Part shown: positions 1-55,191 of the stretch, piece by piece
Layout: every line of letters starts with the position of its first letter
How positions within the stretch are numbered: the stretch's first letter is position 1
Source of the DNA: an uncultured Candidatus Saccharibacteria bacterium
Lineage (GTDB): Bacteria > Patescibacteriota > Saccharimonadia > Saccharimonadales > CALMSM01
Assembly (NCBI GenBank): GCA_937872425.1
Contig: CALMSM010000149.1
Coordinates: 1-55,191, forward strand
Direction of reading: 5' to 3'
Length of the DNA stretch: 55,191 nucleotides
The notes under the pieces: model-generated
Told to the model about the DNA's origin: nothing
Seen by the model: the letters and a program-made list of their open reading frames with translations, nothing else
Databases searched by the model: none
Position numbers and translations under genes: made by a program

Positions 1-16
1 TTTTTTTTGAGGCTTT

Positions 17-1345
17 ATGACCGAAGAACTAACCAAAAAAGACGACATGGGCTACCCCATGTTTGGCGTGACTAGCTTTAGCGAACTCGATCAGTTGCAA
101 GGCGTCTACGATGCCACCGAAGCGATTGACGAACTGTGCGATCAATTCTGCATGTTGGCTGGCAACATCGCATTAGATGACACCATTACCGACAAGACCG
201 GCGCTGTACGTGCATTAGCGAAAGAGGTTGCGGGGCGCATTAACGCTACGGTCAAAGCCACAAAAGAGCAGCGTGGTGGATTACTGGCCGGTCTGCGCAA
301 TCTATTGAAGCGCCCGCAACCCGAAGCGAAAGCGGCGCCGGTAGAGCCAGAGACGCCCCCCATCGATACCTCTAAATCTTTCACCTTGTGGAAGACAAAA
401 GAAGGTCAATATCGATGGATGGCGGTCTACTCCAACCAGTTTAGAGACGACGACAACCCGCCAGAGATTCTAAGCGAAAAGGCACACAAAACCTTTGTCG
501 CTATGACCGATGCTGGCTTGGTGGACTACCCAGAGCTATGGCACTGGCATATCCCCGGTACAGCGTGGGGTAAAGCCGACTGGCTGGCTTACGACAACGG
601 CTTTGCCTTAGCCAGCGGCTATGTCTACCCCGGCCACGAAAAAGAGGCTGAATTGGTGTCCCAAATGGGGGATATTCGAGTGTCGCATGGGATGCCGTCC
701 CAGCAAATCATGCGTAACCCTGATGACCCATCCATTATCGATATGTACGTCAGTGTGGAGATCAGCGATCTGCCCGGATTTGCTGCCGCCAACAAGCTGA
801 CAGATTTTGTAGTTATGAACAAGGGAGTAAACGAAATGTTGTCACCTGAAAAACGTGACTATCTGGCGAAAGCTGGCCTAGACGCTGCGACTATCGCGGC
901 GGTTGAGGCTAACCTTGCCACACAAGCAAAGGCGGCAAATGAGGCCGGGATTGAATCGAAAGACACTTCGACAAGCACTGAGCAACCCGTCCCTGAGCAA
1001 CCCGCCTATGTCACCGCCAACGAAGTGGCCGAAGTTCTGGCCAGCATGTTGAAGCCGCTAACTGACGCCGTGAACGGTATTCAAGCATCAATTGTGACCG
1101 TTCAGGCTGAAGTCAAGGCGTTGAAAGAGTCTGACGAGAGCAAGGTCATGGCGAAAGCCGCCGGTACGTCGCGCGCTAGCCTGGCCGAACTCATCAGCAT
1201 GAACTTGATCGGCACGAAAGAAACTCAGTTGGATGGCCGCACGGCTTTAGGTAAAGCTGCACCACGCAGCGCCGCTGAACCTGAAATTACCGGCGTGCCG
1301 CTGATTGACGGTTTGATTCGTCGGTCGCAAGGAGTAACCCAGTAA
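17..1345 (+). CDS. Head assembly protein (scaffold-like; possibly protease-scaffold fusion)
   Basis: 442-aa ORF abutting the capsid-size ORF (TAATG overlap at 1343-1347). The C-terminal third is Ala/Glu/Lys-rich and coiled-coil-like. The call is positional; no protease motif was recognised. Confidence 0.4.
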   Translation: MTEELTKKDDMGYPMFGVTSFSELDQLQGVYDATEAIDELCDQFCMLAGNIALDDTITDKTGAVRALAKEVAGRINATVKATKEQRGGLLAGLRNLLKRPQPEAKAAPVEPETPPIDTSKSFTLWKTKEGQYRWMAVYSNQFRDDDNPPEILSEKAHKTFVAMTDAGLVDYPELWHWHIPGTAWGKADWLAYDNGFALASGYVYPGHEKEAELVSQMGDIRVSHGMPSQQIMRNPDDPSIIDMYVSVEISDLPGFAAANKLTDFVVMNKGVNEMLSPEKRDYLAKAGLDAATIAAVEANLATQAKAANEAGIESKDTSTSTEQPVPEQPAYVTANEVAEVLASMLKPLTDAVNGIQASIVTVQAEVKALKESDESKVMAKAAGTSRASLAELISMNLIGTKETQLDGRTALGKAAPRSAAEPEITGVPLIDGLIRRSQGVTQ

Positions 1346-2778
1346 TGAGCGACATCTTAGAGCGCCTGGTCAATGCGCTTGAAAAAATTGAGACCAAATC
1401 GCAATCGCCGCTGCACACCAAAGCGCCGGCGAGCGTCAATACCTCCACGCTGCTGAGTCAACCTGGCGGTATCTTCTCTGTGGTTGGCATGGAGCAGGAC
1501 ATTATCTCTGCTCATGTTCGGCCTACCGGTTTGGGTTCTACTTTGCCTGCTTTCCCTAGCAATTTGGACGATCCTCGCTACGGGTTTCTGAATGGCTTTA
1601 CTGCTACAGTTGGCAGTGAGCCTACGAATCCCTGTGACGATGCGCCCGCTGGCTTTATGAAGGGTGGCACACTTACCGCTGCCTTTGGCCGTATTGCCCG
1701 TGACACGCAGACCATCGAAATTGGGAAATTGCTACACCAAACTCGCGGTGCAACCACGAATCTCCGCTTGATTGGCGACATGCTGAATATGGGTGATTTT
1801 AACCCTGCGCAGATGAGCCAAAACGAAGTATTGAACATGGTTGTGCAGTCCGAAATGGTGGGCGTTGGTGTGCAGATGGAGCGCAAGCTGTCCACTATGC
1901 TTTGGCAAGGCGTCACCACGAACAATACTGCTGGTGGTGGCTACAAAGAGTTTCCTGGCCTCGATTATCAAATCGCTACTGGCCAGGTAGATGCCGAAAC
2001 CAACACGGCAATGTCGGCTGCTGACAGCTACGTGCTTGACTTCAACTACAATGATCTTGATGGCACTACGCTGGACATTGTTGAATACCTGTCTATGACA
2101 GAGTACCAACTCCGCAACAACGCTGTCCGTATGGGTCTTGACCCAGTGACGTTTGCCGTGGTGATGCGACCTGAGACATGGTTCGAGTTGTCCGCCGTTT
2201 GGCCATGCCGGTATCTTTCGTACCGCTGCGGCAACACGGGCGGCACCAACCCCACCGTGATCAACGATAACGTTAATGTGCAGTTGCGTGACGGTATGCG
2301 CAATGGCATGTATATCGACATCAACGGCAATCGTTACCCTGTGGTGGTTGATGACGGTATTTACGAAAATACCAACATCACAAGCGCCAATGTGCCCGCT
2401 GGCTACTACAGCAGCAACATCTATATGATTCCGCTGCGTGTTCGCGGTAATTTCCCTAGCCTTTACTGGGAGAATATCGATTACCGTGGAGCGCAACAGC
2501 AATTGAGCGCGCTAGGCGCTGGCAACCGTGTTGTGCCCTTCTGGACAACCAATGGGCGCTTTATGTGGGCGTACAAGACGGCGGGTTTCTGTTTTAATCT
2601 GCAGGCCATTGTAGAGCCGCGCATTGTATTGCGCACGCCTCAATTGGCTGGCAAGATTCAAAATGTCCGGTACAGCCCGTTGAGTCACTTGCGTTCGCCG
2701 TTCTCCGATAGTGTCTATTGGGCCGATGGCGGCGTTTCGGTTAGAAGCACCGGCACGTCTTATCACGTCTGGAGCTAG
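1345..2778 (+). CDS. Major capsid protein (positional call)
   Basis: 477-aa ORF immediately after the scaffold-like ORF, with size and position typical of an HK97-fold capsid gene. The antisense ORFs inside it look spurious. Confidence 0.55.
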   Translation: MSDILERLVNALEKIETKSQSPLHTKAPASVNTSTLLSQPGGIFSVVGMEQDIISAHVRPTGLGSTLPAFPSNLDDPRYGFLNGFTATVGSEPTNPCDDAPAGFMKGGTLTAAFGRIARDTQTIEIGKLLHQTRGATTNLRLIGDMLNMGDFNPAQMSQNEVLNMVVQSEMVGVGVQMERKLSTMLWQGVTTNNTAGGGYKEFPGLDYQIATGQVDAETNTAMSAADSYVLDFNYNDLDGTTLDIVEYLSMTEYQLRNNAVRMGLDPVTFAVVMRPETWFELSAVWPCRYLSYRCGNTGGTNPTVINDNVNVQLRDGMRNGMYIDINGNRYPVVVDDGIYENTNITSANVPAGYYSSNIYMIPLRVRGNFPSLYWENIDYRGAQQQLSALGAGNRVVPFWTTNGRFMWAYKTAGFCFNLQAIVEPRIVLRTPQLAGKIQNVRYSPLSHLRSPFSDSVYWADGGVSVRSTGTSYHVWS

Positions 2779-3782
2779 TTGTATATTCTTTGTCCATTAT
2801 GGTTTTTTGTTCTGACCATAGGGACGGGCCAAGATGCTATTACCTGGCGTTTTCTATCTAACCAGGTAATAGCATCTTGGTACATATATTCAATCACTTT
2901 CATCGCCACCTTTCGCCCACTGTACGCCAAATAATACACATCAGATTTTGAATGTCGATTGATTTTTCTATCTGGATTGCTATCAACACCGGCATCTATC
3001 AGGCGTTTACGGATTAATTCAATCAGTATTGAGTCTGCCAAAAAGTTAATACCGCTGTTTGGATTAGTGAAAGCACATCCGTCTCCATCGAATAGACCTC
3101 TAAGCCAATGGTGAAACAGGTGATCTGGTATTCGTTCTATTGTTTCGTTAGGCAAGTGGCGACCGACAGATACCCCGTAAAAGTGCAATCTTTCGATTAG
3201 GTGCCTGTCTGTAACATACAAGCCGGCGCTAGGGTATTTCTTCCCTTTGCATTGCTTTTCCCTCATTACTACCGGCGCATCTGTCCTCAAAAAAGATTTT
3301 AGTTTTTCGAGATGTGTAAAATCTACGCTTTTCAGTGAGACACTTAGGCTTTTGTCGTTTGTGCTGCCATCGGCATATAGAAACCCTAGCCAGTAGGCCG
3401 CACCTTCATTATCGATGGAATCAAAAACCGTATTGTTTAGTTTGTGAATTCTGTTTCTCTCTGGCGCCAGTCTTTGCTCCACGCCCTGCCGCTTAATTGC
3501 GTCAACAATCGATATATGGTGGCTCAATCCGTACAGTTTGGCGATATTCTTCGCACTTATACCGTACAGGTACAGTTTTGCTATTTTCGCCTCCTCTTCG
3601 TCGCTGAAATTACGACTGTATATTCCGGCGCTGCGCATTTGAACGTCGTGTAACTTCAATGTCCGGTTAATTGTGTCAGTGTGTACCCCTAACGCAACGC
3701 CGATTTTAACCGTACTTTCCCCCGCAACATATAATGCCACGGCTTCTAATTCTTGCTTGTCAGATAGTCTTTTCTTTCCCAT
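2775..3782 (-). CDS. LAGLIDADG homing endonuclease with N-terminal HTH repeats
   Basis: Two LAGLIDADG motifs (WLGFLYADGS and WLRGLFDGDGC). It lies opposite in strand to the flanking structural genes, and its stop overlaps the capsid gene stop. Confidence 0.85.
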   Translation of the reverse strand: MGKKRLSDKQELEAVALYVAGESTVKIGVALGVHTDTINRTLKLHDVQMRSAGIYSRNFSDEEEAKIAKLYLYGISAKNIAKLYGLSHHISIVDAIKRQGVEQRLAPERNRIHKLNNTVFDSIDNEGAAYWLGFLYADGSTNDKSLSVSLKSVDFTHLEKLKSFLRTDAPVVMREKQCKGKKYPSAGLYVTDRHLIERLHFYGVSVGRHLPNETIERIPDHLFHHWLRGLFDGDGCAFTNPNSGINFLADSILIELIRKRLIDAGVDSNPDRKINRHSKSDVYYLAYSGRKVAMKVIEYMYQDAITWLDRKRQVIASWPVPMVRTKNHNGQRIYN

Positions 3783-3801
3783 CTTTGTGACTCCAATAAA
3801 A

Positions 3802-3863
3802 ATAGCCTTTTGTTGGTAGATTGCCGTTCTTGTCTAGGGAAGGCGTGACCAACAAAAGGCTAT
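3802..3863 (-). terminator. 16-bp-stem hairpin followed by a T-run on the minus strand, in the 5' leader of the endonuclease gene (attenuator-like)
   Basis: ATAGCCTTTTGTTGGT (3802-3817) pairs perfectly with ACCAACAAAAGGCTAT (3848-3863). Read on the minus strand it is followed by TTTTTATT and then a GGAG RBS. Confidence 0.45.
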
Positions 3864-3911
3864 AGAAATAATACCAGATAAAGGCAATGCTGCCAACCCT
3901 AGACAGTTGTA

Positions 3912-3940
3912 ATTATACTACATTTTTCTAAATTTCGCAA
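3912..3940 (-). promoter_or_regulatory. Leftward sigma70-type promoter TTGCGA-17-TATAAT
   Basis: Reverse complement of 3935-3940 is TTGCGA and of 3912-3917 is TATAAT, with a 17-nt spacer. It points at the endonuclease gene. Confidence 0.55.
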
Positions 3941-3962
3941 CCCAAATAGAACAAAAATTCAC

Positions 3963-3991
3963 TTGACATAATTCGCCATAGGTAGTATAAT
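3963..3991 (+). promoter_or_regulatory. Rightward consensus promoter TTGACA-17-TATAAT heading the sugar island
   Basis: TTGACA at 3963-3968, exact 17-nt spacer, TATAAT at 3986-3991. It is divergent from the 3912-3940 promoter. Confidence 0.7.
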
Positions 3992-4002
3992 TCCTACCAT
4001 GT

Positions 4003-4164
4003 ATGAATGAGCAAGTGACGATCAAAGTGTGGGCAGAGACCCGAAAAATGTTGCGGCTGATTCATGCCATGACCGGCGAGAGCATGGTCACGATATTGCA
4101 TAGGTTGGTTGAAGAAGAATGGAAGAAAGTAAAGCAGGGTTCTATAAAAACAAGCGAGTTGTAG
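4003..4164 (+). CDS. Small ribbon-helix-helix (CopG/Arc-like) protein, 53 aa, not in ORF track
   Basis: Translates as MNEQVTIKVWAETRKMLRLIHAMTGESMVTILHRLVEEEWKKVKQGSIKTSEL, which has a beta-strand/helix/helix pattern typical of RHH proteins. It is the first ORF after the consensus promoter. Confidence 0.5.
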   Translation: MNEQVTIKVWAETRKMLRLIHAMTGESMVTILHRLVEEEWKKVKQGSIKTSEL

Positions 4165-5078
4165 TGACGGGTGGCGCCGGCTTCTTGGGTTCGCATTTGG
4201 TGCAGATGCTAGAGGCGGCGGGGGCTTGTGTATATGTGCCACGTAGTACCGATTACGATCTACGGGATAGAGCGGACGCGCAATTTATGCTTAAGTCTGT
4301 AGGTGGTTTTAAGTGGGACATAGTATTCCATTTGGCCGCCCGTGTATCCGGCATTGCTTCCACCTCTGCAACACCGGCTGACCACATTTACGACAATGCA
4401 ATGATGGCGCTTAATGTGATTCACGCTTGCGCCAAGAATAATATCAAGCTTGTTGTGGCCGGTAGTGTCTGTGCTTATCCTCAACACACGCCCATGCCGA
4501 TGATCGAGGAAAACTTGTGGAATGGCGCGCCTGAACCGACCAACGCATCATACGGGGAAGCGAAACGCCTGGCATTAGCCACACTACAAGCCTACCACCA
4601 GCAACACAATTTGAAATGTGCTTATCTTCTCTCTGCCAACCTCTACGGGCCAAACGACCATTTTGACCCGCAAACTTCCCACGTTATCCCGGCACTTATC
4701 CGTAAAATTGACCATGCACAGGGGGGGGGCGATATGGGCATCTGCGTGTGGGGTAGCGGTAGCGCAAGCCGGGATTTTCTCTATGTGGAGGATGCCGCAA
4801 GAGCCTACATGCTGGCCGGTGAGTTGATTGATTGCCCCACGCCGATCAACATCGGTAGCGGCACCGAAACGCACATAGCATGGTTGGTTGAGGAATTAAA
4901 GAACATCATGGGCTTTCATGGCGATACTGTGTTTGATAGGAGCAAGCCCGATGGTCAACCCCGGCGTTGCTTGCGCATCTGGAAAGCGCAGGATATGTTG
5001 GGCTGGAATCCGACAACGCCGATAGGTGAGGGTTTACGTAAGACGGTGGAATGGTACAGGGAGAATGTAAATGAGTGA
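4119..5078 (+). CDS. GDP-L-fucose synthase-like SDR (GDP-4-keto-6-deoxymannose 3,5-epimerase/4-reductase family; Fcl/ColC-like)
   Basis: VVVTGGAGFLGSHL Rossmann motif, a YGEAK (YxxxK) motif, and SANLYGPNDHFDPQTSHVIPALIRK, which closely resembles the Fcl signature. Confidence 0.8.
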   Translation: MEESKAGFYKNKRVVVTGGAGFLGSHLVQMLEAAGACVYVPRSTDYDLRDRADAQFMLKSVGGFKWDIVFHLAARVSGIASTSATPADHIYDNAMMALNVIHACAKNNIKLVVAGSVCAYPQHTPMPMIEENLWNGAPEPTNASYGEAKRLALATLQAYHQQHNLKCAYLLSANLYGPNDHFDPQTSHVIPALIRKIDHAQGGGDMGICVWGSGSASRDFLYVEDAARAYMLAGELIDCPTPINIGSGTETHIAWLVEELKNIMGFHGDTVFDRSKPDGQPRRCLRIWKAQDMLGWNPTTPIGEGLRKTVEWYRENVNE

Positions 5079-5529
5079 CGAAAAACTTGCATCATTGCTT
5101 GATACGGTTGTTCATATAGCCGCCGTGCAAGGTTTTATGCTAAAAATAATTTGTATTTTGCAAGCCAGAATGATCGATCACGACACAAGCAAATTACAAG
5201 AGCCTGAATTGTCGGGTTATGCGGGGCTATCTCAGGCATTGAAAGGTTTAGCTTATGGTAGTTCAGAGCATAGAGCGGCTTTTACGCCATTCAAAGAAAT
5301 TATTAAGCATCACTACGAAAATAACGATCATCATCCTGAACATTTCGGTAACGGCATTGCTGATATGGACATTATACAGTTCGTAGAAATGCTATGCGAC
5401 TGGAAGGCGGCATCCACCAGAAACTCAGGTTCACTAGGTGACACTATAGACAAGAGTATTGAGAGATTCGGGATTGATACGCAGATGGCAGCGGTTATCA
5501 AAAATACTATTCGTAATCTTGGATGGTAG
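5071..5529 (+). CDS. Hypothetical protein with HD-like His/Asp motifs
   Basis: IDHDTSK and HHYENNDHHPEH motifs; ATG overlaps the upstream stop. Function is not assignable by eye. Confidence 0.4.
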   Translation: MSDEKLASLLDTVVHIAAVQGFMLKIICILQARMIDHDTSKLQEPELSGYAGLSQALKGLAYGSSEHRAAFTPFKEIIKHHYENNDHHPEHFGNGIADMDIIQFVEMLCDWKAASTRNSGSLGDTIDKSIERFGIDTQMAAVIKNTIRNLGW

Positions 5530-5544
5530 ACGGGGGGAATTGTA

Positions 5545-5739
5545 ATGGCTGAAAACGAGAGCATTCACGCATTGCTTATGATGTCAGAGTTGTTGAGACT
5601 TTTACATGGATTAAAAGGCGAAGATAGAAGCGAGAAAGCGAGACGGTATGCCGTGACCATCACGGAGATGGAGAAGGTTTTCGCTTATTTCAATACGTTC
5701 GTGGTTCGTGCCGACACCGATGAAGTGGGCGACAACTAA
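5545..5739 (+). CDS. Hypothetical protein (64 aa)
   Basis: ORF in operon context with a TAATG overlap to the next gene. Confidence 0.4.
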   Translation: MAENESIHALLMMSELLRLLHGLKGEDRSEKARRYAVTITEMEKVFAYFNTFVVRADTDEVGDN

Positions 5740-6458
5740 TGCGTATCTTCGTTCTAACCAGTGACGGTTATTCTCATTCTGTCTTGGGATTCTCCTATTT
5801 GTTCAATAAATATTGGGGCAATGACCAAGAGGTTATTGTTGCCGGTTACAATAAATTCCCGCCTGGACTACCGGCCAACTTCACCAAGCATCGCATAGGC
5901 CGCCAAGAAGATTACCCTGTCAATAAATGGTCAGACGGGCTTATCGGCTTACTGAAAGACTTCCCGCAGGACGAAGTGTTTCTTCTCTTCTTCGAGGATT
6001 ACTGGTTAACTGAACCTGTCCATCTTCGCGAAGTCAACATGCTGCACGATTACATGCTTCAATTCCGCTATGTGCTCAAAATGGACATGTACACCGACCG
6101 GCGCTATGCCGCTGGCGTGCAGAAGTACGGCGCGTGTGGGCATATTCCGCTGCTTAAAAGCGACTACAATAGTCAATATCACTTTTCGCTAATGGCGGGC
6201 ATCTGGAATCGTGAAATTATGATGCAGGTGTTAATCCCTGGTGAGAGTCCCTGGGATGTTGAGATGCGAGGTACAGAACGGCTAGCGCGTTGCGGGGATG
6301 ACGTGCTGGTGCTGGGCACTGATTCATGGGACGATAACCCGAAGACTTGCCCGATCCGTCACACACTAGCATATCGCAACGGCGACCCTAGCAAGTTGTT
6401 GCTTGGTGAAATTAAGCCCGAAGATGTGGATGCCATGAAGGAATCAGGGTATATATGA
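5739..6458 (+). CDS. Hypothetical protein, possible nucleotide-sugar transferase
   Basis: 239 aa, translationally coupled on both sides. An FFEDYW (DXD-like) motif is the only hint of function. Confidence 0.4.
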   Translation: MRIFVLTSDGYSHSVLGFSYLFNKYWGNDQEVIVAGYNKFPPGLPANFTKHRIGRQEDYPVNKWSDGLIGLLKDFPQDEVFLLFFEDYWLTEPVHLREVNMLHDYMLQFRYVLKMDMYTDRRYAAGVQKYGACGHIPLLKSDYNSQYHFSLMAGIWNREIMMQVLIPGESPWDVEMRGTERLARCGDDVLVLGTDSWDDNPKTCPIRHTLAYRNGDPSKLLLGEIKPEDVDAMKESGYI

Positions 6459-6790
6459 AGTTTTTAGTATGCGAAAGGCAAGAATCGCCGGGGTGCGATT
6501 ATACCATTGGGTGTGGCATGCGATACGGATTCATAGACGCCGAAAATATTGACGATGCAATTCAAAAGACTGTTTTCCCCGATGGCCCTGACGAGCTGCC
6601 TACCTTTTTATGGGATGGGGGTATGGCGGAGATTTTGATAGTTCAGATAGATGCATCCACATCCTATAGCTGGGTAGATATAGATTCATTAAAGGCCCAG
6701 CACGATGAGGCCGAATCAGAGGAAAAACGGAAAGCCACAGAAGTAAATGAACGGGCATTACTAGACAAGTTGCGGAAGAAATACGCGTGA
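6455..6790 (+). CDS. Hypothetical protein (111 aa)
   Basis: ATGA overlap upstream and GTGA overlap downstream. Confidence 0.4.
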   Translation: MKFLVCERQESPGCDYTIGCGMRYGFIDAENIDDAIQKTVFPDGPDELPTFLWDGGMAEILIVQIDASTSYSWVDIDSLKAQHDEAESEEKRKATEVNERALLDKLRKKYA

Positions 6791-7938
6791 AAGTTTCATT
6801 AGGCACCTGGCAAAATACGCCGCGAATCGAAGCCGCTGTGCTGTCTGTGCTGCATAGTGGCCGCTTGTCCTATGGGCCGGTATCGCAAGCCTATGAGCGG
6901 CGCTTTGCAAAAATGCACGATTGCGATTATGGCGTAGTCAGCAACAGCGGCACATCTTCTCTGGTAGTGGCATTGCAATCGCTTAAACATATGCATAGCT
7001 GGCAAGACGGCGATGAGGTGATTGTACCGGCGTTGACCTTCGTGGCATCGGTCAACGCCATTTTGCACAATCGACTTACACCTGTGCTGGTTGATGTGAA
7101 TCCCCATACATTTAATATTGAGCCAACATTAATCGAGGGTGGAATCACCGACCGCACGCGCTGTATTATGCCAGTACATCTGTTTGGTCAACCGGCGCAT
7201 ATTGCTAATATTTGCACGTTTGCGCTAAAGCATAATTTGTCAGTAGTGGAAGATAGTTGCGAAGCTGTTTTGGCAAAACAATTTGGTGCATCTGTTGGTT
7301 CATGGGGTGATGTTGGATGCTTTAGCACCTATGCCGCGCATCACCTGGTCACTGGCGTCGGTGGCATGGCAACCACGAACAATCCAGACCTAGCGAAACT
7401 TATGCGCAGCCTGGTCAATCACGGTATCGATTTGACTGAACTGCCCAACGGCGAAAATTATGACCCGTCATTTCTGGCTAGAAAGTTCAGGTTTACCAGT
7501 GTAGGCCATAGCTTCAGAATGACTGAATTAGAGGCGGCGATTGGTCTCGCTCAACTTGATGACCTACCGGCACACATTGAACATCGCCGCAAAAACGCTG
7601 AATATCTCATCACTGGCTTGACCGGCTTAGATGGTTGTCTTCAAACACAAGCGACTTTGTTTGGCGCTCACCACAGTTGGATGGTATTCCCCATTGTGCT
7701 GCGCTATGGCTCCAAGTGGCCGGTTATGAAACATCTGCAAGCGCATGACATCGAATGTCGTGAAATGGTGCCACTAACAAACCAGCCATGCTACAATTTC
7801 AACGAGGCTGATTACCCCGTGGCAAAGAACATCAACGAGCGGGGCTTCTACGTTGGGTGTCACCAGGGATTAACCACGGAGCATTTGGAACATATCATCA
7901 GTACACTACAGGACTATTTCAATGGCGCACACAAGTGA
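6787..7938 (+). CDS. DegT/DnrJ/EryC1-family PLP/PMP enzyme with His in place of the Schiff-base Lys (ColD/E1-type sugar 3-dehydratase-like)
   Basis: Family motifs are VSNSGTSSLVVAL, VPALTFVAS and VEDSCEA. The active-site segment FSTYAAHHLVTGVGG aligns to the usual FSFxxxKxxTTGEGG with H at the K position. It has a GTG start. Confidence 0.65.
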   Translation: MKVSLGTWQNTPRIEAAVLSVLHSGRLSYGPVSQAYERRFAKMHDCDYGVVSNSGTSSLVVALQSLKHMHSWQDGDEVIVPALTFVASVNAILHNRLTPVLVDVNPHTFNIEPTLIEGGITDRTRCIMPVHLFGQPAHIANICTFALKHNLSVVEDSCEAVLAKQFGASVGSWGDVGCFSTYAAHHLVTGVGGMATTNNPDLAKLMRSLVNHGIDLTELPNGENYDPSFLARKFRFTSVGHSFRMTELEAAIGLAQLDDLPAHIEHRRKNAEYLITGLTGLDGCLQTQATLFGAHHSWMVFPIVLRYGSKWPVMKHLQAHDIECREMVPLTNQPCYNFNEADYPVAKNINERGFYVGCHQGLTTEHLEHIISTLQDYFNGAHK

Positions 7939-8518
7939 ATCGTTACGGCAGGCTTTTGGTTATTTTTACCAAAACGAATTGTCCATGCTGAAGTCGTTAG
8001 TCTACCTATGCCCATCGTCACCTATCACTGTGGTCAATATCGGCGCGGGCGCTGGCACATCCGGCTTGGCTTTTTTAGAGACACGCCTCGACCTTCGCCT
8101 GCACACCGTGGATATTACCGACAAAAGCAGTCCGTTCGGATGCCTACACGCCGAACGAGAAGTATGTCAAGCGGCTGGCTTTACGCTCGGTGATAGATGG
8201 CATCAGCACCACATGGACAGTAAACAGCTCGCCCAGTGGTGGGATTATGGGCCGATAGACGTATGTTTTATCGATGGAGATCATACCTACGAGGGCGCAA
8301 GCGGCGATATTGTGGGCTGGTTGCCACACATGCGGACGGGTGGCTTTATGGCCGTGCATGATTATCGTAAGCAGGATGTACCGAGACCTGATGACGGTCA
8401 GGTTAGGCCGAGCAAAGAACTTTGTTCGGATGTAGATGTGGCCGTGGATGAATTTCTAAAATCACAGTTTGAAGTTTTTGCTTTGGTTGAATCGTTGATT
8501 GTGTTCCAGGTGAAATGA
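7922..8518 (+). CDS. Class I SAM-dependent methyltransferase
   Basis: VVNIGAGAGTSGLAF motif I and an FIDGDHTYEG motif typical of small O-methyltransferase-like enzymes. Confidence 0.75.
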   Translation: MAHTSESLRQAFGYFYQNELSMLKSLVYLCPSSPITVVNIGAGAGTSGLAFLETRLDLRLHTVDITDKSSPFGCLHAEREVCQAAGFTLGDRWHQHHMDSKQLAQWWDYGPIDVCFIDGDHTYEGASGDIVGWLPHMRTGGFMAVHDYRKQDVPRPDDGQVRPSKELCSDVDVAVDEFLKSQFEVFALVESLIVFQVK

Positions 8519-8692
8519 TGAAACAATCGATTGCAGAGTTTGCAGCTTCAATAAAGGATTTGCAAATTTCTATAGCAAAGAGCGTTCCCTTCACCTTGTT
8601 TTTTCGGATTGTAAGTTTTTTGGATTGGTTAAGCCGAACTATAGATGAAATTTCGATTACACTGGTCAAATGGTGGTATCAAGCAAAATGAT
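8435..8692. repeat. Direct repeat copy 1 (about 258 bp)
   Basis: Covers the 3' end of the methyltransferase gene plus a small ORF. It is near-identical to 9114-9373. Confidence 0.85.
8515..8691 (+). CDS. Small ORF (58 aa) inside repeat copy 1, not in ORF track
   Basis: MMKQSIAEFAASIKDLQISIAKSVPFTLFFRIVSFLDWLSRTIDEISITLVKWWYQAK. The reading frame is preserved in both repeat copies despite a 3-nt indel. Confidence 0.35.
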   Translation: MMKQSIAEFAASIKDLQISIAKSVPFTLFFRIVSFLDWLSRTIDEISITLVKWWYQAK

Positions 8693-9074
8693 GAGTAGAT
8701 TCAAACGACCTGAGCCTAGCGACGCATCGCCCCAGCAAGTGCTAGATGCCATCGGCGCTATCACTGATTGGGATTGGGAAACGGGATATTCATTCGCTCA
8801 TATAGTTTTGGATGACGTAAATTTGCTAGATAGGCATATTCTATACTGTCTTCATCCACAATGGATTAGCGACGTAATGATGGGGCGAATGGATGACAGC
8901 GTAAAGGAGCATAAGACGTTCGATGATTTAAATGATCATCAAATCAATATTTACCGTCACGCAATCGAACATATGGTGGAAATTGTTACCCTCCTCAATT
9001 GGCTGTTGAATGTGCCAGAGGACACAAGATCGATTGCTGAAGATTTGCATCACGGCACGGATGAGGAACAATGA
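8688..9074 (+). CDS. Hypothetical protein (ORF track start 8670; ATG 8688 overlaps upstream stop)
   Basis: Its N-terminal KRPEPSDASP resembles KRPEPPSDSYAP at the start of the 9572 gene. Confidence 0.45.
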   Translation: MMSRFKRPEPSDASPQQVLDAIGAITDWDWETGYSFAHIVLDDVNLLDRHILYCLHPQWISDVMMGRMDDSVKEHKTFDDLNDHQINIYRHAIEHMVEIVTLLNWLLNVPEDTRSIAEDLHHGTDEEQ

Positions 9075-9113
9075 ACCTAGCACAAGATTAGGCCGCACCC
9101 ACTGGAATGGCAC

Positions 9114-9373
9114 GATGTGGATAAGGCTGTGGATGAATTTCTTAAATCTCAATTCGAGGTATTTGCTTTGGTTGAATCGTTGATTGTGTTCCAGGTGAAA
9201 TGATGAAACAATCGATTGCAGAGTTTGCAGCTTCAATAAAGGATTTGCAAATTGCCCTAGCAAAGAGCGTTCCCACCTTGTTTTTTCGGATTGTAAGTTT
9301 TTTGGATTGGTTAAGCCGAACTATAGATGAAATTTCATCTACTCTAGTTGGATGGTGGTATCAGGTGAAATAA
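9114..9373. repeat. Direct repeat copy 2 (about 260 bp)
   Basis: Begins with a relic of the methyltransferase C-terminus (DKAVDEFLKSQFEVFALVESLIVFQVK) and then a second copy of the small ORF. Confidence 0.85.
9200..9373 (+). CDS. Small ORF (57 aa) inside repeat copy 2, not in ORF track
   Basis: Paralog of 8515-8691 with an in-frame 3-nt deletion. Confidence 0.35.
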   Translation: MMKQSIAEFAASIKDLQIALAKSVPTLFFRIVSFLDWLSRTIDEISSTLVGWWYQVK

Positions 9374-9606
9374 TGGTCTACTTGCACTATGTTCGACATG
9401 GGATAATCTACATGGATGCGTGTGACGATACAGCGGAAGCCGTCGAACAGGCGGCATATCTGGAAGGAGATGGCCTGGCATCTGTCGATTGTGTCAAGGA
9501 TAGTGATGGTAACATTATCCTTGGTAATGCGATGTTGTGGAAGGGCATAGCGGGTATTTGGAGGGAATGGGATGAATCTAGCACAAGAAATGGCAAAGCG
9601 CCCTGA
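9373..9606 (+). CDS. Hypothetical protein (ORF track start 9352)
   Basis: TAATG overlap with the small ORF. 77 aa when counted from ATG 9373. Confidence 0.4.
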   Translation: MVYLHYVRHGIIYMDACDDTAEAVEQAAYLEGDGLASVDCVKDSDGNIILGNAMLWKGIAGIWREWDESSTRNGKAP

Positions 9607-10324
9607 GCCACCTAGTGATAGCTATGCGCCAAACTGGGATTACTGGCGGCATAATCTATGGAGCCGAGCGCAGACCGATGCACCTGAGAATTTTTACAAA
9701 TGGCCGTGCGTGTATCACACAATGCTCGTGGAGCACTGGCGTAGTATTATCACGGAGACCGAGTATAGGTATGTTCTGCGATTCATAGATGTTGACAAAT
9801 GGGCTTTAATACTAACCGAAGATGGCCGCAATCAAATCCACCAACTATACCACCTCCTCCGCTGGCAAGAAGCCAGCGGCAAGCGCATCGCAGATATGCG
9901 GTCAATCTGCGAGTTCGGCGGCGGCTATGGCGCTATGGCGTTGGTGTGCCACCGGCTAGGTTTCAAAGGCGACTACTACATCTATGACCTACCTGAGTTT
10001 TGTTTGCTTCAGCAATGGTATTTAGAGCAAAACGGCATCAAGGTCAAGCACTCAAGTGAGATTGTGCCGCTTGACGTTGAACTGATGATTGCTTGCTATT
10101 CATTAAGTGAAACCGATTACGCTGAACGTGATGAGTTTTTAGACATGGTACATGCAAGCAATCATTTGTTTCTCTACAGCAATAAATTTGAGAAGTTTGA
10201 CAACATCGATTATTTTCAGCAACTTGATTTTGGTGGTCACTGGCAACATAGCCATATTGAGCATTTGCCGCCTGAGAGTTGGTATAGTTTTGGATGGGGT
10301 GATGAGGCGAAATATCATGACTAA
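9572..10324 (+). CDS. Putative SAM-dependent (sugar O-) methyltransferase
   Basis: ICEFGGGYGAMALV is an ExGxGxG-like SAM motif; the ORF lies within the sugar island. Confidence 0.5.
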   Translation: MNLAQEMAKRPEPPSDSYAPNWDYWRHNLWSRAQTDAPENFYKWPCVYHTMLVEHWRSIITETEYRYVLRFIDVDKWALILTEDGRNQIHQLYHLLRWQEASGKRIADMRSICEFGGGYGAMALVCHRLGFKGDYYIYDLPEFCLLQQWYLEQNGIKVKHSSEIVPLDVELMIACYSLSETDYAERDEFLDMVHASNHLFLYSNKFEKFDNIDYFQQLDFGGHWQHSHIEHLPPESWYSFGWGDEAKYHD

Positions 10325-10829
10325 ATTTGTATCTGCCGTGCTTAGTTCACTGGCGCTCGTGATGTTTATGTCTGCCAAAGCCGACTCAACAGTCATTCAA
10401 TGGGACGGTAGCTGTTACAGTAGTGAGGTTGCTACTACCGGCCTTGTCACAATCACGAAAACTTACAACGGCTGGTATTATGATGTGTTGATGACCGGTA
10501 ATTTATCTATAGATGGCACGCCGGATTGGATACGGGCACAAGAATTACCGCCCGGTTTTCTACCTGACACAGACGACCTAACAATGTACGCCTGTGACAT
10601 TGCCTACAACAGTAATGATGTTCGATATTGGCCTATAAGCGCTGCAATGGATGGCACCTACGGCAACGGCGCATTGTATTTTGATAATCACAACGGTGCC
10701 TATGAATTACTCTGCAAGTGGCGCACCACGCAACGCAATCCGTCAATCAGCGTGTGGAATAGCTGCGCCGGTATCAAGGTGCTGAACTATGTACCGTTTC
10801 GCTTGTATGTGCCAGTGATGAGCAACTAG
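10317..10829 (+). CDS. Secreted Cys-containing protein (signal peptide)
   Basis: Internal start MTKFVSAVLSSLALVMFMSAKA/DSTV gives a classic signal peptide. The upstream part of the listed ORF overlaps the previous gene. Confidence 0.55.
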   Translation: MTKFVSAVLSSLALVMFMSAKADSTVIQWDGSCYSSEVATTGLVTITKTYNGWYYDVLMTGNLSIDGTPDWIRAQELPPGFLPDTDDLTMYACDIAYNSNDVRYWPISAAMDGTYGNGALYFDNHNGAYELLCKWRTTQRNPSISVWNSCAGIKVLNYVPFRLYVPVMSN

Positions 10830-11681
10830 ATGCTAGTCAATCTATTTGACTTCAACTTTCGTCAATCCGTGTGTTCGGTGGCCTATCAGACACCCGAACA
10901 TATCCAGTACGTGCGAGACCTGACCACGTTTGATGGTGTGACCATCTTCACCGATGGCTATATCACCGATGGCAGCGTTGACCGTGTACGTAGTCGGTAC
11001 AAAATCGCATGGTTGCACGAGCCATACTGTTTGCATCCTGACACCTATCAGGCAGCATTACTCGACGCACACAAGTTTGACCTGGTGCTGACCTACTATC
11101 AGCCATACTTAGACCTGGGGCGTAATTTTCGCTTTTGTCCCTATGCCGGCACGTGGATAGACAAAAAGGACTGGGGTATCAAGCCGAAAACGAAATTATG
11201 TTCCATGCTCATCGGTAACAAAATGAGCACAGACGGGCATCGCATCCGGCATGACATCGCCAACATGATAGAGCGCGAAGGATACCCCGTGGACTTTTAT
11301 GGCAGCCGTGGCACACCGGTTGGGTATGGGCAAGATACCAAATACAAGGTGCTGGCCGATTACGCTTTTAGTATTTGCACGGAAACATGCTACGAAGAAA
11401 ACTTGTTTACCGAATGGCTACTAGATTGTTTTGCGCTGGGCACAATCCCGATTTACTGGGGGTGCCCAAATCTCAAACGGTTCTTTATCCATGCTGGTAT
11501 AGAACAGTTTGGTTTGGTAAAATCACTGGGATTGTCTTATTTGGATATTGTTTTAACGATGTTGTCGATGAGAAGTTATGAGAATTTTATTGAGTCGGCA
11601 CACAACAATCTAAACATAATGCAAAAATACGCCGTTACCGAGGACTGGCTATACCTGAACATGCTAAAGGAATTTGAATGA
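10830..11681 (+). CDS. Glycosyltransferase with GT10 (fucosyltransferase)-like C-terminal motif
   Basis: YAFSICTETCYEENLFTEWLLDCFALGTIPIYWG resembles the FxLxFENSxxxxYxTEK...IP(I/V)YWG region of alpha-1,3-fucosyltransferases. Confidence 0.45.
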   Translation: MLVNLFDFNFRQSVCSVAYQTPEHIQYVRDLTTFDGVTIFTDGYITDGSVDRVRSRYKIAWLHEPYCLHPDTYQAALLDAHKFDLVLTYYQPYLDLGRNFRFCPYAGTWIDKKDWGIKPKTKLCSMLIGNKMSTDGHRIRHDIANMIEREGYPVDFYGSRGTPVGYGQDTKYKVLADYAFSICTETCYEENLFTEWLLDCFALGTIPIYWGCPNLKRFFIHAGIEQFGLVKSLGLSYLDIVLTMLSMRSYENFIESAHNNLNIMQKYAVTEDWLYLNMLKEFE

Positions 11682-11785
11682 TTTGTGACATAACGGTAGA
11701 GCATATACTTGCGCTAATTCTTGGGCAGATAATCGGCATGACAGTAATATTTATGGCATGGCAGTGTGTAAAAAAATATTTATGA
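11678..11785 (+). CDS. Micro-ORF, 35-aa hydrophobic peptide, not in ORF track
   Basis: MICDITVEHILALILGQIIGMTVIFMAWQCVKKYL. It has ATGA overlaps at both ends, bridging two enzyme genes. Confidence 0.3.
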   Translation: MICDITVEHILALILGQIIGMTVIFMAWQCVKKYL

Positions 11786-12858
11786 TCAACGTCTTCCAGC
11801 CAAACGCCGGTCAAGCCGAGCTGTCCGCCATCGCTGAAACGTTTGAATCCAACTGGCTAGGCAAAGGTAAGCGAGTTGCAGAGTTTGAGGCAGCTTGGGC
11901 CAAACACATCGGCACCACACCGGATCACGTTGTCTCAACCACATCAGCTACGGAAGGATTGTTCCAAATCTGTGAGCTAATCGGGTTGCACCGTGGCGAC
12001 AAAGTGATCATGCCAACCGTCTCATTTATCGGCGCTGCTAATGCCGTGCTTGCTACCGGCGCAACGCCTGTATTCTGTGACGTAGACCGATACACGCTGA
12101 ATCCTAGATTGTCTGATATTCAAGCGGTCTACACCAAACACACTTTTGCGCTTATCCTACTACACTATGGCGGCTCTACTCAGGAGCTGGGCGAGATTCG
12201 ATGCTGGTGCAATGAGAATGACGTGGTAATGATAGAGGATGCCGCTTGCGCGCAGGCTACAGTTTACCGAGGTAAAGCGGCTGGCACCTGGGGCAAGTTT
12301 GGCGTGTGGTCGTTCGATGCCATGAAAGTGATTACGACTGGCGACGGCGGCATGATATACTGTGAGGATGCCAACGACGCGAAACGTCTACGCCAGCGCA
12401 TGTATATGGGAATGGAAGAATCAAGCGGACTGAGTTCGACCGGGGATAAGTGGTGGAAATTTTCAACAAACCACCCTGGGCGGCGTGCTATCATGAATGA
12501 TATGGCGGCTGGTATGGGACTGGCACAGTTACCGAAGTTGGCCGGATTTATCGATAGGCGTAAAAGTATATCATCTGTATACCAAACGGTAGAGGGTGTG
12601 TATTTTGATTGTGGCATATTGCCGTATTATTTCTTTTGGATTCAAACGCTGAACCGTGATGGCCTCGCCAAGCATCTAAAAGCCAACAACATCTATACCA
12701 CCTTTCGTTACTACCCACTACACTGGGCGCTAAAAACCGGCGATAGCTTGCCCAACGCAGAATGGGCGGCAAACAACACGCTATTGTTGCCGCTGCACCA
12801 AGCGCTTAGTGATGACGATGTGATGTTCGTGTGCGATAAGGTTAAGGAGTTTTTTTAG
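11758..12858 (+). CDS. DegT-family sugar aminotransferase (Lys-type; perosamine-synthase-like class)
   Basis: VSTTSATEGL, MPTVSFIGA and IEDAACA motifs, plus SFDAMKVITTGDGG with the catalytic Lys present. Alternative start at ATG 11782. Confidence 0.8.
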   Translation: MAVCKKIFMINVFQPNAGQAELSAIAETFESNWLGKGKRVAEFEAAWAKHIGTTPDHVVSTTSATEGLFQICELIGLHRGDKVIMPTVSFIGAANAVLATGATPVFCDVDRYTLNPRLSDIQAVYTKHTFALILLHYGGSTQELGEIRCWCNENDVVMIEDAACAQATVYRGKAAGTWGKFGVWSFDAMKVITTGDGGMIYCEDANDAKRLRQRMYMGMEESSGLSSTGDKWWKFSTNHPGRRAIMNDMAAGMGLAQLPKLAGFIDRRKSISSVYQTVEGVYFDCGILPYYFFWIQTLNRDGLAKHLKANNIYTTFRYYPLHWALKTGDSLPNAEWAANNTLLLPLHQALSDDDVMFVCDKVKEFF

Positions 12859-13800
12859 TTGAGAGTTAAAATGATACCCTCCGCTCTCAACCTGACATCA
12901 GGCGAAAGCGGCATCCACACGATATGTAGAAAATGGACAGAGCACGGTGCATCTGTCGGCATTGATTTTGTGGAGCCAAATGAGTCAACCTATGATTTGC
13001 TAGCCGTTCATGCGGGCATGAGCAAAGAGTACGCCACAGCCAACGCTCCGCTGGTCAGTCACCTTCATGGAATCTATTGGACGGCGGATTACGATGCTCA
13101 CTACTGGGAGTGGAAAGCCAACCGGGATGTAATCGACTCTATCCGTTATGCCACATCCGTTACCGTGCCAAGCGCCTGGGTGGCTGAACCATTACAACGC
13201 GATATGCACCTGAATCCTTACATCCTACCGCATGGCATCGACTGGCAAGAGTGGCAGCACAAAGAGCCGAACGAAGGATACGTGCTGTGGAATAAAAACA
13301 GATCGGGTGTTGATGTATGTAGTCCCATTGCTGTGGGCAAGCTAGCGCAACGCTTCCTGCAAGTGCCATTTATGACCACCTTTGCACCAGACAACGCCAC
13401 GCCAAATATTAAGGCAACTGGGTTGCTTCCTCATGCCGAAATGAGGGTGGCTGTGCAACGGTCAGCGGTCTATCTGGCATCGGTCAAAGAAACGTTCGGC
13501 ATCGGCATTCTTGAAGCGATGGCTAGTGGCGTGCCGGTCTTGGGCTTTGCACATGGCGGCATTATGGAGATGGTCGAGCATGGCGTGAACGGCTATCTCG
13601 CCAGACCTGGCGATTATGAGGATTTAGCCGAGGGCCTAAACTATTGCTTAAAGCACCGTGATACGCTGGGCGCTAACGGGGCTGAACTTGCCAAGCTGTT
13701 TACCTGGCAAAGCGTCATGCTGAAGCTACGTGGCATCTATGACGCCACGCTTAGAATGTTGGCGCATGGCAGGCCGTACGCGATAGATGAGGGATCATGA
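12859..13800 (+). CDS. GT4-family glycosyltransferase (GT-B)
   Basis: The ETFGIGILEAMASGVPVLG...VNGYL motif (E-x7-E). Start is TTG 12859 or ATG 12871. Confidence 0.8.
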   Translation: MRVKMIPSALNLTSGESGIHTICRKWTEHGASVGIDFVEPNESTYDLLAVHAGMSKEYATANAPLVSHLHGIYWTADYDAHYWEWKANRDVIDSIRYATSVTVPSAWVAEPLQRDMHLNPYILPHGIDWQEWQHKEPNEGYVLWNKNRSGVDVCSPIAVGKLAQRFLQVPFMTTFAPDNATPNIKATGLLPHAEMRVAVQRSAVYLASVKETFGIGILEAMASGVPVLGFAHGGIMEMVEHGVNGYLARPGDYEDLAEGLNYCLKHRDTLGANGAELAKLFTWQSVMLKLRGIYDATLRMLAHGRPYAIDEGS

Positions 13801-14219
13801 GATTAGTTGAAATTTCCGAAGAAACGATACGCGAGCAGATTAAAGAATTGCCAGAGCGGTGGCTTCGGTACGCCACAGTACATAAATCTGAGGTGAATCC
13901 AATCCGGGGTGGAATAGATTGGAGTTTAGGCGCATACAGCACTGATGCAAACGAGGGGGACTGGAAAACTTTCCGGTGGAACGGTCTGACATGCGAGGAA
14001 ATATATAAGGGATTAAAAAATCTGCCAGATAATGCTGGCGATTCAGATGTCATAAAAATTATGGGCGAATATAGGATCAACGAATGGGTTAGGCTGCCAT
14101 TGTGTTGGTCTTGTCAATTAAGAATGAAAAAATATGTCGAATTAGCGGAGGATTCGGATAATGGTTCAATTTGTTTTTGTGAATCCTGTATACGAAAAGC
14201 GTTGCAATTACTGAAATGA
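13797..14219 (+). CDS. Hypothetical protein with C-terminal Cys cluster
   Basis: CWSC...CFCESC motifs; ATGA overlaps on both sides. Confidence 0.45.
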   Translation: MRLVEISEETIREQIKELPERWLRYATVHKSEVNPIRGGIDWSLGAYSTDANEGDWKTFRWNGLTCEEIYKGLKNLPDNAGDSDVIKIMGEYRINEWVRLPLCWSCQLRMKKYVELAEDSDNGSICFCESCIRKALQLLK

Positions 14220-16240
14220 CAGACATTTTACTGCCATTGCCATTGGTCAGTGTCGTGATCCCTTGTTACAACAAATCTGCATCTATTGCTCGTACTATTA
14301 GTAGCGTCAAGAGGCAGTCTTTGTCCAATCTTGAATGCATCATTGTTGACGATGGCTCTACTGACAATTCAAAAGAAATCATTCTGGACGCAATTAAGAA
14401 TGATCGTCGATTTCATTATATCTACCAGGATAATCAGCGCGTGGCGGCGGCACGGAATAAGGGATTTAGGCAATCAACGGGTCTCTATCTATGCATGCTC
14501 GACGGAGATGACGCCATAGCTCCCCTGTTTTTAGAGTTATGCGTTAGAGCGCTAGAGAATGATCGTTCGATGGGTATTGCCTATAGTGGATTGCATTACA
14601 TTTTACCAGATGGAGCGCAGGGTTTAAGCGGATGGCCGGGGCGATTTGATTACAATGTAGTCCTGACAGGCGGCAACCCATTACCGACCTGCAATGTCGC
14701 GCGGCGTGATGTGTGGGAACGAACAGGCGGACAACGGAGCCGATATTGCGAAAGTGGCGCTGGCGAGGAAGATGCTGAGATGTGGTTGCGCGTTGGCGCA
14801 TTAGGGTTCAATGCCATCCAGATTGAACCGGCTGCAACATTGGTTGATATATATGCCGAACTGAAAAAGGTTTTAGGTAGGGAGCCGACCAGGGATGAAA
14901 TCATAGGCACGGGACGAATCAATGGTGAAAATTACGAAAAAGCCGTTAATTCTATGTTTGTTTACTCGTGGAAGTCTGGTCAGGTGAGCGGTAATCCACA
15001 GCACGTAAAATCTAAATATCAATCAGGTCATCCGTGGATGACGGACAAGCGCCACCCGTTCGCTTCGATGGCGCCTGCGACAGAGGGTCGTCAATCGCAC
15101 GCCGTCCGGCAATACGATGAGCCAGCGGTATCGGTGATTATCCCCTGTGGGTCTGACCACGTGCAATATTTGGTAGATGCGCTGGACAGCCTTGAGGCGC
15201 AACAGTATCGCAAATGGGAAGCGATTGTCGTCTTTGACACAGGTGAACGCAATTATGATGCGCTGTTGATGGCTTACCCATTTGTGCGGCCAGTCTATAC
15301 CAACAAAGTAGGCGCTGGCGCCGCACGCAACGCCGGGGCAAAGATTGCTCGCGCCAAGCTGCTATTGTTCCTCGATGCCGATGACTGGCTTAGACCTATC
15401 ACGCTGGAGAAGATGCTAATAGCCTGGAACAATAGTCAAGCGATTATTTACGGCGATTACTACGGCCATGCATTTATTGAGCCAAAAGAAGCCGAGCGCC
15501 TGAAGATGGGCGAGCGCCTTGTATCTTACAACGCCAAAACGCAAGCGGCGGTGATGATTCACAATGCCTCGAATTATGATTGTGAGGAGGCCATTCGACA
15601 ACCACGCTTGATTAAGCCGGATCAGTTCTACATCTGGAACCTGATTTGTTCGCTTGTGCCTAAAGTGTGGCATGATGAAATTGGTGGCTTTGATGAATCA
15701 ATGGCGTCTTGGGAAGACTGGGATTACTGGCTTAGAATGGCGCGGGCGGGCAAGTGCTTCGAGCGCATCACAGAGCCGTTGGTCAATTATCGTTTTTATA
15801 CTGGAAACAGGCGTGAAAGTGGTAGACAAATTGCGGAAAGTCTGCTACAATATATGCGAAGAAAATATGAGGAGATTCCAGCAATGGCGTGTAGCGGGTG
15901 CGGTGGCGGTCGGCCACAACAACAGAATCCAGTAGTTCAGGCGGCGGCATTAGCCATGCCCTTACAGGCCAGCGGCCAACCGGCGCAAAATGTGACAAGC
16001 GCTGACATTGTGTGGGTGAAAGTGGCCGGCAATCGAGTTGGCACACGCCCAACAGTGGGTATGGTAACACGTCAGCAATATGGCTATAAGGATTCTAATA
16101 GCCCAGCGTTCAAAATGTTTCTGGCCGATGTTCGAGCACAACCGACCATTTACATGATTGTGCCTGACCCATCATCGGCTAGAGTGGCAGAATTGACACC
16201 ACAGCAACAGCCGTTGGGTGAGCCAATTAGGATTGCATAG
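14216..16240 (+). CDS. Two-domain GT2-family glycosyltransferase
   Basis: Two GT-A modules. The first is VSVVIPCYNK...IIVDDGSTDNS...DGDD; the second is VSVIIPCGSD...LDADDW...WEDWDYWLR. Confidence 0.85.
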   Translation: MTDILLPLPLVSVVIPCYNKSASIARTISSVKRQSLSNLECIIVDDGSTDNSKEIILDAIKNDRRFHYIYQDNQRVAAARNKGFRQSTGLYLCMLDGDDAIAPLFLELCVRALENDRSMGIAYSGLHYILPDGAQGLSGWPGRFDYNVVLTGGNPLPTCNVARRDVWERTGGQRSRYCESGAGEEDAEMWLRVGALGFNAIQIEPAATLVDIYAELKKVLGREPTRDEIIGTGRINGENYEKAVNSMFVYSWKSGQVSGNPQHVKSKYQSGHPWMTDKRHPFASMAPATEGRQSHAVRQYDEPAVSVIIPCGSDHVQYLVDALDSLEAQQYRKWEAIVVFDTGERNYDALLMAYPFVRPVYTNKVGAGAARNAGAKIARAKLLLFLDADDWLRPITLEKMLIAWNNSQAIIYGDYYGHAFIEPKEAERLKMGERLVSYNAKTQAAVMIHNASNYDCEEAIRQPRLIKPDQFYIWNLICSLVPKVWHDEIGGFDESMASWEDWDYWLRMARAGKCFERITEPLVNYRFYTGNRRESGRQIAESLLQYMRRKYEEIPAMACSGCGGGRPQQQNPVVQAAALAMPLQASGQPAQNVTSADIVWVKVAGNRVGTRPTVGMVTRQQYGYKDSNSPAFKMFLADVRAQPTIYMIVPDPSSARVAELTPQQQPLGEPIRIA

Positions 16241-16441
16241 ATGAATGACGAAATGAAAATCCTATTCAGCGACGAAAAAGATGGCAGCGTAAAAATTTTA
16301 TTTGTTGATCCTGCACTGTTGTCCTGCGGGCAAAACTTGAAGATAGACTTTACTGGCTGGACTAATTTGGATTTTCATTATCGGCCATCGACCCTCAGTA
16401 TAGCACGTAGTCAATTCGTAGCGAAGGAAAACGCTAGCTAG
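16241..16441 (+). CDS. Hypothetical protein (66 aa)
   Basis: Last ORF before the intrinsic terminator. Confidence 0.4.
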   Translation: MNDEMKILFSDEKDGSVKILFVDPALLSCGQNLKIDFTGWTNLDFHYRPSTLSIARSQFVAKENAS

Positions 16442-16489
16442 AACGATTCTAATCAGTACAATTAAATAGTACCCGCGTTCGTAGTTATG

Positions 16490-16526
16490 AGGCGCTATCT
16501 CAGAAATGGGATAGCGCCTTTTTTTA
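16490..16526 (+). terminator. Rho-independent terminator
   Basis: AGGCGCTATC (16490-16499) pairs with GATAGCGCCT (16510-16519) and is followed by a T7 run. Confidence 0.8.
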
Positions 16527-16535
16527 TTCAAAATT

Positions 16536-16838
16536 ATGGCTTATCTAATTTTAGCGCTGGCAACCTGGCGCATTACATCGCTACTCGTAAATGAATACGG
16601 GCCATTCAACCTATTAGAACGTATGCGCTACTGGTTAGGCGTGCGCTATGACGAAGATTTGAGGCGCATTGGTACGAACGTTGTAGCTGAAGCTTTTACG
16701 TGTGTGTGGTGCCTGTCGGTGTGGGTTGGACTGGTATTGTCTGTTGCGCTTTATGCCATGCCGGTTCTGTCGGTGTGGTTGCTTCTGCCTTTTGCGCTAT
16801 CGGCGGGCGCTATCGTTATTGATCGCCTGAAGGGGTAA
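16536..16838 (+). CDS. DUF1360-like small membrane protein
   Basis: ALATWRITSLLVNEYGPF...CVWCLSVWVG pattern with multiple TM segments. Confidence 0.5.
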   Translation: MAYLILALATWRITSLLVNEYGPFNLLERMRYWLGVRYDEDLRRIGTNVVAEAFTCVWCLSVWVGLVLSVALYAMPVLSVWLLLPFALSAGAIVIDRLKG

Positions 16839-16840
16839 AC

Positions 16841-17308
16841 ATGAATCAGGATGGTATTCGAGTTAAAGGTTTTTTCCGCCTTCATATTGAGGAGAACGGC
16901 GAGCTAGTTGGCGATTCCGGCTGGCGACAAAACCAGGTAACAAACGACGGGTTTAACAACTTTCTCTGCAAACTGCTAGGTGCTATTGCCGGTAGTAGTC
17001 AGATCACCCATGCGCTACTCGGTACAGGTGGCGCACCAGCGGCTAGCGATACAACGCTATCGGGTGAAGTGGTCAAGCGCCAAGCGATCACGGCGGCTAC
17101 ATCAAGCACAAGCAAAACCGTGCAATTTACGGCCACTTTCAGCAGTGCTAACAGCTTCGTAACAGCGACCGCCAACATCAGCAATATTGCGTTGGCGGCT
17201 ACGAGCACGCAAGGTGCTGCTACTATTTTCGCAGGAAATACTTATGCCAGTAGTTCGGTAGCGACAAATCAAAATGTCAACGTGACATACAGTATTACAT
17301 TTGCTTAA
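16841..17308 (+). CDS. Ser/Thr/Ala-rich 155-aa protein of unknown function
   Basis: The C-terminal 90 aa are dominated by S/T/A/N (AATSSTSKTVQFTATFSSANSFVTATANIS...). It lies between sugar-island genes. Confidence 0.45.
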   Translation: MNQDGIRVKGFFRLHIEENGELVGDSGWRQNQVTNDGFNNFLCKLLGAIAGSSQITHALLGTGGAPAASDTTLSGEVVKRQAITAATSSTSKTVQFTATFSSANSFVTATANISNIALAATSTQGAATIFAGNTYASSSVATNQNVNVTYSITFA

Positions 17309-17357
17309 ACAGTAAGTTTTATCATTTTTTATTTCCAAGTGAGGACGCGCAAGGAAA

Positions 17358-17984
17358 ATGAACATTAACAAATTGTTGGAAAAAAACAGCGGTATTCGAC
17401 TCGACATTGGGTGCGGCGGCAATAAGCAGCACGGCTTCGTGGGTATGGACGTGCGAGACTTGCCCGGCGTGGATATTGTGCATGATGTGACGATGTTTCC
17501 GTGGCCGCTGCCAGACGAATCAGTTTTGACAGCCATCGCTAGCCACCTGCTTGAGCATATCCCGCCATTTCAGGCCGACCCGAAATTGCTTGGATTAATT
17601 CGTCTCTTGATTGACAAAGGGCTAATTAGCCCCACAGAAGTTATGGAGTATGTGGGCATCTATAATACTGGCCCTATGTTCATTGCATTCATGGATGAAG
17701 CTTGGCGGGTGCTCAAAGTGGGCGGCGAGTTCGCCATAGCCGTACCACATGGTCGCAGCGATGGATTTTTGCAAGACCCGTCGCATTGCAACGCTATTAA
17801 TGAGGCGCGCTGGGCATATTTCGACCCGTTTGTTTTGGCTAATCCTGCCGATCCTAACACGCAGGGTCTATTGTGGAGTATCTACAAGCCTAAGCCGTGG
17901 CGCATCAAGCACCTTACGTGGTCTCCTGATGCCAACATTGAAGTTGTGTTGGTTAAGCGCAGTTTGGATGAGGTGGCATTATGA
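17358..17984 (+). CDS. Class I SAM-dependent methyltransferase
   Basis: LDIGCGGNKQHGFVGMD motif I and the SHLLEHIP motif. Confidence 0.75.
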   Translation: MNINKLLEKNSGIRLDIGCGGNKQHGFVGMDVRDLPGVDIVHDVTMFPWPLPDESVLTAIASHLLEHIPPFQADPKLLGLIRLLIDKGLISPTEVMEYVGIYNTGPMFIAFMDEAWRVLKVGGEFAIAVPHGRSDGFLQDPSHCNAINEARWAYFDPFVLANPADPNTQGLLWSIYKPKPWRIKHLTWSPDANIEVVLVKRSLDEVAL

Positions 17985-18766
17985 CCACTTCACCAGTCAG
18001 GGAATACCGCACGGTCATTCAAGACAGCGGTGATCCTGGCTACGTTAACCGGCTGCTCATTGGGACGGCTACAACCGGCTTAGTGCATATCAAATGGGTG
18101 CAGGCCAGGTACGGGCAAATCATTCCGACGAACTGGAGCATGGTCAACATGTTGCAGTTTATGAATAGCTACATGCCACTACGCTACCAGGTGGCCGACG
18201 CTCAAAATCTGATTGTCAAAGAGGCAATTGAGCATGATTTTGAATGGTTATTTCTGCTAGAGCATGATGTGATTTTGCCGCCTGATGGCTTCATTCGCAT
18301 CAACGAATACATCAGGGAGAAGCGGCACCCGATTGTTAGCGGGCTTTACTATACCCGTTCGATGCCAAGTGAACCACTGCTCTACCGTGGCCGTGGAACA
18401 TCTTTTGTAACAGACTGGAAATTAGGCGACAAAGTGTGGTGCGACGGTGTACCGACTGGCTGTTTGTTAATCCACATGGGTATCATTCGAGAGATGTGGA
18501 AAGACAGCGAAGAATATTCGCTGAATGGCATTAAAACCAGGCGAGTATTTAACACGCCCAACAACATTTGGATCGACCCACAGACTGGCACCTTCAACAC
18601 AATGAGCGGCACGAGTGATTTGGACTGGTGTACAAAAGTGATTCAAGGTGACTATTTTGCGAAGGCCGGTTGGAGCGAATACCAAAATATGAAGTGGCCG
18701 ATGCTGGTGGATACCAACATTTTTTGCAAGCACATCAATATGAATGGTCAGGAATTCCCGGTATGA
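17981..18766 (+). CDS. Putative GT-A-fold glycosyltransferase
   Basis: WLFLLEHDVILPPDGF (DXD-like) and CDGVPTGCLLIHM motifs; ATGA coupling on both sides. Confidence 0.4.
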   Translation: MTTSPVREYRTVIQDSGDPGYVNRLLIGTATTGLVHIKWVQARYGQIIPTNWSMVNMLQFMNSYMPLRYQVADAQNLIVKEAIEHDFEWLFLLEHDVILPPDGFIRINEYIREKRHPIVSGLYYTRSMPSEPLLYRGRGTSFVTDWKLGDKVWCDGVPTGCLLIHMGIIREMWKDSEEYSLNGIKTRRVFNTPNNIWIDPQTGTFNTMSGTSDLDWCTKVIQGDYFAKAGWSEYQNMKWPMLVDTNIFCKHINMNGQEFPV

Positions 18767-18972
18767 AAATTAGCGAATTGATTCCGCAATTGCAAACGGC
18801 GCTAGACATTCATGGCGACGTAGATGTAGTGACACATTTGAACGGCAAATATCGACCGCTGCGCACGGCGTTTTTTTGGTCAACCTTATTTGTGCTGACT
18901 GATCGCTCTATGAGTGACACAATCAATATCGAGGTGGCCGATACTATTTCGCTTGGTGAATCTGTAGGCTGA
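18763..18972 (+). CDS. Hypothetical protein (69 aa; internal start of listed ORF)
   Basis: ATG 18763 overlaps the stop of the previous gene. Confidence 0.4.
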   Translation: MKISELIPQLQTALDIHGDVDVVTHLNGKYRPLRTAFFWSTLFVLTDRSMSDTINIEVADTISLGESVG

Positions 18973-18974
18973 TC

Positions 18975-20258
18975 ATGGCAAGAGCATCCGTACCAACGAT
19001 TGTCAGTTTGGATACATTCGCTAGATTACTGGCGATCAACCCGGTGCATTTTAACGGCGCTAGGGCTGATACCTGTTGGCCGTTGTTGGGTGGGTGCTCC
19101 GATGTGTGGCCGCAACACGCTTGGCAATCTCAAGGCGAGTTGGTTGGCCGTGAGGAAGTGGCTCAAGCGCTCTATGACGCCGAAACTGAAATACGCCATG
19201 TGCTAGGCTATGCGGTGGGGCCTGAGTGGGTAGTGCAAGAAGTCCATGATTACCCTCGTTTTTATCGGCGTGATTTGTCGGCTTACGGGCAGGACATCAG
19301 AGGACTAGGTAAGTCGGTTGACGCTACCTGGGGCAAAGTTATCAGTCCAGGCCAACGGGCGGTATCGGCCATTGCGACTAGCACAACTGTCACCTATAGC
19401 GATGCCGATGGCGACGGGTGGAAAGAACTAGCGACAATTACCACAAGCACGGTGCTTGACGATGTAGACGAAATTAAACTTTACACGGCTGGAAAATCCG
19501 GCGCTCCTGAATGGGAGATTAGGCCGGTAAAATCAAAAACCATTAGTGGCACCACCTTGACCATTACCGCTGATAGCTGGCTATTCATTAATCCCTCGCT
19601 TTGGGAAGCCTACCCGACCAGCAATGATTTTAGCGCTGTGGATATTGAGGCGACAACGAACTTTGTCACGACCGTGGATGTGTACCACGAGTACGCAGAT
19701 ACCAGTAGCACGAGCGCAACATTTTACTGGGAACCAACGCATACAGCGCCGTTCGCCTGTCCAGAATGCGCCGGGGTCGGTTGCACAGTTTGCACGCTGA
19801 CCACACAGACAGGTTGTTTTGCCATTCGTGATGCTGAAGCCGGGATTATCGCGCCGTTCCCTGGTAGTTACGATGAGGATACAGGATTGTGGGTTAGCGA
19901 AGGGTTTAGCGTGGCGCGTGACCCTGACCAGGTAAAGCTTTATTACCAGGCTGGGCATTTGTCGAATCGATTCTTGTCTGGGCAATCGCTTAATCCTGTT
20001 GATGATTATCTGGCTCAGGCAGTGGTGTGGCTAGCCGTGGCACGCATGGAATACTCAGTATGCAGTTGCAACAACGTGCGCAACGTCACGCAAGAGCTAC
20101 GCCGCGACCTGACCGAAAGCACGAAGGATGCCGCCTATGTTCGCACGCCCAACATGGATATTTTTACAAACCCATTTGGCACCCGTGTAGGTGAGGTCAA
20201 AGCATGGCAACGGGTGGCGAAACTCATGCCGAACAACTGGAAAGGTGGCGTGGTCTAA
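18975..20258 (+). CDS. Virion-module protein of unknown role (427 aa)
   Basis: First ORF after the sugar island and ahead of the neck/tail genes. Contains CPECAGVGCTVC. Confidence 0.4.
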   Translation: MARASVPTIVSLDTFARLLAINPVHFNGARADTCWPLLGGCSDVWPQHAWQSQGELVGREEVAQALYDAETEIRHVLGYAVGPEWVVQEVHDYPRFYRRDLSAYGQDIRGLGKSVDATWGKVISPGQRAVSAIATSTTVTYSDADGDGWKELATITTSTVLDDVDEIKLYTAGKSGAPEWEIRPVKSKTISGTTLTITADSWLFINPSLWEAYPTSNDFSAVDIEATTNFVTTVDVYHEYADTSSTSATFYWEPTHTAPFACPECAGVGCTVCTLTTQTGCFAIRDAEAGIIAPFPGSYDEDTGLWVSEGFSVARDPDQVKLYYQAGHLSNRFLSGQSLNPVDDYLAQAVVWLAVARMEYSVCSCNNVRNVTQELRRDLTESTKDAAYVRTPNMDIFTNPFGTRVGEVKAWQRVAKLMPNNWKGGVV

Positions 20259-20761
20259 TGGCATCCGCTTTAGCCTGGAAAACAATAAAACCGGCAAGAC
20301 TCAAGGATAAATCTTTGCGAATCACGCTCATTAACAAAGCTCGTAAAATCGGAAACGCCATGAAGCGTGACTTCCTAGAGACCACAAAAACTTGGGAGCA
20401 TAAAGTCGAATTCTCCATCGATGTGAGTACAAAAGGCCAGGGGCCAGCCGTTTTGGTTGGCACTGATGACGAAATTTACGGATACGTCAACGATGGTACG
20501 CCACCGCATATCATCAGACCAGTACATGCGAAGATGTTGCGTTTTGCTACCGGCTACGCTGCAAAGACATCACCCGGCGTACTTGCATCAGGTAGTGGCG
20601 GCGCGTCAGGCAGCATTGCATATGCAAAGATCGTCCACCATCCCGGCACGAAAGCAAGAAACTTTGACAAAGTGATTGCCGACAAATGGCAATCCCGCTT
20701 CAAGAGTGAGATGGAAGACGCCTTGCGGGAATTCAGAAAAGAATCAGGACACGCAATTTAA
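20258..20761 (+). CDS. Neck/tail-completion-type protein (weak HK97 gp10-like resemblance)
   Basis: Internal start with a TAATG overlap. Position is between head and tail genes; the YGYVNDGTPPHIIRP...HHPGTKARNF pattern is the only motif hint. Confidence 0.35.
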   Translation: MASALAWKTIKPARLKDKSLRITLINKARKIGNAMKRDFLETTKTWEHKVEFSIDVSTKGQGPAVLVGTDDEIYGYVNDGTPPHIIRPVHAKMLRFATGYAAKTSPGVLASGSGGASGSIAYAKIVHHPGTKARNFDKVIADKWQSRFKSEMEDALREFRKESGHAI

Positions 20762-21126
20762 TGATCATAACCAAACTTGTGCAACAGCACAATGACATAT
20801 ATCTCGTGGAATGGATAGAGGACGGTGTTTCCCAACGGGCATTGGTGACACCTGACATGATTGTTGATATATCGGGACAATCCGCAATCGTGAACTATCC
20901 AGAGCGCGGGATACCGTTTGGTGAGGACTGGACAGCCTACATTAGCCAGGTGGTCACGCCATCTATGTTTAATGCCAGGCTCAAACAGTCCGGTATCTGG
21001 ACTATAGAAGATTTGCAGAGTAGACCTAACGAAGTGCATGGGGCATTGCTGGCCGCAACTGCTAGCATACTTCAGGAGCTACTTAGCAATGTGAAGTTAC
21101 AAAGGAGTTCTCAAAATGGCTCGTGA
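20761..21126 (+). CDS. Head-tail joining region protein (121 aa)
   Basis: Positional call only. Confidence 0.35.
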   Translation: MIITKLVQQHNDIYLVEWIEDGVSQRALVTPDMIVDISGQSAIVNYPERGIPFGEDWTAYISQVVTPSMFNARLKQSGIWTIEDLQSRPNEVHGALLAATASILQELLSNVKLQRSSQNGS

Positions 21127-22597
21127 AGCCTTTTCAACGAAAGACGGTGCTGCCTGGATTCAAACAGGCGGGCCAAACACTATCCCCTACTATCTGGGGT
21201 GTACAGACGTGGACAGCATCGACGAATCGGGCGGCTTAATTGACACGCTCTATCGATGTTTTACCACGGATGGCACCGGCTGGCGCACGGTAGGCGCATC
21301 GATTAGCCCGCCTGACCCAGTGAAGACGGCGCTTACTACGTACATCGGCGAGGTCGCCAGTTATCTGGAAACGATTAGCTGTCCAGTGACGCTGTTTTTC
21401 CACAGCCGGGACGCTGGCAAAGCGGATTTGTTCACTAACTATAAGCGCACTTATGTTCTAAATAACTGCCTTGTGGGTGACAAATCCTATGAAAATGTGG
21501 TAATGAAAGAGACCGACGATCTCGGTTCTCAGAAATTCAGCATTTCTGCCTTTCCGCCAGTTCACAAGATTTATCAGGTGACACCGGTTCGTCAGTCCAT
21601 CAGTAGCACAATTTCGCTAAACAATATTCAGTTTTGTAATAGCGTGCGTTGTGCCACTGACAGCGGTGCGGCGCAAGCTATCTGCACTACTGGCTATGCT
21701 ACCGGCAATGCGCCGACCGGCTCGCCTTCTACCACGACCGACGTGCTGTATACCAGTGACGCCGGTTCCACATGGACGGCTACCGCTACCGACCCATTCG
21801 CCGTAACCGAGGATATCCGAGGCATCACATGCTTCCCTATTTCTTCAACCGTCACCCGTGTCATTGTTTCTCGTGGCACAACTGACGCTGGTAATCCGGC
21901 TGAAGTCGCCTACAGTGACGACACCGGCACCACCTGGAATCTAGTCAACGTTGGCTCGACCAACGCACAGTATACGCAAAACAGCGAGGGTTTATTCTCT
22001 CTGGATCAGTATACCGTGTGGATGGTCACAAATGGCGGCTACATCTATTTCAGCAGTGACGGCGGCGTTACTTGGTCAACGCAGAGCGCAGGCGTGGCTA
22101 CAACCAACGCATTGCATTGCGTCCATGCGGCATCAAACCGTGTGGTGTGGGCGGCCGGTGCATCTGATACCATTCTACGCAGTTTGGACGGCGGCACAAC
22201 CTGGGCGACGGTAACGGCCAGCGGCGCAGGCTCTACCATCAATAGCATTTTCGCTTTGGATGCGCAGCGCGCTTGGGTTGGCACGGCCAACGGTCGATTG
22301 TATTACACGTTGGATGGCGGCACCACCTGGACAAGACGCCGTTACACCGACGATACAGCCGGTAGTACGCACGCCATTAAGTTTGTTAACAGCCTAATCG
22401 GTTGGATGATCCACGATACCGCTTCACCGGTGGGTAGCATTTTTCGCACCATTGATGGCGGCTATACCTGGGAGAAATACACCACACCGACCAACGCCGG
22501 ACTTAATGACATCAGTGTTTGTAACAATAACTTGGTATGGGCTTGCGGCAATGTCAGTGGAACGACTGGCGTTGTCATCAAGGCGACCAACATCTAA
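21116..22597 (+). CDS. Major-tail-position protein fused to a six-Asp-box (BNR) beta-propeller-like domain
   Basis: Six SxDxGxTW repeats: SDAGSTW, SDDTGTTW, SSDGGVTW, SLDGGTTW, TLDGGTTW, TIDGGYTW. It lies immediately upstream of the chaperone-position ORFs and the tape measure. Confidence 0.6.
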   Translation: MAREAFSTKDGAAWIQTGGPNTIPYYLGCTDVDSIDESGGLIDTLYRCFTTDGTGWRTVGASISPPDPVKTALTTYIGEVASYLETISCPVTLFFHSRDAGKADLFTNYKRTYVLNNCLVGDKSYENVVMKETDDLGSQKFSISAFPPVHKIYQVTPVRQSISSTISLNNIQFCNSVRCATDSGAAQAICTTGYATGNAPTGSPSTTTDVLYTSDAGSTWTATATDPFAVTEDIRGITCFPISSTVTRVIVSRGTTDAGNPAEVAYSDDTGTTWNLVNVGSTNAQYTQNSEGLFSLDQYTVWMVTNGGYIYFSSDGGVTWSTQSAGVATTNALHCVHAASNRVVWAAGASDTILRSLDGGTTWATVTASGAGSTINSIFALDAQRAWVGTANGRLYYTLDGGTTWTRRRYTDDTAGSTHAIKFVNSLIGWMIHDTASPVGSIFRTIDGGYTWEKYTTPTNAGLNDISVCNNNLVWACGNVSGTTGVVIKATNI

Positions 22598-22611
22598 TTT
22601 ACTTTGTGGCA

Positions 22612-22685
22612 AAACGGCTTCGTGTGATTGGGCTGCGTCCTCAGTTCAGCACGAAGCCGTTTCGCTAAATATGAACTGAGGACGC
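22612..22685 (+). promoter_or_regulatory. Interleaved 13-bp and 14-bp perfect helices; the second sequesters the RBS of the next gene
   Basis: 22612-22624 pairs with 22650-22662. 22635-22648 pairs with 22672-22685, which contains GAGGA 5 nt upstream of ATG 22687. Confidence 0.55.
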
Positions 22686-22686
22686 A

Positions 22687-23334
22687 ATGAGTAAAACGAT
22701 TGACCAGGCGGACATTTTTACCGCCGAAAATGGCACGGCGATTGAGCTTTTAGCTATTCGACCATTTGAAATGGCAATGGTCACTGAAGCGCTACGCAAG
22801 AAGTACCCCATCCCGGCTATTCCCACCTACGAAGTGGAGACCATCGGCGGCGGGAAAGAACTGCGAGAGCATGATGAAACCACCGCAACTGATGACGCCG
22901 ACAAAGCGCTGTGGAAACGCTATCTTGCCAACAAAGCTGAAGCCGAGGGCAAGATTAATCAAGAGATGAACGATTACATCTTGGCGGCTGGCACCCATAC
23001 ACAATTCACCGTTGACCTTGATGCGCCGTGGACAAAGATACAGCGCAAGTTTGGTGTCATTATCCCTGACGACCCCGAAGACTTACGGGTGCATTATCTC
23101 AAAACCCGTGTGCTGAACGTAGACGACATCAACGAATTGCTGACCCGTATCATGTCGAAAACGGGCATCAAGGCCGACATGGTGGAGACGGCGAAAGACT
23201 CCTTTCGCGGTACGGTACGGCGGCAGCGACGGGAAACCGGTAGACTCACTGTTGATTCGGCAGAAGGGGAAGTGGTGGACAGCGAGCAGATTCATGGAGT
23301 TGAAGACGGCGAAGGCGTGGGGCTTGACGCCTGA
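22687..23334 (+). CDS. Tail assembly chaperone (positional)
   Basis: 215-aa acidic ORF directly upstream of the tape measure. Confidence 0.5.
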   Translation: MSKTIDQADIFTAENGTAIELLAIRPFEMAMVTEALRKKYPIPAIPTYEVETIGGGKELREHDETTATDDADKALWKRYLANKAEAEGKINQEMNDYILAAGTHTQFTVDLDAPWTKIQRKFGVIIPDDPEDLRVHYLKTRVLNVDDINELLTRIMSKTGIKADMVETAKDSFRGTVRRQRRETGRLTVDSAEGEVVDSEQIHGVEDGEGVGLDA

Positions 23335-23473
23335 CCAGTGGGATAACGAGAGTGACGCCAGCAAAGCGCAGATGCTAGGCTATGAGGATGTATCCGCAAC
23401 AATGGCCGCATACGATGACCAGGTGCATGAGGACAAAATGGAATCTGAGCGCAGTAAAGGTAGAGGTCGGTAA
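23252..23473 (+). CDS. Overlapping ORF ending at the tape-measure start (chaperone extension or separate 59-aa gene from ATG 23294)
   Basis: It is in the +1 frame relative to 22687-23334 and overlaps it by 83 nt. Its stop abuts ATG 23474. Confidence 0.35.
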   Translation: MIRQKGKWWTASRFMELKTAKAWGLTPDQWDNESDASKAQMLGYEDVSATMAAYDDQVHEDKMESERSKGRGR

Positions 23474-26400
23474 ATGGCAAAGCAGATAGGACTACAAGCC
23501 ACACTTGATATAGATGCTTTTCTTCGTGGCGCTGGGCAGTATCAAAGCGCTATCGATGACATGAACGGCAAGACGGCTAGTTTTGCCGGTGCCGCTGTTG
23601 GTCACTTTCAAGACTTTGGCGGGGCGGCGCTCAGGGCGTCTGCTGTAGTTGCCACAGCTTCGGCTGCCGTGATTGCCGCTATCGGTGCTTGGGTCGGCAA
23701 AGGAATTTTAAATGCCGCTGATTTGGAGGAAAAGATCAGCGGCATTGTATCGATTTTGGATGGCGATACCGTCAAGGCATTTGGTGGTGCAGAGAAGGCG
23801 GCAGCAGCATTTGATTCAGAGATTACCGATTTGGGTTTAGACCCAAATCTAAAGGTGACGGCAACCGAAGCGGCTGACGCCATCAATCAGCTTGTTTCGG
23901 CGGGCGTCCCTGCGCAAGCCGTCCTTGATGGTGCTGCCCATTCCACGGTTTTACTCGCCAATGCTACCGGCGCAGACCTAACGATGGCCGCCAATATCGC
24001 CGCGCATTCAATGTCTATCTTTGGTATTAAAACTGGAGATTTAGAGGATGCCGTAAGTAATATTGCTGGTGTAGTAGGTAAATCCACTTTTACTATTAGT
24101 GATTACAGTATGGCGCTGGCCGCTGGCGGCGGCGTGGCCGCTTCTGTTGGTGTAAGTTTTGAGGATTTTAACGCTACCATCGCTGCTACATCGCCATTGT
24201 TTTCCAGTGGCAGTGATGCCGGTACGAGTTTCAAAACATTCCTACAACGTTTGACGCCACAAACAGACAAAGCAGCCACGGAAATGAAGAGGCTAGGGCT
24301 TAACTTCTATAACGCCGATGGCTCTATGAAGTCCATGACCGAGGTTTCTGGATTGCTTCAGAAGGCTTTTAGTGGATTAACCGAAGAACAAAAAAATCAG
24401 TCCGCCTCTATCATTTTTGGCACTGATGCCATGCGTACAGCGTTTGCGCTGGCAAGCACCGGTGCCGAAGAATTCGACAAACTGAAAAATTCCATTGATA
24501 GCGTAGATGCAAACCAACAGGCTATCATCCGTGTAACAAATCTCAAAGGCGCTTTCGAGATTCTACAGGGTCAAATTGATGCTGTTCAATCGGCCATTGG
24601 TAAGAAGTTTTTACCCGTGCTTAGAGAGTTGACACAATGGGCCAGCGAGTGGGTTTCGCAGTACGGGCATCAACTGATCGATTTCTTTGGTCAGGTCGCT
24701 ACCGCTGTTGATGCATTTAGAAATGCGCTGACTGCTGGTGTATCACCAATGAGCGCTTTTTTCATAGCCATGTCTGGGTTCGGCGAAACCGGCATATATG
24801 TGGCGACGATTATTCAAAACATCGTTGAAAAAACACAGTCGTTTGTCATGGCGGCAACAGCAATATTGTCTCCAATTATCAGCGCTATTGCCTCATTTGT
24901 ATCGTGGAAAGACGTACTCATTACGGTTGGCCTAGCCATTGCTTCCGTGGTTATCCCTGCAATTTATGGCTTTATTGCAGCACTACTGCCGGTGATAGCC
25001 ACGGTGGGCGCTGTATTGTTGGCCGTTGCCGCATTGCGCAATGCGTGGGAATCCAATTTCCTGGGCATCCAAACCGGCACAATTGCAGCCATCACCTATA
25101 TCACTGGCGCTCTTGCTCCATTTACATCCTCGGTTGCCGAGCATTTTGGCGGCGCATTAACTGAGATTAAAAATTTTGCGCTAGGCAATCAAACGGAATT
25201 TACCAACGTTGCGGCCATTTGGGAAGGCGCTAAAACTTCAGCCACTACACTATTTACCGATTTATCATCTTTGGTCACAACCTATCTGCCCGTCTGGACG
25301 GCCAAGCTCACAGAGTGGAGTGTAGCCGCTTCACAGTGGATTACAGATGCTATCCCGATTGTTACGCAAAAATTGACAGAGTGGTATACCGCACTAGCGA
25401 CCTACATTGTCACAAATTACCCGACCTGGTTGGCTGCTATGGCATTGTGGGGCAATGCGGTATGGCAATGGATAGTTGATGCCACGGCGTTAGTTGTCGC
25501 ACAATTGGGTGCATGGTACACCGAGTTATCCACATACGTCTCTGGTCAGCTACCCACATGGCAAGCGGAATTGGCATACTGGGCTACAGCTACCTGGCAA
25601 TGGATTGTCGATGCTACCGGGTTGATCGGGGCAAAGCTTGGCGAGTGGTACACCAGATTATCCAACTACATAGCAGGCCAGTTACCTACCTGGAAGGCAA
25701 GCTTCGTTAAATGGGCGGAAGCAACATGGCAATGGATTGTTGATGCTACAACTGAGGCCAAATCAAAAATCACGATATGGGCGATCAGTATCTTGTCGTA
25801 TATCGCAGAGAATTTACCGGACTTGCTGATTGCGATGATCAAGTGGGCTGAGGCTTTAGTATCATGGATTGTCAAGGCATCAGCCGACATTGTTCCAAAA
25901 CTCGGCTTGTACATAGGATATATCCTCGGATGGATATTAGGACAAACGCTAACAATTGCATCCTATTTGCTACTGTGGGCCTCGGCTTTCTTGAGTTGGA
26001 TAGCTGACGTGATTGTCAAGATTGCGCCGGAGTTAGGGAAACTAGGCGCTGCAATTATCGCTGGCATTATCAGCATAGGCGCTGACATATTAAAAGCCTT
26101 TGGTAACATGGCGCTTGGCTGGGCCTACGCTCTGGTAACAACCGTAAACTGGACACAGGTTGGCATGAATTTAGCATTGGCGCTATGGAATGGATTGCGA
26201 TATGTCATAGTATTTACAGCGGCTATATTTAAAACGGCAATCGATGGAATTTTAAGCCTACTTGGTATCGCAGGGAATGCGGCATCTACAGTATTTACCA
26301 CTGTAGGCAAAAGCATCCTTGATGGTGTTGTGGCCGGTATCGGCGCACTCGTTGAAGGGAAAAGCCCGGTAGTTGCGAAATTTGACGAAATCATTACAGC

Positions 26401-28378
26401 CGCCAAAAAAGTTTGGACTGATTCCGTTGCCTCATTCAAACAGCTTGGCACAGACATCATCGACGGCATTACCGCTGGCCTAGAAGCGGCTAAAGATGCG
26501 CTGAAGCAGAAAATGCTTGACATCGCAAACGCTCTGCCGAGTTGGGTAAAAAAGGCGCTTGGTATTGAATCGCCATCGAAAGTATTTATGGCAATAGGCC
26601 GCTACGTCATTCAAGGTTTCGTGGCTGGGCTCAAAGATGAATGGGCGATTCGTCAAGGCGAGTTTAAGGATTTGTTTTTATTCGCCATGCCAAAAGGTAA
26701 CATCGGTGGTAGTGGTTACTGGGATTTACCCACAGGACTCGCCAAAACAAAAGACGTAGCCAGCGGGCTGCTTAGTGTATTCAAAAAACTAGCTGACATG
26801 TCGCCTAGCGCGAATCATTCCGGCATGTCTGCGGCGGTGCAAAGTATCAATGACTCGCTTACTGTCCAGCTTGACCTGCTTGACCAAATCGAAAAAGCTG
26901 GCCTAGACCCGCGTGGCGTGTTGGGTGATACATGGATGGGTATCGGTGCCGACCCTGGCAAGCTGGCCGATTCCATTTTTGAGGTGACAAAACTTGCGCA
27001 GCAAAAGTTGAACAATGAAGTCATCAACCGGCGCAATTCGTTAATCAGTAAATTTGTATTGCAACCGTTCACAGATGCGCTGACCAACCAAGCGCAAGTT
27101 ATCGCTGACACGCTGAAAAATGTCGCTACCGATTTCGGTAAAATCCGCATCGATAGATTGTTGGCACAAATCGCAGACGTAGACAAACAGATTGCCACCT
27201 ACACGCAAATTAGTGACCGACAGGGCTTGACTTTTGATGAACAAAACCGCTTTAGAGATTTGGTCAATCAACGCGGCACTTTGGCTGCACAAATCGGAGC
27301 CACAAGCAATATTGAGGGATTTTTCAATATCTCCGATGAAGCCACCCGCCTCGACCAAATGAAAAAGCAGGTTGACCTGCTGAAACAAGCAAGAGACTTG
27401 TCGGCCGACATTCCCGCTGACGCCTTTGGTAATATTGCGAATGACAGCACGCTTCGGGCGCTGGTTGAAGTCTATGCTCATGTTCAGAATGCGCAGTTGA
27501 ATCAATTGCAATCGCAACTATCCACGCTGCAATCAAATAACATTCAGGCACAACTCAACCAGTACAAAGCGCAACAGGCATCACTGGACAGTCAAATTGC
27601 ATTGCTGCAAAAAGCCAGAGACCTGGGCTTGCAGTTATCTGGTGAGTCCACCTGGGGCGCAAATACGCCACAATCTGACATCAATAATCTGACCTTGCGC
27701 ATTGCGCAAGAGCAGCTACGGCGCACGCAAAACGAGCTAAAGTTAATCCAGGGCATCCCTGCCAACCTGCTAAATTTATCGCCTACTAACTCAGTAGCGC
27801 AATTGTACAAGACGCAGGTGCTTGACCCGATGCTGAAGACCTTGCGGGAAGCTGTGTTACTGGACAGCCAGCGCGCTGACCTAATGGCGAAATATGTGGC
27901 TGGTGCAGAGAAGGTGCAAACGCTGAATGACAAGCAAAGTCAACTGGATTATCTCAAATTTCAAACCGATCTGATCAAGCAGGTCAATGACACTTTTTCT
28001 GCGGCTGGTGCTCAAACCGTGCTGGCTGATACCCATTTTGGCCTTGATGCCTCACTAGATGACCTGTTAGCCTTTGCCACTCGCATGGTTAACGGCATGG
28101 TCGACAAGGTCAAAAACGGGTTAGGTATCGCATCGCCATCGAAAGTGTTTATCGACATCGGGCAGCGGGTAATGCAGGGCTTTAGTCGGGGCATGGAATC
28201 GATGGCCGACAAACCGATCATGGCAATTAACCAGGCATTGCGACCGTTGCCTTACGCCTATGCCGGTGGGCAGCGAACGATGAATGTCAACATGGGTGGC
28301 GTGTCAATCAGCAACGGTATGGACGATGTAATGTTTGAGCACAGAGTGCGCCAGGTGGTAGAGGGGATGATGGCCTAA
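23474..28378 (+). CDS. Tape measure protein
   Basis: 1634 aa, Ala/Gly-rich with TM-like central segments and a long coiled-coil C-terminal part. It carries two LGI(E/A)SPSKVF...QGF motifs and follows the chaperone ORFs. Confidence 0.9.
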   Translation: MAKQIGLQATLDIDAFLRGAGQYQSAIDDMNGKTASFAGAAVGHFQDFGGAALRASAVVATASAAVIAAIGAWVGKGILNAADLEEKISGIVSILDGDTVKAFGGAEKAAAAFDSEITDLGLDPNLKVTATEAADAINQLVSAGVPAQAVLDGAAHSTVLLANATGADLTMAANIAAHSMSIFGIKTGDLEDAVSNIAGVVGKSTFTISDYSMALAAGGGVAASVGVSFEDFNATIAATSPLFSSGSDAGTSFKTFLQRLTPQTDKAATEMKRLGLNFYNADGSMKSMTEVSGLLQKAFSGLTEEQKNQSASIIFGTDAMRTAFALASTGAEEFDKLKNSIDSVDANQQAIIRVTNLKGAFEILQGQIDAVQSAIGKKFLPVLRELTQWASEWVSQYGHQLIDFFGQVATAVDAFRNALTAGVSPMSAFFIAMSGFGETGIYVATIIQNIVEKTQSFVMAATAILSPIISAIASFVSWKDVLITVGLAIASVVIPAIYGFIAALLPVIATVGAVLLAVAALRNAWESNFLGIQTGTIAAITYITGALAPFTSSVAEHFGGALTEIKNFALGNQTEFTNVAAIWEGAKTSATTLFTDLSSLVTTYLPVWTAKLTEWSVAASQWITDAIPIVTQKLTEWYTALATYIVTNYPTWLAAMALWGNAVWQWIVDATALVVAQLGAWYTELSTYVSGQLPTWQAELAYWATATWQWIVDATGLIGAKLGEWYTRLSNYIAGQLPTWKASFVKWAEATWQWIVDATTEAKSKITIWAISILSYIAENLPDLLIAMIKWAEALVSWIVKASADIVPKLGLYIGYILGWILGQTLTIASYLLLWASAFLSWIADVIVKIAPELGKLGAAIIAGIISIGADILKAFGNMALGWAYALVTTVNWTQVGMNLALALWNGLRYVIVFTAAIFKTAIDGILSLLGIAGNAASTVFTTVGKSILDGVVAGIGALVEGKSPVVAKFDEIITAAKKVWTDSVASFKQLGTDIIDGITAGLEAAKDALKQKMLDIANALPSWVKKALGIESPSKVFMAIGRYVIQGFVAGLKDEWAIRQGEFKDLFLFAMPKGNIGGSGYWDLPTGLAKTKDVASGLLSVFKKLADMSPSANHSGMSAAVQSINDSLTVQLDLLDQIEKAGLDPRGVLGDTWMGIGADPGKLADSIFEVTKLAQQKLNNEVINRRNSLISKFVLQPFTDALTNQAQVIADTLKNVATDFGKIRIDRLLAQIADVDKQIATYTQISDRQGLTFDEQNRFRDLVNQRGTLAAQIGATSNIEGFFNISDEATRLDQMKKQVDLLKQARDLSADIPADAFGNIANDSTLRALVEVYAHVQNAQLNQLQSQLSTLQSNNIQAQLNQYKAQQASLDSQIALLQKARDLGLQLSGESTWGANTPQSDINNLTLRIAQEQLRRTQNELKLIQGIPANLLNLSPTNSVAQLYKTQVLDPMLKTLREAVLLDSQRADLMAKYVAGAEKVQTLNDKQSQLDYLKFQTDLIKQVNDTFSAAGAQTVLADTHFGLDASLDDLLAFATRMVNGMVDKVKNGLGIASPSKVFIDIGQRVMQGFSRGMESMADKPIMAINQALRPLPYAYAGGQRTMNVNMGGVSISNGMDDVMFEHRVRQVVEGMMA
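25310..25885 (+). repeat. Trp-rich tandem repeats (about 38 aa, about five copies) within the tape measure
   Basis: Recurrent units of the form TWQWIVDAT...LGEWYT.LS.Y..GQLPTW. Confidence 0.6.
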
Positions 28379-30324
28379 TGCTATCACTATTTGTAATCAC
28401 GGACGGCACAACCACGGTTGACCTAATGGCGCTCAACAAAAACGGGTGGGGCATCGGTATTGACAGCTACACGCCCGGTCGCGCACAGATGAAAGACGGC
28501 GGCTACTGGCAAGATTCGCCGCTGGCGACTGGCAGACATTTAGCCTACAGCGTGAAGGGAAACGTCAATGACGCGCTGACGATTAAATTTAGCTACCGTA
28601 GTCACAATGAAATTATTCAGGAGCAAGAGCGGCTTGACGGGCTGATTGAAAAGGCGGCAAATTACTGGCAATCCGAATGGGCTGATGAGCCGGTGTATAT
28701 CAAAGCGCAAGCACAAGGTGAGTCTAACCCGCGCTATGCCATCATCTACAATATTACTTTCCCCGAATATCAAGACCCCTATGCGCAGCCATTCAACACG
28801 GCATCACCGCCCTATGTGGCGGATGGTATCGTGTTGGGTATTGAGCATGGTGCATGGACAGAAAATGCGCCGGGGACGGGGACGGCGGTTGCCATCTCGC
28901 ACACAAAGCATAGCACGGCGTCAACCACTGGCGTCTATGTGGCAAGTGCGCGCAATGATGGTCTGTCGCACATCTATTCGTTTACGGGTAGTTTTGGGTC
29001 AAATCTGTTGTCCGGTGCCACGCCATATAATTTGTTTTCAGGTACAATCGCCGTGGGGAGTATCTGTTATTTTGGATCGTCCTATCCGTTCAGGGGTTTA
29101 ATCCTCGACCTTTCGACGGCAATGTCTTCCACGACATCCTATACATTAACGTGGGAATTCTCCGATGGCGCGGCGGGTTGGCCGACCATCGGCTCATCAC
29201 CGCAAGGCACGCCGCAGCTAAATAGCACAGGTATCATTTTTGTCTTGCTCTATCCTGATTACACCTGGGCTACCGAAACGGTCAACGGTGTGGCTTCAAA
29301 ATATTGGATACGGGCTAGAGTTTCGGCAAAAACCGGCACGGTGACTTCGGCTAGGCAGCAGAATCGTCATGTGTATTCGGCGGTAATTCCGTATGTGAAT
29401 GTGGCGTCAACTCAGATAACAGGATCAATCAATGCATTAGCCAGAATCAAGACGTTGATCACGCGCATTGCAGCAGAGAATCCCGGCTCCATTCTGTTTG
29501 GTATAAGAGACAATGATCGGGGGTCAAGTTTCACGGCGTATATCAATGTGAAGACGGCTGATAATCCAAGCGGGGTATCGGTAACAACCAGTACTGATAC
29601 AGCTTATTACACCTATTCTATCTCTCCAACAGGATTTTTGATTAGGTACACAAGCATAAGCAGCACAACATTTGAAGAGCGCTTCAACGTGCAATTCACG
29701 TCAGCAATTGCTAATCAATTTTATGGCCGCTTTCGATTGTTTGTCAGGGTGAATATTGGGAACGTTGGCGGGACAACGCAAATTAGATATAAATTGTATG
29801 CGCCTCTAACCAACCCAGTGGTCATTGCGACCAGTACGTTAGCTTTCACTGGACAAACAAAAACCATTACAAATCCACAGACATTGATCGATCTGGGCTA
29901 CATCCAGATCCCCCCAACAAATTTAGTTCGCCAAAGCGAAAACTTTGGCAGCTTCGCCATATCAATTGAGGCGGTGACGGTCAATACCTACACGCTTGAT
30001 TTTTATGATTTGATTTTACTGCCGGTTGACGAATGGAGCGGTACATTCACAAGCGTAGCTTACACTGACGTTGCATCTGCCACTGTGGATATTGATAGCA
30101 TCACCTACCCCAAATACGAGTTAAGAGCACTGCAAAAAACATTAGCCGGGACAAGAATTGATAAGGTTTTGTCGGCTGTATACAGGAATTCAGCATCCTT
30201 GCCAGCCAACACCAGTACAAATATCTGGTTTGTTCAGGGCGATAACATCGTCGGTTATGATGTAAATATCGCACAAATTCAGATTAGCCGCCAACAGCGC
30301 TATTTAGGCTTGCGTAGTTCCTAA
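28378..30324 (+). CDS. Distal tail protein (positional)
   Basis: 648-aa ORF with a TAATG overlap onto the tape measure stop. Confidence 0.4.
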   Translation: MLSLFVITDGTTTVDLMALNKNGWGIGIDSYTPGRAQMKDGGYWQDSPLATGRHLAYSVKGNVNDALTIKFSYRSHNEIIQEQERLDGLIEKAANYWQSEWADEPVYIKAQAQGESNPRYAIIYNITFPEYQDPYAQPFNTASPPYVADGIVLGIEHGAWTENAPGTGTAVAISHTKHSTASTTGVYVASARNDGLSHIYSFTGSFGSNLLSGATPYNLFSGTIAVGSICYFGSSYPFRGLILDLSTAMSSTTSYTLTWEFSDGAAGWPTIGSSPQGTPQLNSTGIIFVLLYPDYTWATETVNGVASKYWIRARVSAKTGTVTSARQQNRHVYSAVIPYVNVASTQITGSINALARIKTLITRIAAENPGSILFGIRDNDRGSSFTAYINVKTADNPSGVSVTTSTDTAYYTYSISPTGFLIRYTSISSTTFEERFNVQFTSAIANQFYGRFRLFVRVNIGNVGGTTQIRYKLYAPLTNPVVIATSTLAFTGQTKTITNPQTLIDLGYIQIPPTNLVRQSENFGSFAISIEAVTVNTYTLDFYDLILLPVDEWSGTFTSVAYTDVASATVDIDSITYPKYELRALQKTLAGTRIDKVLSAVYRNSASLPANTSTNIWFVQGDNIVGYDVNIAQIQISRQQRYLGLRSS

Positions 30325-30327
30325 CCT

Positions 30328-32574
30328 ATGGCCCCATCGATTCAAACCGGCAATATAACCGGCTTTAACTCATCAAATACAACCAGTGTAACGGTAGTGC
30401 ATCCAAGCACGTCACCGGCTAACGACCTGGTTTTTATTTGTATGGGGTCTGACCTAAACGCACAGACATTTACTTACGATGGCAGCTTTACCGAACTGTA
30501 CATCGATGAGGCATTTCAAAGCGCAGCAACGGCTAGCGTAGCATACAAAACAAGTGGCGGCGCTGAGTCCGATTACACGGTCACGATGGGCACCACGGAG
30601 CGCCAAGCGTGGCAAGCGTTCAGCGTGACAGGTGGCAGCGGCATCAACGCTAGCCCGGCATCTTCAAGCGGCAGCAGTGGAACGGCAACCTTCCCGGCCA
30701 TCACAACCACAGTAGATAATTGTCTAGCCATCCGTGTTTGCATCACGGATGTGTCAGCGGGACTCACTACACCATTTGGCGCAATGTCTGGTTCGGGTTG
30801 GACGCAGCTTGCGGAGGTCAGTGGCACATCGGCGGCGGCAGTCGGCGTTTGGTACAAAACTGTTACCACGGCCACAACAGAAGCCAGCACAACGGCGACC
30901 TTGAATATCAGCGAACAATGGTGGACGGCAAGTTTTGCCATTGCTCCTTCGGCAACTGGGCCGGTGGGTACGGACACAGTAACGATTACTGAAAGCATTG
31001 CGGCCACCCTGGTCAGTCTGATTAGCAAAAGTGAAACGGTAACGATTGCCGAGAGTGTGTCTGCTACACTGGTGCAAAATGTCAGTGTGTCTGATGCAAT
31101 TACTGTATCGGAATCAGTCAGCTTGGCAGTCATTAATCCGACCGACGCCAGCAAAAGCGAAACAATCACGGTAACCGAGACGGTCAGCGTTACTGTTTCC
31201 TCACCAGCGGTCAACGTATCCGATACCATTACTGTATCGGAATCGGTGTCTGTTTCGCGTGGTGGGCCTAGTGCATCAGACACCATTACTATTACTGAGA
31301 CGGTATCGGTATCGGTAGCCACGCCACGCATTAGCGTCAGCGAAACCATTACCGTATCGGAATCGAAAACTGTAACTTTCCCTGGTGCGGCCAGCACGCC
31401 GGTGCTAATTAAAAGTTACAGTGCTTCTGGCAGAGTATCGATTTCGGCTTACGAACCGCTGGCAACCGGCAATGGCTATGTGGGCGATTTGACCAGCCGG
31501 ATTAATGGCTATGAGCACGAAACAGCGGCGATGGGCGGCTACTGGTCGGCAAAGATTCAGATGACCGACAAGCAGATTGCTTTGGAAGATTGGTACGAAA
31601 ATGGATTAGGCAGACGCATTGTCACCACGTCACCGGATGGTGAGACGATCTGGGAAGGTTTTGTTAACGAAATTTCTCTGTCATTAGGTGGACTGTCAAT
31701 TAAACTTGGGCCGTTGATCGGCATCGCTAACAAAGTAAAATTAATCTATTCTACATTCGATACAACATCAGGCACACCGACCACCGGAGTTCGGGCTGAA
31801 ACTGGCTATTCACAGGATGCCGCATCACAAGCAAAATATGGCATCCTGACGCATGTTCTATCCTCTGGTGGTGCAACATCAATCACAGCATCGGCGCTGG
31901 TTGACGAGTATTTGCGCATCTACAGAGACCCCGAAGTTGATCAGGAGCGCACTTTTGCCGGTAGCGGCAGTGCTCCGAGCATGACACTAGACTGTCTAGG
32001 CTATGTGCATTTTCTGGACACCTACAAATACAATCAGACTGTCAGTAGTGGCACAATGGATTTGAGCGCAAAAATTAATGCCGTACTCGCCGCTGAACCA
32101 AACAATTTTATTAGTCATGCCACTGGCGATATTGCATCAAATGTGGTTGCCGTTCCTCAATACGAGAATGATGACAAAACCGCCTGGGCCATTATCAAAG
32201 AATTGACCTCACTTGGCGACGGTTCAGATGCTAAATACATTTTTGGTGTGTACGAAAATCGTATTTGTCACTATGGCGCAATCCCCACAAGTGCCGATTA
32301 TTTCCAACATCTAGCCGACCCTGGGCAGCGCATCCTGACTGACACGGGACAAATTATCATGCCGTGGCAAGTGTTGCCGGGGCGCTGGATTATGGCGAGA
32401 GATTTATTGATAGGCCGTGTGGCCGACTCTGTGCTGATTGAAGATGACCCACGGGTAATGTTTGTGGAATCGGTCAACTATGCCATACCAAATAAGGTTA
32501 ATCTGCGGGGTAGCAAGGTGAGACGATTAGATCAAAAGCTGGCTAAACTTGGGCTGGCCGGGATAGGTGGGTAA
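30328..32574 (+). CDS. Tail tip/baseplate protein with Ser/Thr-rich repeat region
   Basis: 748 aa, second ORF after the tape measure, with an internal (S/T)ETITV(S/T)ESVS repeat block. Confidence 0.5.
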   Translation: MAPSIQTGNITGFNSSNTTSVTVVHPSTSPANDLVFICMGSDLNAQTFTYDGSFTELYIDEAFQSAATASVAYKTSGGAESDYTVTMGTTERQAWQAFSVTGGSGINASPASSSGSSGTATFPAITTTVDNCLAIRVCITDVSAGLTTPFGAMSGSGWTQLAEVSGTSAAAVGVWYKTVTTATTEASTTATLNISEQWWTASFAIAPSATGPVGTDTVTITESIAATLVSLISKSETVTIAESVSATLVQNVSVSDAITVSESVSLAVINPTDASKSETITVTETVSVTVSSPAVNVSDTITVSESVSVSRGGPSASDTITITETVSVSVATPRISVSETITVSESKTVTFPGAASTPVLIKSYSASGRVSISAYEPLATGNGYVGDLTSRINGYEHETAAMGGYWSAKIQMTDKQIALEDWYENGLGRRIVTTSPDGETIWEGFVNEISLSLGGLSIKLGPLIGIANKVKLIYSTFDTTSGTPTTGVRAETGYSQDAASQAKYGILTHVLSSGGATSITASALVDEYLRIYRDPEVDQERTFAGSGSAPSMTLDCLGYVHFLDTYKYNQTVSSGTMDLSAKINAVLAAEPNNFISHATGDIASNVVAVPQYENDDKTAWAIIKELTSLGDGSDAKYIFGVYENRICHYGAIPTSADYFQHLADPGQRILTDTGQIIMPWQVLPGRWIMARDLLIGRVADSVLIEDDPRVMFVESVNYAIPNKVNLRGSKVRRLDQKLAKLGLAGIGG
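30973..31380 (+). repeat. Degenerate tandem coding repeats (about 13-15 aa units, about nine copies)
   Basis: Units include TVTITESIAATLV, SETVTIAESVSATLV, SDAITVSESVSLAV, SETITVTETVSVTV, SDTITVSESVSVS, SDTITITETVSVSV and SETITVSESKTVTF. The repeats also create a long antisense ORF artefact. Confidence 0.8.
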
Positions 32575-33215
32575 TGGCAACACAAAAACGCAATCAGGAG
32601 ATGGTGTCAATCCTGTCAGTGGATTTTCTGCGTAATCTTCTGGGCGCTGTGGTAGACGGCAATCTGAAAGAGGTCTATGCGCTACTGGCTGGTAGATCGG
32701 GTGGGCAAACGCTCAACGGAGACACGGCGGCCAGTGGCAACCTAACCCTGAGTAGCACAGCGCACGCCACGAAGGGGAAAATTCTGCTAGGCACGGCTAG
32801 TGCTTACGATCAGGCAAACGATAGGCTGGGAATCGGCACAACGTCGCCAGACGGCGTGCAAATCAATACAGGAGTCAGCGAAACGGCCAGGGGTGCGGAC
32901 AATGTACGTATGGGGGTCACCAGTGGCTCCCCTCGTATCATTTTAGAGGATAACACCTACACGCAATGGCAGATCGACAATAATGCTGGATTGTTTCGCA
33001 TTTTTAATCCAGGCGTCGTCAAATTATCCATTGACACATCCGGTAATTTAGGCCTGGGCGGAACGTCGTTCGCCAGCGGCGTGCTTGTGATTTTCATTGC
33101 CAACGGCACGGCTCCCAGTGGCACGCCCAGCGGTGGTGGTGTGCTTTACGTGGAAAGCGGTAGCCTTAAATTTAAGGGCAGTTCAGGAACGATAACCACG
33201 ATAGCCGCCGCCTAA
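32574..33215 (+). CDS. Tail fibre-like protein
   Basis: 213 aa, Gly/Ser/Thr-rich, last ORF of the rightward structural operon. Confidence 0.45.
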   Translation: MATQKRNQEMVSILSVDFLRNLLGAVVDGNLKEVYALLAGRSGGQTLNGDTAASGNLTLSSTAHATKGKILLGTASAYDQANDRLGIGTTSPDGVQINTGVSETARGADNVRMGVTSGSPRIILEDNTYTQWQIDNNAGLFRIFNPGVVKLSIDTSGNLGLGGTSFASGVLVIFIANGTAPSGTPSGGGVLYVESGSLKFKGSSGTITTIAAA

Positions 33216-33223
33216 AACACGAA

Positions 33224-33246
33224 AGCCAGGTCATAACGACCTGGCT
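33224..33246. terminator. Hairpin between convergent operons
   Basis: AGCCAGGTC-ATAAC-GACCTGGCT. The T-rich tail (TTCGTGTTTT) is only on the minus-strand reading. Confidence 0.4.
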
Positions 33247-33265
33247 CACACAGAATACCTTCAGC

Positions 33266-33346
33266 TTACCTACGCCTATGCCAAACCTTTGGCCTAAAAT
33301 CCAACGAACGAAACCGACGACGGGCGAACAACGGTGCGTAAACCAT
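33266..33346 (-). CDS. Possible 26-aa highly basic micro-ORF
   Basis: AAGGAG lies 8 nt upstream of the ATG. The peptide is MVYAPLFARRRFRSLDFRPKVWHRRR, followed by the 33224-33246 hairpin. Very speculative. Confidence 0.2.
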   Translation of the reverse strand: MVYAPLFARRRFRSLDFRPKVWHRRR

Positions 33347-33420
33347 TTGGAGCGCTCCTTTCGTGACTGCGTTGACGCTGGCGACAACTGATTAGATTGT
33401 AGCAGCGCTAGGCGTGGGTG

Positions 33421-33690
33421 TCAAGATGGCGTCACCATAATTCCGCTTGCGTTGCGCCATTCCATATACATCGCTTTGTAATCGACTCTCTTTCTGCGCC
33501 CGCCGCGATGGTCAAGCGTGGCTAGAAAATCACGCCATCTCTCAATGGCGGCGTCCTCATAGTGCATGTCAGAAGTGGCATTGCCCGCCTTGAAAGCCTC
33601 ATGCAGGGCAATCATAACGGGCTGAATTTTATGTAGAAGTGTGGAGCGGCTAACCCCCAGTAGGTTAGCCGCTTTTTGTTGGCCTGTCAT
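33421..33690 (-). CDS. Small Fis-type HTH DNA-binding protein
   Basis: The N-terminal QQKAANLLGVSRSTLLHKI motif. Confidence 0.55.
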   Translation of the reverse strand: MTGQQKAANLLGVSRSTLLHKIQPVMIALHEAFKAGNATSDMHYEDAAIERWRDFLATLDHRGGRRKRVDYKAMYMEWRNASGIMVTPS

Positions 33691-34064
33691 TTCCGCTTCA
33701 CTTCCATCACATTCTGTGATGGGATATTGGGGACTTCTACTAGGAAATTATTCCGCAATTTCGTTTTGGTGTAGCGGTCGCCCAGTGCGCTGGGCCGAAA
33801 AATCCGACCATCCGCAGTTCGGAATGCCTTCATTGAGGATTGCGTCCGGCTTGCACCCACACCGGGCCAGTCATTGAACCACTCGTCACCATCATAACCG
33901 CGCACCCATACCGGGGTCAGCGTGTCGCCATTGCAGTATTGTTCTACTGCCATATCGAACATTGCATCCGATGAATCCGCCATCATTGTGTTCGCGACAT
34001 ATTCGCGTTGCACAAAATCAAAAACCTTGCTGCAATCATTGTTGTAATTTCGATAGCTTGTCAT
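33687..34064 (-). CDS. Hypothetical protein (125 aa)
   Basis: First gene of a short leftward operon, with an ATGA overlap to the next gene. Confidence 0.45.
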   Translation of the reverse strand: MTSYRNYNNDCSKVFDFVQREYVANTMMADSSDAMFDMAVEQYCNGDTLTPVWVRGYDGDEWFNDWPGVGASRTQSSMKAFRTADGRIFRPSALGDRYTKTKLRNNFLVEVPNIPSQNVMEVKRK

Positions 34065-34109
34065 TTTTATTTCTCCTGTGAATTAACTTTCTTCGTATTT
34101 CCTACAGGT

Positions 34110-34138
34110 AGTATAACACACTATTTTCGTCTTGTATA
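34110..34138 (-). promoter_or_regulatory. Leftward extended -10 promoter TATACA-17-TGtTATACT
   Basis: Reverse complement of 34133-34138 is TATACA and of 34110-34118 is TGTTATACT. Confidence 0.45.
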
Positions 34139-34236
34139 TAGTTTTTGCTGACAATTTAGATTACAGTATTCGATTAAACACCGAATAAACCATCGGATAT
34201 TGTAATGAATACTGTAAGCAAAAACTATATACAAGA
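34130..34236. repeat. 107-bp composite palindrome (20-bp outer arms plus 10-bp inner arms)
   Basis: 34130-34149 pairs with 34217-34236, and 34162-34171 pairs with 34207-34216. Each outer arm carries the -35 element of one of the two divergent promoters. Confidence 0.8.
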
Positions 34237-34256
34237 ATGAATAAAGGTGATATACT
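34228..34256 (+). promoter_or_regulatory. Rightward extended -10 promoter TATACA-17-TGaTATACT
   Basis: TATACA at 34228-34233, and TGATATACT at 34248-34256. It is a mirror image of the leftward promoter about position 34183. Confidence 0.45.
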
Positions 34257-34286
34257 AATGTTACGAAGTAGTTAGGAAATAAAAAA

Positions 34287-34336
34287 CCGGCTGAGTGCTC
34301 TAAACACTCAACCGGCCATTCAAAAGGAGAACTTTC
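34287..34336 (+). promoter_or_regulatory. 5' leader element: hairpin then CCATTCAAAAGGAGA
   Basis: Stem 34287-34297 / 34305-34315 followed by CCATTCAAAAGGAGA and ATG 34337. The same architecture occurs at 45237-45300 and 45550-45619 on the other strand. Confidence 0.45.
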
Positions 34337-34549
34337 ATGAGCAATTATACCACAGTGCGCACAGAACGCAAAGCAAACCGAGACGGGCGCAAGGGCAACG
34401 AGTTCGGAATCACCACAGCGACGAAGTTCAATCGCAACGCTGCGAAACGGGAAGCCGACCGACAGGCGGCACAACGTAACGAAGCGAACCGAGCGCAGAT
34501 GGCAGCGTGGGGCTTGAATCCAAATGATGCAGACATGTTGTTTGCGTAA
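34337..34549 (+). CDS. Basic 70-aa protein
   Basis: Arg/Lys/Asn-rich with a good RBS. Confidence 0.45.
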   Translation: MSNYTTVRTERKANRDGRKGNEFGITTATKFNRNAAKREADRQAAQRNEANRAQMAAWGLNPNDADMLFA

Positions 34550-34597
34550 TCAATCAATGCTGCGGGGTGACTAAGCAGCGATAAAGGAGAGTGGAAA

Positions 34598-34915
34598 ATG
34601 AGCAATCAATTTATCGTCGTAATTGGCGAAAATGTATCCCTCAATGGGTGGTACGCTCCAAAGGGGAAGTCTGGTGGGTGGAATTGCAATCGATGGGGGA
34701 AAGAAATCTCTCGTATCAAAATTTACAAAACAGAGCTGAATGCAAACAATGCCATCAAACGTAATAAATTAAATCAGGGCGTTTTCCCTGCAAGGGTGAT
34801 CCCCCTGTCTGCATGGGACGCAGACTATTGCCCTCGTTGCGATAATAGGTTAGAGGAGGATGCGGACGGCGACATGGTTTGCGCAGATTGCCTGTACATT
34901 CAGGCGCGTAAATAA
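34598..34915 (+). CDS. Hypothetical protein with C-terminal zinc ribbon
   Basis: CPRCDNRL...CADC motif, with RBS AAGGAGAG upstream. Confidence 0.45.
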   Translation: MSNQFIVVIGENVSLNGWYAPKGKSGGWNCNRWGKEISRIKIYKTELNANNAIKRNKLNQGVFPARVIPLSAWDADYCPRCDNRLEEDADGDMVCADCLYIQARK

Positions 34916-34921
34916 TAGCAT

Positions 34922-34956
34922 AAATAGCGGGATAGTGATGAGCTATCCCGCTATTT
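34922..34956. terminator. Bidirectional intrinsic terminator between convergent genes
   Basis: 14-bp stem AAATAGCGGGATAG / CTATCCCGCTATTT with A/T tracts on both sides. Confidence 0.7.
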
Positions 34957-35073
34957 ATTTCTCCACTACCACACGCTGCGGCCTGCGCTTGTCCACAGCG
35001 ACAAGCACGTTTGCGCCTGATACTCTCACTACAATGCCATTGCGCCGGTAGGGTTTGCCATTACGTTATTCTC

Positions 35074-36693
35074 CTATGCTACTAATTTCATGCCTTTTGG
35101 TATACTGTCGGAAAACCCAAATTTCCCTGCAATTTTAGATTTGTCCCCCTGTAGTGAATACATGTGAAACCACTTAAACGCTTCAGTTTTGAATGTATCA
35201 GGGTCTCTACCGTCAAGATTCGACATTGCCTTGCGTAGCTGCGCTTGCGTGGTTTCTGGATAGATAGACAGATAGCCTTTACAAAAACTCTCCCAACACC
35301 GTAAACGCATAAACGAACGCTCGAGGGAGGGGGGTATTGGTAAAAAATCAACAGAAACCCCACCGGCGTTTATAGCGTTTACTGGCGTTTCTACCACCTG
35401 TAAACGGTCGTTTTCGCCATCGTTTACAGGTGCTTCTGTGTCGTTTATCGTTTCTACTGGCGTTTTCAAACATCGCCACTGCAACGGCGGATACTCACGG
35501 CGGATATCAATCAACTCTGCTGTGTGCCAAGCATTATAAAACACATTATCTTGGCTGAACACCCCTACATGAGGCAAGCGATCAACATGATACTCGTTGA
35601 ATGCGTTGGCCACCATCCCCTTGAGCTTGTAGCATGTCACGAATTTGGCGTTGCCACGCATTTGGGCTGTCCATTTTTCAGGCGCCTGGTCAATCAGGCA
35701 CAATACAATACCAGTAGCGCGGCCTAATCGAAACAATCGGTCAACCTTTTGCGCTAAATCTGCTCTAGCGGCCTTGTCCAACGTCATCCACACAGACCCA
35801 AATTCCTCTATAATGACAAATAGAGTAGGCGGGCGCTTGCCAGTTGCCTTGTAAATTGTCGATAGGTTATTTTTCTGCAACCACCCCCAGCGCCTATCAA
35901 AGATTGTCATCAGTTGATCGAATTGATTGACGACAGTACCAACACTCATAGCGTGCCACTCGGCCACGCCATTAAACGCACGCCAGTCTATGCCCTCTTT
36001 GCCATCCAACACGATGGGGTGCAAGTTATACTTGCGCGCATAGGCTACCATAAGCATTGCCGTGCTTTCGGTTTTACCGCTACCGGTGCCACCAATGATT
36101 GCGGCGTGCGTGGTTCGGTAGTCAAACATCAACATTTGGCCGGCGAGTTTACTGGCTTCAGGTGTCGGCTGAATATCGGCAGCTTGCCCGATAATCCACG
36201 CACGCTCTGTCGATTGATTGATGGCCTGCTGTAGTGTAATGGCGGCTGGCATTTGCTCTACGGCTGGTTGTTCGGTCGTGTATCGCGCCATCTCTTTTGC
36301 TTCCCGTTCCTCGGCTGCACGTAGCAAATTTCCAACCTGCAACGATTTGTGCTCTTTCTGTTTAGCCTTATATTCTTTCTCTTCCGCATACACGCCCTCA
36401 GCGCGCTTGGCGGCTGCTACACTCAGTTTGGCAGGGTATTTTACCATTACATAAACTTTTGCAAATACATAGGCGGCAACGCACACAATAGTCAAAAAAA
36501 GCGCTGATGGCGCTGCCCACCACATGGCCGTGGCCCAAGCGGATGATTCAACAGGCGGCGCATACGCTACTACGCCCACCGGCTGCGCCGCCGTCAGATT
36601 GTCGATGGCGATGTTTAATGGCCTCAATCCGCCAGCGGCGATTGTGCCAAGCACGCCGATGCCAGCGGTTAAAATGGCGTTTTTGAATCCCAC
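35074..36693 (-). CDS. FtsK/SpoIIIE (TraB-like) DNA translocase ATPase with N-terminal TM segments
   Basis: Walker A IIGGTGSGKTES and Walker B LFVIIEEFGS, with a hydrophobic N-terminal 90 aa. Confidence 0.8.
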   Translation of the reverse strand: MGFKNAILTAGIGVLGTIAAGGLRPLNIAIDNLTAAQPVGVVAYAPPVESSAWATAMWWAAPSALFLTIVCVAAYVFAKVYVMVKYPAKLSVAAAKRAEGVYAEEKEYKAKQKEHKSLQVGNLLRAAEEREAKEMARYTTEQPAVEQMPAAITLQQAINQSTERAWIIGQAADIQPTPEASKLAGQMLMFDYRTTHAAIIGGTGSGKTESTAMLMVAYARKYNLHPIVLDGKEGIDWRAFNGVAEWHAMSVGTVVNQFDQLMTIFDRRWGWLQKNNLSTIYKATGKRPPTLFVIIEEFGSVWMTLDKAARADLAQKVDRLFRLGRATGIVLCLIDQAPEKWTAQMRGNAKFVTCYKLKGMVANAFNEYHVDRLPHVGVFSQDNVFYNAWHTAELIDIRREYPPLQWRCLKTPVETINDTEAPVNDGENDRLQVVETPVNAINAGGVSVDFLPIPPSLERSFMRLRCWESFCKGYLSIYPETTQAQLRKAMSNLDGRDPDTFKTEAFKWFHMYSLQGDKSKIAGKFGFSDSIPKGMKLVA

Positions 36694-36695
36694 AA

Positions 36696-36872
36696 TTATT
36701 GCACCCCAACATAAACCAGTAACAAACCGACCGTTGCAAACGCCAGCGTCCGCCCTAACCAGACCATCGTTAATCGCCTCGACCGCCTATCATTCGACGC
36801 AGCATAGGCTAGCGTCATGCCCGAACAAATGACACCACACATGGCACAAAGAAAAATGATAGCGAGATTCAT
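36696..36872 (-). CDS. Small two-TM membrane protein (internal start of listed ORF)
   Basis: MNLAIIFLCAMCGVICSG... preceded by a GAGGA RBS. Confidence 0.4.
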   Translation of the reverse strand: MNLAIIFLCAMCGVICSGMTLAYAASNDRRSRRLTMVWLGRTLAFATVGLLLVYVGVQ

Positions 36873-36933
36873 GGCTAGTCCTCGATTGCGAACGTACACA
36901 ACAGCATGGCGAATAGGAGCATGTAGATCATAG

Positions 36934-37713
36934 CTACTCGTTGATCCGATAATCTGTTCCGCCATTGGCAAGTACGCCAGACGCAACTAATTGCGGCAAG
37001 CGACCGATATAGGAGCCATCCTTTTGCTTGCGCTTAAGTGTGGTTTGTGCGATGCCGGTAAACTTGCTGATAGCATAGGGTGTCGCATTGCCTGCACCGA
37101 TAGCAGCGATGATTGCTTGCGTAGTATCATCATGCGCAACCTCAACTACTTTCGCCGGTTGTGGTTCAATTACTTGCATTGACTCAGCAAGCATCGCACT
37201 CACTTGCTTGCGTGGCTGCTTGCGTACTTGCGTGCGCATACTGCGTGCATTGTGCCAACGTAGCAGGCCAATGCCTACCGACGTGCAAGCGCTCAATACT
37301 GGCAATGTTGCAAGCACCGTTGCGCCACCCGCCATTTCTTCGATCTTGTACACAATCACCATAACCACAATCACGCATACAAGCGAGACGGAACACATTG
37401 CAATCAGTGGATACTTGTACTGTTCATCCTCCTGGTAGCCGTCCCATTGTTTGAGCGTGATCTCGAACATGATAAAAAATATGCACTCAACAGCAAGCGA
37501 CAATGCAAGTGCCGCGCCATTGCTCCAATGCAATGATGTAAGCGCGGCATTGTAGACACCTAGCGCATTAGGCACAGGCACAATCAGCGGAATACTACGT
37601 GACACAATCTCTAGCGCTGTGTTTCCCATGTGCTCCGCCACCCGTTGCAATATCACCATGATTGCGCCGAAGTGCTTGTCAATCCATAGTACATAATTTG
37701 GTTGTTCGTTCAT
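36934..37713 (-). CDS. Polytopic membrane protein with C-terminal HTH-like tail
   Basis: About five hydrophobic segments; the C-terminal ATPYAISKFTGIAQTTLKRK segment is HTH-like. Confidence 0.5.
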   Translation of the reverse strand: MNEQPNYVLWIDKHFGAIMVILQRVAEHMGNTALEIVSRSIPLIVPVPNALGVYNAALTSLHWSNGAALALSLAVECIFFIMFEITLKQWDGYQEDEQYKYPLIAMCSVSLVCVIVVMVIVYKIEEMAGGATVLATLPVLSACTSVGIGLLRWHNARSMRTQVRKQPRKQVSAMLAESMQVIEPQPAKVVEVAHDDTTQAIIAAIGAGNATPYAISKFTGIAQTTLKRKQKDGSYIGRLPQLVASGVLANGGTDYRINE

Positions 37714-37820
37714 TCTCTCCCCCTACGCAGCCGCTTTCGTTGCGCCTCGATTAACGCCATCAGCACGGCCACTTCTGCGACGGCAACCGCAATCAAACTG
37801 GCTATAATAATGTCACTCAT
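37710..37820 (-). CDS. 36-aa single-TM micro-ORF, not in ORF track
   Basis: MSDIIIASLIAVAVAEVAVLMALIEAQRKRLRRGRE, with ATGA overlaps at both ends. Confidence 0.35.
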   Translation of the reverse strand: MSDIIIASLIAVAVAEVAVLMALIEAQRKRLRRGRE

Positions 37821-38029
37821 TGCAATCCTCGATTGTGGCGATGTTTTTCAGGTTGACAGTTTTTACATACCCACATCTGGGGCTTACCACGCTTTGACCA
37901 CCCGCCGTTGTGAAAAATCTTAGTAGCAGCCGTTAGTGACCGACGAACAACCTGCTCTGATTTTCCGCAAACATTACAGGTGATTGTGCGTAGATTTGTT
38001 CCACGCTCTGAAGTAATTTTTCCCCTCAT
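37817..38029 (-). CDS. 70-aa zinc-ribbon protein (internal start of listed 179-aa ORF)
   Basis: CNVCGK...CKNC motif. Its ATG overlaps the stop of the 38026-38256 ORF. Confidence 0.45.
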   Translation of the reverse strand: MRGKITSERGTNLRTITCNVCGKSEQVVRRSLTAATKIFHNGGWSKRGKPQMWVCKNCQPEKHRHNRGLQ

Positions 38030-38256
38030 GCCGCACACCCCACGGCTACTGGCCAGCGGCGGCCATGATATGATTGCGTTGCGTTGGTGTAGGTTCGGCG
38101 CGAGCGCGCCACCTTGAGCACCGGTTGTGGCTGCGGAAACAGGACTAGATAAAGCAACGCACCGGCCACGGCTGCGGCAATGCACAGCCACGCCAGCGGG
38201 GGAACGAATGAAGCCAGGTAGCCAGAAAATAGGAATAAAACTGTGGTGATGTTCAT
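38026..38256 (-). CDS. 76-aa two-TM membrane protein
   Basis: MNITTVLFLFSGYLASFVPPLAWLCIAAAVAGALLYLVLF, with AGGAGA 7 nt upstream. Confidence 0.45.
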   Translation of the reverse strand: MNITTVLFLFSGYLASFVPPLAWLCIAAAVAGALLYLVLFPQPQPVLKVARSRRTYTNATQSYHGRRWPVAVGCAA

Positions 38257-38373
38257 GTTGTTGTCTCCTGTGTTTGGATCGGAGGACAACGGAGGTTATA
38301 CTACAGCCGCCATTGCCCAGGTATGTTGGGTTTTGGTACTGCCTGTCACCGGCCACAACCGATAACAGGCTCT

Positions 38374-38676
38374 TTATTTATCTTCTAAGCTCTCGCAACC
38401 ATCAAGTTTTACCTTGATATAATTAACACTACCGATCAAGTCCTTTACCAAATTGAGTAGTTCCGCAATCAACTTAGCACTACTGCCCACCTTCGTTTTC
38501 ATGCCGCCGCCATCTTCGCGCGCTATCTGATATTCGCGCAAAGCCTTGCGGATCAAGCTGCTGGCGTCCGGCATTTCCGGGTGCGCATCATGGATGGATT
38601 TCAATACACCGACATCGTATGATGTCGGCCTGAATCCGATGGTTTTACCAGCTTCCAAATCGATAAAATTGTTCAT
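38374..38676 (-). CDS. Hypothetical protein (100 aa; internal start)
   Basis: GAGGAG RBS ahead of MNNFIDLEAGK. Confidence 0.45.
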   Translation of the reverse strand: MNNFIDLEAGKTIGFRPTSYDVGVLKSIHDAHPEMPDASSLIRKALREYQIAREDGGGMKTKVGSSAKLIAELLNLVKDLIGSVNYIKVKLDGCESLEDK

Positions 38677-38874
38677 CGCTCCTCTTAATCTGCTATCATC
38701 GGTTAATTTTGCCGCTTTATGATAGCAGATTACTGTCCGCTTGTCAATCACCCGCTGCCAGAATACGCACAACCACACTGCCAGATTCCCAACAATCTTA
38801 CTGCCAGAAATCTGGCAGCGTTTTGGGGATAGTCATCGTGTTGTCGCAATAAAAAAGCCGGGACAATCCCGGCT

Positions 38875-39300
38875 CTACCCACACCCACAGCAAACGTCAT
38901 TCGCCACTGTTGACCGAAACACGGCGCCGCACTCGCCACAAATACAATCCCACTCATGCCCATATTCGTACCATGCTAGCCCGTCTAGTCGCTCCGTGTT
39001 GGTCAGTGCTAGAGCGTGCTCGATGCCTAGTCCTCGGTTGCCATCCTCGAAAAACGCTTTGAGCATCTCGGCATAATGACGGCTAATTTCGGGGTCGCAG
39101 CCTACCGGGATAACGGGTATGTGACTCTGCGGCCAGCCAGCGGCTTGGAGCACCGGCTTACCGCTGCGCGTGCGGCTACCTGGTAATTTGACCTCAACAA
39201 ACCAGTACATTTGGCCTAGCGTGTTGCGCCTGCGTGCGGTGTCTAGGATCTTGGCTATCTCAGTTTTGGTAGTGAGATAGGTGCGGTCAAAAATTGTCAT
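38875..39300 (-). CDS. Hypothetical protein with C-terminal Cys cluster
   Basis: The WDCICGECG...CCGCG motif. Confidence 0.45.
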   Translation of the reverse strand: MTIFDRTYLTTKTEIAKILDTARRRNTLGQMYWFVEVKLPGSRTRSGKPVLQAAGWPQSHIPVIPVGCDPEISRHYAEMLKAFFEDGNRGLGIEHALALTNTERLDGLAWYEYGHEWDCICGECGAVFRSTVANDVCCGCG

Positions 39301-39773
39301 CTGCTAACAACCGGCACCCACATCCGGCACGAAGCATCTGCCTGTTGTAGCACCTGCGCTTGCACTTCGCCTATCTCCACAGATTGCACCAGGCACCCAG
39401 CGTACAACGTCCATGTACCTGTAGCAATGCCACTGACGTGAATCATACCCGCCTCATCGGAAAAACCGTGTAGCAGCGCACGACCTGGCACGCTGACTGC
39501 ATCGCCGTCTAGCGTGTATTCCACCTGTGCGGCTGGCTTGCCGCTAACCAAAATTTGCATCGATAAATCAGCGGCGTGAAGACTGCCGTAGAGCAGCGCA
39601 GCAAACAGTATCGACAATAAAAACGCCGTCAGCGCAACAGCCAGTAGTCTCCCTGGCTGGTGGCGCCGCTGTGGATTAATGATGCTGCGCAGATGGTACG
39701 CTCGTGCAGCGTAGCAGGTAGAGCACAGGCCATCGCTGTCTGTTGATGCACCGCATTTTTGACACGTGTTCAT
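39297..39773 (-). CDS. Zinc-ribbon plus single-TM protein
   Basis: CQKCG...CSTC followed by LLAVALTAFLLSILFAALLY. Confidence 0.45.
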   Translation of the reverse strand: MNTCQKCGASTDSDGLCSTCYAARAYHLRSIINPQRRHQPGRLLAVALTAFLLSILFAALLYGSLHAADLSMQILVSGKPAAQVEYTLDGDAVSVPGRALLHGFSDEAGMIHVSGIATGTWTLYAGCLVQSVEIGEVQAQVLQQADASCRMWVPVVSR

Positions 39774-39982
39774 TTCACCTCCGCAAATTCCTCTTTGACC
39801 CTGGCAAGATTATCGCCATAGGCCAACAAATAGATTGACTTCCCGCCTCGCAGCTTGACAACCGCTCTATCAACGTCATGCTCTATCAGGTTTTTAATCA
39901 CCCGATGCTGCCCTATGACGTTCAAATGTCCCCCGTCTAGGCGTAGAAAAAAAGCGTTTTTGGTGTCACCTGCTATTGCCAT
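39770..39982 (-). CDS. Hypothetical protein (70 aa)
   Basis: Coupled ORF in the leftward operon. Confidence 0.4.
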   Translation of the reverse strand: MAIAGDTKNAFFLRLDGGHLNVIGQHRVIKNLIEHDVDRAVVKLRGGKSIYLLAYGDNLARVKEEFAEVK

Positions 39983-40503
39983 ATCTTCAACTCCTCCGGA
40001 TAGTCACTCATTGCTCGACTGGCGTGTTTCCAGGCTAGCCGGTGCCAACATTTGCGTAGCTCGGCTTCAACGTTCATGCCGGGATAACGAGAGATGACAA
40101 CCATCGTATCTGCCGTCCATAAAAACCAACAACCAGAATCCACAACAAAGAGAATCGCGGCCTGATTTGCCATGTCACAGATGGCGTCCATCGCAACATC
40201 GTCATCATCGCTCAATTGTCTAATCCACTTGTCGGGATCAGGTAACGCCGTCAGCGCCAGCATGAGCGCGTCGGCTAGCTCCTCATGCACAGTATTCTCT
40301 CTGCCATTGTTTCGCGGATGTTTTGACAACCTATTGCGCAGTTCAACGTCAGCCGCCTCATTGCACTCAATTCTAAGATACCGGAGTGTGTCAATAGTTT
40401 CTGGCGTTGCAAACTCGCTATTCTCTTCCATCCATTGCCGCCATTGTCGATTCAGCCGCCATAGGTGCGGCCAGTCAATTGCGTACATTTGCTCCATCTT
40501 CAT
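39973..40503 (-). CDS. MazG-like nucleotide pyrophosphohydrolase (tentative)
   Basis: ECNEAADVE...HEELADALMLAL resembles the EExxE...ELADxL helices of MazG/dCTPase-type proteins. Confidence 0.4.
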   Translation of the reverse strand: MKMEQMYAIDWPHLWRLNRQWRQWMEENSEFATPETIDTLRYLRIECNEAADVELRNRLSKHPRNNGRENTVHEELADALMLALTALPDPDKWIRQLSDDDDVAMDAICDMANQAAILFVVDSGCWFLWTADTMVVISRYPGMNVEAELRKCWHRLAWKHASRAMSDYPEELKIWQ

Positions 40504-40678
40504 CCTCCCTTACTGTGTTGCCGGTAACAATAAATGCGTGGTCGTCATCTTCGACCTCATCATAATGAATAAACAATATCTTCAAACTACCATCCTCGAC
40601 CCAGGCATCAAATAGAAACTCGCCATCGCCTGAGCGCTGTTTGTCGATTCGTCGCCTGATATATTCCTCTAGCGTCAC
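40475..40678 (-). CDS. Hypothetical protein (67 aa)
   Basis: Acidic small ORF. Confidence 0.35.
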   Translation of the reverse strand: MTLEEYIRRRIDKQRSGDGEFLFDAWVEDGSLKILFIHYDEVEDDDHAFIVTGNTVREDEDGANVRN

Positions 40679-40739
40679 TGTGTTGCTCCTTTTTCGTCAT
40701 CGTTATGGGATTGCCTACTAAAAAAAGAGTTCTCGCGCA

Positions 40740-40973
40740 CTATCTCACCGCCTCAATCGCCTTTATCAATCCTTCCATTGCCGCCAACACTATGTCTATC
40801 TTCCTTGTCACACAATCCCCATACGCTGCACTATCCCGCAACATTGCTAGCGTATGGCGTTGCGTCTGGACATTAGCAGCTAGCAATTGCATAGGCGGCA
40901 AACGCTGGCAACCAGGGTGTTTTTGAGGTGACAAATCTTGGATGTAACGCTTGCCGTCTTTGCGAATTCTCAT
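40740..40973 (-). CDS. Hypothetical protein (77 aa)
   Basis: ORF in operon context. Confidence 0.35.
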   Translation of the reverse strand: MRIRKDGKRYIQDLSPQKHPGCQRLPPMQLLAANVQTQRHTLAMLRDSAAYGDCVTRKIDIVLAAMEGLIKAIEAVR

Positions 40974-40996
40974 GCTAACACCAATCGAACATAATA

Positions 40997-43555
40997 CTAA
41001 GCCGCAACTTTTTGCAGATCCATTAGGTCAAACAGTGTAGGCGTTGTGCGTTCGGCTTCAGCCTCGCGCAGATATTTGCAGCTATTCTCCCAATAAAGCG
41101 AGTTAAGTTCAGTCCCTAGAGCAGAACGCCCCAACTTTAACGCCATATAACCGACCGTGCCAAGACCATGAAACGGGTCAAAAATCAACTCATCAGGGTT
41201 GCTATAACGCACAATCAAGCGCTCTACAATATCTAGCGGCAACGGGCATACGTGTTTCTCTACGCGTCGCCGGGCCTGATTCATGTTGAGCGTGCGCATA
41301 AACAGTACATCTGTCCAGACCGTTTCTTCATACGCATCTGGCGCTTGTGGTGGCATCAGCATGAATTTCGCCGGGAGCCGGTCCCCCATCGTCTCATTGA
41401 AGGCGACGTGCTGGTGATAGTCGTAGGGTTGACCTTTGCTCCAATCACGATACCAGTTGTATACCTGGCTACCGTCCATGTTGGCTAGCAGCGACGGATC
41501 ATCTGCCGGAGTAGGCGCTAGCGCTTTGCCATTGCTACGCCAGAGGCTGTGGGCGTCAATCTGCCATTGTCCGCGGCTGTAATCCTTTTTGTCTTTGCGC
41601 ACCGGTTCATCAGCATAACTGCGACTTTTGTCAGTCTGTGGTTTTCTAAAGAGCAACACCTTTTCACTCAGACCGACGCCCATTTTTGAGCCATCCTTGC
41701 AGCACTCAGACCAGCCCAGCCGGTTCGTGCTGTTATTCTCTCGCACTACGTCAGTGGGGATAAAAATTTCTCCATAACTGACAAAGCCGTGCTTCTTGAA
41801 CGCTCGCGCGCAATCATGCGTGAAGTAATCCACTTCCATCATGCCGTGTGGCGTCTGGTGGCCGTAGAGCAGACGGTCTTTGACGTGGATACAGGCCATG
41901 CGTCCTGGTTTCAACACACGTAGCAACTCAGGAATTAGGAAATCCATCTGCGTCCAAAAATCGTTATCGGCCTGGTTGTGGCCGAAGTCGTTGAGACTGG
42001 CGACGTATTCGTAATGGTTGCCGAACGGAATTGATGTAACAATTTCATCAACGCTATTGTCCGGCATGGCCATCGTTTCAATGACGCAATCGTTATTAAT
42101 GGCAGTCCAGTATTGCCCACGCTGCTCTTGGCGCGTGACGCCTAGCGTACGCTGCATCCCTGCGCTCAAAGCCTCGTTGGTCAGGCCAAACTCCTTGATA
42201 ATGGCTTTCATGCGAGCAACCATTTCGTTGTGCTGTTGCCATTTCTTAAGCAACACTTCAACAACGTGATCTTCGGCGTCCGTGTGGACAATATGAATAT
42301 TCACGGCCCTTGTTTGACCGTAACGTAAAAGCCGATGCACGGATTGAATAAAATCACGGAATTTATACCCAACTCCCAGGTAAATCGCGTTGTGGCAATA
42401 ACCCTGAAAATTGCAACCAGAACCACTCAGTTGAGGTTTTGTCGCTAAAATAGGCAGTTTTCCATGCTGAAAATCCAAGATAATCTGTTCGCGCTCATCA
42501 ATGTCTTGACTACCGTAAACTTCCTTCGCGAGAGGAATAGCCTTTTTGATGGCTTTGCGCTCATCTTCTAAATCGTGCCAAATCACCCAATGCTCCGTCT
42601 TGTCAGCCTCAACAATTTCAGCAGCCTTTCCTACTCGCATGGACATACTGTCCCGTTTTTCACGGATGGCTTGCGTTGTGCTCATAGAGGTGTCTTTGAG
42701 CAAAAAGGCTTGACCGTCTCTATTTGCAATATTCCATGCCTTTTCGTGATCAGCTGTAATGCGATGCCAGTGGATTTTTAGCTCCGGCATAATGTATCCG
42801 TCGTCGCTATAGCCCAAGTCACTGGGCTTATCCAAAAATAATGCCCAGCTTGCCACGGATAGCCAAAATTCATTTTCCATGTGCGGCAACAACTCTAAAT
42901 CGCCAGCCTCATCAGGGTTGCGACCAAACCACCGCGTCAAAGCTTGCCCGTCGTCCATTGCGCCAAGGAAATCAGCAAAATAAATCAGTTGGCGGTAATC
43001 GTTCGGAGCGGGCGTAGCCGTGGCAACCCAACGGTAGGGTATACCAGTCAGGATATAATTAAATTGTACCTGCGTCTCAGTTCCCAAATTCCCCAAAATT
43101 GCGCCTTCATCAAGGCAAACGCCACCTATCTCACTGAGCAGGAATTCAATGCTTAAATTTCCATCGCGAACGCGTTCATAGTTCGTGATAAGATATGGAG
43201 TGCCCGCCGATAATGCTTCGTTATCGTTTCGCACATAACGAAAATCGCACCCCATCGCCGGGCCATCTTCGTAAATGAATTGCTGCCGTACACCGAGCGG
43301 ACAAATAACCAACACGCTCTTGCCTGTAATTCTATGCACCTGACGCAATAACTCAATCTGCATTCTGGTCTTGCCCATACCGAAGCTGGCCGCAATCAGC
43401 GCTTTGCCGCGCTGCAACGCCCACATTACGGCATCGCGCTGATGCGGAAATAGCGACGGGTGCAAATCTTCAGGCTTGACCGTCAGTCCACCGCTAGTCG
43501 TTAGCGTGTTTTTGTTGCGTAAAAAATCAATGTACTGCTGCTGTTTGTTCATCAT
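40997..43555 (-). CDS. SNF2/DEAD-like helicase fused to an amino-type (N6-A/N4-C) DNA methyltransferase
   Basis: The N-terminal part has FGMGKT (motif I) and LDEGA (motif II). The C-terminal part has a TSIPFG catalytic-type motif and the SAM motif DPFHGLGTVG. Confidence 0.8.
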   Translation of the reverse strand: MMNKQQQYIDFLRNKNTLTTSGGLTVKPEDLHPSLFPHQRDAVMWALQRGKALIAASFGMGKTRMQIELLRQVHRITGKSVLVICPLGVRQQFIYEDGPAMGCDFRYVRNDNEALSAGTPYLITNYERVRDGNLSIEFLLSEIGGVCLDEGAILGNLGTETQVQFNYILTGIPYRWVATATPAPNDYRQLIYFADFLGAMDDGQALTRWFGRNPDEAGDLELLPHMENEFWLSVASWALFLDKPSDLGYSDDGYIMPELKIHWHRITADHEKAWNIANRDGQAFLLKDTSMSTTQAIREKRDSMSMRVGKAAEIVEADKTEHWVIWHDLEDERKAIKKAIPLAKEVYGSQDIDEREQIILDFQHGKLPILATKPQLSGSGCNFQGYCHNAIYLGVGYKFRDFIQSVHRLLRYGQTRAVNIHIVHTDAEDHVVEVLLKKWQQHNEMVARMKAIIKEFGLTNEALSAGMQRTLGVTRQEQRGQYWTAINNDCVIETMAMPDNSVDEIVTSIPFGNHYEYVASLNDFGHNQADNDFWTQMDFLIPELLRVLKPGRMACIHVKDRLLYGHQTPHGMMEVDYFTHDCARAFKKHGFVSYGEIFIPTDVVRENNSTNRLGWSECCKDGSKMGVGLSEKVLLFRKPQTDKSRSYADEPVRKDKKDYSRGQWQIDAHSLWRSNGKALAPTPADDPSLLANMDGSQVYNWYRDWSKGQPYDYHQHVAFNETMGDRLPAKFMLMPPQAPDAYEETVWTDVLFMRTLNMNQARRRVEKHVCPLPLDIVERLIVRYSNPDELIFDPFHGLGTVGYMALKLGRSALGTELNSLYWENSCKYLREAEAERTTPTLFDLMDLQKVAA

Positions 43556-43657
43556 AATTTTCCTTCCCCCATCAACCCGGCTACCGTCGTGATAGCCCGG
43601 GCCGTGGGGATGAATGGGGTATTGTAACCGGCGAGTGAAGGCCGGTTGGGGACTAAT

Positions 43658-44038
43658 TTAACACTTCAACGTTTCGGCAACCCGTTTTTGAAGTGCTGGC
43701 ACTATCGACAGATTAATGCCACTAAACTTTTCTTTTGCCATCTCTGCAATTTTGGGCATCAACTGCACAATTTCACATTTTCCGAGGTTCCCAATCTGGA
43801 TGCCATTGACCGCCATGTCAATCACGATATTCATGCGACGCGCGGCGGCGGCGACTGTCGGTTCCGGCCTACCAGCAGCTAACCCGCTGGCGATGTGAGT
43901 GACGCTAAATTCATCGTCGATTAACACGCCGTGACTCGTTACAGCATTGTGAATGGCAAAACCATCTTTTGCCATGATTGGTTCTACGTCGAGAAAAAAA
44001 ACACCATTAACTTCCTCGATTAATGCTATTGTAATCAT
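43658..44038 (-). CDS. Hypothetical protein (126 aa; internal start)
   Basis: AGGAGG RBS ahead of MITIALIEEV. The longer listed ORF lacks support. Confidence 0.45.
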   Translation of the reverse strand: MITIALIEEVNGVFFLDVEPIMAKDGFAIHNAVTSHGVLIDDEFSVTHIASGLAAGRPEPTVAAAARRMNIVIDMAVNGIQIGNLGKCEIVQLMPKIAEMAKEKFSGINLSIVPALQKRVAETLKC

Positions 44039-44111
44039 CGTTCCTCCTAAAAATTTGATGCCACCCGCCCAGGCTGCCAGCCGGTTTCGATGTTGGCGAC
44101 GGGTGGCGAAA

Positions 44112-44315
44112 TTAATCGTCTTGGCTTTCATCCTGCGCATCACCGGCGCAATCCACACAAACAAAACTACCGTCAATAATCCGCATATCATTGCGGCCAT
44201 AATGCTGACCACACACAGGACATTTGTGCAATGTCTCCTGTCGTGGCTTGGCATAGTTCAGGGTGAAGCCGTGTTGGGTAAATTTACCAGTGAGTAGGAT
44301 TTGTTTGGTTGTCAT
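44112..44315 (-). CDS. Zinc-ribbon protein (67 aa)
   Basis: CPVCG...CVDC motif with an acidic tail. Confidence 0.45.
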   Translation of the reverse strand: MTTKQILLTGKFTQHGFTLNYAKPRQETLHKCPVCGQHYGRNDMRIIDGSFVCVDCAGDAQDESQDD

Positions 44316-44575
44316 GATTGTGCATCCTCTATCAAATGTATTAGATAATCCAGCGCAACAAAATCAAAAAAAAGTATTTTATCCTTTGCGCCCAAATCAA
44401 TCATTGTCCATTCATCTTTGTCGTTTGGATCTGACCACTCATTAATCTTGCGCCAGATCGCTTGCGCTTGCGGACTATTCCTGATATAGAAATCATTGCA
44501 GACATTGTTGGCGGCATTCTCGCTGACCCACTTTAGAATCGGGATGAGCGGTTTTAGTTCAGCCAGTGTGGTCAT
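44312..44575 (-). CDS. Hypothetical protein (87 aa; internal start)
   Basis: ATGA overlap with the upstream gene at 44572-44575. Confidence 0.4.
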   Translation of the reverse strand: MTTLAELKPLIPILKWVSENAANNVCNDFYIRNSPQAQAIWRKINEWSDPNDKDEWTMIDLGAKDKILFFDFVALDYLIHLIEDAQS

Positions 44576-44769
44576 TTCTTTACCTGGTAGGGCCGATACA
44601 CAATGTTTACCCACCATGCCCCGTGAACGTTTTCGTCTTTCTCTGCAAAAATGTGATGTACCGCCTCCTCACCAATGCGCTCAACAAACTCACTGGCCTG
44701 CAGTAGTGCCGCCGCCAGATCTCCGTTGCTGTAGCACTGTTCCATGTCGATAATTTTTTCGTTTTTCAT
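44572..44769 (-). CDS. Hypothetical protein (65 aa)
   Basis: ATGA coupling on both sides. Confidence 0.4.
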   Translation of the reverse strand: MKNEKIIDMEQCYSNGDLAAALLQASEFVERIGEEAVHHIFAEKDENVHGAWWVNIVYRPYQVKK

Positions 44770-45023
44770 GCGTACACCCTATCCCCATTCTCGGCATACG
44801 GGGCAGCGTTGGTTTTGACCAACATGGCGCTATCACGGCGCGTGCTGTCTTCCCGGCGCTTGACTTCCTCCAAAATCGCCTCGGCTGATTTAGCATGGAT
44901 TGCGAACTGCTCGCCAAACCCAACCTCACACTGGCATTGCGCCCAGATGATGCGGGCGTGGGCGTTGAATAACTCGACAAAAGATAATTCACTTAACAGC
45001 TTAGTTCTAATAATTGTGTTCAT
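44766..45023 (-). CDS. Hypothetical protein (85 aa)
   Basis: Operon context only. Confidence 0.4.
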   Translation of the reverse strand: MNTIIRTKLLSELSFVELFNAHARIIWAQCQCEVGFGEQFAIHAKSAEAILEEVKRREDSTRRDSAMLVKTNAAPYAENGDRVYA

Positions 45024-45071
45024 AGTTGATTGTGCCGGTTTGCCACCCGCCGGCTAGGGCTAAACTTACAA

Positions 45072-45236
45072 TTACATCCCCACGTAATCGGACCGATTCC
45101 ATGCTGGCTGTACATCGCTGTAATCGCCTGTCCACATCGGCGTAACCCTGAGCAGCCCCAGGATGATCATGACCACCTGTAGGCCACTCCAATAACGCGT
45201 GTTGACTGGCTCTCGAACTTCTGATACAATATTCAT
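45072..45236 (-). CDS. 54-aa membrane peptide (internal start of listed ORF)
   Basis: GGGAGGA RBS ahead of MNIVSEV, with one hydrophobic segment. Confidence 0.35.
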   Translation of the reverse strand: MNIVSEVREPVNTRYWSGLQVVMIILGLLRVTPMWTGDYSDVQPAWNRSDYVGM

Positions 45237-45300
45237 GTTAGTTCCTCCCATCTGAATGGCCTGGCCGGTGTTCACTGCACTGACCAGGCTTCTTGTTTTA
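45237..45300 (-). promoter_or_regulatory. Leader element copy: A-rich tract, hairpin, CCATTCA, RBS
   Basis: Minus-strand reading is AAGAAGCCTGG...GTGAAC...CCAGGCCATTCAGATGGGAGGA. Confidence 0.45.
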
Positions 45301-45549
45301 TTATCGATTCCAGAATGTTTGCCCGGTGAATTCAACCTTACGCAGCCCATCTGCGTAAATTGTTGCCTTGACGCCATCAGCGCGATACTCTGCGCATCCT
45401 GGCATCCGCCTTGTGATTACATCAGCCACCACAAGGCGAGTTTTCATTTCCGAATGCAGAGAAACTAATTCGACAGCATTTAGCACCGTCATGCCTAGTG
45501 GCGCAACATACGTCTCGCCAATGATAAGGTTCTGTATTTTCTTGCTCAT
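45301..45549 (-). CDS. Hypothetical protein (82 aa)
   Basis: GAGGAGA RBS upstream. Confidence 0.45.
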   Translation of the reverse strand: MSKKIQNLIIGETYVAPLGMTVLNAVELVSLHSEMKTRLVVADVITRRMPGCAEYRADGVKATIYADGLRKVEFTGQTFWNR

Positions 45550-45619
45550 GATTCCCGTCTCCTCTTTTGAATGGCCTGACCAACGTTCACAGCGAAGGTC
45601 AGGCTTCTTTTTTATACTG
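45550..45619 (-). promoter_or_regulatory. Leader element copy: A-rich tract, hairpin, CCATTCA, RBS
   Basis: Minus-strand reading is AAGAAGCCTGACC...GTGAAC...GGTCAGGCCATTCAAAAGAGGAGA. Confidence 0.45.
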
Positions 45620-45835
45620 CTAATTTACTTTTGCTGTACCAACCTCGATAGCCTTGAGTAACGTAACCATCGAGACATTCATTTGATTGTCCTGATTTGG
45701 CGTCAGCAATTGGCCTTTCTTGCCAAATTTAGCTAACCACACCTGACCATCATTCCATATCTTCATAATCTTCCATGCCCCGTTACCCCTAACCAGTTGG
45801 CTATTAAAGGTTACTGTTTGATTTACGGTTAGCAT
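45620..45835 (-). CDS. First gene of leftward early operon (71 aa)
   Basis: AGGAGA RBS, downstream of the 45885-45913 promoter. Confidence 0.45.
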   Translation of the reverse strand: MLTVNQTVTFNSQLVRGNGAWKIMKIWNDGQVWLAKFGKKGQLLTPNQDNQMNVSMVTLLKAIEVGTAKVN

Positions 45836-45884
45836 GATTGTTTCTCTCCTGTTTCACTTTTTGTTACTGCGCTTTGATAAATCC

Positions 45885-45913
45885 AGTATAATACAAATCT
45901 TGCCATTTGTCAA
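45885..45913 (-). promoter_or_regulatory. Leftward consensus promoter TTGACA-17-TATACT (PL-like)
   Basis: Reverse complement of 45908-45913 is TTGACA and of 45885-45890 is TATACT, with a 17-nt spacer. Confidence 0.7.
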
Positions 45914-46051
45914 GGGGCAATTTCGATATTTTAGAAAATTCATAAAAACAAAATCCCTCATTGCATGAAAATTGCCTGAAGGATTTTTTACCATTATGCG
46001 ATTAAATATTAGTCCGCTATTTACAGCGAACTAAACTGCGTAAGGATTTTT

Positions 46052-46165
46052 ATGGACGAAGAAGAAAATACCGAAGTTGACGAGACCGGTGATGAACTCG
46101 ATATTGACGATTTGGATTTAGAGCAACTGGAAGAATTGCCAACGCCCCCAGAGGGTGAGCATTAA
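46052..46165 (+). CDS. 37-aa extremely acidic micro-ORF, not in ORF track
   Basis: MDEEENTEVDETGDELDIDDLDLEQLEELPTPPEGEH has 18 D/E residues and no K/R. AAGGA lies 6 nt upstream, and its stop overlaps the repressor stop. Confidence 0.35.
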   Translation: MDEEENTEVDETGDELDIDDLDLEQLEELPTPPEGEH

Positions 46166-46644
46166 AAAAGCTTGACTCCATTATCAAGCTCCCATTTTTC
46201 TAGCCCATCCTCGCTCAGTTGTTGCCCATATTCTAATAGGCGCCGCTTTTCACGTTCGATTGCATCTGTCGCCATATCTGCGATTTTAGGCAGATGACGA
46301 ACGATTGTGCGTCTTTCTGGCTTGCCCAGCGCCAGAAGATATTTTGCCGCCTCCTCAACCTCTGGAGGGTAGGCCACGCGCTGCCCTGAATCGTCAACCC
46401 ATTGCGGCTTGTCAGCACCGGGGGCGCATAGCAGATAATCCACAGTGACCTTGAAAAATTGAGCCAGCATGACGGCATTTTCGACGCTTGGTTCAATCGT
46501 GCCCAATTCCCACGCGCACAACGTTGTGTTGCCAATTTCAAATGGTAACTTTTCCACTAACTGAATTTGCGTAAGGCCCAAGCGCTTACGCAAGCCCTTG
46601 ATCCTTTTCCCGCTTCTAATTGCTCTTGTCTCATTTTCTACCAT
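46162..46644 (-). CDS. XRE-family HTH repressor (CI-like position)
   Basis: LRKRLGLTQIQLVEKL...AWELG HTH_3 motif. ATG 46644 has a GAGGA RBS; the listed TTG start at 46674 lies inside the rightward promoter. Confidence 0.75.
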   Translation of the reverse strand: MVENETRAIRSGKRIKGLRKRLGLTQIQLVEKLPFEIGNTTLCAWELGTIEPSVENAVMLAQFFKVTVDYLLCAPGADKPQWVDDSGQRVAYPPEVEEAAKYLLALGKPERRTIVRHLPKIADMATDAIEREKRRLLEYGQQLSEDGLEKWELDNGVKLF

Positions 46645-46667
46645 TTCTGTATCCTCGAAATTCGCTA

Positions 46668-46695
46668 TTGACAAAAGTAAAAAATTGAGTATAAT
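46668..46695 (+). promoter_or_regulatory. Rightward promoter TTGACA-16-TATAAT (PR-like)
   Basis: TTGACA at 46668-46673 and TATAAT at 46690-46695. Confidence 0.65.
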
Positions 46696-46711
46696 TTCAT
46701 ATTATAGCAAT

Positions 46712-46942
46712 ATGAGGAAAATGCAAAATATGAGCGCATCATTTTCGAGTGATAACTTAAAAAAATTGATGGAAGAAAAAAATCTGAGTTTAGGTCAGCT
46801 AAGTCGGGATACCGGCATTTCTGTGCCAATGCTCAGTAGGATGCGCGGCGGCGAGCGCTGCAAACGGCCATCCTATAATACGCTGCAAAAGTTGTCGGTG
46901 GCGCTCGCTGTGTCAGTAGAACATCTGTACAATCAAAACTAA
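46712..46942 (+). CDS. Cro-like XRE-family HTH protein
   Basis: The LSLGQLSRDTGISVPMLSRMRGGE HTH motif. The start is ambiguous among ATG 46712, 46721 and 46730. Confidence 0.65.
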   Translation: MRKMQNMSASFSSDNLKKLMEEKNLSLGQLSRDTGISVPMLSRMRGGERCKRPSYNTLQKLSVALAVSVEHLYNQN

Positions 46943-47166
46943 CAATCTAGGGCGCTCTGCAACCGGCTTTCTCTTTCCTTTCGCCGGGGCTTGCCAGCAC
47001 TATCGAGGTGTCAACGCTGCTCATGGCGGCGATGGGAGCTAGAGGAGCGCCAGTATACCTGGGCGCTAGTTGTTTAGAGTAGGTGTAGAGTAGCCGGATG
47101 ATGCTAGCCTATCGCCGGTGAGGGTGCGCACGGATTTGGCCTAGGCCATCGCCCAGGGACATATAT

Positions 47167-47239
47167 GGCAGTGTAGCTCAAATGGATAGAGCACCAGATT
47201 GACTGGAGCGTGTTGGTTCGACTCCAACTATTGCCACCA
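47167..47239 (+). tRNA. tRNA-like gene with encoded CCA but a truncated anticodon arm (central triplet UUG)
   Basis: Has a 7-bp acceptor stem, U8, a GCTC/GAGC D stem with a GG loop, a GTTGG/CCAAC T stem with a TTCGACT loop, discriminator A and CCA. The anticodon arm is only 13 nt (CCAG-ATTGA-CTGG). Confidence 0.5.
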
Positions 47240-47318
47240 TAACCTGTACGGCTAAATGTGTGCAGTTTCTCTCAGGGGAATAGCGGGCGGCGGGGCCTGA
47301 GTAACCCGCCGCAATACA

Positions 47319-48227
47319 GTGAGGATGATCTATGCGTACAGCGACCATGTCAGTGGTGGTGGATTGGTAGATGTTGGCATGATCCAGGCCGACCATACGC
47401 CGACGTGGGCCGTAGAGTTTAATCAGTCCATCGCTGACGTGTACCGGCGCAACGTAGGTGATCACATCATTGTGGCCGACGTTGCCGATGTGGATTATGC
47501 CGCATTGCCGAGTGTGGACTGGCTGCACGCGTCGCCATCCTGTATTAATGCCAGCCATGCAAAAGTGGATAATGGTGAGGCTGGATCAGACATCCATAGC
47601 GCCCATGCAGTAGTACGTGCATTAAGAGCGCAGCGCCCCCGCTTTTTTACATTGGAGAATGTTTGGGAGTATCGCAATTTTCAGGCATTCAGATTGATTC
47701 TAAATGCCGTGGCCGATATGGGCTACATGTACGATTTCAATCATGTCAACATGGCAAATTATGGCGTGCCTCAAAATCGCTGGCGATTATTCCTGGTGGC
47801 ATCGAGGGGACTACTGCCGACAATCCCGAAATCAAAGCCGGTAGGCTGGTTGGCGGCAATTGAGGATTTGGCGCCTGGGCTGAAAGAATCCACGTTTCCG
47901 GCTTGGCAGATCGCGAAATTAGCGGGGAACAAAAAGCGAGAATTTGTGATCAACGGGGCTAATGCGAGTTCAAAGTTTTCATTCCCCATCGTTGCGCCTG
48001 GCGCGCCGATCTTCACAATCACGTCGAATTTCGGAAAAATTGCAACCAGGATGCAGATCGGTGGGAAGATACGCATGGCGTCGCCTCGATGCTATGCCCG
48101 CTGGCAGACCATGCCGGACAGTTACGCGCTACCGTCCGATAAAAAACTGGCCTGCACAATCATAGGTAATGGTGTTCCCTGCGAGTTTGTCCGTAGGGTA
48201 GGTGTAAGTTTTAACGAGGCAACATGA
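47319..48227 (+). CDS. DNA (cytosine-5)-methyltransferase
   Basis: SGGG (motif I-like), SPSC (motif IV, PC), TLENV (VI), QNRWR (VIII) and GNGVP (X). Confidence 0.85.
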   Translation: MRMIYAYSDHVSGGGLVDVGMIQADHTPTWAVEFNQSIADVYRRNVGDHIIVADVADVDYAALPSVDWLHASPSCINASHAKVDNGEAGSDIHSAHAVVRALRAQRPRFFTLENVWEYRNFQAFRLILNAVADMGYMYDFNHVNMANYGVPQNRWRLFLVASRGLLPTIPKSKPVGWLAAIEDLAPGLKESTFPAWQIAKLAGNKKREFVINGANASSKFSFPIVAPGAPIFTITSNFGKIATRMQIGGKIRMASPRCYARWQTMPDSYALPSDKKLACTIIGNGVPCEFVRRVGVSFNEAT

Positions 48228-48433
48228 AGCGCAAATTTATTCCACTACCGGACACCGACGCCACCAGCATTACTCCTGTAATAATCGCCGGTGAATTGCC
48301 GATCGCGTGGCGCAACAGGCACGGATTTATTGTGGTTGAGCGCTGCTATAGTGGCGCATCTGCGCGATGGACGGTTGAGCACCGCGAAAATGTGCTGTCA
48401 AAACGATTCAATTTCGCCAGTGACGCACAATGA
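48224..48433 (+). CDS. Hypothetical protein (69 aa)
   Basis: ATGA coupling on both sides. Confidence 0.4.
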   Translation: MKRKFIPLPDTDATSITPVIIAGELPIAWRNRHGFIVVERCYSGASARWTVEHRENVLSKRFNFASDAQ

Positions 48434-49038
48434 ACTACGAGCGCATCATATCCGCACGCAAGAGCGATTCGCACACCAGGAAGGTGCATGTGGTTGCCAA
48501 GTGCGCACCACTGACGCTATGTGGAAAAAGCGCCGTTCAGCGCCACTGGCGAGCGGCAAATGATGCCGATAGCGTCCACTGCGTAAATTGCCAACGGTTG
48601 CTGAAGAAAATCACCGGTGGTACGCCTAGCGCACCGCTAAAGGTTGTCAGACTTGAGTTGACACCGACAGAATACAAAATGATTGCGCTGATGAAAACGG
48701 GTGTACCCACGTTTGAAATTGATAAAATAATGGGTTGGAAGCGCGGGTGTACATCCTTCCTGCGCACCATCGGCAAGCGAAACGGCATTACAACGCCAGA
48801 ATTACGAACCATGCTGGCTTATATCCAACCCATAGACCCGGCATCAAAAAAAGGTTACAAGCCAACTGTATGGCGTTACGCTGGGCGCTATGCCGCGGTG
48901 CTTAGCCGTAAGGAGAATGGTAAGCGCAAAATAAAACAAATAGGCATGTATGACACCGAGGCTGAAGCAATAGAGGCGGGACGTAAAGCCAAGCGTGACG
49001 GTATTTACGTACCTGGACAGGGGCTTGTGAAATTTTAA
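48430..49038 (+). CDS. DNA-binding protein with LuxR/sigma-r4-like HTH and C-terminal AP2-like domain
   Basis: LTPTEYKMIALMKTGVPTFEIDKIMG, then WRYAGRYAAVL...KIKQIGMYDTEAEAIEAGRKA. Confidence 0.5.
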   Translation: MNYERIISARKSDSHTRKVHVVAKCAPLTLCGKSAVQRHWRAANDADSVHCVNCQRLLKKITGGTPSAPLKVVRLELTPTEYKMIALMKTGVPTFEIDKIMGWKRGCTSFLRTIGKRNGITTPELRTMLAYIQPIDPASKKGYKPTVWRYAGRYAAVLSRKENGKRKIKQIGMYDTEAEAIEAGRKAKRDGIYVPGQGLVKF

Positions 49039-49143
49039 AATGCTCAATTTAAATAACTATTGCATCACCACTAGCCAGACCACAAGCCATCGCAATGGCC
49101 TTCGTGACCTCTGCGTGTTGGAGAAGTTTTGCGGGAAGAAACC

Positions 49144-49503
49144 ATGAATACACCACCAACCATCACAGTTGCCTGGTCACCAGACGATAACTGTTACATT
49201 GCCAGGCACAACGAACACCGCTACCTATCAGGGCATGGCGACACGCCACTGAAAGCACACGGCGAGTTGACGATAGCGATTAGGGCGAGCGACAAGATAA
49301 AGGCTATGAGCAACGTCAAACACACCGTTACCTGTCTGCATCTAAATAGTGACATCTACGTCGTTGGCTATCTCATCAGCAGCGATAGTGACAGGGTGAT
49401 TATAGCTCAAACGGTAGACAGAGATGGCAAGACGACGGACGATGTAGTAATACCACGCCAGGCCATCGTCCAGCGCTATGACATTCCCGTTACGTGGTGG
49501 TAA
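49144..49503 (+). CDS. Hypothetical protein (119 aa from ATG 49144)
   Basis: The listed ORF starts at TTG 49129; the ATG has a GGGAAG RBS-like stretch upstream. Confidence 0.4.
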   Translation: MNTPPTITVAWSPDDNCYIARHNEHRYLSGHGDTPLKAHGELTIAIRASDKIKAMSNVKHTVTCLHLNSDIYVVGYLISSDSDRVIIAQTVDRDGKTTDDVVIPRQAIVQRYDIPVTWW

Positions 49504-49507
49504 TCGT

Positions 49508-49579
49508 GCCGGGTGTGGTGTAACGACAGCACGCACGGCGCATAGTCGTGAGGATGGGGTTTGACTCCCTCGCCCGGCA
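49508..49579 (+). tRNA. tRNA-like gene, anticodon CAU, non-canonical (G33, U at T-loop position 56, 3-nt acceptor-D connector, no CCA)
   Basis: Acceptor GCCGGGT/GCCCGGC, D stem GTGT/GCAC, anticodon stem CACGG/TCGTG with loop CGCATAG, and T stem (T)GGGG/CCCT(C) with loop TTTGACT. Confidence 0.4.
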
Positions 49580-49617
49580 ATATTAGTAATGTGCCTTCTC
49601 GCGTAGAATCATTTTTG

Positions 49618-49821
49618 TCAAGCCGGTGGATTTTGCCGGTTGAAATTTACAGTTTGGGGAGTATTGTAATCCTTTGCCCGTTGAAGGATGACGGCGATCT
49701 GAGAGTTCAACGATCTTTGTTCTCTCTGAGCTTGCTCTCTCAGCCATTCATGCAATGTGGCATCTAGCCTAAGCGTAATCGGGATGGTATTGATAGTATA
49801 GGGTGTTCTCTCTCGTTTCAT
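49618..49821 (-). CDS. Arc/CopG-type ribbon-helix-helix protein (67 aa; C-terminal part of listed 178-aa ORF)
   Basis: MKRERTPYTINTIPITLRLDATLHEWLREQAQREQRSLNSQIAVILQRA. The upstream part of the listed ORF overlaps the non-coding unit. Confidence 0.6.
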   Translation of the reverse strand: MKRERTPYTINTIPITLRLDATLHEWLREQAQREQRSLNSQIAVILQRAKDYNTPQTVNFNRQNPPA

Positions 49822-49873
49822 GGGTTTGCTCCAGATCGTATATGAATCGTACGGAAACTCTAACAAAACTATA

Positions 49874-49902
49874 TTGACACCATAGCGCAACCGTGCTATA
49901 CT
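49874..49902 (+). promoter_or_regulatory. Consensus promoter TTGACA-17-TATACT driving a non-coding unit
   Basis: TTGACA at 49874-49879 and TATACT at 49897-49902. Confidence 0.7.
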
Positions 49903-49908
49903 GTTTTC

Positions 49909-50413
49909 AGTTCTTAATGGTTGCAATAATACACTACATAGAAGCTGTAACGCAAACCTTGAGGACTCAGTAATTAAAAATGCATACTGCCTGATTCGTG
50001 ACGAACGTGACACACTCATGAGACGTTGCTGAACAGCTAGACGGTCAGGCGGTAGCAGAAATGACTTTTGGCAGTACAGCGACCCGAAACGGTGCAGGAT
50101 CGCTACCGAATCAAAAATCGGAGAACTGGCTGTACGCGATGGCACTGCCGCCAACTGTCAATAAATGCTACTTTCTGATACGTGACGACGTTGGGGCGTG
50201 ATCAGCCCGCAGTCCCGTACTTTGGACGGTCAGGCGGTAGCAGAATAGAATCGCTAGAACTGTGGTAGGGACTGGCGAGGATTAACAATTAGTAGGTATG
50301 CATACAGTAATACGAATCCCGTCTTACTGGGGGCGAATCAAGCACAGCTACCACCTGTGAATGCCTACTAAATCTTGATTCGCAGTCCCCAGTAGTACGG
50401 GATTTATTTTTTT
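49909..50413 (+). ncRNA. Candidate roughly 500-nt structured non-coding RNA of unknown class
   Basis: Bounded by a consensus promoter and a very long terminator hairpin, with no RBS-supported ORF. It contains an internal duplicated module with conserved boxes at 49991-50004 / 50175-50188 and 50040-50060 / 50225-50245. Confidence 0.5.
50315..50413 (+). terminator. Very long interrupted hairpin (about 28 bp) followed by TTTATTTTTTT
   Basis: 50315-50342 pairs with 50374-50404, with one 3-nt bulge and one mismatch. Confidence 0.75.
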
Positions 50414-50457
50414 GGAGGTGAAATTGCATAGATTTTGGCGGATGGCTTGCTGGGAAG

Positions 50458-50529
50458 TGGCGTAAAGTTTGATGGTAAAACGCTGGCCTTGCACGCCAGA
50501 GACCGCTGGTTCGATTCCAGCTACGCTCC
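50458..50529 (+). tRNA. tRNA-Ala(UGC)-like gene with canonical core but A8 and a mismatched first acceptor pair
   Basis: D stem GTTT/AAAC with a GG loop, anticodon stem CTGGC/GCCAG with loop CTTGCAC, variable loop AGACC, and T stem GCTGG/CCAGC with loop TTCGATT. The acceptor TGGCGTA/TACGCTC pairs at 6 of 7 positions. Confidence 0.55.
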
Positions 50530-50721
50530 AGAGGGGCGCAATCCCCTAGCCGAAAAACCCGCCAGTTTAGTTTTACCCTAGCCTCTATATCTTTCGATGT
50601 AGGGGACGGGGTGCAACTAAGGCACCAAAAAAACCCGAAAGATTCCCACAGAATCAATCGGGCCAACCAAATGTTTTGTTCGAGTGCAGTATACAAGATA
50701 TTCAAGAAAGAGGATAATTTT

Positions 50722-51405
50722 ATGATTCATGATCCGTGGGCCTCAGCAGTAGAAGACGCCGAACGCGGCGACTATTTATGGGGACAAATTCAAATCGATG
50801 TGGGTTTCGTCATTCTGAAAAAAGGTCAACCCAAACATACGTGGATTGAAGGAGACGATCCCAAAGATCGCAGCACAGAGATCAGCTTTACGCTGAATCC
50901 CATTGGCGAAATGGGCTTGACCAAGCTGATTCAGCGCTCCGTGCTCAGTGATGCGCGTGGCGAATGGGGCCGCATTGTATGGCCGTCATTGCGCGATGGG
51001 TGTGGGCTGAAAGAACTTCGACCGTTAGAGGGGAAGTTTGTCAAAATTGAGACTGTTAAAAATGGTCGAAAATGGACAAATAAAGATGGCGACCTGATGG
51101 AAGGAACAACCTTCAAATTTCATGCCATTTTTGATAGCGAAAAAACTTGCGTTGACAACTATCTCGGTGAGGGCAATGTATCAAAAGCCACAGTGCCAGA
51201 AGGCAATCCCGCTATGACGGTTGACATGGATACACCCGTGGTTAACCAGGAGCGCGAAACGGCATTAGCATTTTTGCCCGCTCTGGTCAAACAGACCAAA
51301 GGCAATATCGACATGCTGAAAACCATGCTTGACGGGATGCCGATGATCTCGAAATTCTTCACCGTGGATTCACCTGAAGTCAAACAATTGATTGGAGCAA
51401 CATAA
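50722..51405 (+). CDS. Hypothetical protein heading the recombination module (227 aa; internal start)
   Basis: AGAGGA RBS ahead of MIHDPWAS. The upstream part of the listed ORF overlaps the tRNA-like region. Confidence 0.45.
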   Translation: MIHDPWASAVEDAERGDYLWGQIQIDVGFVILKKGQPKHTWIEGDDPKDRSTEISFTLNPIGEMGLTKLIQRSVLSDARGEWGRIVWPSLRDGCGLKELRPLEGKFVKIETVKNGRKWTNKDGDLMEGTTFKFHAIFDSEKTCVDNYLGEGNVSKATVPEGNPAMTVDMDTPVVNQERETALAFLPALVKQTKGNIDMLKTMLDGMPMISKFFTVDSPEVKQLIGAT

Positions 51406-51530
51406 TGGACATTCAATTTATTTTGGCGTTAGTCCCTGATTCAGAATTCTTCAACTCCTACGCAGAACTCTACACAGCCGCACTCCTCGCAGATGAAGAA
51501 GCCGCCCAACAATTTTTGTTCAGTCTGTAA
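51405..51530 (+). CDS. 41-aa micro-ORF, not in ORF track
   Basis: TAATG overlap with the upstream gene. The peptide is MDIQFILALVPDSEFFNSYAELYTAALLADEEAAQQFLFSL. Confidence 0.3.
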   Translation: MDIQFILALVPDSEFFNSYAELYTAALLADEEAAQQFLFSL

Positions 51531-51532
51531 TT

Positions 51533-51571
51533 AAAAATGGCCTCATCTGTTAAATTGATGAGGCCATTTTT
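51533..51571. terminator. Intrinsic terminator, A/T tracts on both sides
   Basis: AAAAATGGCCTCATC / GATGAGGCCATTTTT. Confidence 0.75.
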
Positions 51572-51585
51572 AACAGGAAGCAACT

Positions 51586-52353
51586 ATGCTAACAGCAATA
51601 ATGATTGATACAAATGAGCTAGCGACAGCGCCCTGGCTCAATAAATTGACGTTCGGCGGTGTGCCAAAGATGCCAGCTAATTTAGAGTATGGCGACATTT
51701 TGGCAACCACAGACACAGGTGATTTGATTTGTATTGAGCGTAAGACGCCAACAGACTTGCTCAATAGTATCAAAGATAAACACATCTTCTATCAAGCTGC
51801 CGGGATGCGTGACAAATCACCGTGGTCTTACATCGTTGTCACTGGGATTATACGACCTATCGGTTGCAATGTGATGACCGATAGCGGGGTGACTGGTTGG
51901 GGTTGGAATTCTTTGCAGGGTGCATTACGTGAAATTCAGGAAATGGGCGTTGTGATTATCTATTGTCTGGGTGATGAGGAATATGAAGCAACTGTGTTGG
52001 GACTGTGCAATCGAGATTTATCAAAAGAGAAAGTCTTGCAACCGGCAATGAAAAGCCGGGAAATGTCCTACGGTGAAATCATGCTGACTAGTCTACCGGG
52101 CATTGGCATTGAACGGGCGAACACGTTGTTGTGTCTGTTCAACTACAACCCTGCCAAAGCCTTATCGTGGTTGACGCATAAACAGTCAACTATCAACGCT
52201 CAAGGTTTCGGGGATGGCATCAAGCGATCTGTCAAATCCGCTTTGTCACTCGGAGAATACGACGAACTGTTCATTGTGAACAGTGCTCACTATCCAGAAA
52301 TAGCAGAGTACCTTCACAATGCTGAAGAAATTGAAAAGGAATTGAACAAATGA
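51586..52353 (+). CDS. ERCC4 (XPF/Mus81/Hef)-type structure-specific nuclease with C-terminal HhH
   Basis: The GDILATT...LICIERKTPTDLLNSIKDKHIFYQ signature (GDxn-ERKxxxD), plus LTSLPGIGIERANTLL. Confidence 0.8.
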   Translation: MLTAIMIDTNELATAPWLNKLTFGGVPKMPANLEYGDILATTDTGDLICIERKTPTDLLNSIKDKHIFYQAAGMRDKSPWSYIVVTGIIRPIGCNVMTDSGVTGWGWNSLQGALREIQEMGVVIIYCLGDEEYEATVLGLCNRDLSKEKVLQPAMKSREMSYGEIMLTSLPGIGIERANTLLCLFNYNPAKALSWLTHKQSTINAQGFGDGIKRSVKSALSLGEYDELFIVNSAHYPEIAEYLHNAEEIEKELNK

Positions 52354-53102
52354 ACGCAATTGTTAAACACGAATTACAACCAACCACATGGGCGATGATT
52401 CAAACCATCGCATTGAGCGCGAAAGCTTCAGGGAAATTAGGATTGTTCAGACAAGAAGAAGCCGAAATCAAAATGCTCACAGCCTGGGAGAATGGCCTGC
52501 CGCTTACGTCAGCCTTTCAAACTGTGCATGTAATTAACAACGTGCCAGCACTATCGCCAAAAGCTATTTGGGGGAAAATTGTAATTAGTGGTGAATTCGA
52601 CGGCTATCAAGAGGAACGTCTTGTTGATAAGAAAGGCGATTTTCTTGGATACAAAATTTCCCTCAAGCGCAAAAATGGAGTTAGCGCTACCCGTCAATTT
52701 ACTTTGGAAGATGCCAAGCGCGCCAAGCTAGACACAAAAGACAATTGGTTGATGTACGCTGAAGCAATGTGCTACTGGCGCGCACAAGGTTTCGTTCAGG
52801 ATGTGGTTTTCCCTGACATTACTTTGGGCATGGTGCGCGCTGATGCTTTAGGCGCAATGGTAACAACCGAGGGTGATGTAATTGATGGCTCTTGGACTGT
52901 AACACCAGTGCAAAAACCACAGACGCCCCGCATGACTATGAATGAACTGTTGGCTAAATATGGCGCAGATCAAATCCTTCTGATCAACGATGGAAAAATC
53001 CCGCAAACACCAGAAGACATAGAGCGAGTCAATGCCCTGCTAGCGCGGCAAGACAAAAACCTTGAATTCACAATGGCCGATGTGGTTGAGGCAAAACCAT
53101 GA
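52350..53102 (+). CDS. RecT-family single-strand annealing protein (tentative)
   Basis: General RecT-like pattern including NWLMYAEAMCYWRAQGF; ATGA coupling to the nuclease gene. Confidence 0.5.
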   Translation: MNAIVKHELQPTTWAMIQTIALSAKASGKLGLFRQEEAEIKMLTAWENGLPLTSAFQTVHVINNVPALSPKAIWGKIVISGEFDGYQEERLVDKKGDFLGYKISLKRKNGVSATRQFTLEDAKRAKLDTKDNWLMYAEAMCYWRAQGFVQDVVFPDITLGMVRADALGAMVTTEGDVIDGSWTVTPVQKPQTPRMTMNELLAKYGADQILLINDGKIPQTPEDIERVNALLARQDKNLEFTMADVVEAKP

Positions 53103-53689
53103 ACACAATGCAGTTGTTTGAAATTCGCTATATCGGACGGTGCAAAAACCGCCAGGATGGATCGCAGACGGCTTACGGATGGTGTCAAAATGCGTGGTCA
53201 GTAGCTATTAGTAAATCAGCTTTATATGCCTGGTTTGGACTATCAGAAAAGCCGGGTGAATCGTCAACGCTCTACAATGTACTTAGTGTTGAATCAAGCG
53301 TTAGCGCTGATGAGATCAAAAAGGCTTATCGACGCTTGGCTAAACAATGGCACCCAGACGTTTGTAAGGAATTGGATGCAAGAAAACAATTCGACGCTAT
53401 CCAAAACGCCTACACAATCCTGACTACCAAGCGTGAAAAATATGATGCCGGTCTAGCTCTACAGGCCAGCTTACCACGCACAGAGAACGCCAGCGACCTG
53501 TTAAATCAGGACTATGGCTATCGTTCGCCGCTCCGCTGTGGGTATATTTTAGGAGAGGGGCATAGCAAGAGCGGTAAATTTATCGTTGAAAAAATCTTGC
53601 AATGGACTGACATTTTCGATAGTCAGGGTAGAGTTTTGGTGTCGTCCTGGCCAATGGGCAGTGAGAAACCTATGGAGCAATGGCTATGA
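53099..53689 (+). CDS. J-domain (DnaJ-like) protein
   Basis: LYNVLSVESSVSADEIKKAYRRLAKQWHPDV, with the HPD tripeptide. Confidence 0.8.
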   Translation: MNTMQLFEIRYIGRCKNRQDGSQTAYGWCQNAWSVAISKSALYAWFGLSEKPGESSTLYNVLSVESSVSADEIKKAYRRLAKQWHPDVCKELDARKQFDAIQNAYTILTTKREKYDAGLALQASLPRTENASDLLNQDYGYRSPLRCGYILGEGHSKSGKFIVEKILQWTDIFDSQGRVLVSSWPMGSEKPMEQWL

Positions 53690-54255
53690 ACAATTTAATG
53701 AAAACCACAGTGGTCAAGGGAAGTTTGAGCCAGGTGTCAAAAGACACAGGGATCGCGCTAGCTGAATCATTCCTAAATGCAGATTGCATTGTCCTGGTAG
53801 ATGTTTCGAGCAGCATGGAAGACAAAGACGCGCAAGGCGGAAAATCACGCTATGAGGCGGCTTGCACTGAACTGGCTGCACTGCAAGCCAGTATGCCGGG
53901 TAAAATCGCCGTGCTCGCCTTCAGTAACGATTGTGTGTTCTGTCCATCTGGAACACCGCTGATGATGGGTGGCGGCACAGACCTAGCCAAAGCCTTACAG
54001 TTTGCAAAAGTGGCAGATGTGCCTGATATGCGCTTTATTGTGATTAGCGACGGTCAACCTAACGAGCCTGAAAGGACGTTAACTATTGCCAAAGGTTACA
54101 AAAACCGCATCGATACAATTTACGTGGGGCCTGAAGTTTCGCGCACAGGTCAAGACTTTTTGGCACGGTTGGCAAAGCAAAATTCAGGTCAAACTGTTAC
54201 AGCGGATAGAGTTTTACAATTGAGCAGTAAAATGAAATTGTTATTAGCGGCTTAG
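53680..54255 (+). CDS. von Willebrand factor A (vWA) domain protein
   Basis: The MIDAS motif VLVDVSSSMED, plus downstream GGGTDL and ISDGQPN. Confidence 0.75.
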   Translation: MAMNNLMKTTVVKGSLSQVSKDTGIALAESFLNADCIVLVDVSSSMEDKDAQGGKSRYEAACTELAALQASMPGKIAVLAFSNDCVFCPSGTPLMMGGGTDLAKALQFAKVADVPDMRFIVISDGQPNEPERTLTIAKGYKNRIDTIYVGPEVSRTGQDFLARLAKQNSGQTVTADRVLQLSSKMKLLLAA

Positions 54256-54265
54256 GGAAGTTCTT

Positions 54266-55191
54266 ATGATTGATCCTCGTTTTGCAGACTTCACGAAGTG
54301 TCTTTGGCGCGGCGGCTCTTTCGCTTATTGGTGGTCTCCAGATGGTGACGAAGGAAATTTGTCTTCATGGTTTCCAGTAGATAAACAGCGCTCGGTGTGG
54401 AACTCCAACACAATTAATATTTATTTTGGCGTCCACCCGTCCATTGTAAAGCGCGGAATGCGCCAGCGGGCATTACTAGAAACCATCGAAGCCGTCAACT
54501 GTTTATTTGCCGAGTTTGATTTAATCGAGGGTCAATCAAAAGAACATTTGTTGCAGTCCATTAGCCAGTTAGACACACCGCCCAGTGTGGTTATATTCAG
54601 CGGGGGCGGCTATCATACATATTGGCTGCTAGAACAAACCTATCATATTGACAGTCCAGATGCTCGACAGCGCATTATGGACATTCAATACGCCTGGGTT
54701 GATTTTGTTGGCAGTGATAACGCGGCGAAGGACATTACGCGCGTCTTGCGCGTACCAGGCAGTTACAACCGTAAACCACAGTACGATCCAGACTATCCAC
54801 AGGTGCAGATTGTTAAATTCGACATGGATTTGATTTATAGTTTGGATGATTTTACCAAACAGATTGAACCATTAATTGAGCAGACAAAAACAAAACGGGT
54901 TGCAGTAGCAAATCAGGACACCGTACCTGTGGAATTAGACGACCAAACCATCCTTGAGAAAATGCAGCAGAAAGACTCTGTGGCCGCTGCTCTGTGGTCT
55001 GGCGATATGTCAGACTACAAAGACGATCACAGCGACGCTGACATGGCGCTGTGCAATCGTTTGGCGTTTTGGTTTGGCCGAGACAAAGACCGTATTGACA
55101 AGGTGTTTCGCCGGTCTGGGCTATTTCGTCCAAAATGGCTTAGAGACGATTACCGCAATGCTACTATTGATAAAGCCGTGGCGTCATGCGC
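54266..55191 (+). CDS. Primase-polymerase (prim-pol) with PriCT-like region, 3'-truncated by window end; absent from ORF track
   Basis: The frame is open from ATG 54266 to the window end. Motifs: FSGGGYHTYW, VLRVPGSYN, DHSDADMALCNRLAFWFGRD..IDKVFRRSGLFR. Confidence 0.75.
   Translation, partial: MIDPRFADFTKCLWRGGSFAYWWSPDGDEGNLSSWFPVDKQRSVWNSNTINIYFGVHPSIVKRGMRQRALLETIEAVNCLFAEFDLIEGQSKEHLLQSISQLDTPPSVVIFSGGGYHTYWLLEQTYHIDSPDARQRIMDIQYAWVDFVGSDNAAKDITRVLRVPGSYNRKPQYDPDYPQVQIVKFDMDLIYSLDDFTKQIEPLIEQTKTKRVAVANQDTVPVELDDQTILEKMQQKDSVAAALWSGDMSDYKDDHSDADMALCNRLAFWFGRDKDRIDKVFRRSGLFRPKWLRDDYRNATIDKAVASC

Follow-up and report, generated by a model that had tools for sequence, protein, structure and literature searches.

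A candidate membrane DNA pump with an array of short words inside its own gene, encoded by an uncultured tailed phage

A 68.5-kb phage genome of tailed type and 49% G+C carries, from about position 38747 to 34920, a self-contained and separately promoted membrane module of seven genes. We propose, and give the proposal an even chance, that this module constitutes a membrane pump for double-stranded DNA which is loaded on an array of AAACG words within the pump's own gene, in a manner resembling TraB and its clt sites. Two of the observations behind it are these: the array is under selection at the level of DNA, and the array word follows the C-terminal domain of the pump through natural domain swaps among related phages.

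The window (the whole stretch of DNA analysed, 55,191 nt) is contig C149, which was binned with a Saccharibacteria metagenome-assembled genome; the bin is mixed, and the host of the phage is probably not an actinomycete. An exact 77-mer overlap at the end of the window joins it to contig C12. Searches by megablast and tblastn found no matching INPHARED phage at E 1e-3. Both terminase subunits, TerS and TerL, are encoded on the adjoining contig, and the FtsK-type ATPase of the module is therefore not the packaging motor, in agreement with the original prediction that a pump is not needed for packaging. A ParB-like gene is also present on C12, and no tyrosine integrase was found on either contig.

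The six open reading frames first noted in this region are all present, on the minus strand. They had been assigned to an early leftward operon, and they do belong to a co-oriented cluster, but a promoter of their own, terminators upstream and downstream, and a seventh gene mark them as a separate transcription unit. The upstream part of the leftward operon, ending with a 141-aa gene (38875-39300), is closed by an intrinsic terminator (38854..38876, minus strand) with a 10-bp GC-rich stem followed by TTTTTTATT. The module promoter (38719..38747, minus strand) is of sigma-70 type, TTGACA-17-TATCAT with TG before the -10 element, and matches the consensus at 11 of 12 positions. A perfect 14-nt inverted repeat (TAATCTGCTATCAT / ATGATAGCAGATTA; 38686..38732) spans the -10 element and the leader and forms a putative operator, at which a regulator may bind. 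At the other end, the pump gene is followed by a bidirectional terminator (34958-34920; minus strand for the module), whose perfect 16-bp hairpin also serves the plus-strand genes that converge on it. Chaining by ATGA overlaps, as originally described, is seen at three junctions (38026-38029, 37817-37820 and 37710-37713), but not at the last two, where 61 nt separate the 259-aa and 58-aa genes and 2 nt separate the latter from the pump gene.

The first gene of the unit (38374..38676, minus strand) encodes a soluble protein of 100 aa from an ATG preceded by an AGAGGAG Shine-Dalgarno sequence, 33 nt after the -10 element; the 134-aa GTG reading frame listed for this gene begins upstream of the module promoter. 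Its sequence is possibly that of a ribbon-helix-helix-type regulator; no HMM and no PDB entry matched it. DNA-binding-looking small proteins also lead the cluster in three related loci (L002, L011 and L013). Hydropathy predicts two transmembrane (TM) helices and a basic C-terminal tail in the 76-aa protein that follows (38026..38256, minus strand), and at the same place in L005, L017 and L099 its homologues are 75-78 aa long and share the conserved tail ...YHGRRWPxAVGC. Next come a 70-aa Cys4 zinc-ribbon protein (37817..38029, minus strand; CxxC...CxxC, with a weak match to phrog_9007), which is a lineage-specific insert, and a 36-aa micro-ORF with a single predicted TM helix (37710..37820, minus strand) that overlaps both neighbours by ATGA; L005 and L017 have at its position a TM micro-ORF of 38-39 aa with unrelated sequence. 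Between the polytopic protein treated below and the pump lies a 58-aa gene (36696..36872, minus strand), predicted to encode two TM helices and a basic loop, whose 86%-identical counterpart in L100 has the same position and overlaps the start of the pump gene. Two close relatives, L005 and L017, have neither the zinc-ribbon gene nor the 58-aa gene, and L099 also lacks the latter; what remains as the conserved core is the pump and the polytopic winged-helix protein, together with the two-TM protein and the micro-ORF.

Small TM genes are the usual neighbours of the pump among pump-bearing loci, replication genes adjoin the module in all loci, and its position among early and replication genes is fixed across very divergent phages. 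This setting bears on two of the roles that had been suggested. One is that the module is a moron-like membrane unit for superinfection exclusion or host takeover, blocking incoming DNA or disturbing division or chromosome segregation of the host. Its own promoter, operator and flanking terminators would suit such a unit, PHROG classes phrog_1358, which the pump matches by profile, as 'moron, auxiliary metabolic gene and host takeover', and many exclusion proteins are small inner-membrane proteins. We nevertheless regard this role as improbable: it gives no account of why the phage's own genome should hold a word array that tracks the pump's C-terminal domain, the similarity of the pump to defence proteins in PADLOC is of a generic P-loop kind (SspH, mad8, HerA), and the module keeps its fixed place outside the variable moron slots. 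The other role is genome entry, in which a pump made from the first-entering DNA would draw the remainder of the 68.5-kb genome into the cell, comparably with T5 in its second-step transfer or phi29 in its pull phase. A membrane-anchored motor, a candidate loading site on the phage genome and a host-type promoter would be fitting equipment, but the module lies mid-map, about 30 kb from TerS/TerL and therefore about 30 kb from the likely genome ends; being also behind a terminator, it would probably neither enter with the first DNA nor be expressed with the first genes. Moreover, a cytoplasmic motor must grip DNA already inside the cell, and pause signals are not known, so that we consider genome entry very improbable.

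The pump itself (35074..36693, minus strand; GTG start) is a 539-aa protein whose sequence and AlphaFold2 model support an FtsK/SpoIIIE-fold ATPase with a predicted membrane anchor, as the original prediction had it from the Walker A and B motifs and an N-terminal anchor. It scores 30.3 bits against Pfam FtsK_SpoIIIE (PF01580; cut-off 24) and 1.3e-17 against phrog_1358. A weaker hydrophobic segment at the N terminus is followed by a strong TM helix (residues 54-85; both from hydropathy and AlphaFold2), a coiled coil (101-140), the motor (about 150-400), a disordered linker (414-448) and a C-terminal domain (455-512). Walker A (GGTGSGKT; G201-GSGKT208), Walker B (IIEE297) and an Arg-finger-like R326 occupy positions conserved in 28 homologues. 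The motor is modelled as a single ATPase domain with pLDDT > 90, and the best Foldseek matches of the model are EccC, EssC, TcpA and the FtsK motor (E 1e-11 to 1e-9); HerA and viral packaging ATPases match more weakly by orders of magnitude. The C-terminal domain is conserved, carries a net charge of only 0 to +6 and is confidently modelled (pLDDT > 90) as an all-helical bundle. It matched no Pfam family and no solved structure (best fold match E 5.2), and is therefore not demonstrably a winged helix. Its low charge and the missing match to a DNA-binding fold count against a role in reading DNA.

Known families of such ATPases were considered in turn and rejected. The pump is not a cellular FtsK/SpoIIIE protein: it does not have four TM helices, its C-terminal domain has no match to the gamma winged helix, and the cellular FtsK in the bin scores 206.7 bits on the FtsK_SpoIIIE model versus 30.3 for the pump. 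Against a viral FtsK-HerA packaging ATPase (PRD1 P9, A32, STIV2 B204) stand the presence of TerS and TerL and the far weaker B204/A32-type fold matches (E 1e-4 to 1e-6). An FtsK-like type IV coupling protein (TcpA, ConQ) was set aside because no VirB4-type ATPase, relaxase or type IV channel gene occurs among the C149 and C12 ORFs scanned with Pfam and PHROGs, a scan that some small ORFs fell outside. For anti-phage defence systems, PADLOC returned generic P-loop stretches (SspH at 1.9e-11 over 150 residues, mad8, HerA) and no partner matches. Membership of the actinomycete TraB family by sequence was likewise rejected, as a tblastn search of 72,556 plasmids turned up just five weak matches, with 23-30% identity across roughly a third of the query and none from Streptomyces. 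EccC and EssC lead the fold matches by a small margin, which favours an alternative in which the ATPase serves a task without DNA recognition, such as EssC/EccC-like protein export, and the word arrays are by-products of fast-evolving, duplication-prone linkers. A type VII ATPase was nonetheless rejected, since the pump has one ATPase domain (a single domain aligned to EccC) versus the two to four tandem domains of that family, no FHA domain and no WXG-like substrates. We judge this alternative improbable as well, also in view of the arrays themselves.

The array in the pump gene (35303..35465) holds 11 copies of AAACG/CGTTT in 163 bp, nine of them within 35367-35465, compared with 2.3 per kb elsewhere. 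It lies in the 3' third of the gene, in the part that codes for the disordered linker, resembles clt and contains a perfect 12-nt inverted repeat (35395-35406 / 35421-35432). No word cluster in the 70 ORFs of the 68.5-kb genome is denser, and in the genome as a whole only an origin-like iteron array ranks above it; no polar skew of the word was seen across the genome. The copies occupy two reading frames and both strands, and synonymous recoding of the linker peptide reached their number in 0 of 5000 trials. The array is under DNA-level selection, although part of it derives from a 24-nt duplication (repeat D3). Most likely the cluster is a candidate mark that identifies the phage genome as cargo of the pump.

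Word arrays occur at the same linker position in 10 of 11 related loci (the exception, L011, has none in its pump gene), with one word per lineage: AAACG in the window and L099, GAAACG in L002, CGAACG in L100, L101 and L013, GGGAA in L005, GGAATG in L010, GGACCC in L004 (where eight of the locus's nine copies lie in the array) and CCGTTC in L012. The duplicated units of repeat D3 and the spacing in L012, which is 9-12 nt, mostly 12, and matches simple tandem duplication, would suit arrays that arise as by-products of linker evolution. That origin does not explain why the words of most loci use both strands and two or three reading frames, why recoding gave 0 of 5000 in six loci, or why each lineage keeps one word although the encoded peptides differ. 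The same alternative holds that some of the small TM proteins might be holin-like lysis proteins. We take the 76-aa two-TM protein with its basic tail to resemble class II holins, and no endolysin or holin was located elsewhere; against this, the small TM genes stay with the pump, and not with any lysin, in L005, L017, L099 and L100.

Comparisons among the pumps show that the word goes with the C-terminal domain and not with the motor or the winged-helix partner. Motors that are 90-93% identical (those of the window, P0006 and P0003) are joined to C-terminal domains that are 28-43% identical, and their genes carry three different words; conversely, motors that are 59-60% identical (window and P0004; P0006 and P0015) are joined to C-terminal domains that are 88-92% identical, with the same word. 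L099 and L005 have their type of winged-helix partner in common and differ in their words. Array and C-terminal domain are adjacent in the DNA, so that their joint inheritance could be plain linkage; the pattern is also what would be expected if the C-terminal domain reads the word, as we infer.

The polytopic partner (36934..37713, minus strand) is a 259-aa protein for which hydropathy and alignment A2 predict three to four TM helices and, behind a basic, variable linker, a winged-helix domain at the C terminus. The HTH-like tail originally reported for it is confirmed at the level of a profile: at E 0.006-0.03, that of A2 matches the winged-helix domains of Lrp/AsnC, ArsR and MarR proteins, and a Pfam search of this protein and the small TM proteins matched no family. 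Of 11 loci with a pump, 8 encode such a protein close by; L011 and L012 have a pump without a polytopic partner nearby, and L015/L016 the partner without an adjacent pump. The partner gene may itself hold a second word array, GCAAG/CTTGC (37173..37231), with six copies there and eight in the 150 nt encoding the polytopic linker. It is the second-densest 5-mer cluster among the 70 ORFs, and its statistics are weaker than those of the AAACG array, the count being reached in 13 of 2000 recodings.

Taken as a mechanism, the proposal is that a hexamer-type FtsK-family pump would sit in the cytoplasmic membrane by its N-terminal helices, and that its C-terminal helical domain would dock on the AAACG words of the pump's own gene, loading the motor onto the phage's own DNA for pumping, in the way that clt on Streptomyces plasmids serves as the loading site of TraB. 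The pump's membrane partners would be a complex of the polytopic winged-helix protein with two to four small TM proteins, paralleling SpdB2 and the small Spd proteins, and the module proteins presumably assemble as one complex, whose expression the small regulator and the promoter operator would restrain. By analogy, the DNA may be handed over, independently of virions, to a neighbouring or daughter cell, a destination favoured by precedent; to our knowledge, TraB-type transfer is established only in mycelial actinomycetes. Of the four roles originally listed, cell-to-cell spread (or segregation of phage DNA) suits a cis array best, whereas internalisation, exclusion and interference with the host chromosome have no specific support.

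Segregation without intercellular transfer is an unlikely but substantial competitor. Here the array-loaded pump and the membrane winged-helix protein would hold replicating or plasmid-state phage DNA at the membrane or septum, or clear it into daughter cells, much as FtsK/SpoIIIE acts at septa and phi29 p16.7 at the membrane. The logic of cis array and pump is the same as in the transfer proposal, special host morphology is unnecessary, and the module's place beside replication genes in all loci, a ParB-type gene directly after the pump in L012 and the ParB-like gene on C12 all agree with it; since neither contig has a tyrosine integrase, an episomal state is conceivable. Yet neither a ParA-like partner nor any sign of lysogeny or a plasmid state is seen, this reading does not account for the small TM proteins, and a local array without genome-wide polar skew gives no directional cue, unlike the polar KOPS or SRS. 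We keep TraB-like transfer as the preferred reading.

Several known systems share parts of this design. Cellular FtsK/SpoIIIE has the same motor fold (2ius, 6t8b; FtsK motor E 6e-10) and is loaded through short words read by its C-terminal domain (gamma reads KOPS/SRS), as proposed for the phage. However, cellular FtsK combines four TM helices with a long linker and with alpha, beta and gamma domains, versus two predicted TM helices and no gamma-like winged helix in the phage pump, and its words are polar and genome-wide, versus one local array. In TcpA of pCW3 (PDB 6o1w-6o1z), too, one FtsK-type ATPase domain comes after two TM helices at the N terminus, and the fold match is among the best (E 6.7e-11, target TM-score 0.56), but TcpA works with a type IV secretion channel on a relaxase-processed single strand, of which no genes were seen in the scanned phage ORFs, and its gene has no recognition array. 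The 259-aa partner may be likened by design to phi29 p16.7, reportedly a membrane anchor for phage DNA replication that consists of anchor, linker and cytoplasmic DNA-binding domain; p16.7 differs in its one TM helix, its other DNA-binding fold and the lack of an FtsK-type motor. Among phages, the pump matches by profile the proteins of PHROG 1358 (such as p011 of Sinorhizobium phage AP-20-A, or proteins of Bacillus phages), FtsK/SpoIIIE-like proteins of tailed phages with their own terminase whose function is regarded as unknown (PMC13299392); membrane partners and an in-gene word array are undescribed for this group in the literature searched. Outside actinomycetes, TdtA of the Thermus thermophilus element ICEth1 is a membrane-associated FtsK/HerA-superfamily hexamer on a mobile element, the donor ATPase of 'transjugation', which expels double-stranded DNA that the recipient imports by competence (PMC5365140). 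TdtA is HerA-like, in contrast to the phage pump, pairs with NurA and a restriction enzyme, and has neither a DNA-recognition domain of its own nor an array.

The comparison with TraB, clt and Spd (pSVH1, pWTY27 TraA, pIJ101, pJV1) extends furthest. The original analogy does not hold as kinship, no sequence relationship being detectable; the C-terminal bundle is novel, the array lies wholly inside coding sequence, in the linker, and the carrier is a tailed phage with its own terminase. It does hold in design, through the clt-like array in the 3' third of the pump gene and its recurrence in relatives. TraB binds clt, and clt regions hold direct and inverted repeats of 5-9 bp that lie in, or at, the 3' end of tra; two TM helices are present in pWTY27 TraA, the spd genes are translationally coupled, and SpdB2, a polytopic protein that binds DNA and forms pores, makes contact with TraB (PMC4447253, PMC3583192). 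In the phage, a single FtsK-type motor with predicted membrane association and a putative C-terminal recognition domain is accompanied by short direct and inverted repeats in the 3' part of its gene, by coupled small membrane proteins, and by a partner that, with three to four TM helices, a winged helix and translational coupling, is likened to SpdB2 by design. Regulated expression, by kil-kor in the plasmids and by a predicted operator in the phage, is a further point in common, and the module matches the logic of TraB and clt while standing outside that family.

The pump, a protein of 539 amino acids encoded on the minus strand at 35074-36693, is a member of the FtsK/SpoIIIE superfamily and of a loosely defined phage group, PHROG 1358, whose function is 'not fully understood' (PMC13299392). 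The six open reading frames of the original prediction were all found as described, and its family assignment of the ATPase holds: Pfam FtsK_SpoIIIE scores 30.3 bits against a threshold of 24, phrog_1358 is matched as well, and the Walker A and B motifs it named are both conserved, together with an Arg-finger-like position. The structure was modelled with AlphaFold2 from 28 homologues (mean pLDDT 77, motor >90). In the model, the proposed membrane anchor is a long transmembrane (TM) helix (residues 51-85); residues 101-140 form a coiled coil, residues from about 150 to 400 a RecA-type motor, and residues 455-512 a compact helical C-terminal domain that is modelled with confidence (pLDDT >90), with a disordered linker (414-448) between motor and domain. 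By the positive-inside rule, the motor would be cytoplasmic. The idea of a winged helix or gamma domain gained no support for the C-terminal domain, which had no Pfam match and matched no solved fold. The related locus L002 encodes a free-standing 123-aa paralogue of this domain at 6658-7029, 0.5 kb 3' of its pump gene; the domain therefore occurs on its own too.

Placement relative to TraB, TcpA, EssC and packaging ATPases was made via fold ranking and a profile census, at identities below 20%. In a Foldseek search of the PDB, the best-ranked structures are EccC (1.4e-11), EssC, TcpA (6.7e-11, target TM-score 0.56) and the FtsK motor (6e-10), all far ahead of HerA and the packaging ATPases of viruses. 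A packaging role for the pump is ruled out, as had been argued from the start, because the phage has its own TerS (9212-9583) and TerL (9576-10883, phrog_2 match at 1.6e-31) on contig C12 (locus L009), the start of which (L009 1-77) shares an exact 77-mer with the end of the window (55115-55191). The module was also rejected as a defence system: PADLOC yields generic P-loop matches only.

The DNA coding for the pump's disordered linker contains 11 copies of the word AAACG/CGTTT (35303-35465), nine of them within 99 bp, against a background of 2.3 per kb with both strands counted; CGTTTA/AAACG is the second-strongest k-mer pile-up of the 68.5-kb phage genome, after an origin-like set of iterons on C12. 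The word is written in two registers (GAA-ACG and xxA-AAC-Gxx), three copies are inverted, and one pair of copies forms a perfect 12-nt inverted repeat. Under synonymous recoding that kept the peptide and the gene's codon usage, none of 5000 sequences reached the observed count (mean about 3.4, compared with 9), and the pump gene ranked first among all 70 ORFs of the genome by the same procedure; these two results support the view that the array has been shaped by selection at the DNA level. The arrays are a clear illustration of how selection on the DNA can override the choice of codons and amino acids in a disordered protein linker. A genome-wide KOPS-like polar motif was rejected, there being no convincing skew.

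Our examination at the DNA level covers 11 of several hundred family members, namely the pump loci of the window, L002, L004, L005, L010, L011, L012, L013, L099, L100 and L101 (L017 has a pump gene too, broken off by the contig end). Ten of the 11 have an array between motor and C-terminal domain, L011 having none, and the word varies with lineage: AAACG in the window and L099, GAAACG in L002, CGAACG in L100, L101 and L013, GGGAA in L005, GGAATG in L010, CCGTTC in L012, and GGACCC in L004, a distant relative with nine copies over 21.8 kb, eight of which lie in the linker of the gene at 10001-11827. Recoding gave 0/5000 in L005, L010, L012 and L013, as in the window, and in L002 for the 6-mer. 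The L004 word overlaps GACCC, which is reportedly the core of the recognition sequence of pSVH1 TraB. The window's GAAAC(G) is likewise similar to the clt repeat of plasmid pIJ101, G(C/A)AAC (PMC3583192). Both likenesses are probably coincidence.

Domains have been shuffled within the pump family, and across it the array word tracks the C-terminal domain. The window pump and its homologues P0006 and P0003 share motors at 90-93% identity, while their C-terminal domains are only 28-43% identical and their words are three different ones; conversely, the window and P0004 (motor 59%, C-terminal domain 92%) use the same word, as do P0006 and P0015 (60% and 88%). This amounts to a natural swap experiment, in which near-identical motors bear different reader domains and different words. 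The first helix of the C-terminal domain is variable (E..S.MRLRC in the window against VRSSFVRNGS). Our leading interpretation of this sequence pattern is that the C-terminal domain would read the array word; since array and domain adjoin in the DNA, linkage alone could suffice to explain the pattern, and word reading is accordingly something that we infer. The other candidate reader, the winged helix of the 259-aa polytopic partner (36934-37713, minus strand), was rejected for want of co-variation: L099 and L005, whose partners are almost alike, use AAACG and GGGAA respectively, and the window and L099 both have AAACG, yet different winged-helix partners.

TM helices of the neighbouring proteins are taken from hydropathy, which, with the model of the pump, is the sole source for those of the module: the 76-aa and 58-aa proteins have two predicted helices each, the 36-aa ORF has a single one, and the 259-aa protein has three to four. 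In profile comparison, the last 60 residues of the 259-aa protein resemble winged helices from Lrp/AsnC, ArsR and MarR proteins (E 0.006-0.03), and the positive-inside rule would place this winged helix in the cytoplasm. Some of the small TM proteins might conceivably be holins instead; neither endolysin nor holin was located among 30 Pfam-scanned ORFs of the window and L009, nor with PF07486. A second array, GCAAG/CTTGC, is present as eight copies in 150 nt coding for the linker of the polytopic protein, its core (37173-37231) being written in two reading registers. It ranks second among the clusters of the genome's 70 ORFs; 13 of 2000 recodings reached its count, a modest result, and relatives give a mixed picture. 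The polytopic protein's own winged helix may dock there. Within the array, the DNA coding for the basic linker TQVRKQPRKQV repeats (A)CGCAAG three to four times in tandem.

The module had been placed in the early leftward operon, but it is not simply the tail of a long early operon, having its own predicted terminators and promoter. A good predicted intrinsic terminator (38876-38854) lies 3' of the 141-aa gene and is followed by a predicted promoter, TTGACA-17-TATCAT (38747-38719), a perfect 14-nt inverted repeat (38686-38732) that covers the -10 element and leader, and the Shine-Dalgarno sequence and ATG (at 38676) of a 100-aa gene; a perfect 16-bp hairpin (34958-34920), facing convergent plus-strand genes, closes the unit. 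We read this arrangement as a seven-gene unit that would be independently regulated, conceivably by the 100-aa protein itself, for which HMM and PDB searches gave no support for a ribbon-helix-helix fold.

A word-indexed search returned 28 pump relatives, all metagenomic. When 1.84 billion representatives were searched with a profile, 221 clusters matched at E <1e-30 and 505 at E <1e-10; the majority of them are 500-650 aa long, and the match runs from the N terminus through to the C-terminal domain. No relative was matched in INPHARED (megablast, tblastn) or among IMG/VR viral contigs, and a plasmid search with the pump gave five weak partial matches, none from Streptomyces. Eight giant proteins of 2260-2940 aa (P0055, P0078, P0089, P0118, P0137, P0139, P0154 and P0165) each match the motor profile in five to eight stretches; one, on a 30-kb contig, bears the JGI name S-DNA-T family FtsK/SpoIIIE. 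All loci that extend past the immediate neighbours are phage-like, with DnaB, methylase, terminase or tail genes close by. In 8 of the 11 loci (the window, L005, L004, L010, L013, L002, L099 and L100), and in L017 too, a gene within a few kb of the pump encodes a polytopic protein with a linker and a helix-turn-helix at its C terminus; L011 and L012 showed no such gene, and the contig of L101 contains little apart from the pump gene. In the close relatives L005 and L017, the gene order is a 2-TM protein (75-78 aa), a TM micro-ORF (38-39 aa), the polytopic protein and the pump; the 70-aa zinc ribbon is an insert specific to the window, and L100 has the 58-aa gene as well (86% identical). The coupling of polytopic protein and pump is loose: in L015 and L016, a polytopic protein of 70% identity is encoded without an adjacent pump gene.

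Since C12 (13.4 kb) is joined by the 77-mer and bears TerS and TerL, the genome of the phage comes to 68.5 kb or more and has an ordinary terminase; the tetranucleotide profiles of C12 and the window agree (r = 0.94), and an NrS-1-like primase-polymerase gene crosses the window's end, its remainder lying on C12 with a ParB-like gene and a 726-aa gene in portal position. Circular closure of the window alone is thereby ruled out, as its end runs on into C12. No overlap was found between the end of C12 and the window's start; the map probably closes there, because a terminator hairpin and T-run at the former meet a T-run at the latter. The phage is of siphovirus type (tape-measure protein of 1634 aa) and also encodes an SNF2-helicase/methylase fusion and a sugar/aminotransferase/glycosyltransferase island (4119-16240), within which a segment of ~265 bp is doubled (8429-8693 and 9114-9375; 88-92% identity, spacing ~684 bp). 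Immediately 3' of the primase-polymerase stop, L009 1435-1652 holds ten copies of TTACATACCT, five forward (1435-1515) and five mostly reverse (1460, 1593-1652), around an AT-rich centre. These are the top local word cluster in a k-mer pile-up scan of the 68.5-kb genome, and the region is probably a replication origin with iterons. A 170-aa Xre-type HTH protein (HTH_3/HTH_19; 46162-46674, minus strand), encoded where leftward and rightward operons diverge, is a candidate repressor.

The cellular part of the bin (G000; 1.59 Mb, 287 contigs, the window being complete contig C149) is a Candidatus Saccharibacteria genome, whose FtsK is 84-87% identical to those of Saccharimonadales MAGs. We do not assign the phage to this host, because G+C in the bin is bimodal (cellular contigs about 0.48-0.50, further contigs 0.56-0.62) and many short contigs of related phages are present (C184, C51, C280, C116, C102, C63, C129 and C140). 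A TerL scan of species genomes gave a match in one MAG, and the sole genome match of the pump is a phage-like contig in a Peribacteria MAG bin; L007, a distant relative of the window phage, is binned in a Peribacteria MAG.

The locus suggests a concrete, testable mechanism, in which a pump with a reader domain would load onto a docking array running through its own gene and, with its membrane partners, would move phage DNA, or hold it, at the membrane. What we infer from these parts is the binding, the pumping, the formation of a complex and the role in biology. The DNA might be handed over to another cell, following the precedent of TraB or the push-and-uptake of Thermus TdtA (PMC5365140), or the module might serve the segregation or membrane anchoring of an episomal or replicating genome. 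The latter reading is alive, because no tyrosine integrase was found on C149 or C12 and ParB-like genes are near. Superinfection exclusion, a role originally suggested, fits the array poorly, as do completion of genome entry and a role not involving DNA. At its most ambitious, this reading would make these phages (221 sequence clusters at E <1e-30) a broad, hitherto undescribed tailed-phage family outside the mycelial actinomycetes. An exchangeable 'address cassette', made up of a novel reader domain and a word array, would be attached to their membrane DNA pump and would let naked double-stranded DNA pass virion-free to a neighbouring or daughter cell, an idea that we think rather unlikely to hold in full. 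Were the host an epibiotic Saccharibacterium or another tight-contact cell, the recipient might finish the transfer with its own competence machinery, by analogy with Thermus transjugation. If the pump does move phage DNA across the membrane, some phages would have a second way of spreading or being inherited, one that needs no particles. Many phages have genes annotated as FtsK/SpoIIIE-like, and the literature that we found gives no function for them; nor did we find a paper on in-gene recognition arrays or reader-domain swaps in such genes, an absence that is not proof.

The proposal of pump loading follows from the match between the parts of the module and the logic of transfer in Streptomyces plasmids. 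There, TraB is a membrane-associated FtsK-type hexamer that pumps unprocessed double-stranded DNA, its C-terminal domain recognises 8-bp repeats within clt, and clt loci consist of direct and inverted repeats of 5-9 bp; in pWTY27, where the TraA protein has two TM helices, clt extends into the 3' end of traA (PMC4447253, PMC3583192). The spd genes are small, translationally coupled and encode membrane proteins; SpdB2 is a polytopic protein that forms pores and binds both DNA and TraB, and traB itself is toxic if unregulated and is restrained by a repressor (PMC4447253, PMC3583192). The analogy with TraB drawn in the original prediction thus stands for function-like features, which resemble TraB, clt and Spd, and fails for membership, the plasmid search having revealed no sequence kinship. 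Different from TraB, the pump has a novel helical, putative reader domain without a match among solved folds, its carrier is a terminase-bearing tailed phage, and the host is probably different as well. If it is true that the pump moves phage DNA across the membrane, TraB-type transfer of double-stranded DNA would not be restricted to the plasmids of actinomycetes.

Follow-up and report, generated by a model that had tools for sequence, protein, structure and literature searches.

What would the transcript of a phage locus do that runs for about 0.5 kb from a promoter to a terminator and appears to encode no protein? Such a unit lies in the window analyzed here (the whole 55,191-nt stretch of DNA, from an assembly assigned to Candidatus Saccharibacteria), where an earlier note, made from the sequence by eye, had drawn attention to a duplicated module between two tRNA-like genes. 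The unit was compared with its counterparts in related uncultivated phages, making nine units in all (the window, L018, L028, L023, L025, L055, L056, L057, and L058). Sequence and comparison establish the anatomy of the unit, an architecture common to nine phages, compensatory changes within it, and a lack of room for a downstream promoter in five of the relatives. The reading preferred here, to which we give about an even chance of being correct, is that the locus specifies a non-coding leader RNA whose terminator would serve as a checkpoint for an operon of SSB-like, recombination, and replication genes.

The upstream boundary of the unit is formed by three features:

49618-49821, minus strand: gene for a 67-aa ribbon-helix-helix (RHH) regulator, from an ORF and sub-cut-off profile matches
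49874-49902, plus strand: sigma-70-type promoter TTGACA-17-TATACT with a TGn extended -10
49909-49967, plus strand: 5′ stem-loop of the transcript, in both MFE and centroid structures

The promoter is as perfect as had been claimed, with the -35 hexamer TTGACA at 49874-49879, a 17-nt spacer, and the -10 hexamer TATACT at 49897-49902, preceded by TG at 49894-49895; with a score of 11/12, it ranks as the top promoter-like site in a scan across 48500-51500. Transcription is predicted to start near 49909. Inside the promoter spacer lies an inverted repeat, ATAGC-N8-GCTAT (49882-49899), which is a candidate operator. The divergent RHH gene described as adjoining the unit is also present, its product matching Pfam FitA-like_RHH (E 2.3e-5), as well as ParD-like and Arc families, all below the Pfam cut-offs, and a PHROG Arc-like repressor (E 3.4e-5). 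The RHH protein probably controls the leader promoter. Near-consensus promoters were found at the equivalent position in L018, L028, L025, L055, L056, L057, and L058, and a small leftward regulator occupies the same slot in all nine units, with a sequence and fold that vary.

The predicted transcript spans approximately 505 nt, from about 49909 to 50413, and its description as a structured, non-coding unit of roughly 500 nt is supported by folding of the plus strand (MFE -175.5 kcal/mol, z = -5.6) and by compensatory changes in relatives. Folding z-scores for all nine units fall between -4 and -11. Thermodynamic asymmetry between the strands is confined to the window, L018, and L028, the minus strand folding about as well as the plus strand, or better, in six of the nine units; strand assignment outside those three rests on the orientation of the promoter and the U-run. 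The plus-strand ORFs inside the unit are as short and as devoid of ribosome-binding sites as had been stated (20-46 aa, no Shine-Dalgarno sequence), and none is conserved. An Rfam/Infernal scan, which the earlier note had proposed, matched no family to the unit: cmscan of 49300-50800 against Rfam 15 at E ≤ 10 returned only tRNA and sub-threshold miRNA/CopA noise, the whole window at the gathering threshold returned tRNAs only, and the eight relatives at E ≤ 1 returned no relevant family.

The 3′ domain contains the features on which the comparison chiefly bears:

50262-50268, plus strand: linker segment X1 (GUGGUAG), complementary to loop segment Y1 (50348-50354, CUACCAC)
50287-50302, plus strand: linker segment X2 (UUAGUAGGUAUGCA), complementary to loop segment Y2 (50358-50372)
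50314-50405, plus strand: long interrupted terminator hairpin (MFE -45.9 kcal/mol)
50404-50413, plus strand: U-run of the intrinsic terminator (letters TTTATTTTTTT, ending at 50413)

The unusually long interrupted hairpin noticed at the end of the unit has a stem of about 29 bp, divided into three segments, and a loop of 31 nt (50343-50373) that holds Y1 and Y2, with a T-run extending to 50413. The arrangement is that of an intrinsic terminator, a stable hairpin followed by a U-run (UUUAUUUUUUU), although a simple terminator scan misses it because the stem length and loop size are atypical. The tail AUUUUUAUUUU is conserved in the other units. Relative to L018 and L028, the window has five compensatory pairs in the outer and middle parts of the terminator stem and four in the inner part.

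Pairing between the loop and the upstream linker was assessed by contiguous-helix statistics in place of duplex energy with free interior loops, which gave no pseudoknot signal (p = 0.07-0.5). By the contiguous-helix statistic, X2:Y2 forms 15 pairs with 1 mismatch (p < 0.001); the helices X1:Y1 and X2:Y2 cross each other. When the loop is matched to the 70 nt upstream, the longest Watson-Crick run measures 7-11 bp in seven of eight independent units (combined Fisher p = 2.4e-7), with no excess complementarity in controls that paired the loop with 150 nt downstream (p = 0.997) or with positions 71-140 nt upstream (p = 0.6). The geometry recurs as well: in six units, the proximal loop-linker helix lies 17-18 nt before the 5′ arm of the stem, and in five of these it comes within 0-2 nt of the 3′ arm (8 nt in L058). 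Between L023 and L025, 5/11 loop-linker pairs have changed on both sides, with 95% of cells paired. In L018 and L028, the pairing is weak (6 bp) and not significant.

The same layout is found in all nine units although most of their sequence cannot be aligned. Each has a small regulator gene that points leftward, then a TTGACA-like -35, a spacer of 17-18 nt, and a -10 hexamer, followed by 190-505 nt devoid of ORFs. At the 3′ end come a hairpin (23-32 bp, with a loop of 23-44 nt) and a U-run, after which rightward genes lead up to the one for the SSB-like protein. The only sequence core that spans the unit types is a short AAUA(C/G) motif in the spacer. In 9/9 units, the slot in front of the rightward operon is maintained, and the first downstream gene varies. 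In two more distant phages (L003 and L005), a TTGACA-17-TAATAT promoter stands directly before the same operon and the leader is absent, which fits the RNA unit being a regulatory insert; homology of their 5′ UTR to the leader that precedes the operon in the window was considered, and the alignment was unconvincing. DNA and protein searches of GenBank phages yielded no relatives. As judged from these comparisons, the RNA belongs to a small undescribed family in which the 3′ domain forms the conserved core; the duplicated module and the neighboring tRNAs are lineage-specific.

The module that had first attracted attention occupies the middle of the unit:

49981-50057, plus strand: long-stem domain 1, box 1 (49985-50004) pairing with box 2 (50040-50060); z = -3.1
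50058-50165, plus strand: inter-domain segment, confined to the window lineage, with no counterpart in relatives
50166-50242, plus strand: long-stem domain 2, box 1′ (50169-50188) pairing with box 2 (50225-50245)

Both boxes of the two modules, about 185 nt apart, were found as claimed. The 21-nt box (GACGGTCAGGCGGTAGCAGAA) has exactly two copies in the window, at 50040 and 50225, where none is expected by chance even with three mismatches allowed, and the 14-nt box belongs to a longer repeat of 20 nt, whose copies at 49985 and 50169 are 85% identical. What the first reading missed is that box 1 base-pairs with box 2, making each module a long-stem domain; in domain 1, the stem has about 14-16 bp, among them G.U pairs, is interrupted by one bulge, and encloses a variable apical region of 36 nt. 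The hairpin said to covary between the boxes was not borne out, the apical region of domain 2 being unrelated to that of domain 1, such that the boxes enclose non-homologous inserts with no covarying helix. Single-copy homologues of the domain occur in L018 (2518-2597), L028 (1211-1312), and a further relative, L039. The number of modules per unit is 0, 1, or 2, close relatives having one, and the regulators differ between phages that have boxes in common. The boxes are kept exactly (21-24 nt) although their flanks have diverged past alignability. In L039, an L018-type 5′ part and module are fused to a window-type 3′ domain with the junction exactly at box 2, which, together with the varying module number, suggests that parts of the unit are separable. 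Exact and gapped scans of IMG/VR for the box motif gave no match, and a scan of JGI metagenomes gave 21, of which 20 are chance matches lacking the P1 context and only L039 is real; the motif is therefore confined to a tiny clade. Because only four near-identical copies are known, the boxes show no covariation. A literature search did not find the box sequences.

The flanks of the unit and the start of the operon are arranged as follows:

49508-49579: tRNA-Met(CAT), called by ARAGORN only
50414-50565, plus strand: window-specific insertion carrying a tRNA gene, between the U-run and the conserved leader and outside the conserved unit
50457-50530, plus strand: tRNA-Ala(TGC) within this insertion, called by both ARAGORN and Rfam
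50566-50721, plus strand: conserved leader before the first operon gene, 86-93% identical in L018, L028, L023, and L025
50722-51405, plus strand: first downstream operon gene, encoding a 227-aa protein (76 homologues found)

The two tRNA-like genes between which the unit had been placed are thus present in the window, but their adjacency is not kept in relatives: no tRNA adjoins the unit in L018, L023, L025, or L028, no Rfam tRNA was found there or in L055-L058, and in L018 the U-run passes straight into the conserved leader with no tRNA insertion. The position just upstream of a recombination and replication module stands, since the downstream genes encode ERCC4, a RecT-like protein (a weak match), DnaJ, VWA, and a primase-polymerase. 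The 227-aa protein is possibly SSB-like, a profile search of PDB having given only weak SSB matches (E 0.17-0.68), and its gene is widespread in genomes devoid of the RNA. Two proteins encoded upstream, of 202 and 124 aa, have no Pfam, PHROG, or PDB match.

How the operon is expressed is the point at which these observations bear on function. In L028, L055, L056, L057, and L058, the next start codon with a ribosome-binding site lies 11-42 nt past the U-run, which leaves no room for a separate promoter and suggests that expression occurs only by read-through. Scans of the window, L018, and L025 found no good sigma-70 promoter on the plus strand between the terminator and the gene; L023 has the same conserved leader. 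This leader (50566-50721) is more conserved than coding sequence and could, against the checkpoint reading, contain a promoter that depends on a non-sigma-70 factor or an activator. Likewise, the terminator looks strong, such that the RNA could be free-standing and the operon served from further upstream.

Under the checkpoint reading, the near-consensus promoter, probably under RHH control, would fire into the 5′ hairpin, then the two long-stem domains, and then the 3′ domain, where the large hairpin loop would pair with the two upstream linker segments as a pseudoknot. Most transcripts would stop at the U-run, releasing an abundant RNA of about 0.5 kb, and the downstream genes would be expressed only when polymerase reads through, namely, the unit would be a termination checkpoint operating by attenuation or antitermination, with loop-linker pairing and the long-stem domains setting or modulating termination efficiency. 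Transcription, termination, and regulated read-through are what we infer from the anatomy, as are the parts played by the pseudoknot, the modules, and the RHH protein. Searches of the neighboring proteins against Pfam, PHROG, and PDB identified no antiterminator or other read-through factor.

The closest functional parallel is the PR′-tR′ region of lambdoid phages, where constitutive promoter-proximal termination yielding an abundant short RNA is established (PMC7547250). Like that region, which produces the lambda 6S RNA and StxS, the unit appears to combine a strong promoter, an immediate intrinsic terminator, and an operon that has no promoter of its own and depends on read-through (PMC7547250). 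The two are analogous rather than homologous, with no sequence or Rfam relation. Leaders of the PR′-tR′ type are also marked by a Q-type antiterminator gene nearby and by a sigma-dependent pause close to the promoter. Whereas PR′-tR′ governs late genes, the unit heads a recombination and replication operon, has a divergent RHH/HTH regulator as its neighbor and no Q family match among its neighboring proteins, and has a far longer and more structured leader with long-stem domains, a 29-bp hairpin, and loop-linker pairing. Other structured RNAs of early phage leaders, lambda nut and HK022 put, act in cis on the transcribing polymerase and have conserved stems. In contrast to these, no boxA/boxB or put consensus is evident in the unit, whose elements are of much greater size, and an N-like protein was not identified.

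The architecture described here, in which the loop of an approximately 29-bp terminator stem is paired to an upstream linker at a fixed offset of 17-18 nt, is without a described relative. It is a tentative further possibility that the units form an undescribed class of phage riboregulator, in which a very long terminator, tied through its loop to the linker by one to three diversifying yet compensated helices and preceded by zero to two long-stem domains, would act with the swapped repressor as a specificity or immunity determinant that gates transcription of the replication module of the same or a superinfecting phage.

Considerably less probable than the checkpoint is a free-standing RNA acting in trans, one that either regulates host or phage mRNAs by base pairing or serves as a protein sponge or decoy (e.g., an anti-defence RNA); its terminator would do no more than end the gene, and its position would be incidental. 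The strong promoter and terminator and the very stable, structured RNA are consistent with this, and the exact conservation of the boxes amid diverged flanks suggests selection for a protein or RNA partner; moreover, terminated leaders can gain trans functions, as StxS did (PMC7547250). However, the position does not look incidental, given a head-of-operon slot that is constant in nine units while the first downstream gene varies, and the five units that leave this gene no room for its own promoter. A k-mer search of the 55-kb window found no other complementarity of at least 14 nt, and between unit types there is no conservation outside short motifs, which speaks against a common host target. 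RNAduplex comparison of the whole RNA with every translation start region gave no usable signal, since long queries produce large duplexes that are spurious.

The loops of C4 and P4 CI antisense RNAs are complementary to target sites on both sides within one operon, upstream as well as downstream, the downstream target copy in P1 being a2/b2. A distinctly unlikely reading applies this type of immunity to the unit: the leader loop would pair in trans with X1/X2 on nascent leaders of its own or a superinfecting phage, enforcing termination before the replication genes, and the fast-changing pairing sequences would define immunity types. P4-like elements use antisense seqA and CI RNA in this way, and the P4 immunity leader (CI RNA, seqA/seqC) resembles the unit in its position ahead of a primase-helicase operon, with which the operon downstream of the unit also ends, and in transcription that starts from an active promoter and stops early, as predicted for the unit (PMC3632133). 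As in P4 CI and P1/P7 c4 RNA, a hairpin loop is complementary to upstream sites in the same transcript and the pairing sequences diversify among relatives, here by compensatory change between close ones. The crossing helices X1:Y1 and X2:Y2 would be awkward in cis and natural in trans, and the cassette with its regulator is block-swapped between phages whose neighbor genes are 75-89% identical, as is typical of immunity regions. However, set against the C4 pattern, the unit has the upstream complementarity (p = 2.4e-7) but lacks the downstream target copy of P1 a2/b2 or P4 seqC (p = 0.997); it differs in size and fold, and neither the window nor the eight relatives have an Rfam match to C4 (RF01695) or IsrK. 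A spacing fixed at 17-18 nt and a helix that abuts the 3′ arm resemble a cis tertiary fold, and a CI/Cro-like HTH pair is already encoded by the phage, at about 46.2-47 kb. Termination in the unit also appears to be intrinsic, whereas that at P4 timm is Rho-dependent (PMC3177188).

The earlier note had named an iteron-type replication origin as the main alternative, and a DNA-level element of this kind, with iterons or inverted repeats bound by a phage initiator and possibly activated by transcription, is now very unlikely. As at iteron origins, repeated 21-bp boxes lie near replication genes, here as two identical copies with long inverted repeats just upstream of the module; the corresponding slot in L003 and L005 holds an AT-rich, origin-like region with at least six AGTTATCC repeats; the type of RNA tracks that of the primase-helicase in the few cases available (VapE-like with the window type, D5_N/DUF5906 with the L023 type); and the competent folding of the minus strand in six of nine units would suit a DNA element. 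The unit nevertheless has only two boxes, 185 bp apart, and not the phased array of at least three direct repeats with an AT-rich unwinding region that marks iteron origins (GC is 0.45-0.53). Each box has an inverted pairing partner, forming one strand of an RNA-type stem whose G.U pairs would be mismatches in DNA, and relatives retain one box pair or none and have differing regulators. In 9/9 cases, a consensus promoter stands at one end of the unit and a one-directional U-run at the other, and the crossing complementarity of loop and linker would be meaningless for duplex DNA.

It is scarcely credible that the unit encodes a small protein, the observation in favor being a 46-aa ORF with an ATG start at 50061-50201. 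This ORF has no Shine-Dalgarno sequence and is missing in L018 and L028, where TAG or TAA follows right after box 2, and no ORF of the unit is the conserved small protein that the first reading had allowed for. Box 1 has stop codons in two of three frames and box 2 in one, a second frame being closed by TAG directly after the box in module 2 and L018, and the box-to-box distance of 36, 37, 41, or 63 nt means that no reading frame is kept.

GOLLD and ROOL are recurrently associated with tRNA genes in phages. Kinship with these or another known class (HEARO, raiA, or a different Rfam family), raised by a large (about 0.5 kb) structured phage RNA with tRNA neighbors in the window, can be dismissed almost entirely, since no covariance model matched at E ≤ 10 beyond spurious miRNA/CopA hits far below gathering scores, the eight relatives had no match either, the tRNA adjacency is incidental and window-specific, and the units range from 505 nt down to 189 nt with no sequence core across types beyond a short motif.

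Several further candidates were considered and rejected. Hammerhead and other small ribozymes, as well as riboswitches, do not fit a conserved stem with a variable junction, which is the reverse of an aptamer; a REPIN or MITE would have further copies, and none were found in metagenomes; and a resemblance to CRISPR repeats was unconvincing by eye. In type III toxin-antitoxin RNAs, direct repeats lie in tandem ahead of a terminator and a toxin gene; the repeats here are not tandem, and the downstream gene is found widely where the RNA is absent.

If the checkpoint reading is correct, promoter-proximal termination would control the recombination and replication module in a clade of uncultivated phages, extending a logic so far known from lambda late genes and P4 immunity. 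The fast, compensated turnover of the pairing sequences would permit a direct test of RNA-encoded immunity or specificity, and the units could supply very strong, orthogonal terminators. For genome scans, the locus is also a caution: the duplicated module and the flanking tRNAs, which had caught the eye, proved to be lineage-specific.

The promoter-to-terminator unit (~49874-50413, + strand) is a real, non-random feature, best read as a member of a new, lineage-restricted family of putative phage leader RNAs that are structured and end in a long, pseudoknotted terminator. What sets the window copy apart is that it has two long-stem domains and has acquired tRNAs. The window derives from the same phage as a 67.9-kb ENA contig and a Logan contig, in both of which the region is identical, and no relatives were found among GenBank phages at the DNA or protein level. 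The comparison loci (L-numbers) were those encoding homologues of the 227-aa protein of the first downstream gene, retrieved from a set of 76.

All the sequence elements of the unit listed in the earlier note were borne out. The promoter (TTGACA, 49874-49879; 17-nt spacer; TATACT, 49897-49902; plus a TG extension) is present, scoring 11/12 as the top + strand site in 48500-51500 in a promoter scan. The divergent RHH gene (67 aa, 49618-49821, - strand) does face away from it, and the long interrupted hairpin comprises ~29 bp in three segments with a 31-nt loop (50314-50405), followed by TTTATTTTTTT. As had been claimed, there is no credible ORF: internal + strand ORFs span 20-46 aa and lack an RBS. 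A small protein reading is effectively excluded.

The closest relatives by protein identity, L018 (89%) and L028 (84%), each have a near-consensus promoter and a terminator hairpin homologous to that of the window, while nearly all else in the unit is unalignable; against these two loci, the window terminator stem carries five compensatory pairs in its outer and middle segments and four more in the inner segment. More distant are L023 and L025 (75-76% identity; 63% identical to each other) and L055-L058 (50-54%), the latter with unrelated unit sequences. All six share a layout that starts with a small leftward regulator of RHH, Arc-like or HTH type, which differs from unit to unit. It is followed by a promoter (TTGACA-like -35, 17-18 nt spacer, -10 hexamer), an ORF-free 190-300 nt, and an interrupted hairpin (23-32 bp stem, 23-44 nt loop) that runs into a U-run. 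This wider family of units is defined by architecture. All nine units fold far better than shuffled sequence, with z from -4 to -11, as do their - strands, and a clear advantage of the + strand was seen only for the window, L018 and L028. Strand assignment therefore depends mostly on the promoter and on the U-run, which is one-directional.

The apical loop of the terminator hairpin is complementary to the linker immediately upstream, as follows.

Loop-linker pairing in the nine units
Window, 50287-50302 with 50358-50372, + strand: 15 pairs, 1 mismatch, p < 0.001
Window, 50262-50268 with 50348-50354, + strand: second pairing, 7 bp
L023: 11 Watson-Crick pairs
L025: 9 Watson-Crick pairs
L055, L056, L057: 8 pairs each
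L058: 7 pairs, plus two further 6-bp helices
L018, L028: 6 pairs only, not significant

Combined over eight independent units, this complementarity is highly significant (Fisher p = 2.4e-7), and it is specific, since controls pairing the loop with the 150 nt downstream (p = 0.997) or with 71-140 nt upstream (p = 0.6) showed no excess. Six units have the proximal helix 17-18 nt ahead of the hairpin 5′ arm, and in five of these it uses the loop part 0-2 nt from the 3′ arm; the spacer is A/U-rich with a recurrent AAUA(C/G) motif, read directly from the unit sequences. Three units have a second helix, crossing the first, in which sequence 44-47 nt upstream pairs with the loop's 5′ portion. Between L023 and L025, 5 of 11 loop-linker pairs are changed on both sides, with 95% of cells paired, and no slid register of this helix gave such compensated pairing. 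The conserved core of the units is a predicted pseudoknotted terminator.

The 21-nt box reported to be identical in two modules does occur exactly twice in 55 kb, where chance predicts no copy even with three mismatches, and the second shared box extends to a 20-nt repeat with 85% identity between copies. The two boxes of a module are complementary: GCUACUGCCUGAU(A)CGU of box 1 pairs with ACGGUCAGGCGGUAGC of box 2 in a ~16 bp stem that includes G.U pairs and one bulge, so each module is a long stem closing a variable apical region. The hairpin thought to keep its pairing between the boxes did not hold up, the small hairpins being unrelated inserts (36 and 37 nt) with no covarying helix. Long-stem domains of 14-20 bp also occur in L055, L056 and L058; L057 has none. 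L018 and L028 have one module each, with the same boxes as the window, indicating that the duplication is specific to the window lineage. A metagenome pattern scan yielded 21 matches, of which only one, L039, was true.

Natural hybrid
L039, OFRG01005358.1, reverse strand, last ~260 nt: L018-type promoter, 5′ leader and module fused to a window-type 3′ domain, with the junction exactly at box 2

Module and 3′ domain are therefore separable, and the hybrid suggests that the conserved box is where recombination took place. Y1, a segment of the window loop (GCUACCACCUG), agrees with box 1 at 10/12 positions and can therefore also pair with box 2; we infer that a toggle between module and pseudoknot is possible in the window.

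A free-standing trans-acting RNA is a plausible though less likely reading: exact box conservation points to a sequence-specific partner, but a complementarity search found no target within the window, and position and promoter logic favor cis action. P4-like immunity acting in trans is improbable: the crossing of the loop-linker helices and the swapping of the cassette as a block together with its repressor speak for it, but helix spacing is fixed and no downstream target copy was found, which speaks against it. The iteron-type replication origin raised earlier is very unlikely, with only two box copies, G.U pairs in the stems, no AT-rich region, and a promoter and terminator bracketing 9/9 units, even though an origin-like region occupies this slot in L003 and L005.

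In these two loci (46-47% relatives; L003 2200-2900, L005 2250-2900), part of that region is very AT-rich; it also has six or more copies of the DnaA-box-like repeat AGTTATCC, as well as palindromes (CGAAC-N4-GTTCG) reminiscent of LexA boxes of the Gram-positive type. Beyond it, ~95 nt ahead of the gene, is a TTGACA-17-TAATAT promoter.

Returning to the leader RNA reading, the recombination/replication module lies downstream as described: the 227-aa gene, then ERCC4, RecT-like, DnaJ, VWA and primase-polymerase genes. Neither Pfam nor PHROG has a family for the 227-aa protein (50722-51405); a profile built from 39 homologues matched bacterial SSB OB-folds only weakly (E 0.17-0.68). The unit always heads rightward genes leading to the SSB-like gene, and the first downstream gene varies among phages. 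In L028 and L055-L058, just 11-42 nt separate the U-run from the next start codon, which has a good RBS, leaving no room for a separate sigma-70 promoter; scans of the window, L018 and L025 found no convincing promoter between terminator and gene (150-310 nt). L003 and L005, which are more distant, lack the leader and have TTGACA-17-TAATAT directly at the head of the operon. The unit would act as a leader or termination checkpoint for the operon. Its logic is that of the lambda PR′-tR′ terminated leader, where transcription from an always-active promoter halts immediately and, barring antitermination, yields a short RNA in abundance (PMC7547250), and also that of the immunity leader of P4, which precedes a primase-helicase operon (PMC3632133; references in PMC3177188); both likenesses are functional only. 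Membership of either family fails, with no model match and no Q-like gene.

The suggested kinship with GOLLD or ROOL found no support: no Rfam 15 family was detected in 49300-50800 at E ≤ 10, the sole matches inside the unit being miRNA-precursor and CopA noise far under gathering scores, and units of the relatives matched no Rfam family. With tRNA adjacency not conserved either, such membership is effectively excluded. Of the two flanking tRNAs claimed, the downstream one stands as tRNA-Ala(TGC), called by ARAGORN and Rfam; the upstream tRNA-Met(CAT) was called by ARAGORN only. tRNA and Rfam scans found no tRNA adjoining the unit in L018, L023, L025 or L028. An insertion of 152 nt that separates the U-run from a conserved leader carries the window tRNA-Ala; L018 lacks the insertion, and its U-run leads straight into the leader. 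The tRNA-Met(CAT) (49508-49579) reached only 17 bits in Rfam, with the tRNA-Sec model only, and a tRNA at 47167-47236 scored 48.9 bits and was absent from the ARAGORN calls.

The same conserved leader occurs in the window, L018, L023 and L025. In the window (50566-50721, ~150 nt before the 227-aa gene), it is 86-93% identical where the protein is only 75-89%, and lacks a good sigma-70 promoter. It contains a small hairpin, GGUGC-AAnUAAG-GCNYC, with pairing kept through wobble changes, and then a second, CCCGA...UCGGG; it may be another regulatory RNA, or a site where a protein binds.

An inverted repeat, ATAGC-N8-GCTAT (49882-49899), lies within the window promoter spacer, and a 9-bp palindrome, AGTGGATGT/ACATCCACT, spans the -35 of L025; either could serve as an operator for the divergent regulator of its unit. 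The leftward regulator genes of four loci have a conserved 5′ UTR, the regulators themselves (RHH or HTH) being unrelated.

Conserved regulator 5′ UTR (CCTTAAATTTTTGCAC on the + strand)
L018, 2384-2410
L028, 1064-1095
L003, 2200-2230
L005, 2240-2262

Elsewhere, the window phage encodes an 852-aa SNF2/DEAD helicase and N6/N4 methylase fusion (40997-43555, - strand) and, in its early region, a separate C-5 cytosine methylase (47319-48227, + strand).

Follow-up and report, generated by a model that had tools for sequence, protein, structure and literature searches.

A predicted XPF-type endonuclease gene kept beside RecT- or Sak4-type recombinase genes in a family of phage and prophage loci

Introduction

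Recombineering is built on phage annealase systems such as lambda Red (Exo-Beta) and RecET, which are also major drivers of mosaicism in phage genomes. In these phage operons a single-strand annealing protein (SSAP) of the RecT/Red-beta fold is encoded, with translational coupling, next to a nuclease which is a processive 5'-3' exonuclease, and the C-terminal domain of Red-beta is a docking module that binds lambda Exo and SSB. To our knowledge, the partner in every characterised phage annealase system is a resection exonuclease.

XPF-family enzymes are nucleases of another kind, which cleave 3' flaps, forks and nicked junctions. Their closest described representatives for the present purpose are archaeal, namely the short XPF of Aeropyrum pernix (PDB 2bgw) and the Hef nuclease of Pyrococcus (PDB 1j22), both carrying the motif GDXnERKX3D; archaeal short XPF requires PCNA for activity. 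In eukaryotes, an annealase of the Rad52-superfamily type works with an XPF-family 3'-flap endonuclease, Rad1-Rad10/XPF-ERCC1 (and Saw1): Rad1-Rad10 clips 3' non-homologous tails in Rad52-dependent SSA (PMC6007489, PMC8481969, PMC13578500), and a recruitment interface between the XPF-type nuclease and recombination factors is known (PMC13578500). As for phages, an ERCC4-type nuclease has been annotated with the replication/repair genes, near Gam, AAA ATPase and primase genes, in the isolated Bacillus phage vB_BteM-A9Y (PMC10535572), but this rests on annotation and the protein has no detectable similarity to the clade described here. Literature searches that combined ERCC4, XPF or Mus81 with RecT, Sak4 or SSAPs in phages turned up no work on a module of this kind.

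Here we analyse a 55,191-nt stretch of metagenomic DNA (the window) in which a sequence-only reading had proposed an ERCC4/XPF-type nuclease paired with a RecT-like annealase in place of the usual exonuclease. All features given with coordinates below lie on the forward strand.

Results

The window is part of a tailed-phage genome

The window is one entire contig (C149) of a metagenome-assembled genome (MAG) of 1.59 Mb in 287 contigs, and makes up about 80% of the genome of a tailed phage, which measures about 68.5 kb; C149 and a second contig of the phage, C12, share a 77-nt overlap. Genomes of the MAG's relatives measure 0.6-1.3 Mb and the nuclease was found in none of them. Binning probably does not indicate the host of this phage. 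Carriers of related nucleases are phages and prophages of bacteria, mostly in Chloroflexota MAGs and isolates; one homologue belongs to a prophage of the cultured Ornatilinea apprima P3M-1 (locus L087, NZ_LGCL01000045.1, near 165.2 kb). Neither tblastn of the nuclease against 50,697 GenBank phage records nor blastn of positions 50600-55191 against GenBank phages gave any match.

A short XPF-like nuclease with an intact catalytic motif

The ORF at 51586-52353 is predicted to encode a 255-aa structure-specific endonuclease of the ERCC4/XPF type, composed of a nuclease domain and a (HhH)2-type C-terminal domain. It matched Pfam PF02732 over residues 7-131 (E 8.7e-11, 42.3 bits for a cut-off of 24), and a six-frame genome search with the same profile reproduced the match. 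The best NCBIfam match was the Hef nuclease (E 7e-10, aligned to residue 186), followed by Xpf (E 1.3e-5), and among PDB sequences archaeal XPF (2bgw/2bhn) was recovered at E ~1e-3 with the GD...ERKT..D residues aligned, along with the Hef nuclease. Scores were nevertheless below both equivalog cut-offs (24.8 bits vs 300 for Xpf, NF040956; 37.6 vs 610 for Hef, NF010337). Judging from these profiles, the protein is a homologue of archaeal Xpf/Hef and not an orthologue. In the tree, the phage ERCC4 clade was monophyletic and apart from the archaeal XPFs used as outgroup (SH-aLRT 95%).

The putative catalytic motif, G36-D37...E51-R52-K53-T-P-T-D57 (51691-51756), aligned to that of Aeropyrum XPF. 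Residues D37, E51, R52, K53, T54 and D57 were invariant in 31 homologues, Q70 was invariant or nearly so, and D8 and E11 were at least 90% conserved. We considered that the protein could be a catalytically dead relative, as ERCC1 or EME1 are, and rejected this since every motif residue is invariant. The helix-hairpin-helix region (52063-52260), which had also been read from the sequence, comprises LPGIGIERA (residues 170-178) and a second GxG hairpin (about residues 206-222), with L170, P171, G172, I173, G174 and L222 invariant in the same 31 homologues. Pfam HHH remained sub-threshold here (E 0.05, residues 167-183), but the Hef and Xpf profile alignments extend into the region, to residue 186. 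The C-terminus beyond it was not conserved, and no clamp-binding (PCNA-type) motif was identified in the protein. By its sequence, the protein is probably active and homodimeric, with the architecture of short archaeal XPF. Domain order and size are the same in both (ERCC4 nuclease plus (HhH)2, ~215-255 aa), while the phage protein differs in its distant sequence and in being linked to an annealase gene in phages, archaeal XPF being a stand-alone gene of the cellular chromosome.

PF02732 was present in all but one of 106 homologues. A profile search of 1.84 billion representatives gave 5,423 hits, with about 203 clusters at 50% identity at E ≤ 1e-30. The proposed rarity of this architecture in bacteria held among 14 control genomes, where ERCC4 was found only in the four archaea.

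The downstream gene encodes a divergent RecT-fold protein

The next ORF (52350-53102; 250 aa) starts within the nuclease gene, the stop and start codons sharing an ATGA at 52350-52353, which supports the translational coupling proposed earlier. Its identity was less readily established than that of the nuclease. Pfam gave no RecT match even at E ≤ 10 (the sole match, 0.14, was unrelated), NCBIfam and PDB sequences searched with phmmer gave none, a 35-sequence profile of the family retrieved nothing from the PDB, and PHROG returned only an unrelated virion-protein family (E 0.0017). Since these direct searches were empty, RecT identity was taken from homologues and the predicted fold. There were 115 homologues, many with a precomputed PF03837 (RecT) assignment; those bearing it were 33-54% identical to the window protein (E 1e-30 to 1e-70), and 24 of 35 aligned homologues matched the profile (best E 9.5e-9). 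The AF2 model (pLDDT 86) retrieved RecT 7ub2, Red-beta 7ujl and RecT 7ubb as the top three PDB matches in Foldseek, with 166 columns aligned to 7ub2 (prob 1.0, E 1.1e-3) and prob 1.0 for 7ujl, TM-scores for the top matches being moderate (0.34-0.55). By homology and modelled fold, the product is a predicted RecT-fold annealase. Profile searches thus support both domains of the earlier proposal, for ERCC4 directly and for RecT through the homologues. In GenBank phages, tblastn of this protein found only four weak matches, one with an SSAP annotation. The best fold matches of the model come from a Listeria phage (RecT) and from lambda (Red-beta).

The nuclease gene is retained while the recombinase core changes

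We then looked at the pairing across related loci. Among 110 loci with an ERCC4-profile match, 99 had a match to a RecT-family profile next on the same strand; the exceptions were five archaeal cellular XPF loci, the rest being truncated or P-loop cases. Conversely, ERCC4 lay directly upstream in 46 of 49 loci retrieved with RecT profiles. The pairing is far above chance. The ERCC4 stop and the recombinase start overlapped or were no more than 30 nt apart in about 80 of 100 related loci.

Inspection of the 99 recombinases showed that only about 60 were true RecT proteins, and the same slot was filled by a Sak4-type AAA_24 ATPase in about 40 loci. Degenerate RecTs had been a candidate explanation for the weak RecT-profile matches (E 1e-5 to 1e-9), which was discarded because the proteins behind them turned out to be AAA_24/Sak4-type ATPases, with nothing in common with RecT but the C-terminal tail. 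ERCC4 is not RecT-specific. Three recombinase types occur beside it: RecT, AAA_24/Sak4 type a and Sak4 type b. At least 15 changes of recombinase type are required by the ERCC4 tree, at least 4-5 of them forced by well-supported branches, and two sister ERCC4s, one next to a Sak4 (locus L099) and one next to a RecT (L101), have partners with nearly identical tails. The recombinase core is swapped while ERCC4 stays.

The tail common to the RecT-type and both Sak4-type proteins of this slot is about 45 residues long. In the window annealase it corresponds to a two-helix element (residues 192-239; 52923-53066) whose helices, 197-212 and 221-238, were modelled with pLDDT 84-95 after a linker of pLDDT 52-57. 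An HMM of the tail matched only recombinase C-termini (97 ORFs) and the window annealase (E 5.3e-15). From sequence and model together, the tail is a probable docking module, although it may dock on one of the proteins described below (SSB-like, J-domain or primase) rather than on ERCC4.

Genes flanking the pair and a possible role at the fork

The order of the module is a probable SSB-like gene, ERCC4, RecT or a Sak4-type ATPase, a Cas4-like PD-(D/E)XK nuclease, J-domain, VWA and primase. The first is represented in the window by up227 (50722-51405; 227 aa), a homologue of which immediately precedes ERCC4 in 98 of 103 loci. No match was obtained for up227 in Pfam, PHROG, NCBIfam or PDB sequences, 0 of 32 homologues matched Pfam, and profile matches of the family in the PDB were only to designed helical repeats, which we dismissed as spurious. 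Its AF2 model (pLDDT 88.5) had weak PDB fold matches to SSB and to MCM N-terminal OB folds (E 7e-3 to 7e-2), and in BFVD its matches were phage proteins (E 3e-5 to 1e-2, low TM), of which several bear the name ssDNA-binding protein or DUF669. The model thus suggests that up227 is probably an SSB-like OB-fold ssDNA-binding protein with a C-terminal helical domain.

The stop of up227 is overlapped by a 41-aa ORF (51405-51530), a gene call on the ENA contig with one weak homologue only in the related loci. The ribosome-binding site of ERCC4 is closely preceded by a strong terminator- or attenuator-like hairpin with a U-tract (51532-51577; -29.5 kcal/mol, z -8.9, equalled by none of 200 shuffles), missed by a consensus scan because its loop is 9 nt. 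Owing to this hairpin between up227 and ERCC4, the SSB-like, ERCC4 and RecT genes may not be co-expressed stoichiometrically.

Downstream, a second ATGA (53099-53102) joins the RecT stop to the start of a J-domain gene (53099-53689; Pfam DnaJ E 4.3e-19; homologues in 86 of 103 loci), which overlaps by 10 nt a VWA-domain gene (53680-54255; Pfam VWA_2 E 1.8e-6; homologues in 60 loci). There follows the N-terminal part of a primase-polymerase/VapE-type helicase (54266-55191), which continues on C12, has 759 aa in full and matches Pfam RepB_primase and NrS-1 HBD; the full gene is present on the ENA contig.

This layout raises the question of whether ERCC4 could be a Hef- or Mus81-like fork enzyme of the adjacent primase-helicase replisome, acting on stalled or reversed forks or in recombination-dependent replication, with its proximity to the annealase reflecting just a general replication-recombination operon. 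The Hef nuclease region is its best NCBIfam match, the module always runs on into the J-domain, VWA and primase-helicase genes, and a regulated leader precedes the operon where the replication genes begin. Yet ERCC4 is immediately 5' of the recombinase in nearly all loci, usually overlapping it and despite the changes of recombinase type, and the primase and other genes further down the operon vary more. We regard a replisome assignment as unlikely.

Does ERCC4 stand in for the exonuclease?

Of 105 related loci, 70 encode a Cas4-like PDDEXK_1 nuclease (PF12705, E 8e-24) next to the recombinase as well as ERCC4, as scored within +/-5 kb; some of the loci counted as lacking it are truncated contigs. 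On the phage itself, PF09588, PF12705 and an HMM of the relatives' PDDEXK_1 had no match on contigs C149 and C12, and about 45 phage ORFs scanned with Pfam and PHROG yielded no lambda-Exo/YqaJ, RecE or Cas4-like exonuclease. Exonuclease-profile matches fell on unrelated contigs (C212, C60 and C178), and those to YqaJ, PDDEXK_1 and RusA were all on contigs other than the phage's. Besides ERCC4, no junction resolvase or other resection nuclease was found on the phage contigs, where members of the lambda Rap, RusA, RuvC-like, T4 endonuclease VII and T7 endonuclease I families were likewise undetectable; the several unannotated ORFs of the phage could still include a divergent exonuclease or resolvase.

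The earlier proposal is right for this phage in that no such exonuclease is detectable, but ERCC4 taking the exonuclease's place is not supported as a general pattern. If ERCC4 did replace resection, incision at forks, D-loops or nicks would provide ssDNA or ends for RecT, and the two proteins would form a self-sufficient pair. The tight coupling of both genes, the missing YqaJ, RecE or Cas4-like exonuclease and the third or so of related loci also without PDDEXK_1 within +/-5 kb agree with this. Against it, ERCC4 and PDDEXK_1 occur together in two thirds of the related loci, hence they are not alternatives, and ERCC4 enzymes are junction-cutting endonucleases that are not known to make long ssDNA. 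A substitute for resection is thus improbable. Because relatives carry both nucleases, ERCC4 is an extra and more strongly conserved component, the exonuclease having been lost in this phage lineage. The earlier suggestion of a different way of generating or resolving recombination intermediates fared accordingly: resolving is still the best reading, generating is less likely.

Discussion

The same pairing recurs at about 100 related loci of viruses and prophages, whose gene content points to an unstudied phage recombination module. We hold, with some confidence, that ERCC4 acts in it as the flap-trimming or branch-resolving enzyme of the annealase module and not as a substitute for resection. 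The SSB-like protein would coat ssDNA and RecT would anneal it; an ERCC4 dimer would be brought to the annealase-DNA complex, possibly via the shared C-terminal tail, and would cleave branched annealing products such as 3' non-homologous flaps and perhaps D-loops, forks and nicked junctions, after which joints could be ligated and concatemers left unbranched ahead of packaging. Resection in the relatives would presumably be carried out by the Cas4-like PD-(D/E)XK nuclease encoded directly after the recombinase, and in the window phage by host nucleases, an unrecognised phage enzyme or, instead of resection, use of ssDNA already present at replication forks. It should be considered that gene adjacency is compatible with flap trimming, fork or D-loop cleavage and replication restart alike, and cannot discriminate among them.

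The phage also encodes several DNA-modification genes, a C5 methylase and a SNF2-N6/N4 methylase, with a TET-associated glycosyltransferase on C12, which would suit a phage that protects its own DNA and uses ERCC4 as an offensive or self/non-self nuclease against unmodified host or competing DNA. These genes lie outside the conserved neighbourhood of the ERCC4-recombinase loci, synteny being conserved with the SSB-like and annealase genes, and we know of no ERCC4 enzyme that degrades unmodified host or competitor DNA. An offensive function is highly improbable.

When compared to lambda Red and RecET, the module shares an operon organisation, a RecT/Red-beta-fold SSAP next to a nuclease, translational coupling and a C-terminal domain on the SSAP, but its nuclease is a predicted junction-specific ERCC4-type endonuclease instead of a processive exonuclease. 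A role in cleaving recombination or replication joints before packaging would likely be equivalent to that of the phage resolvases searched for above, from which ERCC4 differs in fold and origin, and in being linked far more tightly to the annealase gene than resolvases usually are.

The combination of annealase and XPF-family enzyme recalls Rad52 with Rad1-Rad10, with several differences: the link is here a genomic one, the enzyme is a probable homodimer instead of a catalytic/non-catalytic heterodimer, and in about 40% of the loci a RecA-like Sak4 ATPase takes the place of the annealase. By analogy with the eukaryotic recruitment interface, a similar recruitment through the annealase C-terminal tail is plausible in the phage. 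More speculatively, and with doubts on our part, the module might be the phage equivalent of Rad52 plus XPF-ERCC1, a homodimer docked by a portable ~45-residue tail on RecT or Sak4 and clipping 3' heterologous tails. If so, it would permit 'relaxed' recombination of diverged phage genomes without a dedicated exonuclease, with the tail serving as a docking module that can move between cores, which would explain the repeated swaps of recombinase core with the nuclease retained.

An XPF-type endonuclease kept at the annealase gene whatever the annealase fold, in a family of about 200 clusters, implies a built-in step of flap or branch removal. If this is confirmed, Rad52 with XPF-ERCC1 would have its first counterpart in bacterial viruses, a simple homodimeric XPF would become available for mechanistic studies, and recombineering might benefit where substrates are tailed or imperfectly matched. 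The same C-terminal tail on unrelated recombinase cores is a convenient test case for modular docking in phage recombination.

An XPF-type nuclease gene coupled to a RecT-fold annealase gene

Both ORFs singled out by the sequence-only reading, 51586-52353 (255 aa) and 52350-53102 (250 aa), were found as claimed and overlap in the ATGA taken there as translational coupling. A second ATGA (53099-53102) joins the annealase and J-domain genes, and the latter overlaps the following VWA gene by 10 nt. The nuclease signature and helix-hairpin-helix attributed to the first ORF were borne out. Its product matched Pfam ERCC4 over residues 7-131 (42.3 bits, cut-off 24; E = 8.7e-11), the NCBIfam models for Hef nuclease and archaeal Xpf aligned as far as residue 186, and the top PDB chains, Aeropyrum XPF and Pyrococcus Hef nuclease, aligned residue for residue along the GD...ERKT..D motif. 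Among 31 homologues (34-90% identity), D37, E51, R52, K53, D57, Q70 and the hairpin LPGIG (170-174) were invariant, and D8 and E11 nearly so. Given these profile matches, the motif alignment and the invariant residues, we conclude from the sequence that the protein is a catalytically intact ERCC4 superfamily member of the short archaeal-XPF architecture. Orthology to archaeal Xpf or Hef was rejected, as both NCBIfam scores fell far below the equivalog cut-offs. The domain had also been called unusual for bacteria, and only the four archaea were positive in a 14-genome control; a 2012 survey of the PD-(D/E)XK superfamily entered ERCC4 as 'Archaea & Eukaryota' (PMC3424549).

The 250-aa product proved less straightforward. 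Taken alone, direct searches would have counted as a refutation of the proposed RecT-like assignment: no annealase match was obtained in Pfam, NCBIfam, PDB or a PDB profile search, and the lone PHROG match (E = 0.0017) was to an unrelated virion-protein family. Its homologues and its fold, however, upheld it. Homologues at 33-54% identity carry PF03837, and 24 of the 35 aligned members matched Pfam RecT (best E = 9.5e-9). The AlphaFold model built from this 35-member alignment (pLDDT 86) gave as its best three PDB matches Listeria phage A118 RecT on annealed duplex (7ub2, probability 1.0), lambda Red-beta (7ujl, probability 1.0) and RecT on ssDNA (7ubb), and shows a C-terminal two-helix mini-domain (residues 197-238) after a low-confidence linker. 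By homology and predicted fold, the protein is thus a divergent RecT-fold single-strand annealing protein (SSAP).

In three related loci (L001, at 2143-2712, L002 and L004), ERCC4 and RecT are separated by an inserted HNH_3 homing-endonuclease gene (Pfam E = 5.6e-9), which breaks the usual coupling; two of these loci, L001 and L002, belong to the window's nearest relatives. Between a 41-aa ORF and the ERCC4 ribosome-binding site lies a perfect 11-16 bp hairpin with A-tract and U-tract flanks (51532-51577; -29.5 kcal/mol, z = -8.9), a possible bidirectional terminator or attenuator parting an SSB-like gene from the nuclease-annealase-replication genes.

The pair belongs to a wider conserved module

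In 99 of 110 loci sampled with the nuclease profile (80 viral contigs from IMG/VR and 30 genome contigs from GTDB), ERCC4 was directly followed by a same-strand ORF with a match to the RecT-family profile, the exceptions being five archaeal cellular XPF loci, a few truncated contigs and a few Sak4-type cases classified later. Conversely, when 49 loci were retrieved with the RecT profile, 46 had ERCC4 directly upstream, and two of the three exceptions begin at a contig end.

Clustering of neighbouring genes gave the module order: a 227-aa protein of no known family (window 50722-51405; 98 of 103 loci), ERCC4, the recombinase, a Cas4-like PDDEXK_1 nuclease (PF12705, E = 8e-24; 70 of 105 loci), a J-domain protein (86 loci), a VWA protein (60 loci) and a primase-helicase. 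The confident model of the 227-aa protein (pLDDT 88.5) has weak fold matches, both to SSBs of the OB fold and to phage proteins whose annotations read ssDNA-binding or DUF669; it is probably SSB-like, the weakest assignment in the module. The primase-helicase is the gene to which a Hef/Mus81-like role of ERCC4 in fork processing would be tied, an explanation that we consider unlikely but still credible.

In a set of 1.84 billion representatives, the phage-type ERCC4 clade accounts for about 203 clusters at 50% identity (E ≤ 1e-30), and it has no member in 50,697 GenBank phage records; prophage copies occur in large Anaerolineae contigs, including that of the cultured Ornatilinea apprima P3M-1. 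A divergent ERCC4 and RecT-like pair with the same annealase tail was also found, on a long branch, in L104, a short (2.6 kb) contig tentatively assigned to a Promethearchaeota (Asgard archaeon) MAG.

The recombinase core is exchanged while its tail is retained

The slot after ERCC4 is not RecT-specific. It is occupied by a divergent RecT in about 60 loci, by an AAA_24/Sak4-type ATPase (PF13479, E = 5.7e-25) in about 26 and by a second, longer AAA_24 type (E = 5.7e-8) in about 15. On the nuclease tree, the phage clade is monophyletic with respect to archaeal XPFs, and at least 15 switches of recombinase type are needed, at least 4-5 of them forced by well-supported branches. These three unrelated cores share a C-terminal tail of about 45 residues (consensus ...TLDDLLAQYGAEAIMEANGGKIPATDEEIAAVAAKL...), whose HMM matches recombinase C-termini only in these loci, including window residues 192-239 (nt 52923-53066). 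The sister nucleases of loci L099 and L101 are followed by a Sak4 and a RecT, respectively, with nearly identical tails. We infer that the tail may dock onto an invariable partner within the module. Since it persists where the Cas4-like gene is absent, that nuclease is unlikely to be its only partner; the candidates that stay constant are ERCC4 and the SSB-like protein.

In most relatives, ERCC4 accompanies an exonuclease

The proposal that ERCC4 stands instead of the usual exonuclease held only in so far as no such enzyme was detected on the contigs of the window phage; in two thirds of loci, the Cas4-like nuclease is found alongside ERCC4. Because most relatives keep this exonuclease, ERCC4 is a further, more constant member of the module and no substitute for it. 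An initiating role in which ERCC4 replaces resection is rather improbable, and the sequence data make it less likely. The Cas4-like gene is absent from the window's lineage and its nearest relatives (L001, L002 and L081), and YqaJ, PDDEXK_1 and RusA had no match on the phage's contigs, all matches in the bin falling on others. When about 45 phage ORFs were scanned with Pfam or PHROG, only three other nuclease-related genes turned up, encoding the terminase, a homing endonuclease of LAGLIDADG-like type and a 3'-5' exonuclease of DEDD type (PF10108, E = 1e-9); this last, located about 350 nt past the primase gene end (14544-15227 of L111, corresponding to 1722-2462 of contig C12), may be an alternative nuclease partner. 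In Komagataeibacter phage phiKX1, a distant RecT-like gene is followed by a 'DnaQ-like exonuclease'.

The phage genome and its modification genes

Contig C149, the entire window, comes from a fragmented MAG of 1.59 Mb and reads as a tailed phage, with a tape-measure-size ORF (1634 aa), two tRNAs, methylases, a replication block and a divergent repressor/Cro-like pair; a 67.9 kb ENA contig is an assembly of the same phage. Within the MAG, a 77-nt overlap joins it to C12, which holds the remaining primase, the DEDD exonuclease, a ParB-like protein, a TET-associated glycosyltransferase (TAGT), the large terminase and an ORF of 726 aa, possibly the portal, that matched no family. At 1.59 Mb, the bin is about double its same-genus relative (0.8 Mb), and it contains pieces (C102, C63 and C116) of a second phage, which shares 82-85% identity with the first; the phage contigs are probably mis-binned, so that the bin probably does not reveal the host. 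A 335-aa minus-strand ORF between plus-strand genes (2775-3782), with HTH and LAGLIDADG_3 domains, is likely a homing endonuclease, and a 539-aa FtsK/HerA-type ATPase is encoded on the minus strand (35074-36693) in the leftward early block, among neighbours without family matches.

The phage further encodes sugar-nucleotide enzymes (NAD epimerase/dehydratase, DegT aminotransferase, methyltransferase and GT10-like glycosyltransferase) and, for DNA modification, a C5 cytosine methylase, an SNF2-helicase/N6-N4 methylase fusion and the TAGT (4119-8518, 10830-11681, 40997-43555 and 47319-48227; 8631-9209 of L118). Together, the sugar-nucleotide, methylase and TAGT genes suggest DNA hypermodification or glycosylation. 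That ERCC4 is a self/non-self nuclease linked to such modification is nonetheless very improbable, being made less likely by the sequence data.

A proposed role in processing annealed intermediates

An active-looking XPF-type endonuclease gene is thus translationally coupled to an annealase gene, with a probable SSB gene in front, and the arrangement has been maintained despite repeated replacement of the annealase core. The reading of the pair as a different way of generating or resolving recombination intermediates is supported in part, the observation itself being confirmed. We favour, with some reservation, flap or branch processing as the explanation of ERCC4: the nuclease would act on branched products of annealing, its substrates being 3' flaps of heterologous sequence and perhaps also D-loops, forks and nicked junctions. 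In function, the nearest parallel is single-strand annealing in eukaryotes, where Rad52 anneals and Rad1-Rad10/XPF-ERCC1, recruited by Saw1, removes 3' non-homologous tails (PMC6007489, PMC8481969, PMC13578500). We found no paper in which phage modules with RecT, Sak4 or an SSAP are tied to nucleases of the ERCC4, XPF or Mus81 type, the nearest mention being a passing annotation for Bacillus phage vB_BteM-A9Y, 'ERCC4 type nuclease' (PMC10535572). Phage annealase modules are themselves of a known kind; what is new is a phage annealase recombination module whose fixed partner is a predicted XPF-type junction nuclease.
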